The notes: a model not told the origin generated them from the letters alone. Positions 1-42,347 are shown, counted from the first letter of the stretch. The stretch is 42,347 bases of DNA from Sandaracinaceae bacterium (GCA_012514415.1 JAAZAH010000248.1:1-42347); one strand, 5' to 3'. Translations and numbers: made by a program.

Positions 1-72
1 CCGTTTCGTGAGGCGTCTCCCTCGCGAAGGGATGCTTATGTAGCGCCTGTTTCGGGGTGGCGCAAGTCTTTT

Positions 73-1587
73 TTACGACTTCGTCTCTTCGCGCTTCGCC
101 GAGAGCCTTTTTCCACCTTCAATCGCGATGAATCCAGCGCTCGCCTTGTTCACGGTCTCTTGCCATTCCTTGGCGGGATCGGAGAGCTCAACGACCCCCG
201 CGCCCGCCTGGAGCCAGAGCTCGTCGCGATTCGCAACGACGGTGCGGATCGCGATCGCCACGTCTGCGCTCTTCCCACCAAAGCCGATATAGCCCACCGC
301 TCCCCCGTACACGCCGCGCGATTCGCGCTCGAGCTCGTCGACAATTTGAATGGCGCGGCGGCGAGGCGATCCCGAGAGTGTCCCCGCCGGGAAGGTCGCG
401 CGGATCACGTCGAGCGCGTCCTTATCGTCCGCAAGCTCCCCTTGCACATTCGACACGATGTGCATCACGTGACTGTAGCGCTCGACGATCATCTCTTCGC
501 TCACGCGCGCCGTGCCCGGTTTGCTGACGAGGCCGATCTCCTCCATGCCGAGCTCGATGAGCATGCGATGTTCGACGAGCTCCTTCTCATCGCTCATCAG
601 CTCTCGCTCGATCGCTTGGTCCTCTTCCGGCGTCGCGCCCCGATGGCGCGTCCCGGCGATGGGGCGAACACTCACGATGCCGCTCTCGAGGCGGACCATG
701 GTCTCGGGGCTTGCACCCGCGAGGGTGATGTCCTCGAAATCGACGAAGAACATATAGGGCGAAGGATTGATCGCGCGCATCACGCGATAGACGTCGAAGA
801 GCTCGACCTCCTCTCGGGGCACGACGAAGCGTTGTGAGAGCACGATCTGCTGCGCCTCGCCGGCGCGGATGTACTCGACTGCCTTAGCGATGGACGCCTC
901 GAATTGCTCCCGGCTCATGTTCGAGCGCGGCGGAACGCCATCGCCTTTGCGGATGGGCGCGTCGTCGAGCCGCGGGCTGATCGCTCCCGAGAGGAGCTCG
1001 AGCGTATGCTCGATCTCAGCACACGCTTCATCGTAGGCCGCGTCGGCGTCGCCCCCATCCACAAAGGCGATGGCGACGACGCGGAGTGTTTGGCTCAGGT
1101 TGTCGAAGATGAGCGTGGTCGCGCCGACGCCGTATTGAAAGACCCAATCGTCCTCGGGCTTCGAGGGCTCTAGGCCGCATTCTTCGAAAAGCCGGACGGC
1201 ATCGTAAGCAAGATAGCCGACCAAGCCTCCCCAAAAACGAGGAAGTTCAGGGAGGATCGCCGGACGCGCGCGCTTCACTTCGCTCCGAAGGCGTTCCCAG
1301 ATATCGACGCCCTCTTCTTTGAGGATCGCGTCACCGCGAACGATCTCAAAGCGGTCCGCGACGCCGCGGACGATATAGCGAGGGCGGTGCCCGACGAAGC
1401 TGTATCGGCCCCAGCGCTCGCCGCCGACGACACTCTCGAGCAAGAACGAGCCCGGCGAGTGCCCGAGCGCGCGTTTGGCGAGAACGGGCGTAAAATGATC
1501 CGCGAGCATCTCGCGGTAAACGGGGATGACATTCGAGGTCTTGGAGAGCTCTCTAAACCGCGCCCTATCGGGGACAAGGGTTCCCAT
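73..1587 (-). CDS. trpE: anthranilate synthase component I (chorismate-utilising enzyme family)
   Basis: The frame contains the N-terminal regulatory region (SNVIPVYRE...FLLESV..GGERWGRYSF) and the C-terminal catalytic core (FPAGTLSGSPRRRAIQIVDELE..SRGVYGGAVGYIGF). I prefer ATG 1587 because GGAGAAGG lies 6 nt upstream. The track start at 1647 is a TTG, 20 codons further upstream. Confidence 0.9.
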   Translation of the reverse strand: MGTLVPDRARFRELSKTSNVIPVYREMLADHFTPVLAKRALGHSPGSFLLESVVGGERWGRYSFVGHRPRYIVRGVADRFEIVRGDAILKEEGVDIWERLRSEVKRARPAILPELPRFWGGLVGYLAYDAVRLFEECGLEPSKPEDDWVFQYGVGATTLIFDNLSQTLRVVAIAFVDGGDADAAYDEACAEIEHTLELLSGAISPRLDDAPIRKGDGVPPRSNMSREQFEASIAKAVEYIRAGEAQQIVLSQRFVVPREEVELFDVYRVMRAINPSPYMFFVDFEDITLAGASPETMVRLESGIVSVRPIAGTRHRGATPEEDQAIERELMSDEKELVEHRMLIELGMEEIGLVSKPGTARVSEEMIVERYSHVMHIVSNVQGELADDKDALDVIRATFPAGTLSGSPRRRAIQIVDELERESRGVYGGAVGYIGFGGKSADVAIAIRTVVANRDELWLQAGAGVVELSDPAKEWQETVNKASAGFIAIEGGKRLSAKREETKS

Positions 1588-1764
1588 CTGCTGCCTTCTC
1601 CGGAGCTCGCCTATCTCCCATTCTGGGGTCGTGTCTCCGGTCAGCAAAACCTAGCTCATTCACGGGTCGATCGGAAGAAAACTTCGACGAACCGCGCGAG
1701 AAAAACTCATCCGCGAAAGCGCGAGTTTTTTGACCTTCGGCTGCTCTCTAGCGATGGTGAAAGC

Positions 1765-3318
1765 ATGGACGAATGCGCTCCGTCATCACCCTTCAAACGG
1801 GTCCGCATCATCGGTGGGATTGCGCTGATCGTGGCCTCGATTGCGCTGTCGGGATCGAGCGAGATCGGGGGCGCCATCAGTTCGCTCACCTTTACGATGC
1901 CCGCGATCGCGATCGGCGACGAGGTGCTCACCGAAGGTGACGAGCGGGGGCACGCCGAACGCTATCTCGCCGCCTATCTCGAGCAGGAGGTCCGCATACG
2001 CATCGATGGGGAGACGCGGTCGAGAACGAGGCGATCGCTCGGGATGAGCCTCGATGAGGCATCACTCTATGCCACCCTGGAAGAGGCGCTTACGCCCGAT
2101 AGCGATCTGATTGCCGCCTTTCGCGCGAGCGGAGGAGGCTCGACGCTCCGGATTCCGCTCGAGTGGACAATCGATGCCGCTCCGATGATGCGACTTCTCA
2201 CGCCCGAAAAGGAACGGCTCGATCGGAGCCCCGTCGAGGCGATGTATCACTTCGAGACGAAGACGGTGAGTCCCGAACGCGATGGGCGCCTCCTCGATCT
2301 CAATGGGAGCGTGAACCAGATGATGGAGGCTCTTCTCCGCGGCGAGACCGAGATCGAACCGCGCTTCATTCAACTTCGCGCTTCACGACGAGCGAGCGAT
2401 CTCGAGGGAGCGAGCTTTGACGCCGTGCTCGGCGAGTTCCAAACCCGCTACGCGCGAACGGCCGAAGCGCGTCTCCGCACCGAGAATCTCGTCATCGCGG
2501 CCGAAAAGATCGACAAAACCATCCTCCTTCCGGGTGAAGAGTTCGATTTCAACGCGGTCGTGGGTCCGCGCACCGCCGTCAACGGCTTTAAACCCGCCCC
2601 CGTGATTGCCGCAGGGGAGATCGTCGACGGCATCGGCGGCGGCGCGTGTCAAATCAGCGGAACCCTCCACGCCGCCGCGCTCTTCGCCGGCCTCGAGCTC
2701 ACCGAGCGAAAGCCGCATAGCCGCCCGAGCAGCTATATCCGCATGGGGCTCGACGCCATGGTGAGCTACCCAAACCTCAACTTCCGCTTCCGAAACGATC
2801 GGGACTTCCCCATCGCCATCCGAATGAACGTGAAAGACGGCTTTGTCACGGCGACGATTCTTGGGCCGCGGACGGATCGACGCACCACATTTGTGAGGCG
2901 CGTGGCCGATGTGACGCCTTATCCCGAGATCGAGCGCGAAGATCCCTCTCTTCCCCAGGACGTGCGCGTCCTCAGCCAGCGCGGCGTCCCCGGCTTCAAA
3001 GTTGATCTCGCTCGCATTCTCCGGGATGAACATGGCAATGAGCTCGTCACGGAGCGGACGCAGGATGTCTACCCGCCGACCACGCAGATTTGGAGGGTCG
3101 GGGTCGGTGCGCCGGCCGATGAGGACTATCGACCGCCCGCTGGAGATCGTTCCCCCGAATATCGCGCCGAGGAATATCTCGAGATGGTCCAAGGCGCGGG
3201 CGTCGACGGGAGGCGAGAGGTCAAAAGGGCCGGCCGTACGGGTGTCCCGGGCTGGACGATCGCGGAAGGAATGCCGAGCCCCGATCGATCCGTCGCGCCC
3301 GAACAAGAAATCCACTAA
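1765..3318 (+). CDS. VanW domain-containing membrane-anchored protein
   Basis: ATG 1765 gives MDECAPSSPFKRVRIIGGIALIVASIALSG, an N-terminal TM helix. A VanW-like core is present (GGGACQISGTLHAAALFAGLELTERKPHSRPSSYIRMGLDAMVSYPNLNFRFRNDRDFPIAI). The track ORF start at 1387 overlaps trpE antisense and is rejected. Confidence 0.75.
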   Translation: MDECAPSSPFKRVRIIGGIALIVASIALSGSSEIGGAISSLTFTMPAIAIGDEVLTEGDERGHAERYLAAYLEQEVRIRIDGETRSRTRRSLGMSLDEASLYATLEEALTPDSDLIAAFRASGGGSTLRIPLEWTIDAAPMMRLLTPEKERLDRSPVEAMYHFETKTVSPERDGRLLDLNGSVNQMMEALLRGETEIEPRFIQLRASRRASDLEGASFDAVLGEFQTRYARTAEARLRTENLVIAAEKIDKTILLPGEEFDFNAVVGPRTAVNGFKPAPVIAAGEIVDGIGGGACQISGTLHAAALFAGLELTERKPHSRPSSYIRMGLDAMVSYPNLNFRFRNDRDFPIAIRMNVKDGFVTATILGPRTDRRTTFVRRVADVTPYPEIEREDPSLPQDVRVLSQRGVPGFKVDLARILRDEHGNELVTERTQDVYPPTTQIWRVGVGAPADEDYRPPAGDRSPEYRAEEYLEMVQGAGVDGRREVKRAGRTGVPGWTIAEGMPSPDRSVAPEQEIH

Positions 3319-3329
3319 GCTGCGCCGAC

Positions 3330-4520
3330 ATGAGCCTCCGCGATCAATCCATCGTCGTCGGCATCACGGGCGGCATCGCTGCCTATAAGGCCGTCGAGCT
3401 TCTCCGTGAGCTCGGTCGGCGAGGTGCGAGGATCCGCGCGGTGATGAGCCGCTCTGCGACGCGTTTCGTAGGTCCGATCACCCTCACGGGGCTGATCGGC
3501 GAAAGCCCCGTCGTCGATCTCTGGGATCCGTCCTATAAGGGCGAGGTCCATATCGAGCTTGGTGAGTGGGCAGATGCGATGATTGTGGCGCCGGCAACGA
3601 TGCAGTTCATTGCGAGCGCGGCCCACGGCTTCGCGGACGATCCGGTGCTTGCGACCTACGCCTCGATGCGCGGCCCGCGCTTCATCGCCCCGGCGATGCA
3701 TACGCGGATGTACGAGCGAGCAGCGACGCGGCGAAACCTCGCCCTACTTCGGGAAGACGGCGTCGGCATCATCGGACCTGTCGAAGGACCGCTCGCGAGC
3801 GGCGAGATCGGGCTCGGACGGATGAGCGAACCCAATGAGATCGCCGATGCGCTTGAGCGAGCTCTCAGGGGAACCGAGGATCTTCGTGGAAGGAAAATCC
3901 TCATCTCAGCCGGGCCGACCTATGAAGACCTCGACCCTGTGCGCTTTCTCGGCAATCGCTCGACCGGAAAGATGGGCTATGCGATCGCGTCGCGCGCGGC
4001 GAAGCGCGGCGCCGACGTGGTCCTCGTCTCCGGACCCACCACCCTCCCCTCGCCTCCCGGCGTCGAAACCATCCGCGTCCGATCCGCCATCGAGATGCAC
4101 GCTGCGATCATGGAGCGCAGGGAGGCCGCCGACGCGATCATCATGTCGGCGGCCATCGCCGATTATCGGCCTGAAGCCATTGCCGTCCATAAGATCAAAA
4201 AATCCGAGGACCTCACGCTCAAGCTCAAACGAAACCCGGATATTCTTCGGGAGCTCGGTGAGCTCCGCGGTGAGTCGAGACGGCCGGTGCTCATCGGCTT
4301 TGCGCTGGAGACGCGTGATGTCGAGGCCTCGGCGCGATCGAAACTCGAAAAGAAGCGGGTAGATCTGATTGTCGGGAACGAGGCCGCCGATGGCTTCGCT
4401 GGAGAGACCAATCGTGTGATCCTCGTCGATCACGACAGCGCCGACGCCCTACCGCTTCTATCGAAGGCCGACGTCGCCGATCGCATCCTCGACCGTCTGC
4501 TTTCGATCTTTGAACGCTAG
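3330..4520 (+). CDS. coaBC: bifunctional phosphopantothenoylcysteine decarboxylase / phosphopantothenate-cysteine ligase
   Basis: The N-terminal flavoprotein motif is IVVGITGGIAAYKAVELLR. The C-terminal CoaB half carries ILISAGPTYEDLDPVRFLGNRSTGKMGYAIA and AAIADYRP. The 396-aa length is typical of Dfp/CoaBC. Confidence 0.92.
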   Translation: MSLRDQSIVVGITGGIAAYKAVELLRELGRRGARIRAVMSRSATRFVGPITLTGLIGESPVVDLWDPSYKGEVHIELGEWADAMIVAPATMQFIASAAHGFADDPVLATYASMRGPRFIAPAMHTRMYERAATRRNLALLREDGVGIIGPVEGPLASGEIGLGRMSEPNEIADALERALRGTEDLRGRKILISAGPTYEDLDPVRFLGNRSTGKMGYAIASRAAKRGADVVLVSGPTTLPSPPGVETIRVRSAIEMHAAIMERREAADAIIMSAAIADYRPEAIAVHKIKKSEDLTLKLKRNPDILRELGELRGESRRPVLIGFALETRDVEASARSKLEKKRVDLIVGNEAADGFAGETNRVILVDHDSADALPLLSKADVADRILDRLLSIFER

Positions 4521-4561
4521 TTTCGCTTGTCAGAGAGACACGAAAGGTCGTAGAAGAGGGC

Positions 4562-5557
4562 ATGGTAGCAGAAGGTTATCGTGCGAGCGTTGTGAGCCTC
4601 GTGGGGCGCACACTCGACGAGCGTTATCGCATCGTTTCGATCCTTGGCGAGGGGACCATGGGGGCGGTCTACCAGGCCGAGCAACCGGATGGCCCGCCGG
4701 TCGCAATCAAGGTCCTTCATGAAGAGCTTGGCGATCAGCCCGAGCTTCGGGAACGCTTCGAGCGAGAGGCTCGTGCGCTCTTCGGCTTCGACCATCCCAA
4801 TATCCTGACGGTCTACGATTACGGGATCGTCGACGGCCAACCCTATTTGGTCATGGAGCTGCTCCGCGGCATGACGCTGGATGAGCTCGTCGAGACCGAA
4901 TTGCCGCCGCCCGAGGTCGCGATTCGCATCGTCGAAGACATCCTCGAAGGCCTCCAGCATGCGCACGAACAGGGCGCGGCGCATCGCGATCTCAAAACCG
5001 AGAACATTTGGGTACAGCCGAAGGAAGACGGCACTTATGGGGTCAAGATCCTCGATTTTGGCCTCGTGAAGTTCACCGACACGGCACGCTGGTCGGACGA
5101 GCGGAAGCTGACAATGCAGGGGATGGTCTTCGGGAGTCCGGGCTATATGCCGCCCGAGCAATGCATCGGGAGTCCGGCTGACGAGCGCTCGGATGTCTAC
5201 TCGATGGGTGTCGTCCTCTACGAGCTCCTCACCGGCGAGTGGCCCTTCATGGAAGAGAACCAAGTGATGATGCTCCAGGCGCATATCTCGAAGCTTCCGC
5301 CGAGCATCGAGAGCGGCAACCCCTCGCTCGCCATCGATCCCGCGCTTGAGGCGCTCTACCAGCGCGCGATGAGCAAAGATCCTGCGTCGCGCTTTCCGAA
5401 TGCAGGCGCGATGCTCGCCGCTCTCCGCGCGATCGACAAGCCCGCGATGCCGCGTTCGTCGAAAAAGACGATTGGCGGAATCGAGCCCAAATGGCTCGCA
5501 GCGGGAGCAGGCGGCCTCGCTCTTGTCGCCCTCCTCCTCTATCTCCTCGCTGGCTGA
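4562..5557 (+). CDS. Ser/Thr protein kinase (Hanks type) with a C-terminal tail anchor
   Basis: Kinase motifs are present: LGEGTMGAVY, VAIKVL, HRDLKTENIWV, DFGLVKF and SPGYMPPE. One hydrophobic helix (WLAAGAGGLALVALLLYLLAG) lies at the extreme C-terminus. Confidence 0.9.
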   Translation: MVAEGYRASVVSLVGRTLDERYRIVSILGEGTMGAVYQAEQPDGPPVAIKVLHEELGDQPELRERFEREARALFGFDHPNILTVYDYGIVDGQPYLVMELLRGMTLDELVETELPPPEVAIRIVEDILEGLQHAHEQGAAHRDLKTENIWVQPKEDGTYGVKILDFGLVKFTDTARWSDERKLTMQGMVFGSPGYMPPEQCIGSPADERSDVYSMGVVLYELLTGEWPFMEENQVMMLQAHISKLPPSIESGNPSLAIDPALEALYQRAMSKDPASRFPNAGAMLAALRAIDKPAMPRSSKKTIGGIEPKWLAAGAGGLALVALLLYLLAG

Positions 5558-5600
5558 TCTGGATCGCACGCCCTCCGCGCAAGGCGTTGGAGTCCCAGCG

Positions 5601-6209
5601 TCAGACGATCGGTCCCGGATCGCCCGCCCCCTCGCGGATGAGCTCGACCCTCCCCTCGGAGAGATCGAGAATCGTCGAGGGCTGAATGCCTCCTCGGCCG
5701 CTATCGATCACGATATCGGCGGCTTTGAAGACTTCGGCGATGTCTTCGGGATCGTTCATAAAGGGCTCATCGGGCCGCGATGCCGACGTCGAGAGGATCG
5801 GGGCGCCGAGCTCCTTGACGATGGCGAGCGCCACGGGATGATCCGGAACGCGGATGCCGACTTTTTTGCGCTTCCTCATCACCATACGCGGAACCTCCCG
5901 TGTGGCATTCAAAATGAACGTAAACGGCCCCGGGAGCAGTCGCTTCATGATGCGGTACGCGAAATCATCGACCACCGCATAGCGCGCGATATCCGCGAGA
6001 TCGGGACAGACAAAGCTCACGGGATGATCGTCGGAGATGCCCTTCATTCGGTACAGCTGCGTGAGCGCTTTTTTCTGCCGAATGTCGCAGCCGAGCCCGT
6101 AAACGGTGTCGGTCGGATAGACGATGACGCCGCCGTTTTCGAGCGTCTCAACAACGCGCTTGATTTTGCGGGGCTCCGGATGAGTCGGGTGTACCTGAAG
6201 TAGCATCAC
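5601..6209 (-). CDS. tsaC: L-threonylcarbamoyladenylate synthase (YrdC/Sua5/TsaC family)
   Basis: This 202-aa protein carries the YrdC signature GGVIVYPTDTVYGLGCD, plus KGISDDHPVSF and LPGPFTFIL. Confidence 0.88.
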   Translation of the reverse strand: MMLLQVHPTHPEPRKIKRVVETLENGGVIVYPTDTVYGLGCDIRQKKALTQLYRMKGISDDHPVSFVCPDLADIARYAVVDDFAYRIMKRLLPGPFTFILNATREVPRMVMRKRKKVGIRVPDHPVALAIVKELGAPILSTSASRPDEPFMNDPEDIAEVFKAADIVIDSGRGGIQPSTILDLSEGRVELIREGAGDPGPIV

Positions 6210-6716
6210 TCACGCTTTCGTATTCATCGCATCCCACGAGGCTTTCACCCTCTTGAATGCCTCGATCGCCTGCGGTTCGATCTCAAGAGCGCCCGCCTGA
6301 AGGAGGCGCTTTTGAAGCTCTTGCGGGGTCCGATCCCAACCTTCGGGCACCTCGACTCGCACATCGAGGACGGCCGTCCCGAGCTGCCCCTGTCCTTCGA
6401 GGGTCCAGATCGCTTCGGCCGCAAGGAATTGACCCGTGAGCTTATAGAGCGAGGGATCGAGGCGCGAGGAGACAGGAAAAATATCGTAGAGCGCCACGGT
6501 CTCGGGATCGATCCCGAGATGTTCGCGGAGGAGCGCAAAGGTGCGGTGAGGGATCGCGAGCTCAATGATCTCGATGCGCGACGCCTTCGTATCGCCGAGC
6601 GCGCGGTAGAGCCGCTCCATTGCGTCTCCATGAGTACGCGTAAGTGAGGCGGGTCGAGCGCTCGCGTCGTGCACCGCGCTCAGGAGGAGATTCAGGGTAG
6701 CGGGTTGATCGCTCAT
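6210..6716 (-). CDS. hypothetical protein (168 aa), directly abutting the tsaC start
   Basis: Only the C-terminal third of track ORF 6210..7667(-) looks protein-like, from MSDQPATL at ATG 6716. An alternative start is MERLYRAL, 32 codons downstream. The stop codon 6210..6212 touches the tsaC start at 6209. I recognise no family. Confidence 0.55.
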   Translation of the reverse strand: MSDQPATLNLLLSAVHDASARPASLTRTHGDAMERLYRALGDTKASRIEIIELAIPHRTFALLREHLGIDPETVALYDIFPVSSRLDPSLYKLTGQFLAAEAIWTLEGQGQLGTAVLDVRVEVPEGWDRTPQELQKRLLQAGALEIEPQAIEAFKRVKASWDAMNTKA

Positions 6717-6821
6717 GTCTTCATCGTCACCTATATCATGAAACCTACACCACCGATGAGGCTTTCCGCGAGCGTAAGTCGATGGGCGTCCGGCCACTTC
6801 GTCTGCTAAGAAAGCAGCCGC

Positions 6822-7679
6822 ATGGACGTTACGCTTCTCCGAACGTCGGTCTTCGAAATTCCACCTCAGAAACGAGTCGGCGTCATCGTCTACGATGGCG
6901 CCGCGGACGCGCAGCTCTGGCCAGGACCGGGCCCCGATACCGAGCTCGCGGCCGCGTTCCACGACGACCTCCAGGCCGCCCTGGATCTCGAGCTCAAGCG
7001 CGCGGGACAAACCGAAATTGAGCTTGGGCAGGTGCTGCGGGTCGGTCGAGGGAGGCTCCATTGTGACTTCCTCCTTTGGGCCGCGACGCGTCCGCCCGAG
7101 CGGGGGCTGAAGCGCGAGCCAGCGCCGAGCGCCGAGCTGATCGAAGAGGCCGCGCTCAACGCGCTTCGATACGCTTATGCGCGTGATGTGGAGCGCATCG
7201 CCTTTCTCGCGCTCGGCGCAGGTCCGGACGAGCTCCCCCGCTCCGATCGTTTCCTCGCCATCGCTCGCGCTGCAGAGCGCTTCGAGGCCGAATGCCGCGA
7301 ACAGGGTTGTTCGACCGTCATCGAAGAAGTCCTGCTCTGCGAACCGCTCGCGGGCGAATATCGAAAGGCATCGGAGAAGCTTCGTGGGCGGGCATCCGTC
7401 GCCGATCTTCCCGCCGCACCGAGCCGCGCGATCAGCCCTCCCCGAAAGCGCGCTGCGGCGAAGACGAGCACGAGGCGCCGCACGGGACTCGACCCGCTCG
7501 AAGTCGCTCAGAATCAGAACGCGCCCGCCTATTCGATGCGCGACCGCTATCGCGAGGGCGACTTTTTCTCTCATCCGCGCTTTGGGATCGGCAAGGTCGT
7601 TCGTCTCATCGATCAAGGCGCCATCGAGGTCCGCTTCGAGGATGGGAGCGAGCGAAAGCTCGTCCACGGTCGGAGCTGA
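6822..7679 (+). CDS. divergent macro-like domain protein with a basic linker and a C-terminal DUF3553/UvrD-C-like small beta domain
   Basis: Third codon positions are G/C-rich in this frame, while the antisense 485-aa ORF is Arg-rich junk. The pattern VGVIVYDGAADAQLW...LHCDFLLWAATRPP...ERIAFLALGAGPDELP parallels the macro-domain strands/loops of YmdB-type proteins, but the Gly-rich loop is degenerate. The C-terminus GDFFSHPRFGIGKVVRLIDQGAIEVRFEDGSERKLV matches the GD.V.H..FG.G.V....V.F..G.K.L motif. Confidence 0.6.
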   Translation: MDVTLLRTSVFEIPPQKRVGVIVYDGAADAQLWPGPGPDTELAAAFHDDLQAALDLELKRAGQTEIELGQVLRVGRGRLHCDFLLWAATRPPERGLKREPAPSAELIEEAALNALRYAYARDVERIAFLALGAGPDELPRSDRFLAIARAAERFEAECREQGCSTVIEEVLLCEPLAGEYRKASEKLRGRASVADLPAAPSRAISPPRKRAAAKTSTRRRTGLDPLEVAQNQNAPAYSMRDRYREGDFFSHPRFGIGKVVRLIDQGAIEVRFEDGSERKLVHGRS

Positions 7680-7682
7680 ATC

Positions 7683-8285
7683 CTAGCGCGCAATCAGCGG
7701 GGACATTGCGCGCTTTTTCATCACATAGGGGCTGTCGGCGTCGGCGAAGCGATATGGCGCCTCGCGATCTGCGGGCGCCGCATAGTCGATTCCGATTCGC
7801 GGACCGGCGAGGATCGTCGTTGGCCTCCTCCCCTCGCGCAAGACGAGCGGGCCCCCTTCGATGAAACAGGGAATGCCGCTCATTCGATGATCGATCCCAA
7901 GCGCGGCAGCGACGCGTCCCGGACCGGTCGTCCGCTCTTTCCCCTGAGCGCCGCCGCGCCGTTCGCGGATCCGCTCCTCACCGGCGAGCGGTTCTGCAGC
8001 GCGGATGAGCACCGCCTCGCCCACTCCCTCTTCACCCGTCACGAGATTGAGCAGCGAGTGGATGCCGTAGCAGAGGTAAATATAGGCATGTCCCGGCGCG
8101 CCCCACATCGGAGCGTTTCGTGGCGTCGGCCCGCGAAAACAATGGTTCGCTGAGTCGCCGTTCGATCGATACGCCTCGACTTCGGTGATGCGCAGCCTCA
8201 CTTCCCCGGCCTCGATCGTCTGACCAAGCAGATCGATCGCGACTTCGAGGGCGTCGCGGCGATAGAAATCAGGCGGGAGGATCAT
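7683..8285 (-). CDS. mpg: DNA-3-methyladenine glycosylase (AAG/MPG family)
   Basis: From ATG 8285 the sequence reads MILPPDFYRRDALEVAIDLLGQ...ITEVEAYRSNGDSANHCFRGPTPRNAPMWGAPGHAYIYLCYGIHSLLNLV, the classic MPG family core. The track start at 8456 would read through a tRNA terminator and into tRNA-Glu, so it is rejected. Confidence 0.88.
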   Translation of the reverse strand: MILPPDFYRRDALEVAIDLLGQTIEAGEVRLRITEVEAYRSNGDSANHCFRGPTPRNAPMWGAPGHAYIYLCYGIHSLLNLVTGEEGVGEAVLIRAAEPLAGEERIRERRGGAQGKERTTGPGRVAAALGIDHRMSGIPCFIEGGPLVLREGRRPTTILAGPRIGIDYAAPADREAPYRFADADSPYVMKKRAMSPLIAR

Positions 8286-8406
8286 CGATCGGATCGAAGA
8301 TGACCTAGGCGCACAAAGAATGCCAGCTGGGGCGTGCTCGACGCAGCCTCGCGCTCCAGCGCGCGCTTTGCGCCCGCTCTTCTCGGTCTTCGTGCGAGAG
8401 GCGCAT

Positions 8407-8441
8407 AAAAAAACCCCTCGAAGCGTTTCCACTTCGAGGGG
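8407..8441 (-). terminator. rho-independent terminator of the tRNA-Gln/tRNA-Glu operon
   Basis: On the minus strand there is a perfect 10-bp stem: CCCCTCGAAG, loop TGGAAACG, CTTCGAGGGG. It is followed immediately by TTTTTTT (plus-strand A run 8407..8413). The hairpin begins 7 nt after the tRNA-Glu 3' end. Confidence 0.85.
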
Positions 8442-8447
8442 CATTTG

Positions 8448-8519
8448 CGACCCCAAGGGGACTTGAACCCCTGTTTTCGGCGTGAGAGGCCGACGTCCTA
8501 ACCACTAGACGATGGGGTC
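8448..8519 (-). tRNA. tRNA-Glu (anticodon CUC)
   Basis: The minus-strand sequence is GACCCCATCGTCTAGTGGTTAGGACGTCGGCCTCTCACGCCGAAAACAGGGGTTCAAGTCCCCTTGGGGTCG. It folds by hand into a cloverleaf: acceptor GACCCCA/TGGGGTC, anticodon stem TCGGC/GCCGA, loop CTCTCAC, T-arm AGGGG-TTCAAGT-CCCCT. It resembles E. coli tRNA-Glu. The 3' CCA is not encoded. Confidence 0.9.
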
Positions 8520-8527
8520 AGATCGGG

Positions 8528-8598
8528 CTCGGGGACTAGGATTCGAACCTAGATAACCAGAACCAGAATCTGGAGTCCTGCCGTTAGACGATCCCCGA
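8528..8598 (-). tRNA. tRNA-Gln (anticodon CUG)
   Basis: The minus-strand sequence is TCGGGGATCGTCTAACGGCAGGACTCCAGATTCTGGTTCTGGTTATCTAGGTTCGAATCCTAGTCCCCGAG. Cloverleaf elements: acceptor TCGGGGA/TCCCCGA, anticodon stem CCAGA/TCTGG, loop TTCTGGT, T-arm CTAGG-TTCGAAT-CCTAG. The genomic sequence after discriminator G is CCC, so CCA is not encoded. Confidence 0.9.
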
Positions 8599-8652
8599 AG
8601 ACTTTTTCAAGGACTCAGCGAGTCTTTTCGAGAACCGCTGAAAGCGAACGGC

Positions 8653-8680
8653 AATATAGCCGTGTTCTCCACATCGTCAA
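8653..8680 (-). promoter_or_regulatory. sigma70-type promoter candidate for the tRNA operon
   Basis: The minus strand reads TTGACG (8675..8680), a 16-nt spacer, then TATATT (8653..8658). This lies about 50 nt upstream of the tRNA-Gln 5' end. Confidence 0.6.
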
Positions 8681-8947
8681 GCGAAGTTCGTTTTTTTGTC
8701 CTAGAACGGGGAAAATCCTAGCCGCCAAGACGCTCGGATGCGCGCGCTATCGGGATCGCACCTTTGGCTTGTGCATGAAGGAGTCTCTCGATTGAGTACG
8801 GCGCCGCCGCCAGCGACTTGAGGCATTTTGCGTTTCGGTGCGGAACCTGGACGAACAAAACCCATTCTTTACAAAAACACTCATCTTTCTTCTGACCAAA
8901 ATTTGCATAGTTCTTCGTAATTTAGAGAAACAACAAAGATTCCCGAC

Positions 8948-8974
8948 TTGACCACACGGGAAGTGTGCTACGAT
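8948..8974 (+). promoter_or_regulatory. promoter candidate for the sulfite reductase gene
   Basis: TTGACC (8948..8953), a 15-nt spacer, then TACGAT (8969..8974). It follows an about 90-bp AT-rich tract (8853..8940). The spacer is short, so this is weak. A GAGG lies about 6 nt before ATG 9008. Confidence 0.35.
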
Positions 8975-9007
8975 GCGGGCACCCAAAAAATCTCTACGAG
9001 GCCCCTG

Positions 9008-11278
9008 ATGAGTGAAACTTCTTGGAAAGCCCACCTCGGCGATCGAATCCCGCCCGATATGGGCGCCGATATCGACACCTTCGCCGGACAAATCGCCCTC
9101 AAGAAAGAAGGCAAGATCAGCGATGTGATGTTCGCTGAGACGCGCCTGCGTCGCGGCGTGTACGGCCAGCGCTACGACAATGGGCTCCGCGATGACGGGA
9201 CTGGGCAGCAACCGCTCGTCTTTCCGTGCGGGGATCTGAAAAAGGGGCCCGATACGGTCTGGGACGCGCCTGGAATGAGCCGCCTGAAGATCCCGTACGG
9301 CAAGCTCACGGCCGAGCAGATGGATCTCCTCGCCGATCTGGCCGAAGAGTATTCGGACTCGATCCTCCATGTGACGACGCGGCAGGACATCCAGCTCCAC
9401 TTCGTCCACATCGAGGATACGGTCGATATGCTCTATCGCCTCGCGACCGTCGGAATCACGACGCGCGAAGCGTGCGGCAACTCCGTTCGGAACGTCACCG
9501 CCTGCCCCTTCGCTGGCGTCTGCAACGATCAGTCCTTCGATGTGACGCCTTACGCGCACGCGTACACTTATTATTTCCTAGGCCATCCCGACGTTCAGGG
9601 CTTCGGGCGTAAGTTCAAGGTCGCCTTCAGCGGCTGCGAGGATCATCCCTGCGGGCTCGTTGGATTCCACGATCTCGGGGCCATCGCCGTGCTTCGCGAA
9701 GACAATGGCGAGCAAAAGCGCGGCTTCAAGATCGTCGTCGGCGGCGGACTCGGTGCCGTCCCCGTGCAGGCAAAGGTGCTCACCGAATTCTGCCCCGAAG
9801 AAGAACTCCTTCCGCTCGCTCAGGCGGTCTCACGCGTCTTCGCCCGCCTCGGCGAGAAGCGCTCTCGTGCCCGCGCGCGCATCAAATTCCTCGTCGACAA
9901 GATCGGCATCGATGAGTTCCGTCGCCTTGTCGAAGAGGAGCGCGCGACGCTTCGCCACGACGACAACTGGACGCGCTACGTCGAGGACATCCACGCCACC
10001 GCGGAGCGGCCCCTCCGACCGGGCAGCGCGATCCCGACCGAAAACCTCCCCGAGGGCTTTGAGGCTTGGAGCCGCACCAACGTGCGTCCCCAAGCGCAGG
10101 AGGGTTATTATATCGCGACAGTGAAGATGCCCCTCGGCGACTTCACCCCGACGCAAGCGCGCGCCCTCGCCGATCTCGCTCGAAAGTATACGGGCGATAC
10201 CATGCGCCTCACGGTGGAACAAAACCTCATCTATCGCTGGGTGAGCGGCGAAGATCTCCCCTCGCTCTATCAAGCCCTCGTCGAGATCGGCCTCGGTGAA
10301 GCGGGCGCCGAGGGCATCACCGACGTCACCTCCTGCCCTGGAACCGACACCTGCAAACTGGGAATCAGCTCAAGCCGCGGACTCATGGGCGAGGTGCGCA
10401 AGCGCCTTAGCGTCATTCAGGACGAGCTTCATCCCGACGTGCAGAAGCTCCGAATCAAAGCGAGCGGCTGCTTCAATAGCTGCGGACAGCACCATGTGGC
10501 GGATCTCGGCTTCCTCGGCATCAGCCGGCAGGTCGGTGGACGCCGCGTCCCGCACTTCAATATGGTCCTCGGCGGGCAGTGGACCGAGAACGCCAAGAGC
10601 TACGGCCTTGTCGTCGGCGCCGTGCCCTCGAAGCGCGTGCCCGAGTCGATTCAGGCCGTCACGGACTATTATCTCGAGCATCGGGCGAGCGACGACGAGA
10701 GCTTCCAGGCGTTCATCGAGCGCGTCGGAAAGCGTGAGTTCCGCAACGTGCTGAAGCCCTTCCAGACGATCCCGAGCTACGAAGAGGATCCGAGCTATTA
10801 CAGCGATTGGGGCGACCCGCGCGAGTACAGCATCGGCGATATCGGCGTCGGTGAGTGCGCGGGTGAGATCGTGCCCATCGCCGAGTTTGGGCTCCAAGCG
10901 GCAGAGCAACTCCTCTTCGAAGCGCAGGATCTCCTTGATGAGAAGCGTCCGAGCGAGGCGGCAGAGCGAGGCTTCCGCGCGATGCTGACGGCAGCGCAGG
11001 CCCTCATCCGTCACCTCGATCATCAAGTGGGTGAGGAGCCCGACGATATCGTCGCGCAATTCCGCATCCATCTCGATGAGACCGAGATCTTCCACGATCC
11101 GTATGCGAAGGGGAAGTTTGCCAACTATCTCTTCGCCGCCCATGCGGATTCGGCCAGCTTCGCGACGGCCGATCACGAGCGCGCCCATCGCCTCCTTGAC
11201 GAGGTCGGGCATTTCATCGAAGCGAGCCATGCCTGCTATCAGCGGATCACGGCTCAGAGCGTCGCCGCCGCGGAATGA
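9008..11278 (+). CDS. ferredoxin-type siroheme sulfite (or nitrite) reductase hemoprotein with an extra C-terminal helical domain
   Basis: Two NIR/SIR repeats are visible. The siroheme/4Fe-4S cysteine cluster is TSCPGTDTCKLG (C-x5-C) plus SGCFNSCGQHH (C-x3-C), and TTRQDIQLHFV is also present. ATG 9008 is preferred over TTG 8948, which coincides with the -35 candidate. About 170 aa beyond the normal C-terminus are all-helical. Confidence 0.87.
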   Translation: MSETSWKAHLGDRIPPDMGADIDTFAGQIALKKEGKISDVMFAETRLRRGVYGQRYDNGLRDDGTGQQPLVFPCGDLKKGPDTVWDAPGMSRLKIPYGKLTAEQMDLLADLAEEYSDSILHVTTRQDIQLHFVHIEDTVDMLYRLATVGITTREACGNSVRNVTACPFAGVCNDQSFDVTPYAHAYTYYFLGHPDVQGFGRKFKVAFSGCEDHPCGLVGFHDLGAIAVLREDNGEQKRGFKIVVGGGLGAVPVQAKVLTEFCPEEELLPLAQAVSRVFARLGEKRSRARARIKFLVDKIGIDEFRRLVEEERATLRHDDNWTRYVEDIHATAERPLRPGSAIPTENLPEGFEAWSRTNVRPQAQEGYYIATVKMPLGDFTPTQARALADLARKYTGDTMRLTVEQNLIYRWVSGEDLPSLYQALVEIGLGEAGAEGITDVTSCPGTDTCKLGISSSRGLMGEVRKRLSVIQDELHPDVQKLRIKASGCFNSCGQHHVADLGFLGISRQVGGRRVPHFNMVLGGQWTENAKSYGLVVGAVPSKRVPESIQAVTDYYLEHRASDDESFQAFIERVGKREFRNVLKPFQTIPSYEEDPSYYSDWGDPREYSIGDIGVGECAGEIVPIAEFGLQAAEQLLFEAQDLLDEKRPSEAAERGFRAMLTAAQALIRHLDHQVGEEPDDIVAQFRIHLDETEIFHDPYAKGKFANYLFAAHADSASFATADHERAHRLLDEVGHFIEASHACYQRITAQSVAAAE

Positions 11279-11286
11279 GGGAGAAC

Positions 11287-11859
11287 ATGACTCAAGCCAA
11301 CCAAGCACAAAAATTCCAGATCAAGCTCTTCCTCGAGAATCCAGAGGGACTCGATCTCGCGGCCGTCATCCCGGTCTTCCACGATCTCATCCGTGAAAAG
11401 CAGCTGCCCGAACTTCTGATCGACGTCGCCGATTATGCGCACGTCCATCAGGGGCCCGGCGTTGTCCTCATCGGACACGGTTACGATCTCTACCTCGACC
11501 TCCGCGAGGGGCGGCCGGGATTGCTTTTCAACCGGAAGCGCGATGCGGAGGGTGGTGTCGAGGCGGTTCTCAACCAGGGTCTCGATATCCTACTTCGGGC
11601 TGCGGCACGCCTCGAAGAGCGTCTCCCGATCCGCGTCGGTACGGAGCGCGTTCAGATCCGCGCCATCGACCGCCTCCGCACGCCGAATTGCGATGAAACG
11701 CATGCCTTCCTGCAGCCGATCGTCTCGAAGGTCGCCTCGCGCCTTGGCGCGGTAAAGGAGAGCGTCCGAGGACCTGCGGGGCGAGAGGCGTATACGCTTG
11801 AGCTCAGCGTCGATGGCGGAAAGCGCCCCTCCGAGCTGATCGCCGAGGTCGCTGCGTAA
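11287..11859 (+). CDS. hypothetical protein coupled to the sulfite reductase gene
   Basis: An in-frame ATG at 11275 overlaps the reductase stop (ATGA). ATG 11287 is preceded by GAGGGAG. Codon bias is good. I recognise no family motif (KFQIKLFLENPEGLDLAAVIPVFHDLI...). Confidence 0.6.
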   Translation: MTQANQAQKFQIKLFLENPEGLDLAAVIPVFHDLIREKQLPELLIDVADYAHVHQGPGVVLIGHGYDLYLDLREGRPGLLFNRKRDAEGGVEAVLNQGLDILLRAAARLEERLPIRVGTERVQIRAIDRLRTPNCDETHAFLQPIVSKVASRLGAVKESVRGPAGREAYTLELSVDGGKRPSELIAEVAA

Positions 11860-11893
11860 AAGCGCGGAGATTTTAGAAAGCAGCGCCCAACCC

Positions 11894-11928
11894 AAAAGCC
11901 GGGCCCTCTTCGATGAGGCGTCCGGCTT
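11894..11928 (-). terminator. candidate terminator between convergent genes (copA side has a U-tract)
   Basis: The stem AAGCCGG (11896..11902) / CCGGCTT (11922..11928) may have inner CCTC/GAGG pairing. On the minus strand it is followed by TTTTGGGTTGGG. The loop is large, so confidence is moderate. Confidence 0.45.
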
Positions 11929-11950
11929 CTTCATTTGGAGCGTGCGTCAG

Positions 11951-14749
11951 CTACTCGGTGTCTTCGTCCATGAGCTCGGCAGGAGCGCCCCTCCCCGTGC
12001 CGAGTCCATCCCCCTGATGCGCAGCGGGCATCCAAATCATCGAGAGGACCCCGATGACAAGAGCGAACGCCGCGATGCCAACGAGATAGCCTACCTCGCG
12101 GATCCTTGCTCCGATGGGAGGATGAAGGATCTCTTCTGCGCTTTCGGGCGGTTCGAATCCGCGGAGCCTGAGCGCGTTCGTCACCACGCTCACGCTGCTC
12201 ATCGCCATGGCGGCTGCCGCGAGAGCGGGACTGAGGAGCAGGCCAACGACAGGATAGAGCGCGCCCATGGCGACTGGGATGAGGAGCGCGTTGTAGCCAA
12301 ATGCCCATCCAAGCCCTTGTTTGATGGTGCGCACCGTGCGTCTCGACAAGGCAATGGCCGTGACGATCGTTCGGAGATCGCCGCCGATGAGCGTGATGTC
12401 TGAGGCAGCGATCGCGACATCCGTTCCCGTGCCGATGGCGATGCCAAGATCGGCTTCAGCGAGCGCAGGGGCGTCGTTGATTCCATCGCCCACCATCGCG
12501 ACGATCTTCCCCTCCGCTTGAAGTGAGCGGATCGTCTCGGCCTTTTCGCTCGGCAGCACCTCGGAGAGGACCTCTTCGATGCCTACCTCGCGCGCGACGG
12601 CTTCGGCCGTGACGCGATTGTCTCCCGTGAGCATCCAGACCTCGAGTCCAAGCGCGGCAAGCTGCGCGATGGCATCCTTCGCCTCGGGCTTGACGGTATC
12701 GGCAAGCGCGATGAGCCCAATCGCCTCTCTGCCTCGCGCGACATAAGTCGGCGATGCCCCTTCGCGAGCGAGGGCTTCGGCCTTCGATTTGAGCGGACCG
12801 AGCGAGATGCCCGATGCCTCCATCCATGCGGCGTTCCCGAGTAAAACCTCGGCTCCTTCGACGTCTGCCCGGACGCCGCGTCCGGCCACTGACTCGAACG
12901 CTTGCGCCGAGGGGAGCTCGATCTCGCGCTCTCGAGCGTATGCCACGATGGCTTCGGCGAGTGGATGCTCGGAGCCGATCTCAACGGCCGCGGCGAGGCG
13001 AATGAGTTCAGCTTCGTCCTCGCCTTCGGCCGCGATCACGCGCGTGACGCGATGGCGACCTTCCGTAAGGGTCCCCGTCTTATCGAGCACGATGGCGTCG
13101 ATGCGGCGCGTCTCTTCGAGCGCCTCGCCATCGCGGATGAGAACCCCATATTGAGCAGCTTTTCCTGTCCCGACCATAATCGCCATGGGCGTCGCGAGTC
13201 CGAGCGCGCAGGGACAGGCGATGATGAGCACGGCGATCGTCGCGCTCAGCGCGCTCGAGACGCCGAAGCCGAGTGCGAGCCATCCGATGAGCGTGAGCAC
13301 CGCGAGGATGAGGACCGCGGGCACAAAATAGCTCGAGATTGTATCGACGAGGCGCTGCATCGGCGCCTTTGATCCTTGCGCGTCCTCCACGAGCCGGACG
13401 ATCTGAGCGAGCGTCGTATCCTCGCCGATCTTTGTCACGCGAAAGACAAAGCTTCCGCTCCGATTGAGCGTCGCGCCGATGACGCTCGCCCCGGGGCCCT
13501 TCTCCATCGGGACGCTCTCGCCTGTGAGCATGCTCTCATCCACGGTCGAGTGGCCTTCGATCACGACTCCATCGACGGGGATTTTTTCACCCGGGCGCAC
13601 ACGAATGAGATCGCCCACGCGCACCTCTTCGAGCGGGATGTCTTCCTCAGTTGCACCGCGAATGACCCGCGCCGTCTTCGCTTGAAGGCCGATGAGCGCC
13701 TTAATGGCCGCACCCGTTTGCCGCTTTGCGCGTGCCTCGAGATAGCGTCCGAGGAGCACAAGGCCGATGATGAAAACCGCCGACTCAAAATATAGATGAA
13801 AGGGAAGGCCCCAGCGCTCGGCGAGTGAAGGCCAAAGCGTGACGAAGGCGCTATATCCGTAAGCGACGCTTGTTCCCACGGCGACGAGCGTATTCATATT
13901 CGTCGCCCCGTGACGCGCCGCCGCCCACGCGCCACGATAAAAGCCCGCCCCCGCCCAAAACTGCACGGCCGTCGCGGCGATGAGGTGGATCGGCGCAAGG
14001 AGAAGCGTCGCTTCACGCGAGAGCGGCAGATACATGAGCGCCATCATCAGGACGCCGATGGCGATGCTCACAAAAGCCTTTCGCCGAAGTTCGCGCATCT
14101 CTTTTTCGCGAGCGAGTTCACGCGCGTCTTCTTGGTTCTCGTCTCGACTCGGCCCCACCGGCCGTTCGTGCGCGGCCACTTTCGTCCTCGTCGAGCGGAT
14201 GGGAGAAGCGAGCGCGTAGCCGGCGCGTTCGATGGCATCTTCGATGAGGGCCTCGGGCGACTCCTCGCCGAACGCGCTCCGATCCATGACGACTCGCGCC
14301 CCCTCGGTGGCGAGATTGACGCTCACTTCCTTCACGCCCGGAAGTTTGCTGAGCGCGCCCTCGACGCGTGAGACGCACGAGGCGCAGGTCATCCCCTCGA
14401 TGGCCAGCGTGAGGACATCATCCGAAGCGCCGCCCTCTGCGCCCGAGTGAATCCGCGCATAACTCGCGCGGCGAGTCGGCCATTCGGGAAACGCCTCGAT
14501 GCCGCAACCTGCCCCTTCGATCGCTTCTTTGATGCGCTCGGGCGTTAGCTTTTCGGGATCGAGTTTGATCCTCGCCGCTTCGGTCGCGAGATTCACATCG
14601 ACCCGCTCCACGCCTTCAAGCTCTCCAAGCGCCTTCTCGACGCGGCTCACGCACGAGGCGCAGCTCATGCCCGAGATGGGGAGCGTCAGCTCGATGGCGC
14701 GCGCCGAAGCGTCGCCTTCTCTCTCGGGTGTCGGTCTATGTTTCGCCAT
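11951..14749 (-). CDS. copA: copper-translocating P1B-type ATPase
   Basis: Two N-terminal HMA domains are present ([15 protein letters not shown] and [15 protein letters not shown]). Core motifs are [23 protein letters not shown] and GDGINDAP. Start shown is ATG 14749 (MAKHRP); the track's TTG 14773 is possible. Confidence 0.93.
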
Positions 14750-14980
14750 TTGAGTGCCTATTCCATGATTCAATACGGATCCGATTCGAGCAAAGAGGGC
14801 GCGCTTTCGACTTTCCTAGGGCGGCATCGCAATCTCAGTCGAGCGCTTCGTTTGCCTCGCTCCGCGAGGCGGGCATCGTCGCGCGCGCCTCTGTTCACCA
14901 TAACCATTCATCCCGGTTCGCGCTTGCCGCCTTGGATATCCGCAAGAGCCGCACTAATTGACGGGAAGGAGCGAATGTAC

Positions 14981-15211
14981 ATGAGCGAAGAGCATAAGAG
15001 CCAAGGTGCAACAAAGACCGTCATCCACGTCGATGGGATGAGCTGCGGCGCCTGCGCGCGAAGCGTGGATCGCGCCCTTCAATCCGTCGAAGGCGTGCAC
15101 TCGGTCGAGGTCGATCTCGAAACACACGCCGTCGAGATCGCTCATGAAGGAGTCCCGCTCGATGCGATGCGTGAGGCGATCCGTGGCGCGGGTTACAGAC
15201 CACGCGACTAG
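14981..15211 (+). CDS. copZ: heavy-metal-associated (HMA) copper chaperone
   Basis: The sequence is MSEEHKSQGATKTVIHVDGMSCGACARSVDRAL..., carrying the MxCxxC motif and ferredoxin-like fold length. AAGGAG (14966..14971) lies 9 nt upstream of ATG 14981. ATG 14975 is an alternative. The track ORF start at 14738 is an over-extension. Confidence 0.85.
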   Translation: MSEEHKSQGATKTVIHVDGMSCGACARSVDRALQSVEGVHSVEVDLETHAVEIAHEGVPLDAMREAIRGAGYRPRD

Positions 15212-15364
15212 GAAGTTTCCTTGGATCGTGAGCGCGGTTCGACCCGATCGAGCCATCGGACTTCGAGCTTCACAACGCGGATAAACGCTCGGGATCGAAT
15301 CCAATGCAAAGAAAAGGCGCAGAAGCCTAAACTCCTACGCCCGTCGAGCGTCGCGCTTCCACGC

Positions 15365-16978
15365 TCAGCGAGCGTACACGCCCATCGCGTGCTCGAGCGC
15401 GACCTTCGCTTGGCGGATTCCAATGGTCGCCGCGACGAACTCGAGGCGAGCCCGCGTGAGATCGGCTTCGGCGTCGATGAGGTCGCGCGTCACGGCCGCT
15501 CCCGCTTCGAGCTGCATCGCGCGAATGCGGTAGCTCTCCTCAGCGGCTTCGACGCCGATCGTCGCCGCTTCGAGTCCGCGCCGAGCCGCCTCGTACGAAT
15601 GGTAGGCTTGGGCGATCTCGGCCCTCAGCGCGTCAGTCAGCGCGACCTCGTCGGCTTCAATGCGCTGAAGCTCGGCGAGGGCAACACGCATCCGTCTCGA
15701 CGCGACCACCGTCTCATCGGGCGACCATCGAAGCACCGCGCTCACATCCCAGCTCTCCCGAAATTCTTGTGTTTGCGGGATGATGCGCTGGTTCGGATTG
15801 GAGATCTCGGCGTTTGCGACCGCGAAGATTTGCGGATAGCGCCCGCCGGCTTCCGCTCTCGCGGCCTCACGCTGGGCCTGGGTCGCCACCCGTAGCGCGA
15901 GGAGCTCGGGTCGCTCGCGTAGGGCGGTCTCATAAGCCTCCTCCTCGCTGAGCGTGACCTCGCCGACCGGATCGAGAAGCGAAGGAGCAAGGGCGACCAC
16001 TTCATCACGCGACAGACCGAGGAGCGCCTTGAGGTACTCTTCGCTTGCCCTGACGCCGGCCTCGGCCTGCGCCTCGAGGACGCTCGTCGAGGCCACCTGC
16101 GCGTCCATCCGCATCAGATCGACCCGCGGCAGCATCCCGGTTGCGACGAGTGCCGCGACCTGTTCACGCGCGGCCTCCATCTGACGGCGCGATTGTTGGG
16201 CGACGATCCGCGACGAGAGCGCGCGGGCGTATTCATAGTAAGCGATGCGCGTATCCCGCTCGACTCCCGCGAGCACCGAGCTTCTTTCGTATTCACTCGC
16301 CTCCTTCGCAAGTTTGCTCGCGCGATAGCCAGGGATCACACGCGTAAAGACATCGGTGACAGGATAGGTATAGCTCGCCGTGAACGCGTGCTGATTGCGG
16401 AGGATCGGAAAGGTGAGGCTCGACATCGAGCTGAGCATGTCGACGTATGTGCCGAAGAGGAGCCTTGCCGAAGGATCCTGCACGGCATCGACGACAGGAC
16501 GAAGCTGCTCGGGATCGGCGCTCGGTGAAGGGTCGTCGCTCATCTCGAAGAGGTTTGGCATCTCGATGCGGCTAATGCGCGTGTAGCGGTAGCCGAGTTC
16601 GGCTCGCCCCCAAAAACTTGCGCGAAGCTCCTTTGCGCGCGCTTCGGCGATCTCAACACCGGCTTCGGCCTTGCGCGCTGCGGGCGCACGGTTTCGGGCA
16701 AGCTCGACCGCCTGCTCGACCGTGAGACCGCCGGGGATGAGGAGCTCTTCAAACGCGTCCATGAGCGATTCTTCACTCGTCGCTTCGAGCTCGGATTGCG
16801 CTTCGGTCCGCGGTGTCGCTCTCCGCTCCGCGTTTTCGTTGGACACGTCGCCCGGAGGCGAGATTTCGGTTTCACTCGAGTCGGGCGCGGCGGGATCCTC
16901 CTCCGCGCGCGCCGTCAGTGGGCGATGCATCATGAAGATGAAGCTCGTGAGGAGCGTGATGACTATCGAGACTCTCAT
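15365..16978 (-). CDS. TolC-family outer membrane efflux protein (orphan)
   Basis: The signal peptide is MRVSIVITLLTSFIFMMHRPLTARA, followed by an acidic low-complexity stretch. Two OEP-type repeats follow, with long helical Ala/Glu/Arg-rich segments (LTVEQAVELARNRAPAARKAEAGVEIAEA...). Confidence 0.82.
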   Translation of the reverse strand: MRVSIVITLLTSFIFMMHRPLTARAEEDPAAPDSSETEISPPGDVSNENAERRATPRTEAQSELEATSEESLMDAFEELLIPGGLTVEQAVELARNRAPAARKAEAGVEIAEARAKELRASFWGRAELGYRYTRISRIEMPNLFEMSDDPSPSADPEQLRPVVDAVQDPSARLLFGTYVDMLSSMSSLTFPILRNQHAFTASYTYPVTDVFTRVIPGYRASKLAKEASEYERSSVLAGVERDTRIAYYEYARALSSRIVAQQSRRQMEAAREQVAALVATGMLPRVDLMRMDAQVASTSVLEAQAEAGVRASEEYLKALLGLSRDEVVALAPSLLDPVGEVTLSEEEAYETALRERPELLALRVATQAQREAARAEAGGRYPQIFAVANAEISNPNQRIIPQTQEFRESWDVSAVLRWSPDETVVASRRMRVALAELQRIEADEVALTDALRAEIAQAYHSYEAARRGLEAATIGVEAAEESYRIRAMQLEAGAAVTRDLIDAEADLTRARLEFVAATIGIRQAKVALEHAMGVYAR

Positions 16979-17010
16979 GCTTAACTTCCGGGGGGGATTG
17001 ACTTGTGCAG

Positions 17011-17026
17011 CTTACCGATCGGTAAA
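17011..17026. promoter_or_regulatory. perfect 16-bp palindrome, candidate operator
   Basis: CTTACCGATCGGTAAG is self-complementary over all 16 positions. It lies 33 bp upstream of the TolC-family start (16978, minus strand) in the divergent gap to asd. Confidence 0.4.
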
Positions 17027-17342
17027 GATCTGGCTCCGTATTGTCAGATGGCTCGTCTGTCGACAAGACGAAGCGCGAATTTCATCCGCGCGTTCGCCGT
17101 TCGGCCGTCTCGCAAGCGGCACTCGTCCTTTGGGGACACACGCATCGCCTTGGCAGGACGCATACCTTGCCGAGTGCGCCTCATCAATCCGATCGCGTGG
17201 GATCGGATGGGCGTCCTCTGCGAACGTGCTTCCCCTCTCCGAAACGAACGCCATCGCGACCGAGAGCGCGCGTGCGCAAATCACACGCCGCCTAGAGGCA
17301 TTGATTGACCATGAAAGATGCGCGTTTTATATGAAGCACGTC

Positions 17343-18356
17343 ATGTCAAAATCTTACCGAGTCGCAGTCGTTGGCGTCACGGGGGCCGTCGGAGAGCTCA
17401 TCCTCCGAGTCCTTGAAGAGCGTCAATTCCCCGTCCGAGAGCTCGTCCCGGTCGCCTCCGCCCGGAGCGCCGGAAAGACGCTCACCTTCCAAGGCGCGAC
17501 TCACACTGTGAAAGCCCTCGCGCCCGAAGTTTTCGACGGCGTGGATCTCGCCTTCTTTGCCGCCGGGGGCTCCATATCACGCGAGTACGCTCCGATCGCC
17601 GCGGAAAAAGGCGCACTCGTCATCGACAACAGCTCAGCGTTCCGCCTCGATCCCGACTGCCCTCTCTGCGTCCCCGAGGTGAACCTCGAAGCCGCGCGCA
17701 ACCCCAAAAAGGGCATCATCGCGAACCCGAACTGCTCGACCACGCAGATGGTCGTCGCGCTCAAACCAATTTACGAGCTCGGCGGTGGCATCAAGCGTGT
17801 CGTCGTCTCGACCTACCAAGCGATCAGCGGAGCCGGCGCTCAGGCGATCGAAGCCTTCAAGCAGCAAAGCCTCGATGTCGCCAAGGGCGAGGCTCCAAGC
17901 GGCACCGAAAAGCTCAAGGGTCAGCTCGCGCAAAACCTCCTCATGCATTGGACGCCCGATGAAGCGAGTGGCTACCAAGAAGAGGAGCTGAAGATGGTCC
18001 ACGAGACCAAAAAGATCTTCGGCGACGACTCGATTCGCGTCACGCCCAATGCCGTGCGCGTCCCTGTCCTCTCGGGGCATTCGGAATTTCTCGCGGTCGA
18101 GACGAATCAGCCGCTTGATCCAGCGGCCGTGCGGGAAGCGCTCGCTTCGATGGAGGGCGTCGTCGTGATGGATGCTTTCGCAAACGGCGTCTACCCGAAG
18201 CCGCTCGATGTCGTCGGACGAGACGAGGTCTTCGTCGGCCGCATCCGCGAGGATGTCGGCAATCCCGGAGGCATCACGCTATGGGTCGTCGCGGACAATC
18301 TGCGAAAGGGCGCGGCGACGAACGCGGTGCAGATCGCCCAGGGGCTCCTTCTCTAA
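17343..18356 (+). CDS. asd: aspartate-semialdehyde dehydrogenase
   Basis: The N-terminus MSKSYRVAVVGVTGAVGE is a Rossmann motif. The catalytic Cys motif IANPNCSTTQMV and the segment VRVPVLSGHSE are present. ATG 17331 is an in-frame alternative. The track start at 16671 is antisense to the TolC gene and is rejected. Confidence 0.92.
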   Translation: MSKSYRVAVVGVTGAVGELILRVLEERQFPVRELVPVASARSAGKTLTFQGATHTVKALAPEVFDGVDLAFFAAGGSISREYAPIAAEKGALVIDNSSAFRLDPDCPLCVPEVNLEAARNPKKGIIANPNCSTTQMVVALKPIYELGGGIKRVVVSTYQAISGAGAQAIEAFKQQSLDVAKGEAPSGTEKLKGQLAQNLLMHWTPDEASGYQEEELKMVHETKKIFGDDSIRVTPNAVRVPVLSGHSEFLAVETNQPLDPAAVREALASMEGVVVMDAFANGVYPKPLDVVGRDEVFVGRIREDVGNPGGITLWVVADNLRKGAATNAVQIAQGLLL

Positions 18357-18378
18357 GCGCGCTTCGTCTGAAGCGCGC
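18357..18378 (+). terminator. stem-loop immediately after the asd stop
   Basis: GCGCGCTTC, loop GTCT, GAAGCGCGC form a 9-bp perfect stem starting 1 nt after TAA 18354..18356. There is no U-tract, which is common in GC-rich genomes. Confidence 0.5.
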
Positions 18379-18662
18379 CTCTGCGCCATAGGGCCGCGAT
18401 CATGCCCGCTTGCGCCAGGCTCGGGCATGCGCTCCGCTCACCGATGGCCTCCATGCTTCAGCTGGCGCAAGCGACGAATTGTCATCACGAGCTGCCCGCT
18501 CGTGCCCTCGGCTGACAAGCTGTCAATGTTCGCTCCCGGACCAGGCCAAATCTTTTGGGAAAATGCGAAATCGCTCGTGGCTTAAATTTTGCTTATCTTA
18601 TACGAGTGGATAAGGGATCGCTCCACATCCGGAACCGGACCAAGCTTCATCCCGAAAGATCG

Positions 18663-19760
18663 ATGATTCGCTTCCTCGCACTTATCTTCGCCGTTCAACT
18701 CGGGGGCGTGCTCTTTGGCGCCGCCGCGCCATTTTCCGCCTCTGCACAAGAGTTCAATATCGCCGTGACCGAGCTGTCCGGACCCATCGGCACCCGCACG
18801 ACGATCGACGAGATCAATCGCGGCGTGAACCTGCTCGATTGTGAGTCGGATAGCTCGTACCTTCAGTTCGGTCTTCTCTCGGGCGGAAGCACGGCGGTGG
18901 CTTCGATCGATGTCTGGCTTGGAATCGGCAGCGAGACGTGCGTCACCGCCGCATCGAGAACGCCGCCCTCCGAGGTCTGTCGGCATCTCGGACATGTCCA
19001 GGTGGGGACTTCGCTCGGGCAGATCGACGATCCACCTCCAAACGCCATCCGCATTCCGATGAGCGAATTCCGCGACGCGGGCGAGTTCTGCGAGTTTGGC
19101 AACGCGCCGACGACGGTGAATTTTCTCCTCGTCTCCGGTCATCAGACGTACCGAGGTGAAACGAGCGCGCTCGATCCCAGTGAGTGGAAGACCATCCCGG
19201 TGCGTGTCGACGCGGGGCCTCCCAATAGTCCGCGCGTAAGTGCAACCGACGTGTCGGGCAACCGAGACATCCGCCTCTCGTGGGAGCGCGTCACGGCGGG
19301 CAGTGAAGACATCCGCTATCGAGTCTATGTGATCGCCGATGGGTGTGAGGGCAGCGAGAGTGGACCGCTCGTCCCGGGAGACCGGCCTCCCCTTGAGCTC
19401 GACGGGTTTTATATGTTCGATGTCGGCCCCGCGGTCTCCTACTCGATCGACGGGGAGGACATTGGACTCGAGGTCGGCGAGAGCGCCTCGGCATTTATCA
19501 CCTCGCGCGATGTGGCGCTCAACGAGAGCGATCTCAGCGAACGAATCTGCGTGCATCGCATCGCGACGGCCGGGTTCTGCGATGCCTGGGCGGCGGCGGA
19601 AGGCGAAGAATGCCCCACGGCCTGCTCCGCGGTGGGCGCGAGCCCGCGTTCTGTGCTTTGGACCGCGCTCGCACTCACGCTCCTCGGCTTCGTGATGCAC
19701 GCTCGCAGGAGATTCGCTCAGCGATACGCTCAGCGATACGCTCGGAGACTCGCTCGATGA
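18663..19760 (+). CDS. secreted protein with an FN3-like segment and a MYXO-CTERM-like C-terminal sorting tail
   Basis: ATG 18663 gives the signal peptide MIRFLALIFAVQLGGVLFGAAAPFSASAQE. An FN3-like stretch is present (PPNSPRVSATDVSGNRDIRLSWERVTAGSEDIRYRVYVIA). The C-terminus reads CPTACSAVGASPRSVLWTALALTLLGFVMHARRRF: Cys, then a hydrophobic helix, then an Arg cluster. Confidence 0.7.
   Translation: MIRFLALIFAVQLGGVLFGAAAPFSASAQEFNIAVTELSGPIGTRTTIDEINRGVNLLDCESDSSYLQFGLLSGGSTAVASIDVWLGIGSETCVTAASRTPPSEVCRHLGHVQVGTSLGQIDDPPPNAIRIPMSEFRDAGEFCEFGNAPTTVNFLLVSGHQTYRGETSALDPSEWKTIPVRVDAGPPNSPRVSATDVSGNRDIRLSWERVTAGSEDIRYRVYVIADGCEGSESGPLVPGDRPPLELDGFYMFDVGPAVSYSIDGEDIGLEVGESASAFITSRDVALNESDLSERICVHRIATAGFCDAWAAAEGEECPTACSAVGASPRSVLWTALALTLLGFVMHARRRFAQRYAQRYARRLAR
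19715..19743 (+). repeat. tandem 12-bp repeat (about 2.4 copies) inside the C-terminal tail coding region
   Basis: CGCTCAGCGATA occurs at 19715..19726 and again at 19727..19738, followed by a partial CGCTC. It encodes AQRYAQRYAR. Confidence 0.8.
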
Positions 19761-20479
19761 GACACCTCGTTCTTAGCCTCCTCATCGCCTCCTTCTTGGT
19801 CGCGCTCGTCGCCGCTCCCGAACGCGCCGAAGCCCAATACTCCGATGAATTCGATGGCTACTATCCGAGCCGAGAGATCTTCTCGGCTGGCATCGGCCTC
19901 GGAATGTACGTCCCCAATGTAGGCAACGATTCCTTTCGTGAGGTCTTCGGAAAGGATCGCGGCCCATACCTTACGGGCGATCTCGATTTTCGTATCCTGC
20001 GGCTTAAGGACTTCGGCGTACTTACGCTCGGTGTCCATATGGGCTGGGCGCGCTACGGCGCGGACGCATGCGGCATCGACGAAACCGGCGCAGCCGACTG
20101 CTCCAATACGGTCGAAGAGGAAACGGTCCTCCGCATCTTTCCCCTCTCCGCCCTCGCCGGACTCACCTTCGATATGCTCGCTCGGAAATGGCGCGTTCCC
20201 TTTTACGTCACAGGGCGCGTCGGCCTCGATAGTGTTTTTTATAGCGCGAAGACGGGTGGCATCCGCGATGCGGCAGGTGCCTCGCTCGGGCTTCGGTGGG
20301 AGGCAGAGCTCGCCCTCGAGCTCGATTTTCTCGATCGACGCGCTCAACGCTCGCTCGACGATGAGTGGGGCATCAATCATAGCTACCTCTTTGCCAAGAT
20401 CTTCGGTTCAACGGCCTCAACGCTCTTGGCCGTCGGGACAAAGATCGCTTGGGTCGCGGGCCTTGGTTTGGTCTTCTGA
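19757..20479 (+). CDS. putative outer-membrane beta-barrel protein
   Basis: ATG 19757 overlaps the upstream stop (ATGA). The signal peptide is MRHLVLSLLIASFLVALVAAPERAEAQ. Alternating hydrophobic strand patterns are visible, and the C-terminus ...IAWVAGLGLVF ends in the Phe typical of OMPs. Confidence 0.68.
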   Translation: MRHLVLSLLIASFLVALVAAPERAEAQYSDEFDGYYPSREIFSAGIGLGMYVPNVGNDSFREVFGKDRGPYLTGDLDFRILRLKDFGVLTLGVHMGWARYGADACGIDETGAADCSNTVEEETVLRIFPLSALAGLTFDMLARKWRVPFYVTGRVGLDSVFYSAKTGGIRDAAGASLGLRWEAELALELDFLDRRAQRSLDDEWGINHSYLFAKIFGSTASTLLAVGTKIAWVAGLGLVF

Positions 20480-20506
20480 CGATCTTGGCTCAGACTGAAG
20501 CGTCGA

Positions 20507-21433
20507 TTGACGAGTAAGAAGCGAGAGAAGCGGCCACCGCGGTACGGAGTGCTCCTCACCATCGCTTACGATGGAACGGATTTTCGCGGCTACCAAAGGC
20601 AGACGCCGGATCTTCGAACGGTGCAAGCGGTCGTCGAGGAAGCGCTCCAAGATTTTGATCCCACGGCTTCGGCGCTCCGAGCGGCGAGCCGGACCGACGC
20701 GGGTGTGCACGCCCTCGCCCAAAAGGCAGCGTTCACGACCGAGCGCGCCATTCCTCCAATCGCCTATTTGAAGGAGCTCGAGCGGCGGCTCCCGCCTGAT
20801 GTCGCGATCCGCGAGGCGGAGAGCTGCGTTCCGAACTACGCCCCGCGTTTCGATGCGCGCTATAAGATCTATCATTACCGCGTGCGCGTGGGCCCGACGC
20901 GTGATCCGCTCCGCGATCGCTACCACTATCACCTGCATGGAGCGCACTTTCGGCCTGGCGCCCGTTCGGATGAATGTGCGATCGCTGCCGCGCTGAACCT
21001 CGAAGCGCTTGAAGAGGCGGCGCGTCTTTTCGTCGGCCGCCATGATTTTCGCGCGTTCCGCGATACAGGCGATCGCCGTGAGAATACGATCCGCGAGATG
21101 AGCCGCGTCGCGATTCAAACGGACCGCGAATATCCCGATGCGTTACGAATCATCGTTGAGGGGGACGCATTCATGAAGCAGATGGTTCGCATCATGGTCG
21201 GCACGCTCCTCGAAGTCGCGAGGGAGAAGCACCCGCCCTCGTGGATCTCAGAGCTTCTCTGCGCCGACGCGACGCGCTCGGATGCCGGTCCAACAGCGCC
21301 TCCCGAGGGATTGTTCCTCGCGCATACGGAGCTTGGCCGGCAGGCGCATGAGAAGGCCGAAAAGGAGAGCAGGGCGGAGGAGGAGCCGGTGCGAGCGCCC
21401 GAGGATGGACAGCAAAGCGAGGCCGACGCTTGA
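20507..21433 (+). CDS. truA: tRNA pseudouridine(38-40) synthase
   Basis: The sequence shows YGVLLTIAYDGTDFRGYQRQ and the catalytic-Asp motif SRTDAGVHALAQ. The start is uncertain: TTG 20507 as listed, or GTG about 20549. The C-terminus carries an acidic tail. Confidence 0.86.
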   Translation: MTSKKREKRPPRYGVLLTIAYDGTDFRGYQRQTPDLRTVQAVVEEALQDFDPTASALRAASRTDAGVHALAQKAAFTTERAIPPIAYLKELERRLPPDVAIREAESCVPNYAPRFDARYKIYHYRVRVGPTRDPLRDRYHYHLHGAHFRPGARSDECAIAAALNLEALEEAARLFVGRHDFRAFRDTGDRRENTIREMSRVAIQTDREYPDALRIIVEGDAFMKQMVRIMVGTLLEVAREKHPPSWISELLCADATRSDAGPTAPPEGLFLAHTELGRQAHEKAEKESRAEEEPVRAPEDGQQSEADA

Positions 21434-22623
21434 AGCGCCTGCGGTCTCTTCTTCGATGTGTCTTTCTAGGCTTGATGGCGAGCCTCGGCGTACCCGATGG
21501 AGCATCCGGAAACGGACAAGAGCACGGCGAGCACGAGCCGAGCGTCGCGCGCAATGAAACGCCCGTCGATGTACCCGCCGCTTGGCGAGACGCCGAAACA
21601 AGGCTCGAGCTTCCCCCTCCCCTCCCCAACTACCAGGAATCGATCGAAGGCCCCATCCGCTGGCTTTATCCGAGCCACGCGCTCAAAAAAGAGAGCGCCG
21701 CCCTTCGCTCTGCGCTCCCCCGCGCTTGGCGCGTGGTTGCAAGCGATCTGGGACTTGATGCGCTGCCTCCGCTTCATATTCGCCTCGCCCTCAATCCGGA
21801 GCATCTAAGGCAGCTGTCGCCGAGGCGGGCTCGCGCCCCCGAGTTCGCCGTCGGTGTCGCGTATCCGCGCGCCGGGATCATCCTCGTAAGCCTCAGCGCG
21901 GAGGCGCCCGCGACAAACCTCGATCCCGAGAAGGTGCTGATCCACGAGCTCAGCCATGTTGCGCTCCGCATTGCCGTCGATGGACGTCCGCTCCCGCGTT
22001 GGTTCGTGGAGGGCCTCGCCATCCATCACGCCGAAGAAAACCATCTCCGCCGCATCACGACACTCTTTGCAGCGGCCGCACGGGGCGAACCGCTCGATCT
22101 CGACTCCATCAATCGGGGATTCAGCGCGCGCTCACACCAAGTCAACGAGGCATACGCGGCGAGCGCCGATCTTGTGCGCTATCTAAGAGCTCAGGCGGCC
22201 GATGAGGAAGTCTTCACGGCGCTTCTCGCCCATCTCCGAGAAGGTCACGACTTCGAAACAGCGCTCCGCATGAGCTATGGCTTCGATCTCGAGACGCTCG
22301 AGCGCGCGTGGCTCACCGATTTGAGGCGTCGCTTTCCGCGGATCTCACTCGAAGGCGTGTCGATGCTGGGCTTTTCGCTCGCCACACTCCTCGCAATCGC
22401 AGCGGGATGGAAGCGCATTCGCCGAAAGAAGAAAAGGCTGCGGGAGATGGCGGCTGAAGAGAGGCTCGAAGAGGAGCGTCGGAGGGCGCTCGACCTCGAA
22501 GCCCAACTCGACTTCGAAAAGAAGCGTCTCGAAGCGGCGCTCAAGCTCGCTCTAAAAGAGGAGCCCGCCGACAGTCCCGTCCCTCGCACCATGCCACCCG
22601 GAGAAGAGAGCCAAGGAGACTAA
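21430..22623 (+). CDS. peptidase MA-like zinc metalloprotease with a C-terminal TM helix and charged coiled-coil tail
   Basis: TTG 21430 overlaps the truA stop (TTGA). A signal-like N-terminus is present. The gluzincin signature is LIHELSHVAL...PRWFVEGLAIH (HExxH plus EGxA about 19 aa later). The TM helix is MLGFSLATLLAIAAGW, followed by KKKRLREMAAEERLEEERRRALDLEAQ. Confidence 0.72.
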   Translation: MKRLRSLLRCVFLGLMASLGVPDGASGNGQEHGEHEPSVARNETPVDVPAAWRDAETRLELPPPLPNYQESIEGPIRWLYPSHALKKESAALRSALPRAWRVVASDLGLDALPPLHIRLALNPEHLRQLSPRRARAPEFAVGVAYPRAGIILVSLSAEAPATNLDPEKVLIHELSHVALRIAVDGRPLPRWFVEGLAIHHAEENHLRRITTLFAAAARGEPLDLDSINRGFSARSHQVNEAYAASADLVRYLRAQAADEEVFTALLAHLREGHDFETALRMSYGFDLETLERAWLTDLRRRFPRISLEGVSMLGFSLATLLAIAAGWKRIRRKKKRLREMAAEERLEEERRRALDLEAQLDFEKKRLEAALKLALKEEPADSPVPRTMPPGEESQGD

Positions 22624-22717
22624 CGCTCCATGAAGGGCACTCGGCGCTCGGAGCCTGAGCGAAACCGCGGCGGCAAGGATCCGGCGGACGCTCGCCGCTA
22701 AAGCGGACGGAACGCGA

Positions 22718-22753
22718 AGAGGGCCCGCGCATTTCTAAGCGATGGGGCCCTCT
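22718..22753. terminator. inverted repeat between convergent genes (candidate bidirectional terminator)
   Basis: AGAGGGCCC (22718..22726) and GGGCCCTCT (22745..22753) form a perfect 9-bp pairing with an 18-nt loop. A second hairpin, GTTGAGC/GCTCAAC, lies at about 22761..22779. There are no clear U-tracts. Confidence 0.4.
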
Positions 22754-22789
22754 CCGATCGTTGAGCTCTTCGCTCAACCGCGATGGCGG

Positions 22790-22912
22790 TCAGTCTTCAT
22801 GAACCGGGAATGCGGGCGTCGTGCCCTTCTTCTGGAGTTCCTTCTTGCGCTCTTTACCGGCCTTCTTCTTGCGGATGGCGCGGCGGACTCGGGTCTTGCT
22901 CGTAAGGGACAT
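22790..22912 (-). CDS. small, highly basic 40-aa protein (absent from the supplied ORF track, below its size cutoff)
   Basis: My hand translation of the minus strand gives MSLTSKTRVRRAIRKKKAGKERKKELQKKGTTPAFPVHED, then stop. Most third positions are G/C, matching genome bias. The two hairpins above follow it. There is no strong SD (GAGAAGAA only). Confidence 0.4.
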   Translation of the reverse strand: MSLTSKTRVRRAIRKKKAGKERKKELQKKGTTPAFPVHED

Positions 22913-23207
22913 GGTTCTTCTCGCTTTGAGGTGATCTTGGGGAAGCGCTCAGCAGCTCCCGCCCGAAACGTTCGGATTATCTCGGGCGTCGCCCGGAAGG
23001 GCCCGATAAGGAGCGTGAGCCGGGCGGCGCAAATTTTCGGCCCGCGGCCGAGCTGAGATACCGAAGAGTGCTTTTAATCCGTGAATCGGGGCGCGTCAAT
23101 CGGAGACTCGGCCATCGCGCGGTACAAACCCAAGCCTCGAAGCCGTGTTCACTGAAAAAATCGCCCACCGCGCGGGGAGTTGAGGCATATTCTTTGGAAC
23201 TTCCGCT

Positions 23208-24101
23208 ATGATCATGCGCGTGAACGCATGGATCGCCATCGACGGTGAAATCGTCCCAGCGGAAAAAGCAACGATCTCGGTTTTCGATCGCGGATTTCTT
23301 TATGGAGATAGCGTCTTCGAGGTCTACCGCAGCTACGGGGGGGTTCGTTTTCTCGAGGAGGCTCATCTTAGACGGCTCGCGCGCTCCGCACGCATCATCG
23401 GCATCGAGCTTCCTGTGGATCTCGACACCCTCGCCCGCGAGATGGCCTCGCTCCATGCTGCATCGGGCCTTGGAGACGCCTACCTTCGGGTTCTCATCAC
23501 ACGAGGCGAAGGGCCGCTTGGGCTCGATCCACATTCGGCGCACTCCCCAAAACGGGTGGCCTTCGCCGCACCTTTGCGTACGCCCCCCAAGGAGCTCTAT
23601 GAACGTGGCGCGGAACTGGTGACCCTGAGCGGCGCCTTCCTAAGCGGAGCGCGACGGGCCGCGGGCGCCAAGGCCTCGAACTATCTCGAAAATATCCTCG
23701 CGCAACGGAGCGCGAGCGAGATGGGCGCGCATGAAGCCCTCTTCGTCGATGAATCGGGTGCGCTCCTCGAAGGGGCGACCAGCAATTTCTTCGTCGTTTG
23801 CGACGGCTCGCTCCACACGCCCCCGCTTGAAAGTGGCATTCTTCCTGGAATCACACGCGCGTTCGTTCTCGAGCTCGCCGCTTCAATCGGGCTTTCCGTC
23901 CACGAAGGCCGCGTCGATGGCGCCCTGCTCGGAGCAGCCTCCGAAGCTTTCATCACCAGCAGCATCCGCGAGATCCTTCCCGTAAGAGCGATCGATTCCG
24001 CGAAGATCGGAGGTGGTGCTCCTGGTCCCATCACGCGGAGACTCCACGCGCTTTATCGCGAACGCATCGAGGAAGCCCGCGCGCCTCTCTCTCCAAAATG
24101 A
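23208..24101 (+). CDS. class IV (fold type IV) PLP aminotransferase: branched-chain/D-amino-acid aminotransferase or aminodeoxychorismate lyase
   Basis: The N-terminus WIAIDGEIVPAEKATISVFDRGFLYGDSVFEV is characteristic. The lysine region is GAKASNYLENILA, and later motifs are EGATSNFFVV and GILPGITR. The subfamily cannot be assigned by eye. Confidence 0.85.
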   Translation: MIMRVNAWIAIDGEIVPAEKATISVFDRGFLYGDSVFEVYRSYGGVRFLEEAHLRRLARSARIIGIELPVDLDTLAREMASLHAASGLGDAYLRVLITRGEGPLGLDPHSAHSPKRVAFAAPLRTPPKELYERGAELVTLSGAFLSGARRAAGAKASNYLENILAQRSASEMGAHEALFVDESGALLEGATSNFFVVCDGSLHTPPLESGILPGITRAFVLELAASIGLSVHEGRVDGALLGAASEAFITSSIREILPVRAIDSAKIGGGAPGPITRRLHALYRERIEEARAPLSPK

Positions 24102-24131
24102 CGCTGCGAGCGAGAGGCGCACAGGCTGTTT

Positions 24132-27100
24132 TTAGCCCTTGAGTGAAGAGAGAAGATCGGCGGCTTGGCTATGATCCTTCTCCTCGCTGAGCGCGCGCTC
24201 GAGCATCGAGATCGCCCTTCGCGCATCGCCCTGCTTCGCCGCGATATCTCCGAGGTAGAAATAGATATCGCCCTTCGTGATGCCCGATTGATCGTCGAGG
24301 CGCTGAAGAAGGAGCGCCCGGAAGGTCTTCTGCGCTCGCTCGAGATCGCCCTGCTCGTAGCTCAGCTTCCCAAGATCTCGAAGCACGGCGATGTTTGTGA
24401 GATCGATACGGAAGGCCGACTCGTATTCTTCGAGCGCTTTGGCGATCTCGCCCATGCTCTGATACGCGCGTCCAAGCCGATGATGGAATGCCGCAAGCTC
24501 CTTGGTGCGCCGACCGCCGAAGCTCTCGATGATCTTTTCGAGGACGGGGATCGCATCGGTCTGTCGTCCTGCGTCGACATAGAGATCGCAGAGCGGAAGG
24601 AGGATCTCGCGATCGTCCGGTGCTAGGGCGGAAGCCTTCTCAAGGTATTCGGCCGCGCGCGCCGGATCGCTCAGGCGATGTTGATAGAGCTCAGCGAGGC
24701 TGCGTAGGTGCGCGATCTTCGCCGCATCATCGGCGGCCTCCTCGAACTCGAGCTCGAGCAGATCGCCAAGCGCTTCAAAGTTCCCCTTGCGCTCGTGGAA
24801 AGCTTTGAGCGCGGCTCGGCTCTCGACGTCCGAGGGATCGAGATCGAGGGCAAAGCGAAGGGCGCGCTCTTCGAGGGTGACGTCGGCGAGCTTCTCGCGC
24901 GCCATCTCGGCGAGCTCCCTCGCGCGCTGCAGCGCGTCGGAAGGCTCGCGGAGGGCAAGTGAGCGTTCAAGGATCGCTGCAGCCTGGATCTCATCGCCCG
25001 CCTCGCTATGGATGCGGAAGAGCGCATCCAAGGTCGCGAGATCCTCGGGCGCGAGCTCGAGGACGCGCTCGTAATAACCGATGGCTCCGTCGCGATCGCC
25101 GCGCTTTTCGAGGTGAAGATCGGCGAGCTGAAGGAGGATGGTGCGCTTTGTCTCGGGATCGTCTTCAGCGGAGAAGCGTCGCTCGGCGAGTTCGACCGCC
25201 TCATCGTAGCGCTCCTCGAGGACGTAGAGACGTTCGAGCTCGCTGAGGGCCTCGGCATTCGAAGCGTCGAGATCGAGGGTCTCTTGGAGCACGTCGATCG
25301 CCTCGGCACGTCGGCCGAACGCCGTCTCCTCAAGACGCGCCATCCGAACCCTCGCAGCGATGCGGTCCGCATCGGTCTCGGCGAGATCGAGGCGACGATC
25401 GATGAGCTCACGCAGATCATCCCAGCGTTCGGCCTTCTCGTAGAGCTCTTCGAGTGCTGAAATGGCGGCGAGATCGCCCGGCTCTTCGTCGAGGATGCCC
25501 ATGAAGGCCTCGATGGCTCGCTCGCTATCTTCGAGCCGGCCGCCGTAGAGCGCGCCGACGCGCCGGCGCAAGCTAAGACGCGTATCCGGATCGTCTTCGA
25601 CCTCGATCCGGCGCTCGTAAAGCTCGGCGAGTTCCGTCCACTCTTCGCGCGCTTCACGGAGGCGCGAGAGCTCTGCCAACGCTTCACGTTCGCTCGGATC
25701 GTTCTCGAGGAGGGCCTCAAGATGCACGATGGCCTCATCGACCTTCCCAAGCGACTCGGAAATGCGAGCCGCCTCGAGACGGAGCTCCCGAAGAAGATCA
25801 TCGCCGGGACCTCGCTCGGCCCATGCGCTCAAGGCGGCAACGAGCTTCTCCGGATCGCCCTCCTCCCTGAGGAGCGCGACGAGCTGTGAATTCGCCTCTT
25901 CGGATTCGGGATCTCCTTCGATGGCTGAGCGGAGCCGGCTCTCAGCTGCCTCTCGATCGCCCAGCTGATCGCGATACCACCCCGCGGCGCGCAGGTTGAG
26001 ATCGTGCCGGTTCATCGGATCAAGCCCAGCCTCTTGGGCGCGCTCGACGAGCCCACGGAGCTTCTCCGTGGCGCCCGCGAGAAGCGCGAGACGCTCGATC
26101 TCGTCGATCATCGAGATGTCGGTCGGCTCCAGCTCGAAGGCGCGGAGGCGCGCCGTAAGCGCGCGTGTCGGCTCGCGCAGTTCCTCTTCCCAGAGCGCCG
26201 CCGCTTCGAGATAGAGCGCAACCTTCTCTCCCGGGTTCATCGCGAGTTCGACGCGCCTCGTGTAGAGCTCGGCCGCGGCGCGAAGATCGCCCGACTCACG
26301 ATAGGCGCGGTCGAGGACTTCGATGCAGTCGTGGACAAGGCCCGGATCCTCGGCGATCTCGAAGAGCGCTTCGCGCGCGTCCATACGCGAGGGCTCGATC
26401 TCGAGCATCCGCGAGTACGCATCGAAGGCACCGTTCAGATCGGCGAACCGCTCTTTGCGAATGGCGCCGATGCGCGCAAGGAAGTCGAGCTGCGCCTCGG
26501 GTTCGAGCGCCGCTTCGAGCCGTTTTTCAAGCACCGGCGCGAGCTCGTCGTATTGCTCGCGCAGCGTATAGAGCCGATCGAGTTGCTCGAGGATCAACTC
26601 ATCGTCGGGGTTGGCTTCGGCCGCCCGGGCCATCGTTCGCGCGGCCCGCTCGAGATCTTCGAGCGCGCCCTCGGCGATCTCCGAGACGCGCTTGAAGAGC
26701 CGTGCGCGCATATCCGGATCGCCCACCGTTTGAGCCGAGTTCTCGAATAGATCGGCGAGCTCGGCGAATTTGCCGGTCTCGTCGCCGAGCCGGTCGAGCT
26801 CGTGGAAGATCGTCTCGTCCTCCGGCTCCTCGGCGAATGCACGCGCATAGGCGTCGAACGCCGCCGGGAGATCACCGCGGCAGGCGTCGTGAACTTCGGC
26901 AAGCGCGCGAAGCTTTTCTTTCTTCCCGAAAGGATCGACGCTTCCGGCAGCCGATAGCTCGAGGATCTCGGCAAGCTCATCAAAGCGCGACAGTTCGCGG
27001 AGGCGCGGCTCGAGAATCTCGGCGGCGCGCTCCCGGTATTGCTCGAGTCGAGCGATGCGCATAAGCGCCTCCAGCGCTTCGCTGCTTTCGGGATCGTGCA

Positions 27101-30100
27101 AGAAGACCTCCTCGTAGGTCGTGATGGCCTCTTCGACGTCGTCGAGATCGCGTTCGAGCACCTCGCCGGCGCGGAGGATGAGCGCAACCTTCGGCGCACC
27201 TTCAGCGAGATCCGCTTGCGTGCGCAGGATGTCGAGGAGGTTTCGGTGATCGCCCTTTCGCTCAAAGAGCCGCGCCAGACCGGAGAGCGCTTCACCGTGC
27301 GCGGGATCGATCAGGATCACATTCTCGAGTGCAGCGATCGCCCGGTCGGCATCGTCGAGCTGAACCTCATGGAGACTCGCGAGGCGAAGGCCGAGCGCGA
27401 TCCGCTCCGAATCCTCATCTTCGAGCCCGATGAGCCGCTCGACCACCTCGGCGAGCGCCGCATAATCGGCTTTCGCGAGATAGAGCCGGTCGAGCGCTTC
27501 GAGCGCGTTGCGGTCGCTCTCATCTTCATCCGCCGCGCGGCGATAAAGCTCGATCGCACGTTCGGGATCGACCACGAGCTCTTCGACGACACTCGCGGCG
27601 CGGCGGAGGAGCTCCGCTCGCTCGATCGGATCGACCGAGCGCTCAACCTTCTTCTCGATCACGGCGACCATCCCGAGCCAATCGCCGACCATCGTGTGAA
27701 GTTCTTCGAGCGCGTCGTGCGGCGCGGGATCGTCGGGTAGGAGCTCGGCAAGGCGCTCGTAGGTCGCGATCGCGGCGCGCGAATCACCAAGACGCTCATC
27801 CTGATAGCGCGCCACCTGTTCGAGGAGCTCTCCGGCGCGGACGGGATCGTCGCTCACCCCTTCGGCGGCGCGCTGATAGCCCGCAACCAGCTCCTCATAG
27901 CAGCCAAGCTCATCGGCAAGACGATCGGCCTCATAGCGCGCCTCATCCTCCATGGGATCGGCTTCGAAGGCGCGCAGGAACGCCTCGAAGGCGTGGTTCA
28001 AATCCCCGCCGTTTTCTTCATGAAGCCGCGCGATCTCGAGGAGGATATCCCGCCGATCCACCGGATCGTCGCTATGTTGAGCGCGCGCTTCGAGGATGGC
28101 GATCTGCTTCATCCACTGCCCCGAGTCGCGATAGAGCGGCTCGAGGATCTCGCTGATTCGAACCTGCGCCGATTCGATGACGATCCATTCCTCGAGCGTG
28201 GCGATGGCGCCCGAATGATCCGGATCGTCGCCAACGATCTCTTCGAGGAGATCGATCGCCTCGTCGGTTGAATCGAGCTCTTCGTGAAGGAGGCGAGCAA
28301 GGCGGTGTCGCGTCTCATTGCGCGCCGCATCCTCGAGTTCACCCTCTGCACGGAAGCGGAGGTGATCGGCGAGCTCCTCGTAGCGCTTGGTTTGACGAAG
28401 CAGCTTTTCAACGGCATCGAGCGCCGGGCGATAGCTGGGATCGCTCTCGAGCGCGCTTCGATAGAACGCGAGCGCCGCTTCAACATCCGCGCGCTTGACC
28501 TCTTCGATGATCGCAGCGCGGCGAAGGATCTCGACGCGCTCGTCCTCAGTCTCCGCGTTATCGGCGCCGGCGCGATAGAGCTCAACGAGTTCGGCCCAAT
28601 CCTCGAGCTCCTTGAGGGTGCGCTCGAGGGATTCGAAGACGTCGCGATTCGAGGGATCGAAATCGAGCGCGCGCTTGAGGAGCGGCGCCGCCTTCGCGGG
28701 GGCATTCACTCGATCGAGATAGTAGTGCCCTGCGAGACTTGAAAGCTCGGCTGTTTCGGGACCGTCGACGTCGATTTTTTCAAGCGCCTCGGCGAAGATA
28801 TCCGCGAGCCTCTCCCAACGATCCTGAACGCGGGCGAGTCGGGTGAGCGTCTCCCAAGTCTCCTGATCGTAGGGATCTTCATTGAAGAGCCGCGCATACG
28901 CCTCGAGCGCGCCATCGAGATCCTCGAGATAATCCTCGTGGAGCTGGCCCATGCGTTCGAAGATCTCTTTTCTCGCCTCAAGATCATCCTCGATGGAGAG
29001 GCAGGCATCGAGCGCCGCACTCACCTTCGCCCAATCCGAGCGCGAGAGATAGACGGGCTCGAGGAGACGAGCTGCGTCGCCTCGGAAGCGATCGCCTGCC
29101 ATCAGCTCTTCGAGATAGCTCACCGTCTCGTCGTGTTCCGCACCGCTGACGGTATTCTCTTTGAGGAGATCGAAGGCCGTGAAGGGATCGTCCCGTTTGT
29201 CAAGGAGAAGCCGAGCGAGCGCGAGACGAGCGGACGCGATCTCTCCAATGCCCTCGTCGATTTGACGCTCAAGGAGCTGAATCAGGTCGTCATAGCGCCG
29301 CGCACGTCGATAAAGGCGCGCGAGCGATTCGAAGGTGCTGACGTCCCGAGCACCCAGGTCGATGACCCGCTCGAGGCTGTCGATGGCCCCGCTGATGTCT
29401 TCGAGCTTTTCCTCAGCGATCGAAGCAAAGCGCAGGAGAACTTCGGCCTGCTCGGCGTCGCTCTCGGCGATCTCGGCTTTTCGCCGCAGGATATCGGCCA
29501 GCGCTTCGTGCTCCTCCATATCGACGAAGAGACGATCGAGTGCGTGGAGCGCGCCCCGATGCTCGGGCTGGTTCTCGAGCGCGCGCTCGTAATAGGTTCG
29601 CGCCGTCGCTTTGTCTCCGAGTCGATCGAGCGCGATCGTCGCGATCTCCATCAACACCTCGACGACAAGCTCGCCGTCCATGATGTCGGGCGCGGCTTGT
29701 TTGAGGATCTCGACGTGCGCTTCGGGCTCATCGGCGCGCTCGGCCACCCGGCGAAGCTCGGCTACGAGATCGCCCGCGTCATCCGATGAGGCACCGACAA
29801 GAAGCGCCCGTCCCATCAGCTCGAAGGCGCGCTTTGCGCCATCGTCCGCAAGATCGGCGATCTCCGACGCACGCCGGAGCGATTCGACGCGCTCGTAGGC
29901 ATCGTCACTTTCGCCGAGCACCTCGAGCGCGCGGATCAAGCCCTCATGATCGCCTCTCGCCTCGAAGACGGGGCGGAGCGCGCGAGCGGCGCTCACACGA
30001 TGTTCGAGATCGTCACCAAAAGCGATGGAAGAGAGCGATTCGAGCGCGCCCTGGTGTTCCGGGCGCTCGCTCAAGATGTCTTCAAGGATCTCGATGGCAC

Positions 30101-33100
30101 TTTCGATATCGCGCGTATGCTTCCTCTGGATTTCGGCGATCTGATAGCGGAGCTCGGCCCGCTCACTCGGCTCCTCCGTAAGCTCGCTCCGCGTCTCGAG
30201 GATCTCGCGGAGGTCTTCCCATTTCTCTCCCTTTTCGTAGAGCCTTGTGAGCGCGATGAGCGTGGACTCATCGGTCGAAAAGCGCGAAAGCACCTCGTTG
30301 TACGCCACGATGGCGTTTTCGGCATCGTTCAACTTGGTTTCGTAGATCTCACCAATGCGCCGACAGATCTCGAGCTGCTCATCCTCCTCATCGGCGACCG
30401 TTTCATGGTTCTGAAGCACGCCGATAAGTTCGAGCCACTCCCCATTTTGCTCATGAAGGCGCTCGAGCGCTCTGAGCGCGCCGCGATCGGCCGGATCGTG
30501 CTCGAGCCGCTCACGGTGTGTGGCGATGGCGCCTTCGAGATCGCCGAGTTGAAGCTCGTAAAGATCCGCGACGCGAATGAGAAGCGCATTTCGTGCTTCG
30601 TAATCGTCTTCGTAGCGCGCCTGGCGGCGAAGATCTTCAATGAGCGCCGGATAATCCTCGCTCGCAAGATGGATCCGCTCGAGCGCCTTGGAGACCGTCA
30701 TCACAGTCTCGGGGTTGTCGGGGTCGATGTCGAGGAGCCGGACGAAGACCTTCTTCGCACGCTCATCATCGCCGATTTCGTCTTGGAGGAGCGCGCCGAC
30801 GACGAGGAGGATCTCTGCCTCGACATAAGGCGTATTGGAGTTTTCTGCCGCACGGAGAAGCGAGGCTGCGGCGCCTTCGAGATCGCCCTTTCGACGTGCG
30901 ACGCGAAGAAGAGATTCGCGCGCGGGGAGATCGTCGGGATCGACTTCGACCGCGCTCGCGAGCGCCGAGAACGCGCGCTCGAGATCGTTGAGATTCCTCT
31001 CGGCGATCTCGGCGAGACGCACATAAAGGGAGAGACGATGCGCAGGATCGGCCGCCTCATCGAGCTGCACTTCGAGGATGCGGGTGAGCTCGGGCCAGGC
31101 GCCTTGGCTTTCGTAGAGGGGTTCAAGGATGGTGGCGATCCGCTGGCGCTCGCTCTTCGTGTCGAGGATGCGTTCGAGCGCCTCTTGAGCGGCGAGGTGC
31201 CTTGGGCTTCGCTCGAGAACCAGTTCGAAATGATCGACCGCGTGGTGCGGCTCATTCAGCCTCTTCTCGTAAAGCTCACCCACCTCGAGATGGAGCTCGA
31301 TGGCTTCTTGGCCTTCGGCAGTCTCGAGGTTCTCGAGAAGGATGGCGACCAGATCGGACCAGCGCTCGCGCTGCCGGTAAAGACGCTCGAGCGCGACCTG
31401 GCTCGGCGCGTGATCGGGAGCGAGTTCGAGCACTGCCTGATACGACTCGATCGCCATGTCGGGCTCTTCGAGAATCTCCTCGAAAAGAAAGCAGACCTGG
31501 CGGAGGAGCTCGAGTTTCCCGTCCGGATCGCTCGTCTCTGCGATGCGATTGCGATAGAGCGCCTGAAGGTCGTCCCAGCGCTCGCGCGTCGTATAGAGCT
31601 CCTTCAGCGACTCGAATGAGGTGTCGTCAAGTGGGTCGAGGGCCAGGCGCTTCTTATGGAAGGGCTCGGCCTTCTCGCTCTCGCCGAGGATCGTGTCGTA
31701 GATCTCGGCGGCGCGGCCGGAAAGCTCGCTGATGACGCTCGGATCGAGATCGTCCGAAGCCTCGAGCGCGGTGCTCAGGGCCTCAGCGAGCTCACGGTGA
31801 GCGTTCGCGGCTTCGGCGGCGCCTCCCAAGCGGTCCCAAAGCTCGGCATCGTCGGGGCGCTCGAGAAAGGCGGCTTCAAGCGCGCGATAGGCGCCCTTGG
31901 GATCGTTGAGTTCGGACGCCGCGAGTTCGGCGAGGCGAAGGCGGAGCTCCTGCTTCTCGAGTTCATCGTCCAATGCGTCGAGGCGCTTTTTGAGGATCTC
32001 CGCGAGGCGCGCGTAGTTCCCCTTGCGGGTATAAGCCGCTTCAAGATAGCGACCCGCCTCGATGGCCTGGGCGGGAATCTCCCGATCGATGCGCTCGAGC
32101 GCGGCGATTGCCATCGCACTCTGACGATCGAATTCGAGCGCGCGACCCAGCCTCTCCACGCCCTCCTCGGCCTGATTGAGTTCGAAGGCCTGAAGGCTAC
32201 CGAGACGGGTTTCGAGCTCGGCTCGCGCCGCGTCGTCGAGGTCAAGTCGATCGAGACGTCGCTCAAGGATGCTCGCCTGCTCTTGGTGGAGCCCGAGCGC
32301 GCCGGTCAGACGATCGAGGCCCTCGAGGGCTTCAGCATGAGCCGGTTCGATCTCGATCAGCTCACGATAGAACTTCGCCGCGCGTTCGTGATTTCCGCGA
32401 AGCTCCTCTTCGAGGCGAGCGAGACCAAGGAGCGTCTCCACCCGCGCCGCCTCGTCTTCGATGTGCTCGAGGCGGTGCTCGTAAAGTGACACGAGGTCGT
32501 CGATGCGGTTCAAGTCGCGATAGAGAGCGTCCAGCTTGCGGAGCGCCTCTCCGTCCTGAGGCTCGGCCTCGAGAATCGCGTTGAGCTGGTCAATTGCCTC
32601 TTCTGTATCGCTCAGCTGCTCGTTTGCGAAGGCCGCGATGCGGCGGCGAAGCTCGAGCGCTTCATCGTGAGGAGCGCCCGGAAGCCGGGCCTTGTAGAGC
32701 TCCACAACGCGTTCATAGTCACCGACGAGTCCCGCGAGCTTCTCGAGCGATGTGCGGACGTCCGCGTCACTCGGTTCGACTTCGAAGGCTCGGACGGCCC
32801 ATCCGAACGCGCCCTTCTCATCGCTCATCTTTTCAAGGCGAAGATCGCGGATGCGCTGAGCAAGTTCGAGCTTCTCTTCAGGCGCGGGCGCATCTTTTTG
32901 CGCCGGATCGGCGTTCGCGAGGATCTCGAGCATCTCGACGAGCCGGGGCCATTTCTCATCGTGCGTATAAATCGGCACGAGTGCCTTCGCGGCGCGGAGG
33001 TTGCCCGGATCAAGGTTCAGAACGCGCTCATAGCTACGGAAGCCACGCTGCGGCTCGCCGATTCGCTCAGCATAGACCGCGGCCGCGCGGAAGCTGAGTT

Positions 33101-35333
33101 CGATCTTCTCTTCGACGTCCTCGACCCGCTCGGCGCCCTTGCCGAGCACGTCAACGAGCCCCTCCCAATCTTCGGTCTCGGCGTAGAGCGCCTCGAGGGC
33201 ATCATAATCGCGCGCACGAAGGTAGCTCTCGCGAAGTGTGCGGAGCGCGCGGCCATTTTTCGGATCGATGGCGAGGAGACGCTTCCACGCCTCGGCAGCG
33301 GCCTGTGCGTCGTCGAGGCGATCTCCAAGGGTCTGCCCAAGCTTTTGAAGGAGTGCCGCTCGCTCTTGATCGCTCTCGGAACGCTCGATCTTCTTCTCAA
33401 GGGCTTCGACAAGGCTCGGCCAATCCTGAGCACGCTCGGCGAGCCGCTCAATTTGCTCGTAGGCTTCCGCTTCATCCCCCGAGAGCTCGGCGATCTTTTT
33501 CCATTCGCCGATCGCTTCGCCATACTCGTGAAGGCGTTCGCCGCGGATTTGCGCGAGTTCACGGCGGAGGTCGAGCGGATCGCCTTCGCCGAGCTCGAGC
33601 ATTCGCCCAAGCACTTCCGCCAGCTTCGCCCATGCGCGCTTCTTCGCGTAGATCTGCCGGAGCTGCTGGAGGGCCTCGAGGTGGTTGGGATCGAGTTCGA
33701 CGATGGCTTCAAGCGGTTTGGTCGCCTGGTTGAAGTTCGCAAAGCGCTCGATCCAGAGCGTCGCCGTCCGGAGATGAAGCGCGATCTGCGTATCGCGATC
33801 TTCTTCGATTTCGGCGCGCTTCGCGAGAAGCTGAAGAAGCTCATTCCACCGGCCGAGGCTCTCGTATGTGCTCGCAAGGTCCCTGAAGGCACGCTCGTTC
33901 TTCGGATCGAGGGCGAGGATCTGCTGCGAGGTCTGCACCACCATCGCATCGAGGCCGAGGCGATCGCGATAGAGCGTGACGAGCTCTTCGAGGATCTCGA
34001 GTTTGCGCTCGAGCGCATCGTCGCCGAGAGAGTCGAACTCGGCGCGAAGCACTTCAACGAGCGCGTTCCACTTATCTCCCTGCGCGAAGAGCTCGCGGAG
34101 CGCCTCTTGCGCGCGCGTGTTGCTTCGATCGAGCCGCTGAACGGATTTCCAAGCGTCGATCGCGCGCTCGACGATTCCCGATCGCTGGGCGGCCTCGGCA
34201 AGGCGGATGGAGAGCGCGAGCTTTTCTTCGGGATCCGTCACGACTCGCTGTGCATCGCTCAGAATGGAGACGAGCTTCCCCTCCGGATCGCCACCTTCGT
34301 AGTAGCTCTCGTAGAAGTTGAGCATCGCGCCATTGCGCGGATCGAGCTTACGGAGGCGGGCAAAATACGGCTCGGCGCTTTCTGCATCGCCCCGCATCCG
34401 GTAATGGACCATGCCGATCTGAAGCAGGATCCCCTGCTCATCCTCGAGGCGCTGCCGGCCTCTCAGCGCATCGTCATAGATCGCGACGACATGGTCCCAT
34501 TCCTCACGCTCGGTGAAGTATCCGACGAGGAATTCCATCGCCTCGGTATGGCCCGGCGTGAAATCGATCACTCGCTCATAGCAAGAGGCCGCACCCTCCT
34601 CATCCTCGAGGAAATGTCGCCGGAGACGTCCCGCGTGGAGATAGCATTGGAGCTTTTCGTCGCGATTTCTCCCCGCATCACCGGCGGCGAGGAGAAGACT
34701 CGCCAGCTCTTCATAACGCTCCTCGGCCCGAAGCATCACGCTATAGAGGCGCACAGGGCGCATCTGCCCCGGCTCCACGGAGACGGCGAGCCGGAAGAGT
34801 TCGTCGACCTTTTCGCGGCTTTCTTCGCCGCCGTACATATAGAGCGTCGCTGCGGCTCGGCTCAAAAACGAAGACTTCAGCGTAGGATCGCTCGCCGCCT
34901 CGGCCTCTTCAACGAAGCGCGCGGCGATGTCTTGGTAGCTGCTTTCGGCGTGCTCCATCTGCTCGAGTGCCTCTTCGGCCTGCTCGTCCTCGGGGTCGAT
35001 CTCAAGGACCTTTTGATAGGCCTCGAGTGCCCCCTCGGCGTCGAGGAGCTCTTCTCGCCGAATGCGTCCAAGCTCGCGATAGAGCGCGGCTTGAAAGGAA
35101 GGATCGTCCCCGACCATCCGCGCTTCGATGTCGATGAGCGCAGCTGCCGCAAAATATTCAGCGCGCCGCTCGTGACCGACGCGCGCACTCTCGAGGAGGC
35201 GGACAGGATCGTCGCCGAGGGCTTCTTGGTCGCCCGATTCAACGATCGCTTTGATCCCCGCGATCGACTCAACATCAAAAGGGTCTTTTTGGAGACGAGC
35301 GAGATAATTCGAAACCGAAAGTTTGGTCATCAT
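24132..35333 (-). CDS. giant tetratricopeptide-repeat protein (about 3,733 aa from ATG 35333; 3,750 aa if TTG 35384)
   Basis: This is a single uninterrupted frame of 11.2 kb. From about residue 100 to the C-terminus the sequence is a continuous run of TPR-like helix pairs with the recurring motif A..Y..VL..DP.N..AL..L..LY......W.EL. AGGGGA lies just upstream of the ATG ATG pair at 35333/35330. I saw no signal peptide or TM helix. Confidence 0.9.
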   Translation of the reverse strand: MMTKLSVSNYLARLQKDPFDVESIAGIKAIVESGDQEALGDDPVRLLESARVGHERRAEYFAAAALIDIEARMVGDDPSFQAALYRELGRIRREELLDAEGALEAYQKVLEIDPEDEQAEEALEQMEHAESSYQDIAARFVEEAEAASDPTLKSSFLSRAAATLYMYGGEESREKVDELFRLAVSVEPGQMRPVRLYSVMLRAEERYEELASLLLAAGDAGRNRDEKLQCYLHAGRLRRHFLEDEEGAASCYERVIDFTPGHTEAMEFLVGYFTEREEWDHVVAIYDDALRGRQRLEDEQGILLQIGMVHYRMRGDAESAEPYFARLRKLDPRNGAMLNFYESYYEGGDPEGKLVSILSDAQRVVTDPEEKLALSIRLAEAAQRSGIVERAIDAWKSVQRLDRSNTRAQEALRELFAQGDKWNALVEVLRAEFDSLGDDALERKLEILEELVTLYRDRLGLDAMVVQTSQQILALDPKNERAFRDLASTYESLGRWNELLQLLAKRAEIEEDRDTQIALHLRTATLWIERFANFNQATKPLEAIVELDPNHLEALQQLRQIYAKKRAWAKLAEVLGRMLELGEGDPLDLRRELAQIRGERLHEYGEAIGEWKKIAELSGDEAEAYEQIERLAERAQDWPSLVEALEKKIERSESDQERAALLQKLGQTLGDRLDDAQAAAEAWKRLLAIDPKNGRALRTLRESYLRARDYDALEALYAETEDWEGLVDVLGKGAERVEDVEEKIELSFRAAAVYAERIGEPQRGFRSYERVLNLDPGNLRAAKALVPIYTHDEKWPRLVEMLEILANADPAQKDAPAPEEKLELAQRIRDLRLEKMSDEKGAFGWAVRAFEVEPSDADVRTSLEKLAGLVGDYERVVELYKARLPGAPHDEALELRRRIAAFANEQLSDTEEAIDQLNAILEAEPQDGEALRKLDALYRDLNRIDDLVSLYEHRLEHIEDEAARVETLLGLARLEEELRGNHERAAKFYRELIEIEPAHAEALEGLDRLTGALGLHQEQASILERRLDRLDLDDAARAELETRLGSLQAFELNQAEEGVERLGRALEFDRQSAMAIAALERIDREIPAQAIEAGRYLEAAYTRKGNYARLAEILKKRLDALDDELEKQELRLRLAELAASELNDPKGAYRALEAAFLERPDDAELWDRLGGAAEAANAHRELAEALSTALEASDDLDPSVISELSGRAAEIYDTILGESEKAEPFHKKRLALDPLDDTSFESLKELYTTRERWDDLQALYRNRIAETSDPDGKLELLRQVCFLFEEILEEPDMAIESYQAVLELAPDHAPSQVALERLYRQRERWSDLVAILLENLETAEGQEAIELHLEVGELYEKRLNEPHHAVDHFELVLERSPRHLAAQEALERILDTKSERQRIATILEPLYESQGAWPELTRILEVQLDEAADPAHRLSLYVRLAEIAERNLNDLERAFSALASAVEVDPDDLPARESLLRVARRKGDLEGAAASLLRAAENSNTPYVEAEILLVVGALLQDEIGDDERAKKVFVRLLDIDPDNPETVMTVSKALERIHLASEDYPALIEDLRRQARYEDDYEARNALLIRVADLYELQLGDLEGAIATHRERLEHDPADRGALRALERLHEQNGEWLELIGVLQNHETVADEEDEQLEICRRIGEIYETKLNDAENAIVAYNEVLSRFSTDESTLIALTRLYEKGEKWEDLREILETRSELTEEPSERAELRYQIAEIQRKHTRDIESAIEILEDILSERPEHQGALESLSSIAFGDDLEHRVSAARALRPVFEARGDHEGLIRALEVLGESDDAYERVESLRRASEIADLADDGAKRAFELMGRALLVGASSDDAGDLVAELRRVAERADEPEAHVEILKQAAPDIMDGELVVEVLMEIATIALDRLGDKATARTYYERALENQPEHRGALHALDRLFVDMEEHEALADILRRKAEIAESDAEQAEVLLRFASIAEEKLEDISGAIDSLERVIDLGARDVSTFESLARLYRRARRYDDLIQLLERQIDEGIGEIASARLALARLLLDKRDDPFTAFDLLKENTVSGAEHDETVSYLEELMAGDRFRGDAARLLEPVYLSRSDWAKVSAALDACLSIEDDLEARKEIFERMGQLHEDYLEDLDGALEAYARLFNEDPYDQETWETLTRLARVQDRWERLADIFAEALEKIDVDGPETAELSSLAGHYYLDRVNAPAKAAPLLKRALDFDPSNRDVFESLERTLKELEDWAELVELYRAGADNAETEDERVEILRRAAIIEEVKRADVEAALAFYRSALESDPSYRPALDAVEKLLRQTKRYEELADHLRFRAEGELEDAARNETRHRLARLLHEELDSTDEAIDLLEEIVGDDPDHSGAIATLEEWIVIESAQVRISEILEPLYRDSGQWMKQIAILEARAQHSDDPVDRRDILLEIARLHEENGGDLNHAFEAFLRAFEADPMEDEARYEADRLADELGCYEELVAGYQRAAEGVSDDPVRAGELLEQVARYQDERLGDSRAAIATYERLAELLPDDPAPHDALEELHTMVGDWLGMVAVIEKKVERSVDPIERAELLRRAASVVEELVVDPERAIELYRRAADEDESDRNALEALDRLYLAKADYAALAEVVERLIGLEDEDSERIALGLRLASLHEVQLDDADRAIAALENVILIDPAHGEALSGLARLFERKGDHRNLLDILRTQADLAEGAPKVALILRAGEVLERDLDDVEEAITTYEEVFLHDPESSEALEALMRIARLEQYRERAAEILEPRLRELSRFDELAEILELSAAGSVDPFGKKEKLRALAEVHDACRGDLPAAFDAYARAFAEEPEDETIFHELDRLGDETGKFAELADLFENSAQTVGDPDMRARLFKRVSEIAEGALEDLERAARTMARAAEANPDDELILEQLDRLYTLREQYDELAPVLEKRLEAALEPEAQLDFLARIGAIRKERFADLNGAFDAYSRMLEIEPSRMDAREALFEIAEDPGLVHDCIEVLDRAYRESGDLRAAAELYTRRVELAMNPGEKVALYLEAAALWEEELREPTRALTARLRAFELEPTDISMIDEIERLALLAGATEKLRGLVERAQEAGLDPMNRHDLNLRAAGWYRDQLGDREAAESRLRSAIEGDPESEEANSQLVALLREEGDPEKLVAALSAWAERGPGDDLLRELRLEAARISESLGKVDEAIVHLEALLENDPSEREALAELSRLREAREEWTELAELYERRIEVEDDPDTRLSLRRRVGALYGGRLEDSERAIEAFMGILDEEPGDLAAISALEELYEKAERWDDLRELIDRRLDLAETDADRIAARVRMARLEETAFGRRAEAIDVLQETLDLDASNAEALSELERLYVLEERYDEAVELAERRFSAEDDPETKRTILLQLADLHLEKRGDRDGAIGYYERVLELAPEDLATLDALFRIHSEAGDEIQAAAILERSLALREPSDALQRARELAEMAREKLADVTLEERALRFALDLDPSDVESRAALKAFHERKGNFEALGDLLELEFEEAADDAAKIAHLRSLAELYQHRLSDPARAAEYLEKASALAPDDREILLPLCDLYVDAGRQTDAIPVLEKIIESFGGRRTKELAAFHHRLGRAYQSMGEIAKALEEYESAFRIDLTNIAVLRDLGKLSYEQGDLERAQKTFRALLLQRLDDQSGITKGDIYFYLGDIAAKQGDARRAISMLERALSEEKDHSQAADLLSSLKG

Positions 35334-35412
35334 TCCCCTGGGCAGGCCGCTCCGATGGTATCCATCCGAAGCGCCTTCCATCAAGCGTTATTCCCGGACG
35401 AAGTCGCGCGGC

Positions 35413-36117
35413 TCATTTGAGCATGATCGCTCCCGACCAAGTGAGCGTCGCGTACGTGGCATAACCCACAAGGAGGTGCGCTGTCGCGATCCCTTGGAGG
35501 GCGCGGTAGTTTTCAGAGCGAGAGAGACCGAAGGCATCTCCATTGGCAGAGAGGATGCCGAGAAGGATTTGAGCGGCCATTCCGCCGAGATGCGCCCAGC
35601 GGAGCCGCTTGTGCTGGCGGAGCCGTCGGGCGGATTTTGAATCGCCTTCATCGAGGCCGATCGGATCGGGCATGGCGAAGGAGAGGCCAAACGTGGTGAA
35701 ATAAAGTGCGCCACCGAGGGCCACGGTCGTCGTATGCGACACGGGTCTCCCGATGCATGCATCTTGGCCAAAGATGGCCCTCCCCTCGACGCATGGTGTC
35801 GCTTCGAGAGGGCTGAAGAAGCCGTAGAGGTTGCGGTATTGGATTGTGCCGAAGACGCTCGCCGCCGTCATGGCGATCCACGTCGAGATGCCCAGCCATT
35901 GGTGGGCCTTGCCGATCTTCCGGCGTTTATCGAGCAGCCGTGCGACGTCTTCCGAGCTGAGCTCGGCGCCCTTGGCCATCGCGACTGCGCCCTCGGCGCT
36001 CAGGTGGGCGCCCGCCGTATGAACCGCAGCGCTTGCGACGATGGACGGATCGATCTCGAGCGCATAACTCGTGGGGAGCGGGCTCGTGAGGAGGAGTGCG
36101 AGAAAGAGCGAGGGCAT
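35413..36117 (-). CDS. multi-pass membrane protein of unknown function, immediately upstream of the giant TPR gene
   Basis: ATG 36117 gives MPSLFLALLLTSPLPTSYA, a signal-like N-terminus. Hydrophobic helices include WLGISTWIAMTAASVFGTI, TTVALGGALYFTTFGLSFA, LGGMAAQILLGILSA and ATAHLLVGYATYATLTW. It is on the same strand as the TPR gene, 28 to 79 nt upstream. Confidence 0.62.
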   Translation of the reverse strand: MPSLFLALLLTSPLPTSYALEIDPSIVASAAVHTAGAHLSAEGAVAMAKGAELSSEDVARLLDKRRKIGKAHQWLGISTWIAMTAASVFGTIQYRNLYGFFSPLEATPCVEGRAIFGQDACIGRPVSHTTTVALGGALYFTTFGLSFAMPDPIGLDEGDSKSARRLRQHKRLRWAHLGGMAAQILLGILSANGDAFGLSRSENYRALQGIATAHLLVGYATYATLTWSGAIMLK

Positions 36118-36344
36118 CGGAGACAGTATGCGTTCTCTCGCTCCCCTGTAACAAGGGTGGCGTGTCGATCGCCGTGCGGGGTGAGCCTTCGGCGCTCCCA
36201 CAACCCTCGGCGCTCGATCCGCCGCAGAGCGGTGGCATCGGAAGCGGTTTTCGAGCTGCTCTCGCCCAGTTGCGGTGCAGTCTGGGTCGGGATCGAATCA
36301 AGATGACATGAGACGAAAGGGGACGAGCTGCTATTCTCCAGAGC

Positions 36345-37265
36345 ATGGCGCTCTTCGACTCCCTCCCCGCCGAGGTCTCCATCTACGAAGTCTCCCCCCG
36401 TGACGGCCTCCAGAACGAAGCCGCACAGGTCGCGACCCATTCCAAGGTTCGGCTCATCGAAGCGTTGCTCGAAAGCGGGCTACGTCGCGTCGAAATCGCG
36501 AGCTTCGTCTCGCCCAAATGGATTCCGCAGCTGGCCGACGGGGAACAGGTCGCTCGGCTGATCGGAGAGCGCGAGGGTGCCGCATTTTCGGCGCTCTGCC
36601 CCAATGGCCGGGGGCTCGAGCGGGCCATTGCCGCGGGCATGAAAGAGGTCGCCGTCTTCATCAGCGCGAGCGAGACGCACAATCAGAAGAACGTCAATAA
36701 GTCGATCGACGAGACGCTTCGCGCCTTTGATGAGGTGATCGAGCCGGCCATCGAGGCAGGTCTCCGCGTCCGTGGATATGTCTCTACACTCTGGGGGTGT
36801 CCCTACGAAGGCGAGGTGGACCCCCGCGCCGGACTTCGAATCGCTGACATCCTTCTAGAGCGCGGCTGCTATCAGATCAGCCTCGGCGATACGATCGGCG
36901 TCGGCACTCCGCTCCAGACCAAGCGAATCCTCGAACTTTTCCTCGCGTCCATCCCGGCCGATAAGCTCGCTCTCCATCTTCACGACACGCGCGGAACGGC
37001 CCTCGCCAATGTGATCGTCGGACTCGAGATGGGCATCCGGACGTACGACGCGAGCGTCGGTGGGCTCGGCGGCTGTCCCTACGCTCCGGGGGCCGCGGGA
37101 AACCTCGCGACCGAAGATCTCGTCTATACGCTCGAGGGGATGGGCATCCGCACCGGGGTCGACCTTGAAAAGTTATGGCGGGCGGGACAGATCGCCGAAG
37201 CCATTGTGGGGCGAGAGCTTCCAGGGAAAGTGCATCGGGCCGGGGTGCGTTCGCTTTCGGGCTGA
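36345..37265 (+). CDS. hydroxymethylglutaryl-CoA lyase
   Basis: Motifs present: VSIYEVSPRDGLQNE, SFVSPKWIPQ, HLHDTRGTALAN and GLGGCPYAPGAAGNLATEDL, the DRE-TIM HMGL family signature. Confidence 0.9.
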   Translation: MALFDSLPAEVSIYEVSPRDGLQNEAAQVATHSKVRLIEALLESGLRRVEIASFVSPKWIPQLADGEQVARLIGEREGAAFSALCPNGRGLERAIAAGMKEVAVFISASETHNQKNVNKSIDETLRAFDEVIEPAIEAGLRVRGYVSTLWGCPYEGEVDPRAGLRIADILLERGCYQISLGDTIGVGTPLQTKRILELFLASIPADKLALHLHDTRGTALANVIVGLEMGIRTYDASVGGLGGCPYAPGAAGNLATEDLVYTLEGMGIRTGVDLEKLWRAGQIAEAIVGRELPGKVHRAGVRSLSG

Positions 37266-37388
37266 GCGGCACCGGCTCACCCGCGCACACTACCGCCACA
37301 GGAGATTTTTCCAAAAACACCAGCGGGGACGAGAAGACTCCGAGATGGCTCGGCAATCGATTTGCGCTTGACGCGGCAGCCTTAGGAA

Positions 37389-37407
37389 AGTAAGTGCTCA
37401 CTCACTT
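37389..37407. promoter_or_regulatory. operator-like site 1 abutting the TetR start codon
   Basis: AGTAAGTGCTCACTCACTT shares the blocks AGTAAGTG and CTCACTC with site 2 at 38043..38061. It ends at the TTG start, 37407. Confidence 0.4.
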
Positions 37408-38024
37408 TGGCACGTCCGCGAAAAATCAACGACGACACCCTTCTCGAATCGCTCCGCGAGACCTTCCTCGAGGTCGGCCCGGCGGTGACCACGCGCGAGC
37501 TCGCTGAGCGCGCCGGAGTGAGTGAAGGGACGCTTTTTAAGCGATTTGGCGATAAGCGCAAGATGTTCGTGCAGGCGCTGCGTCTCCCCGATTTTCACGA
37601 AGAGCAATGGTATCGCTCGCTCGCCAATCGGGAAAAAACCGTCCCGCTTCGCGACTATCTCATCGACGTCGGGCTGCGCCTGCACGGCGCGCTCTCGATC
37701 TCGGTGCCGATCATCCAGACCGTCTTTTCAAATCAGTTCATCAACCCTCAGGACATCCGGACCCTGCTCCGGAGGAATAAAGAGACGCCGCCGCTCCAGA
37801 TCCTCGACACCTTCGCGGCACTCTTCGAGAACGAGATGGCCGCGGGGGAGATCCGAACGAGCCGCCCGCTCGATCTCGCGCGTTTCTTTGTCGGTGCCAT
37901 CCATTCCGACGTGCATCTCCGCCTCTACTTCCCTCAGGACGCCACGTTCACCCCCGAAGAGATGCTCGAGGAGGTGGTCGAGACCCTGCTCGGCTTCATC
38001 GCGCTGCCCAAGGAGCCGACGTGA
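37407..38024 (+). CDS. TetR/AcrR family transcriptional regulator
   Basis: The N-terminal HTH is TTRELAERAGVSEGTLFKRFGDKRKMF, followed by an all-helical C-terminal ligand domain. The length is 205 aa, with a TTG start as listed. It lies directly upstream of an efflux operon. Confidence 0.85.
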   Translation: MARPRKINDDTLLESLRETFLEVGPAVTTRELAERAGVSEGTLFKRFGDKRKMFVQALRLPDFHEEQWYRSLANREKTVPLRDYLIDVGLRLHGALSISVPIIQTVFSNQFINPQDIRTLLRRNKETPPLQILDTFAALFENEMAAGEIRTSRPLDLARFFVGAIHSDVHLRLYFPQDATFTPEEMLEEVVETLLGFIALPKEPT

Positions 38025-38045
38025 TTCTTTTTCAAGCAGTTAGTA

Positions 38046-38059
38046 AGTGAGCGCTCACT
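38046..38059. promoter_or_regulatory. perfect 14-bp palindrome, candidate TetR operator (site 2)
   Basis: AGTGAGCGCTCACT is fully self-complementary. It lies in the 38-nt gap between the tetR stop (38024) and the OMP start (38063), ending 3 nt before the ATG. Confidence 0.55.
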
Positions 38060-38062
38060 CTT

Positions 38063-39775
38063 ATGACGAAGAAAACTCAAAGATATCGCGCCCGAAAGAA
38101 AGTAAGATCCGTCTCGAGCCTTGCTCTCGGCCTTAGTCTCATGACGGTTCTCCTCGGGGTTTCTCGTGGCGCCGATGCGCAAGCGCGGACGCCAACTTCA
38201 CCGCTCGATGCCCCCGTCGCACCGCCTTCCGAGCCCGTACAGCCCTCGCCGATCGCGCGTGATGCCGGTGGCCCGCCTCCTTCCGCGGCGGCTCCGGCCG
38301 AGCTTCCGGAGCTTCCGGCCTTTGCAGCGACGGGCGCCCAACCCGCCGAGCTCGATGAGCTGCTCCCTGCCGAGCTTCTTGGCGAGGGTGGACTGCAGCT
38401 TGGCGCGCTGATCACACGCGCACTCGAGGTCTCGCTTACCGCGCGGCGGGGCCAAGCGCGCGAACGAGGGGCCGATGCGGCGCTCGCTGGCGCAAGGCGG
38501 GCCTATGTCCCTCAAGCCTCGGTGGGCTTCCGCTACGTCCGGCTCTCCGATTATACCCCCGCCACGATCGCGATGTTCAACACGCCCGCGTGTCTGGCGA
38601 ACCTCGCCGACTGTCAGGCGAACCCTCAAGGCTATACCGAGGACTTCGTCCTGCAGCAGCCGATCCTCGATCAGTACTCGCTTAATACGAGCGTGGCGCT
38701 TCCCATCAGCTCTTGGGCGGGCTCCTCACGGCATGAACTTCGCGCAGCAAAGCTCGAGCGCGAAGCAGCGAGAGAGGCGAGTCAGGCCGCCCAGAACGAC
38801 GCCGTGATCGAAGCGCTCGAAGTGTATTTTGAGCTCGTCCGTGCACGGGCTCAAGAGCGCCTTGCTCGCGAGGCCGAAGCGGTCGCTGAGAAGCAGGCCG
38901 AAGAAATGCAGCACCGCGCCGAAAGCGGCCTCGTGATGGAGCATATCGCTCAGCTCGCGCGCTCAAATCATGAGGCCTATCGGAGGCTCGTCATCGTCGC
39001 CGAGAGCCGGAGCGCCATCGCCGAAAGGGCACTTCGGGATCTTCTCGAATATCCGGAAGACGAGCCGATCGTCGTCAGCTTTCCGCTGAGCTCGCTCCCG
39101 CGCGCCCCCGAAGCCTCACGCGAAGAGTGGAGAGAGCGGGCAGCGGCGGACAATCCGATTGTCCGCGCGCAATCGCTCCGTGCCGATGCGGATCGCAAAA
39201 GGGCGTACGCGGAACGCGCGCGAATGTTTCCCGCGTTCTCGATCGTCTTCAACCACGCGTACGCGAACCCGAACTCCCGCATCTTCCCGCAGACCAAGGA
39301 GTTCATCGGCACTTGGGACCTCATCGCACAGCTCTCCTTTTCGCTCGACGGGGCACTCCTCGCCGATGCGCGGCGGAGGCAGCGTCTCGCGCTCGCAGAG
39401 GAAAGCGAGATCAACGCGATCCTCGAGGAGCGAATGAGCGGGAGGCGCGCGCTCCACGAGCACGGCAGTCTCCTCGCGTCGCTCACTCAGGTCGAATCCC
39501 AGCGGATTCAAGCCGCGAGCGCCATCGCGAAGGAAGAAGAGATCCGTGCGCGGGAGGCTGCGGGGCTGTCGACGACGCTCGCCTCGCTTGAGGCCGCGTC
39601 GCAGACGCTCCGCGCACGGCTCGATCTCATCGACGCCATCATCGATGCACATCTATCGAGCGCCCGCCTCGCGAGCGCGGTCGGCCTCTTACCGACCGCC
39701 CCCTCGCTCATCGAGCCGCCGAACCCCAGCTCGATGCACCAATCCACGGGCCCCGCACCGCGAGTGACCCCATGA
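38063..39775 (+). CDS. TolC-family outer membrane efflux protein
   Basis: The signal peptide is MTKKTQRYRARKKVRSVSSLALGLSLMTVLLGVSRGADA, followed by a Pro/Ala-rich linker. OEP-type helical repeats follow. It is the first gene of an OMP-MFP-RND operon. Confidence 0.83.
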   Translation: MTKKTQRYRARKKVRSVSSLALGLSLMTVLLGVSRGADAQARTPTSPLDAPVAPPSEPVQPSPIARDAGGPPPSAAAPAELPELPAFAATGAQPAELDELLPAELLGEGGLQLGALITRALEVSLTARRGQARERGADAALAGARRAYVPQASVGFRYVRLSDYTPATIAMFNTPACLANLADCQANPQGYTEDFVLQQPILDQYSLNTSVALPISSWAGSSRHELRAAKLEREAAREASQAAQNDAVIEALEVYFELVRARAQERLAREAEAVAEKQAEEMQHRAESGLVMEHIAQLARSNHEAYRRLVIVAESRSAIAERALRDLLEYPEDEPIVVSFPLSSLPRAPEASREEWRERAAADNPIVRAQSLRADADRKRAYAERARMFPAFSIVFNHAYANPNSRIFPQTKEFIGTWDLIAQLSFSLDGALLADARRRQRLALAEESEINAILEERMSGRRALHEHGSLLASLTQVESQRIQAASAIAKEEEIRAREAAGLSTTLASLEAASQTLRARLDLIDAIIDAHLSSARLASAVGLLPTAPSLIEPPNPSSMHQSTGPAPRVTP

Positions 39776-39894
39776 GTCGGTCGTCCTCCAAGCTCGCCGA
39801 GCTCCACCCCCCCTGGTCTTCATCCCGCGTTTCCAACATGCGTTCCCTATCCGACCTCAACCCCAAGCGCCCCACCCACGACAGCCCTCGAACC

Positions 39895-41097
39895 ATGCGA
39901 CGTGATCTGCTTCTCCTTTTCCTCGTTTCCGCGCTCGGCGCATCCCTCGCCGCCTGCTCCAAAGGCGACGCGCTCACCGAGCACGCCGAAATCGACGCAC
40001 CCATCGAAGTCGCGCTCCATCACGCCGTCAAAGAGCGAATCCCGGTCACGCTGGAGCTCGATGGTACGCTCGCCCCGAACCGTTCGGCCAAGCTGAGCCC
40101 ACTCGTCTCGGGTCATATCGCAGAGGTCCATGTCGAACGCGGCGATCGCGTGAAGGCAGGTGATCCGCTCATTTCGCTCCGACGAAACGAGCTCTCCCTC
40201 GCGGCGCGTGCCGCGAGCCAACGCGCCGCCGCCCACCTTCGGCAGCTCGGCGTCGATCGCATCGGCGAGTTCGATCCCGAAGCCCTTCCCGAGGTCATCG
40301 CCGCCAAGGCCGCGCTCGATCAAGAAGAGGATCAGCTCCGCCGCTATACACAGCTCTACGAACACGGTTCGATCGATGAGCGAAGCTTTGCCCAGGCCCA
40401 GCTAATGACGGATGCCGCGCGCGCGCGCTATCAATCGGCGCTTCAACAAGCCAAGGCCTCTGCCGCCAACTATCAGGCGCTTTCCGCCGAGGCCGCACTC
40501 CGTCAGGCCGACGCCGCAAACACCGTCCTCCGAGCGCCCTTCGATGGCTCAGTCGTCGAGAGGATGGGTGAGGTGGGTGAGTTCATCAGCTCGCAAAGCC
40601 CGGCTGTTGAGCTTGTCGACGCGAGTCAGCTCCGGCTCAATCTCGCCGTCCCCGAGCGATTCGCCGATTCGATCTTCGAGGGACAAGAGGCTGAGATCCT
40701 CATCTCCGGCACCTCTCACCGGCTGCGCGGCGAGGTGCGCTATATCGCCGCCGCCATCGATGAGGCAACGCGCACCCTCCGGATCGAGGTCCTCACGCCA
40801 AATCCGGACGGCGCGCTCCGCGCCGGTCATTTTGCGCGCGCCCGCCTGAACCTCGGCGGAGAGCGTGAGGTCATCCGCGTGCCGAAGGACGCGCTGTCAG
40901 AGCGCGCGGGCGTCTATCGACTTTATGTCCGCGGCGAAGACAACCGCGCCATCGCATCGCTCGTCACGGTCATCGAATCCGATGGCGATGAGTTTCTCAT
41001 CGATGCGAGCGAGCTTCCCGATCGCGTCGAGCTCATCCTTTCGCCTCCGCGGATGCTGCAAGACGGCTCCCCCATCACCGCCAGCATGGAAGGCTGA
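39895..41097 (+). CDS. efflux RND transporter periplasmic adaptor (membrane fusion protein), lipoprotein
   Basis: ATG 39895 gives MRRDLLLLFLVSALGASLAACSKGD, with the lipobox LAAC. A lipoyl-like hairpin is present (SGHIAEVHVERGDRVKAGDPLISL ... VLRAPFDGSVVE) with a coiled coil between. An upstream ATG at 39772 overlaps the OMP stop (ATGA), but would place 41 aa ahead of the signal peptide. Confidence 0.83.
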   Translation: MRRDLLLLFLVSALGASLAACSKGDALTEHAEIDAPIEVALHHAVKERIPVTLELDGTLAPNRSAKLSPLVSGHIAEVHVERGDRVKAGDPLISLRRNELSLAARAASQRAAAHLRQLGVDRIGEFDPEALPEVIAAKAALDQEEDQLRRYTQLYEHGSIDERSFAQAQLMTDAARARYQSALQQAKASAANYQALSAEAALRQADAANTVLRAPFDGSVVERMGEVGEFISSQSPAVELVDASQLRLNLAVPERFADSIFEGQEAEILISGTSHRLRGEVRYIAAAIDEATRTLRIEVLTPNPDGALRAGHFARARLNLGGEREVIRVPKDALSERAGVYRLYVRGEDNRAIASLVTVIESDGDEFLIDASELPDRVELILSPPRMLQDGSPITASMEG

Positions 41098-41103
41098 TTC
41101 ATC

Positions 41104-42347
41104 ATGCAATGGCTCGCCAACGTCTCCATCGATCGCCCGGTTTTTACGTGGGTGATGTCCCTCGCGCTGCTGGTCCTCGGCTTCGCGAGTATCGGCTCGC
41201 TTCCGGTCGACCGCTTCCCGAACGTCGACATCCCCGTCGTCACCGTCGTCACGCCCTACCCCGGCGCCTCGCCCGAGCAGGTCGAGATCGAAGTCACCGA
41301 GCTCATCGAAGAAGCGGTCAACGCGGTCTCGGGTCTCTCGGAGCTTCGCTCCACCTCCTATGAAGGCCTCTCCGTCGTCTTCATCCAGTTCGAGCTCGAA
41401 AAAGACGTCGACGTCGCAGCGCAAGAGGTCCGCGATCGGGTCAACCGCGTGCTCGGCGACCTTCCCGCGGGGCTCGATCCCCCGCGGATCGAAAAGATCG
41501 ATCCCGACGCGACACCGCTTTACTACATCGCGGTTCGCGGGCCCGGGACCGCTCAGGAGCTCACCGAGTTCGTCAAGGACGAGCTGAAGACGCCTCTCGA
41601 GGGTCTGAGCGGCGTCGGCTCGATCCAGCTTCTTGGAGAGAGGGAGCGGGCCTTCCTTGTTACGCTCGATCCCGCAAAGCTCGACGCGCATCAGCTCACG
41701 CCCTCGGATGTTGCAGGCGCGCTCTCGCGTGAGAACATCGAGCTTCCCGGAGGGAACATCGATAACGGTCCTCGCTCGCTTCAGGTGAGGGTCCCGGGCA
41801 GGGTGCTCAGCGCCGAAGAGCTCGGACGCATCACGATCGCCAAGCAGGGCGACCACGCGATCCTGCTCCGGGATCTCGCCGACGTCGTGGACGGCGCCTC
41901 CGAGATCGAATCGCTCGTCACGCTCGACGGAGAGGACGTGATCCTCGTCACGGTCACTCGTCAAAGTGGGACCAACGCCATCGCCGTAGCCGACGCGCTT
42001 GATGAACGGATTGGCGAGCTCAAAGAGCGGCTGCCTCCGGGCTACCAAGTCGATGTCGTTCGTGATGAGAGCGGTTTCGCGCGCACCTCGGTCCACGCGG
42101 TTCAAGAGCACCTTATGCTCGGCGCCATCTTCGCGGTGCTCGTAGTGATGACCTTCCTCAAGAATGGTCGCGCCACCGTCATCGCAGCGCTCGCCATCCC
42201 GATCTCGATCATCGCGACCTTCGCCGTCCTCAAGGCGATGGATCTCACGCTCAATATGATCACCCTCCTCGCGCTCACGCTCGCGGTGGGCATTGTCATC
42301 GATGATGCGATCGTCGTCATCGAGAACATCATGCGGTACCTTGAGGA
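41104..42347 (+). CDS. RND efflux permease (AcrB/HAE family), 5' partial, continues beyond the window
   Basis: This frame is open to the window end, so it is absent from the ORF track. My hand translation gives MQWLANVSIDRPVFTWVMSLALLVLGFASIGSLPVDRFPNVDIPVVTVVTPYPGASPEQVE... and, near the end, LALTLAVGIVIDDAIVVIENIMRYLE, a conserved RND motif. Confidence 0.92.
   Translation, partial: MQWLANVSIDRPVFTWVMSLALLVLGFASIGSLPVDRFPNVDIPVVTVVTPYPGASPEQVEIEVTELIEEAVNAVSGLSELRSTSYEGLSVVFIQFELEKDVDVAAQEVRDRVNRVLGDLPAGLDPPRIEKIDPDATPLYYIAVRGPGTAQELTEFVKDELKTPLEGLSGVGSIQLLGERERAFLVTLDPAKLDAHQLTPSDVAGALSRENIELPGGNIDNGPRSLQVRVPGRVLSAEELGRITIAKQGDHAILLRDLADVVDGASEIESLVTLDGEDVILVTVTRQSGTNAIAVADALDERIGELKERLPPGYQVDVVRDESGFARTSVHAVQEHLMLGAIFAVLVVMTFLKNGRATVIAALAIPISIIATFAVLKAMDLTLNMITLLALTLAVGIVIDDAIVVIENIMRYLE

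Follow-up and report, generated by a model that had tools for sequence, protein, structure and literature searches.

The 42,347-bp stretch of Sandaracinaceae DNA analysed here (the window) carried a giant gene, whose product is an uninterrupted and strongly acidic alpha-solenoid of TPR type, with about 50 double-TPR modules of 72 residues that are conserved by position. According to the sequence comparisons, this protein belongs to an uncharacterised family that is sister to GltI, the giant TPR protein of the Myxococcus xanthus gliding machinery. The two are branches of one giant TPR superfamily with a shared module, and, by analogy with GltI, the window protein presumably serves as a long multivalent cytoplasmic docking scaffold (probability of about 0.6). 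The earlier note on this DNA had named no relative of the product; the nearest one known is GltI/AgmK, a characterised giant scaffold with the same 72-aa module architecture (PMC4508894, PMC11761067).

The single intact 11.2-kb ORF described earlier was recovered exactly as first stated (Table 1). The N-termini of the orthologues followed the pattern M-x-x-L-x-V-S-N-Y-L, and the most probable start codon of the CDS is, consequently, the ATG in position 35333. The product predicted from this codon consisted of 3,733 aa (422.6 kDa, pI 4.57, net charge -371). Leucine (14.3%), glutamate (14.2%), alanine (13.8%), arginine (9.9%), and aspartate (8.5%) dominated the composition, and the net charge was between -14 and -37 in every 250-aa tile, consistent with the E/D/L/A/R dominance and overall acidity previously noted by eye. 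No 19-residue window of the protein exceeded 1.6 on the Kyte-Doolittle scale (the maximum was 1.57, in a segment with charged residues), a search for P-loop and HExxH motifs found neither, and there was no signal-like N-terminus or lipobox. Hydropathy and motif scans therefore agreed with the initial description of a product devoid of a signal peptide, transmembrane helix, P-loop, and protease signature. Thus, the giant protein is cytoplasmic-looking and has no enzymatic, membrane, or secretion element.

Table 1. Features of the giant gene and of its upstream neighbour (positions in the window; residues counted from the TTG codon of the maximal ORF)
Feature	Position	Strand	Basis or remark
Maximal ORF	24132..35384	(-)	TTG to stop, 3750 codons
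Probable CDS, start ATG (MMTKLSVSNYL...)	24132..35333, stop codon included	(-)	Orthologue N-termini align here
N-terminal head, residues 18-103, helical, outside the module HMM	35076..35333	(-)	First HMM module at residue 104; head conserved in family-A orthologues
Array of 72-residue double-TPR modules, ~50 copies, residues 104-3750	24135..35075	(-)	Autocorrelation and HMM
C-terminal block of canonical 34-aa TPRs, about residues 3531-3750	24135..24794	(-)	Pfam TPR_1/2/8/11/12/19 matches
u262, 234 aa from ATG; maximal ORF to 36201	35413..36117	(-)	Directly upstream of the giant gene

The BLOSUM autocorrelation of the giant protein peaked at a lag of 72 residues (z = 20 vs. shuffles); lesser peaks lay at 17, 34, and 55. 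Fifty modules (E < 1e-5) were recovered with an iterated HMM; they begin at residue 104, run to the C-terminus, and cover 85% of the protein, in line with the initial estimate of roughly 50 two-TPR modules; the module consensus, RLAELYEERLGDPERAIEALERALELDPDDEEALEALERLYEEKGDWEELAEILERRLEA, agreed with the repeat motif proposed at that time. The anchor spacings of 74, 72, and 70 residues measured by hand were correct (W439, W513, W585, and W655). The anchor itself was not a conserved Trp, as had been supposed: W occupied the position in just 19 of the 50 modules (Y in 12, H in 4, and F in 3), an aromatic residue was present in 38 of the 50, and the whole protein contained 30 Trp residues. Pfam assigned a series of TPR models (TPR_6, 7e-46; TPR_7, 2e-45; TPR_8, 4e-42; and others), ARM_TT21 models also matched, and neither Pfam nor NCBIfam detected a domain of non-TPR type. 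In the AF2 models, the first 760 aa (pLDDT 90.3) and the last 800 aa (pLDDT 91.9) formed a continuous helix-turn-helix array, in which the helices of the N-terminal head began at residue 7 and helical hairpins extended to the final residue. The significant TPR models and the helix-turn-helix solenoid (AF2, Foldseek) place the protein in the TPR superfamily, and the domain searches together with the two AF2 tiles corroborated the continuous, domain-free solenoid suggested in the earlier note. The C-terminal block was the stretch best conserved across orthologues (conservation of 0.70-0.76), with the motifs LLPLCDLY..AGRQ.DA.PVLEKII and DLTN..LRDLG...GDL.RAQKTFRALLLQ; Pfam matches to TPR_1/2/8/11 clustered there at residues 3573-3732, where canonical TPRs had been expected.

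Intact orthologues of the giant gene were found in 39 Polyangia genomes, with products of 3,727-3,799 aa that aligned collinearly and almost without gaps at 40-52% identity. Paralogous modules within the giant protein had a mean identity of 23.5%; each module is therefore individually conserved, and the array as a whole, in which identity at orthologous positions exceeded that between modules, is probably old. Relative to a sequence of 85% identity (L092), in which the gene order was identical to that of the window, the dN/dS of the giant gene was 0.085 and even over its length (0.05-0.11 per 500-codon tile), a value comparable with those of the neighbouring HMGL gene (0.043) and aminotransferase gene (0.19). 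No DNA repeats were found in the gene. Given the 39 intact orthologues, this dN/dS value, and the lack of DNA repeats, the gene is not an artefact but real and strongly conserved. Fragmented copies, with frameshift-like garbage, came from assemblies whose contig names are of long-read or 'tig' type. Highly improbable, too, is a reading in which the product would be a TPR protein of generic type that evolves fast, an error of assembly or annotation, a TPR protein of the periplasm or a lipoprotein such as PrsT, or a MamA-like protein; this reading is refuted by the conservation, save in the trivial sense that a TPR protein is concerned. In its favour were the NCBIfam scores for MamA (NF040959; 261 bits, cutoff 200) and PrsT (TIGR02917; 311.3 bits, under the cutoff of 312.2). 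However, these were sums over 11 and 14 repeat stretches, respectively, against models of 204 and 899 positions, with no contiguous full-length match, and the best stretches covered only residues 3532-3689 and 3489-3744. MamA, PrsT (PEP-CTERM), LapB, and PilW have TPR repeats and high summed NCBIfam scores in common with the window protein but differ 4- to 18-fold from it in size, and it carries no lipoprotein or signal sequence. None of the ORFs scanned in the window represented a magnetosome, PEP-CTERM/XrtA, or LPS-assembly gene.

The best structural matches of the N-terminal 760-aa model in Foldseek were CTR9 (Paf1C), IFT139/TTC21B (IFT-A), Ski3, and the TPR domain of OGT (E from 1e-11 to 1e-8), all of which form TPR superhelices and act as organising platforms of complexes with many subunits. 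With 11-16% identity and TM-scores of 0.15-0.27, they share with the window protein the fold class alone and are 3-5 times shorter. None of them is known to have a regular 72-residue double-repeat periodicity.

An exhaustive HMMER search returned 3,093 representatives at E < 1e-30, and the best 150 were nearly all 3,400-4,200 aa long; the window protein thus belongs, by sequence, to a large superfamily of same-module proteins of this size from Myxococcota and their relatives. Average-linkage clustering resolved two old branches, namely, branch A (clusters 1-6), with the window protein and 72 further representatives in cluster 5, and branch B, that of GltI/AgmK proper (clusters 7-10). Branch A was defined here by a length of 3.7-3.9 kaa, a conserved N-terminal head, and a C-terminal canonical-TPR block; the window protein showed the head M..L.VSNYL...DP.D, the terminal block, and an end-to-end alignment in a single register. 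Its alignments with P0014, P0033, P0063, P0102, and P0151 each consisted of one HSP, 3,500-3,780 aa long and 26-48% identical. Against branch-A members one register dominated (1071 vs. 325 and 1409 vs. 202), the top register exceeding the next 1.5- to 7-fold. In contrast, several registers scored alike against GltI-type proteins (544/461/456/415 bits), three or four lying within about 25% of each other for P0117, P0163, P0067, P0094, and P0084. The identity between the branches (22-25%) was about that of the background between modules of the window protein; the similarity is one of modules, with no unique register. A description of the branch-A family was not found in the literature searched.

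GltI/AgmK (MXAN_4863, UniProt Q1D2V1) is a 3,822-aa cytosolic TPR protein of the Agl-Glt machinery (PMC4508894) with a substantial C-terminal helical domain (PMC11761067). Like the window protein, it is a giant TPR solenoid that lacks signal peptides and transmembrane segments, and the distribution of both families is limited to Myxococcota and closely related lineages. A module HMM trained on the window protein identified 41-49 modules in GltI-type proteins, which were also net acidic (45 in P0117, 45 in P0067, and 41 in P0094, each with an autocorrelation peak at 72). This correspondence in module type, module number, size, acidity, and cytoplasmic character could be explained if the window protein were the true GltI orthologue of its lineage, moved from the glt cluster and deprived of the C-terminal domain. 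Such an origin is nevertheless quite unlikely in view of the clustering and the registers described above. Furthermore, BLAST with the last 370 aa of P0094 revealed the non-TPR C-terminal helical domain of about 360 aa in 43 of 45 GltI-type representatives and in none of the 105 from branch A, including the window protein. GltI-type proteins are encoded next to gltJ and/or gltD-E-F-G-H (G1 cluster): P0117 (4,076 aa) was followed by a GltJ-like protein with a Zn-ribbon and GYF, and P0067 of Lujinxingia litoralis lay behind gltD/E/F/G-like genes. The PMC3169522 supplement places the AgmK proteins of Anaeromyxobacter and Stigmatella (4,074-4,104 aa) beside gltJ and the Sorangium GltI homologues within the glt cluster, the latter also counting against orthology. 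The window protein has no such neighbours, and glt genes were found beside the branch-A giant gene in none of about 60 loci. Polyangiaceae MAGs carry GltI-type genes with a conserved synteny of their own (on the upstream side a gene for a 309-aa TPR protein, on the downstream side one for an FHA-sigma54 activator), and other Polyangiaceae MAGs carry branch A (L007, L012, L079, and P0373); by MAG names, the two branches thus co-occur at the level of this family rather than demonstrably within one genome, and to that extent orthology keeps a small probability. The head and the canonical-TPR block further distinguish the window protein from the GltI type, as does a disordered Pro/Ser-rich insert present in P0094, the GltI-type member read, and missing from the window protein. 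The lack of the C-terminal domain, of glt neighbours, and of a preferred register indicates that the window protein is not GltI but, as far as these comparisons reach, its paralogue. Strictly, therefore, GltI is not the characterised orthologue that the earlier note had named as grounds for rejecting its proposal.

As to function, GltI forms clusters at focal adhesions; the recruitment of AglZ and MglA depends on it, and mutants in gltI show no motility and no longer have AglZ/MglA clusters (PMC4508894). It is predicted to bind small domains from membrane proteins repeatedly along its length, with six GltG-FHA and two GltJ-GYF sites suggested by AlphaFold-Multimer (PMC11761067). In view of the module-level similarity, the window protein may likewise offer a long and rigid platform for docking; scaled from the ~1,100 Å of the GltI model, it would extend for roughly 100 nm by extrapolation. 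It could hold several copies of one partner protein, or several different partners, at fixed spacings in the cytoplasm, and selection would keep the number of modules constant. Per-column conservation of the protein revealed no obvious ligand-binding face, the positions conserved among orthologues being mainly buried structural ones. The scaffold or ruler imagined in the earlier note is compatible with the near-invariant length of the orthologues at 40-52% identity, which fits a length constraint: the standard deviation was 14.8 aa (0.4%) over 40 sequences at a sequence divergence above 50%, and length control was tighter in branch A than in the GltI branch. Together with the individual conservation of modules, the missing glt linkage, and the presence of branch A beside a flagellar cluster in one metagenomic contig, so that the family may exist outside typical gliders, this length constancy would also suit a scaffold for some other machine, located at the pole or spanning the envelope, or a structural element resembling a cytoskeleton, for which the fixed length would be a molecular ruler. 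We consider such a non-gliding role possible but doubtful, since a tightly packed solenoid may simply resist insertions and deletions. The GltI-like docking scaffold is the interpretation preferred here.

The genomic context of branch A varied by clade, with ketoacyl synthase, his, or flagellar genes nearby, and gave no functional hint. In Polyangia, the giant gene lay among genes for HMG-CoA lyase, a small His-rich putative membrane protein, and a class-IV aminotransferase; in the window, its neighbours were u262, HMG-CoA lyase, TetR, an RND efflux system, and the class-IV aminotransferase. The synteny of the upstream membrane gene, put forward for testing in the earlier note, held within Polyangia: 57 of 82 loci had u262 in the vicinity of the giant gene, in most cases on the same strand and immediately upstream. 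It did not hold throughout: u262 was on the opposite strand in 8 loci, 1-3 kb away in a few, and absent from the three loci of more distant family-A members that were checked (P0063, P0102, and P0151). Hence, u262 is not a universal partner of the giant protein. The u262 product had no match in Pfam, NCBIfam, or PDB; its N-terminus resembles a signal sequence, and it contains four helices of moderate hydrophobicity, with an invariant His in each.

The frame that the earlier note had drawn as one giant gene was borne out as open along its entire length. Its start is likely the ATG at 35333, because the aligned N-termini of the orthologous proteins begin with M-x-x-L-x-V-S-N-Y-L; from this codon, the product (the window protein) would have 3,733 aa, a mass of 422.6 kDa and a pI of 4.57. 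The five most frequent residues were L (14.3%), E (14.2%), A (13.8%), R (9.9%) and D (8.5%), the same five as had been noticed by eye, and the acidic character was found throughout, with a net charge of -371 and a negative charge in all 250-aa tiles (from -14 to -37). Scans for promoter and terminator consensus sequences at both ends of the gene found none. Many long ORFs were present antisense to it (plus strand, 26004-35420), and these are taken to be shadow ORFs of a coding region with 62% G+C, not genes.

Features of the window at and around the giant gene
Feature	Coordinates	Strand	Remarks
Giant gene, maximal ORF	24132..35384	-	3750 codons, TTG start, one open frame
u262	35413-36117/36201	-	234-262 aa; upstream of the giant gene, same strand
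HMG-CoA lyase gene	36345-37265	opposite to giant gene	farther upstream than u262
TetR, OEP, HlyD-type efflux genes			beyond the HMG-CoA lyase gene, upstream side
Class-IV (branched-chain-type) aminotransferase gene		convergent	downstream of the giant gene
Housekeeping genes			past the aminotransferase gene, downstream side
Antisense ORF	32667..35420	+	917 aa
Antisense ORF	29946..31619	+	557 aa

BLOSUM62 autocorrelation of the window protein gave a main peak at a lag of 72 residues (z = 20 relative to shuffled sequences) and lesser peaks at 17, 34 and 55. An HMM of this 72-residue double-TPR module, iterated from 16 seed copies, converged at 67 columns with the consensus RLAELYEERLGDPERAIEALERALELDPDDEEALEALERLYEEKGDWEELAEILERRLEA and identified 50 copies (E < 1e-5), which cover 85% of the protein from residue 104 to the C-terminus. 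Thus, the repeat and motif previously read from the sequence are real, the estimate of about 50 modules agrees with the HMM count, and the hand-measured spacings of 74, 72 and 70 residues are exact (W439, W513, W585 and W655). The supposed conservation of the tryptophan anchor did not hold, since W occupies this position in just 19 of the 50 modules (Y in 12, H in 4 and F in 3). Searches of Pfam and NCBIfam matched TPR-type models only, and no transmembrane-grade hydrophobic window, P-loop or HExxH motif was found in the protein, as the claim of a product with no other functional domain had implied. The first 760 and the last 800 residues, modelled with AlphaFold2, formed unbroken helix-turn-helix arrays (pLDDT 90.3 and 91.9, respectively), in agreement with a continuous solenoid, and the top matches in the PDB fold search were the long TPR scaffolds CTR9, IFT139/TTC21B, Ski3 and OGT. 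The NCBIfam equivalog model for MamA scored 261 bits, over its 200-bit cutoff, and that for PrsT reached 311.3 against a cutoff of 312.2; however, these scores arise solely by summing 11-14 separate repeat matches, and the view that the protein is generic, artefactual or MamA/PrsT-like is hardly credible.

The modules of the window protein had a mean pairwise identity of 23.5% (maximum 45%), whereas orthologous positions were 40-52% identical in an alignment that was near gap-free across ~3,715 positions; therefore, the array is old, and every module has its own identity. No long or near-identical repeats were found in the DNA of the giant gene, which, together with the divergence of the modules and the conservation of orthologous positions, excludes the repeat-collapse misassembly that had been a concern. 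Conservation among orthologues was highest in the C-terminal canonical-TPR block (consensus identity 0.70-0.76), and residues ~318-418, 718-818, 1218-1318 and 2518-2618 were also well conserved; these five regions are the first candidate docking sites. When conservation per module column was compared between orthologues and paralogues in search of a binding face, buried structural positions alone stood out. The window protein is a continuous, acidic, cytoplasmic-type TPR solenoid of about 50 individually conserved modules.

Scanning one genome per species with the N-terminal region revealed 118 loci, of which 80 were retained (42-76% identity to the query region). They belonged to Myxococcota-type MAGs, mostly labelled Polyangiales/Sandaracinaceae, with a few records carrying other or uninformative labels. 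The frame was intact in 39 loci that spanned the whole gene, with products of 3,727-3,799 aa (median 3,739, sd 14.8, window protein included). In locus L092, which carries an 85% aa-identical relative, the gene order was the same as in the window across 30 kb. Relative to this gene, dN/dS was 0.085 for the giant gene and 0.05-0.11 in each 500-codon tile, ratios that are approximate given dS of ~1.1; for the flanking HMG-CoA lyase and aminotransferase genes, it was 0.043 and 0.19, respectively. The giant gene is thus under strong purifying selection, uniform along its length, and the length itself is tightly conserved. Copies with early stops had contig names that suggest long-read assemblies and frameshift-type garbage past the break, and the split orthologues probably reflect sequencing frameshifts and not pseudogenes. 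At loci L001, L002, L020, L028, L030, L036 and L075, premature stops broke the orthologue into 3-5 called genes, several of these MAGs having contig names of the long-read kind, and the translation of the relative P0001 was out of frame past residue ~460.

A word-indexed protein search returned matches of at most 760 aa and missed the 3,700-aa relatives, so the family was mapped by the genome scan and by an exhaustive HMMER profile search, run against 1.84 billion representative proteins. The latter yielded 3,093 proteins at E < 1e-30, and the best 150, nearly all of 3,400-4,200 aa, aligned with the window protein over ~2,500-3,800 residues (a few truncated entries aside) at identities falling from 48% to 22%. 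Clustering of these 150 sequences revealed two groups: branch A (clusters 1-6, 105 sequences), which included the window protein, and branch B (clusters 7-10, 45 sequences). Branch-A members aligned with the window protein in a single dominant register (best and next-best registers: 1071/325 bits in P0063, 1409/202 in P0033 and 790/394 in P0102). Branch-B members aligned in several near-equal registers (544/461/456/415 bits in P0117 and 557/549/541/504 bits in P0094) at 22-25% identity, no higher than between modules inside one protein. A non-TPR C-terminal domain of ~360 aa was present in 43 of the 45 branch-B representatives and in none of the 105 of branch A. The HMM derived from the window protein found 41-49 modules with a period of 72 in branch-B proteins, which were acidic too; consequently, the 72-residue double-TPR module characterises the superfamily as a whole, GltI among its members. 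A further relative, P0108 (7,720 aa), had 88 module copies, about twice the usual array, and clustered away from both branches.

Branch B is GltI/AgmK, the gliding scaffold of M. xanthus; since no Myxococcus-named member was present among the 30 representatives checked, it was labelled by gene context and literature. The gene of P0117 (4,076 aa) is directly followed by one for a Zn-ribbon and GYF protein, which is the architecture of GltJ, and in Lujinxingia litoralis the gene of P0067 comes after a row of gltD/E/F/G-like genes for a 1,105-aa TPR protein, proteins of 470 and 96 aa, an FHA protein of 664 aa and a TonB_C protein. According to the supplement of PMC3169522, AgmK homologues of 4,074-4,104 aa lie beside gltJ in Anaeromyxobacter and Stigmatella, and the Sorangium homologues sce2920 and sce2921 lie within the glt cluster. 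GltI localizes in focal-adhesion clusters and is required for motility and for AglZ/MglA recruitment (PMC4508894). In the Polyangiaceae GltI-type loci L085, L090 and L091, an FHA-sigma54 activator gene was located downstream (3/3), and a gene for a 309-aa TPR protein lay directly upstream of the GltI-type gene in L085 and likewise in the Lujinxingia locus L087. In one Myxococcales MAG (L083/L084, 3801-9639), a complete chemosensory module (CheY, CheW, MCP and CheA-CheW-REC) preceded the gltI-gltJ pair, an arrangement reminiscent of the association between AgmK and FrzCD that has been reported (PMC3447774).

The window protein and GltI have in common the 72-residue module, the period of 72 and the acidic character, as would be expected if the former were the relocated GltI of its lineage; however, the window protein differs from GltI in having no C-terminal domain, no glt linkage and no positional homology, and relocation is improbable. 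We consider, with a probability of about 0.6, that the window protein belongs to a distinct paralogous family and is a GltI-like multivalent cytoplasmic scaffold; what this claim says on structure and evolution is near certain, what it says on mechanism much less so. By analogy with GltI, the protein would form a long rigid platform on which several partner domains bind at defined positions, organising a larger assembly, and, should the length modelled for GltI (~1,100 Å) scale, it would measure ~100 nm. Branch A was found in the Polyangiaceae-named MAGs L007, L012, L079 and P0373, and branch B, with its own synteny, in other MAGs so named (P0180, P0194, P0232, P0276 and more); no assembly with both was found by looking up GltI-type C-terminal fragments on long contigs and comparing the locus-tag prefixes that some match names contain. 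It is possible, if doubtful, that Myxococcota have in branch A a second giant-scaffold system, independent of the first and present beside GltI in the same cells, in which a ~100-nm acidic rod with about 50 fixed modules would act as the ruler or organiser of a cytoplasmic or envelope-associated assembly distinct from Agl-Glt.

No glt, agl, FHA or GYF genes were present in the surroundings of the giant gene. Near it, u262 was found in 57 loci and the HMG-CoA lyase gene in 48, and the aminotransferase gene was found in every locus reaching far enough, always ~11.2 kb past the giant-gene start. The synteny raised for the upstream gene u262 was therefore upheld within Polyangia; however, in several genomes u262 or the lyase gene had the opposite orientation or was separated from the giant gene by kilobases, and neither adjoined the giant gene in the loci examined of three more distant relatives. 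The arrangement is read as gene order conserved within the clade and not as an operon partnership; the synteny of u262, the lyase and the aminotransferase, confined to Polyangia and variable in orientation, was not taken as a sign of a functional link. In the window and in L092, the lyase gene and the giant gene are on opposite strands; in many other orthologous loci (e.g., L001/L002) they are co-directional, so that small local inversions have taken place around a fixed giant gene. The u262 product matched nothing in Pfam, NCBIfam or the PDB; in 55 orthologues, it had four moderately hydrophobic helices with one invariant His in each, a conserved PCV.G...C cysteine pair and the motifs MPDP and HK.LRW, and, judging from these sequence features, may be a hitherto undescribed membrane protein of four helices that possibly binds haem. 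Adjoining genes at 18555-20479 (+) matched the families MXAN_2562 (outer-membrane beta-barrel) and, weakly, MXAN_2561 (32 bits, cutoff 150), which fits a myxobacterial origin of the window. Branch-A neighbourhoods vary by clade, with ketoacyl synthase and phosphatase genes, his genes and a defence island, or flagellar genes. At L089 (1-9819), the gene of the branch-A protein P0151 (3,821 aa) adjoins a flagellar cluster (fliP/O/N/M/L, motAB and fliJ) and is located upstream of prkA/DUF444/spoVR, so the range of branch A may include organisms other than typical gliding myxobacteria. That the window protein is a ruler or scaffold of a non-gliding structure, a view overlapping with the GltI-like scaffold reading, is unlikely.

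A giant cytoplasmic TPR scaffold is a known kind of object, exemplified by GltI, and not a categorically new system; in the literature searched, no description was found of the sister family (branch A) or its near-invariant length, nor of the regularity with which the 72-residue module recurs. Of the components of the bacterial focal-adhesion gliding machine, GltI is the one least understood; it is proposed to cluster several motor units via repeated binding sites, and it is a member of a far larger superfamily made from one 72-residue module. The sister family is widespread in the sampled Polyangia genomes and MAGs, is under strong purifying selection at near-invariant length, and lacks both the C-terminal domain of GltI and a location beside glt genes; comparison of branch A with GltI is therefore a natural means of separating the role of the repeat array from that of the C-terminal domain. 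The sister family points to a second myxobacterial cell structure needing a ~420-kDa rod and offers a clean natural example of how very long repeat proteins hold their repeat number fixed, a testable lead relevant to myxobacterial cell biology and repeat-protein evolution. It should be noted that automatic naming is unreliable for this giant TPR family: the MamA model passes its cutoff, genes are split in long-read MAGs by probable frameshifts, and several relatives bear the JGI label 'golgin subfamily B member 1'.
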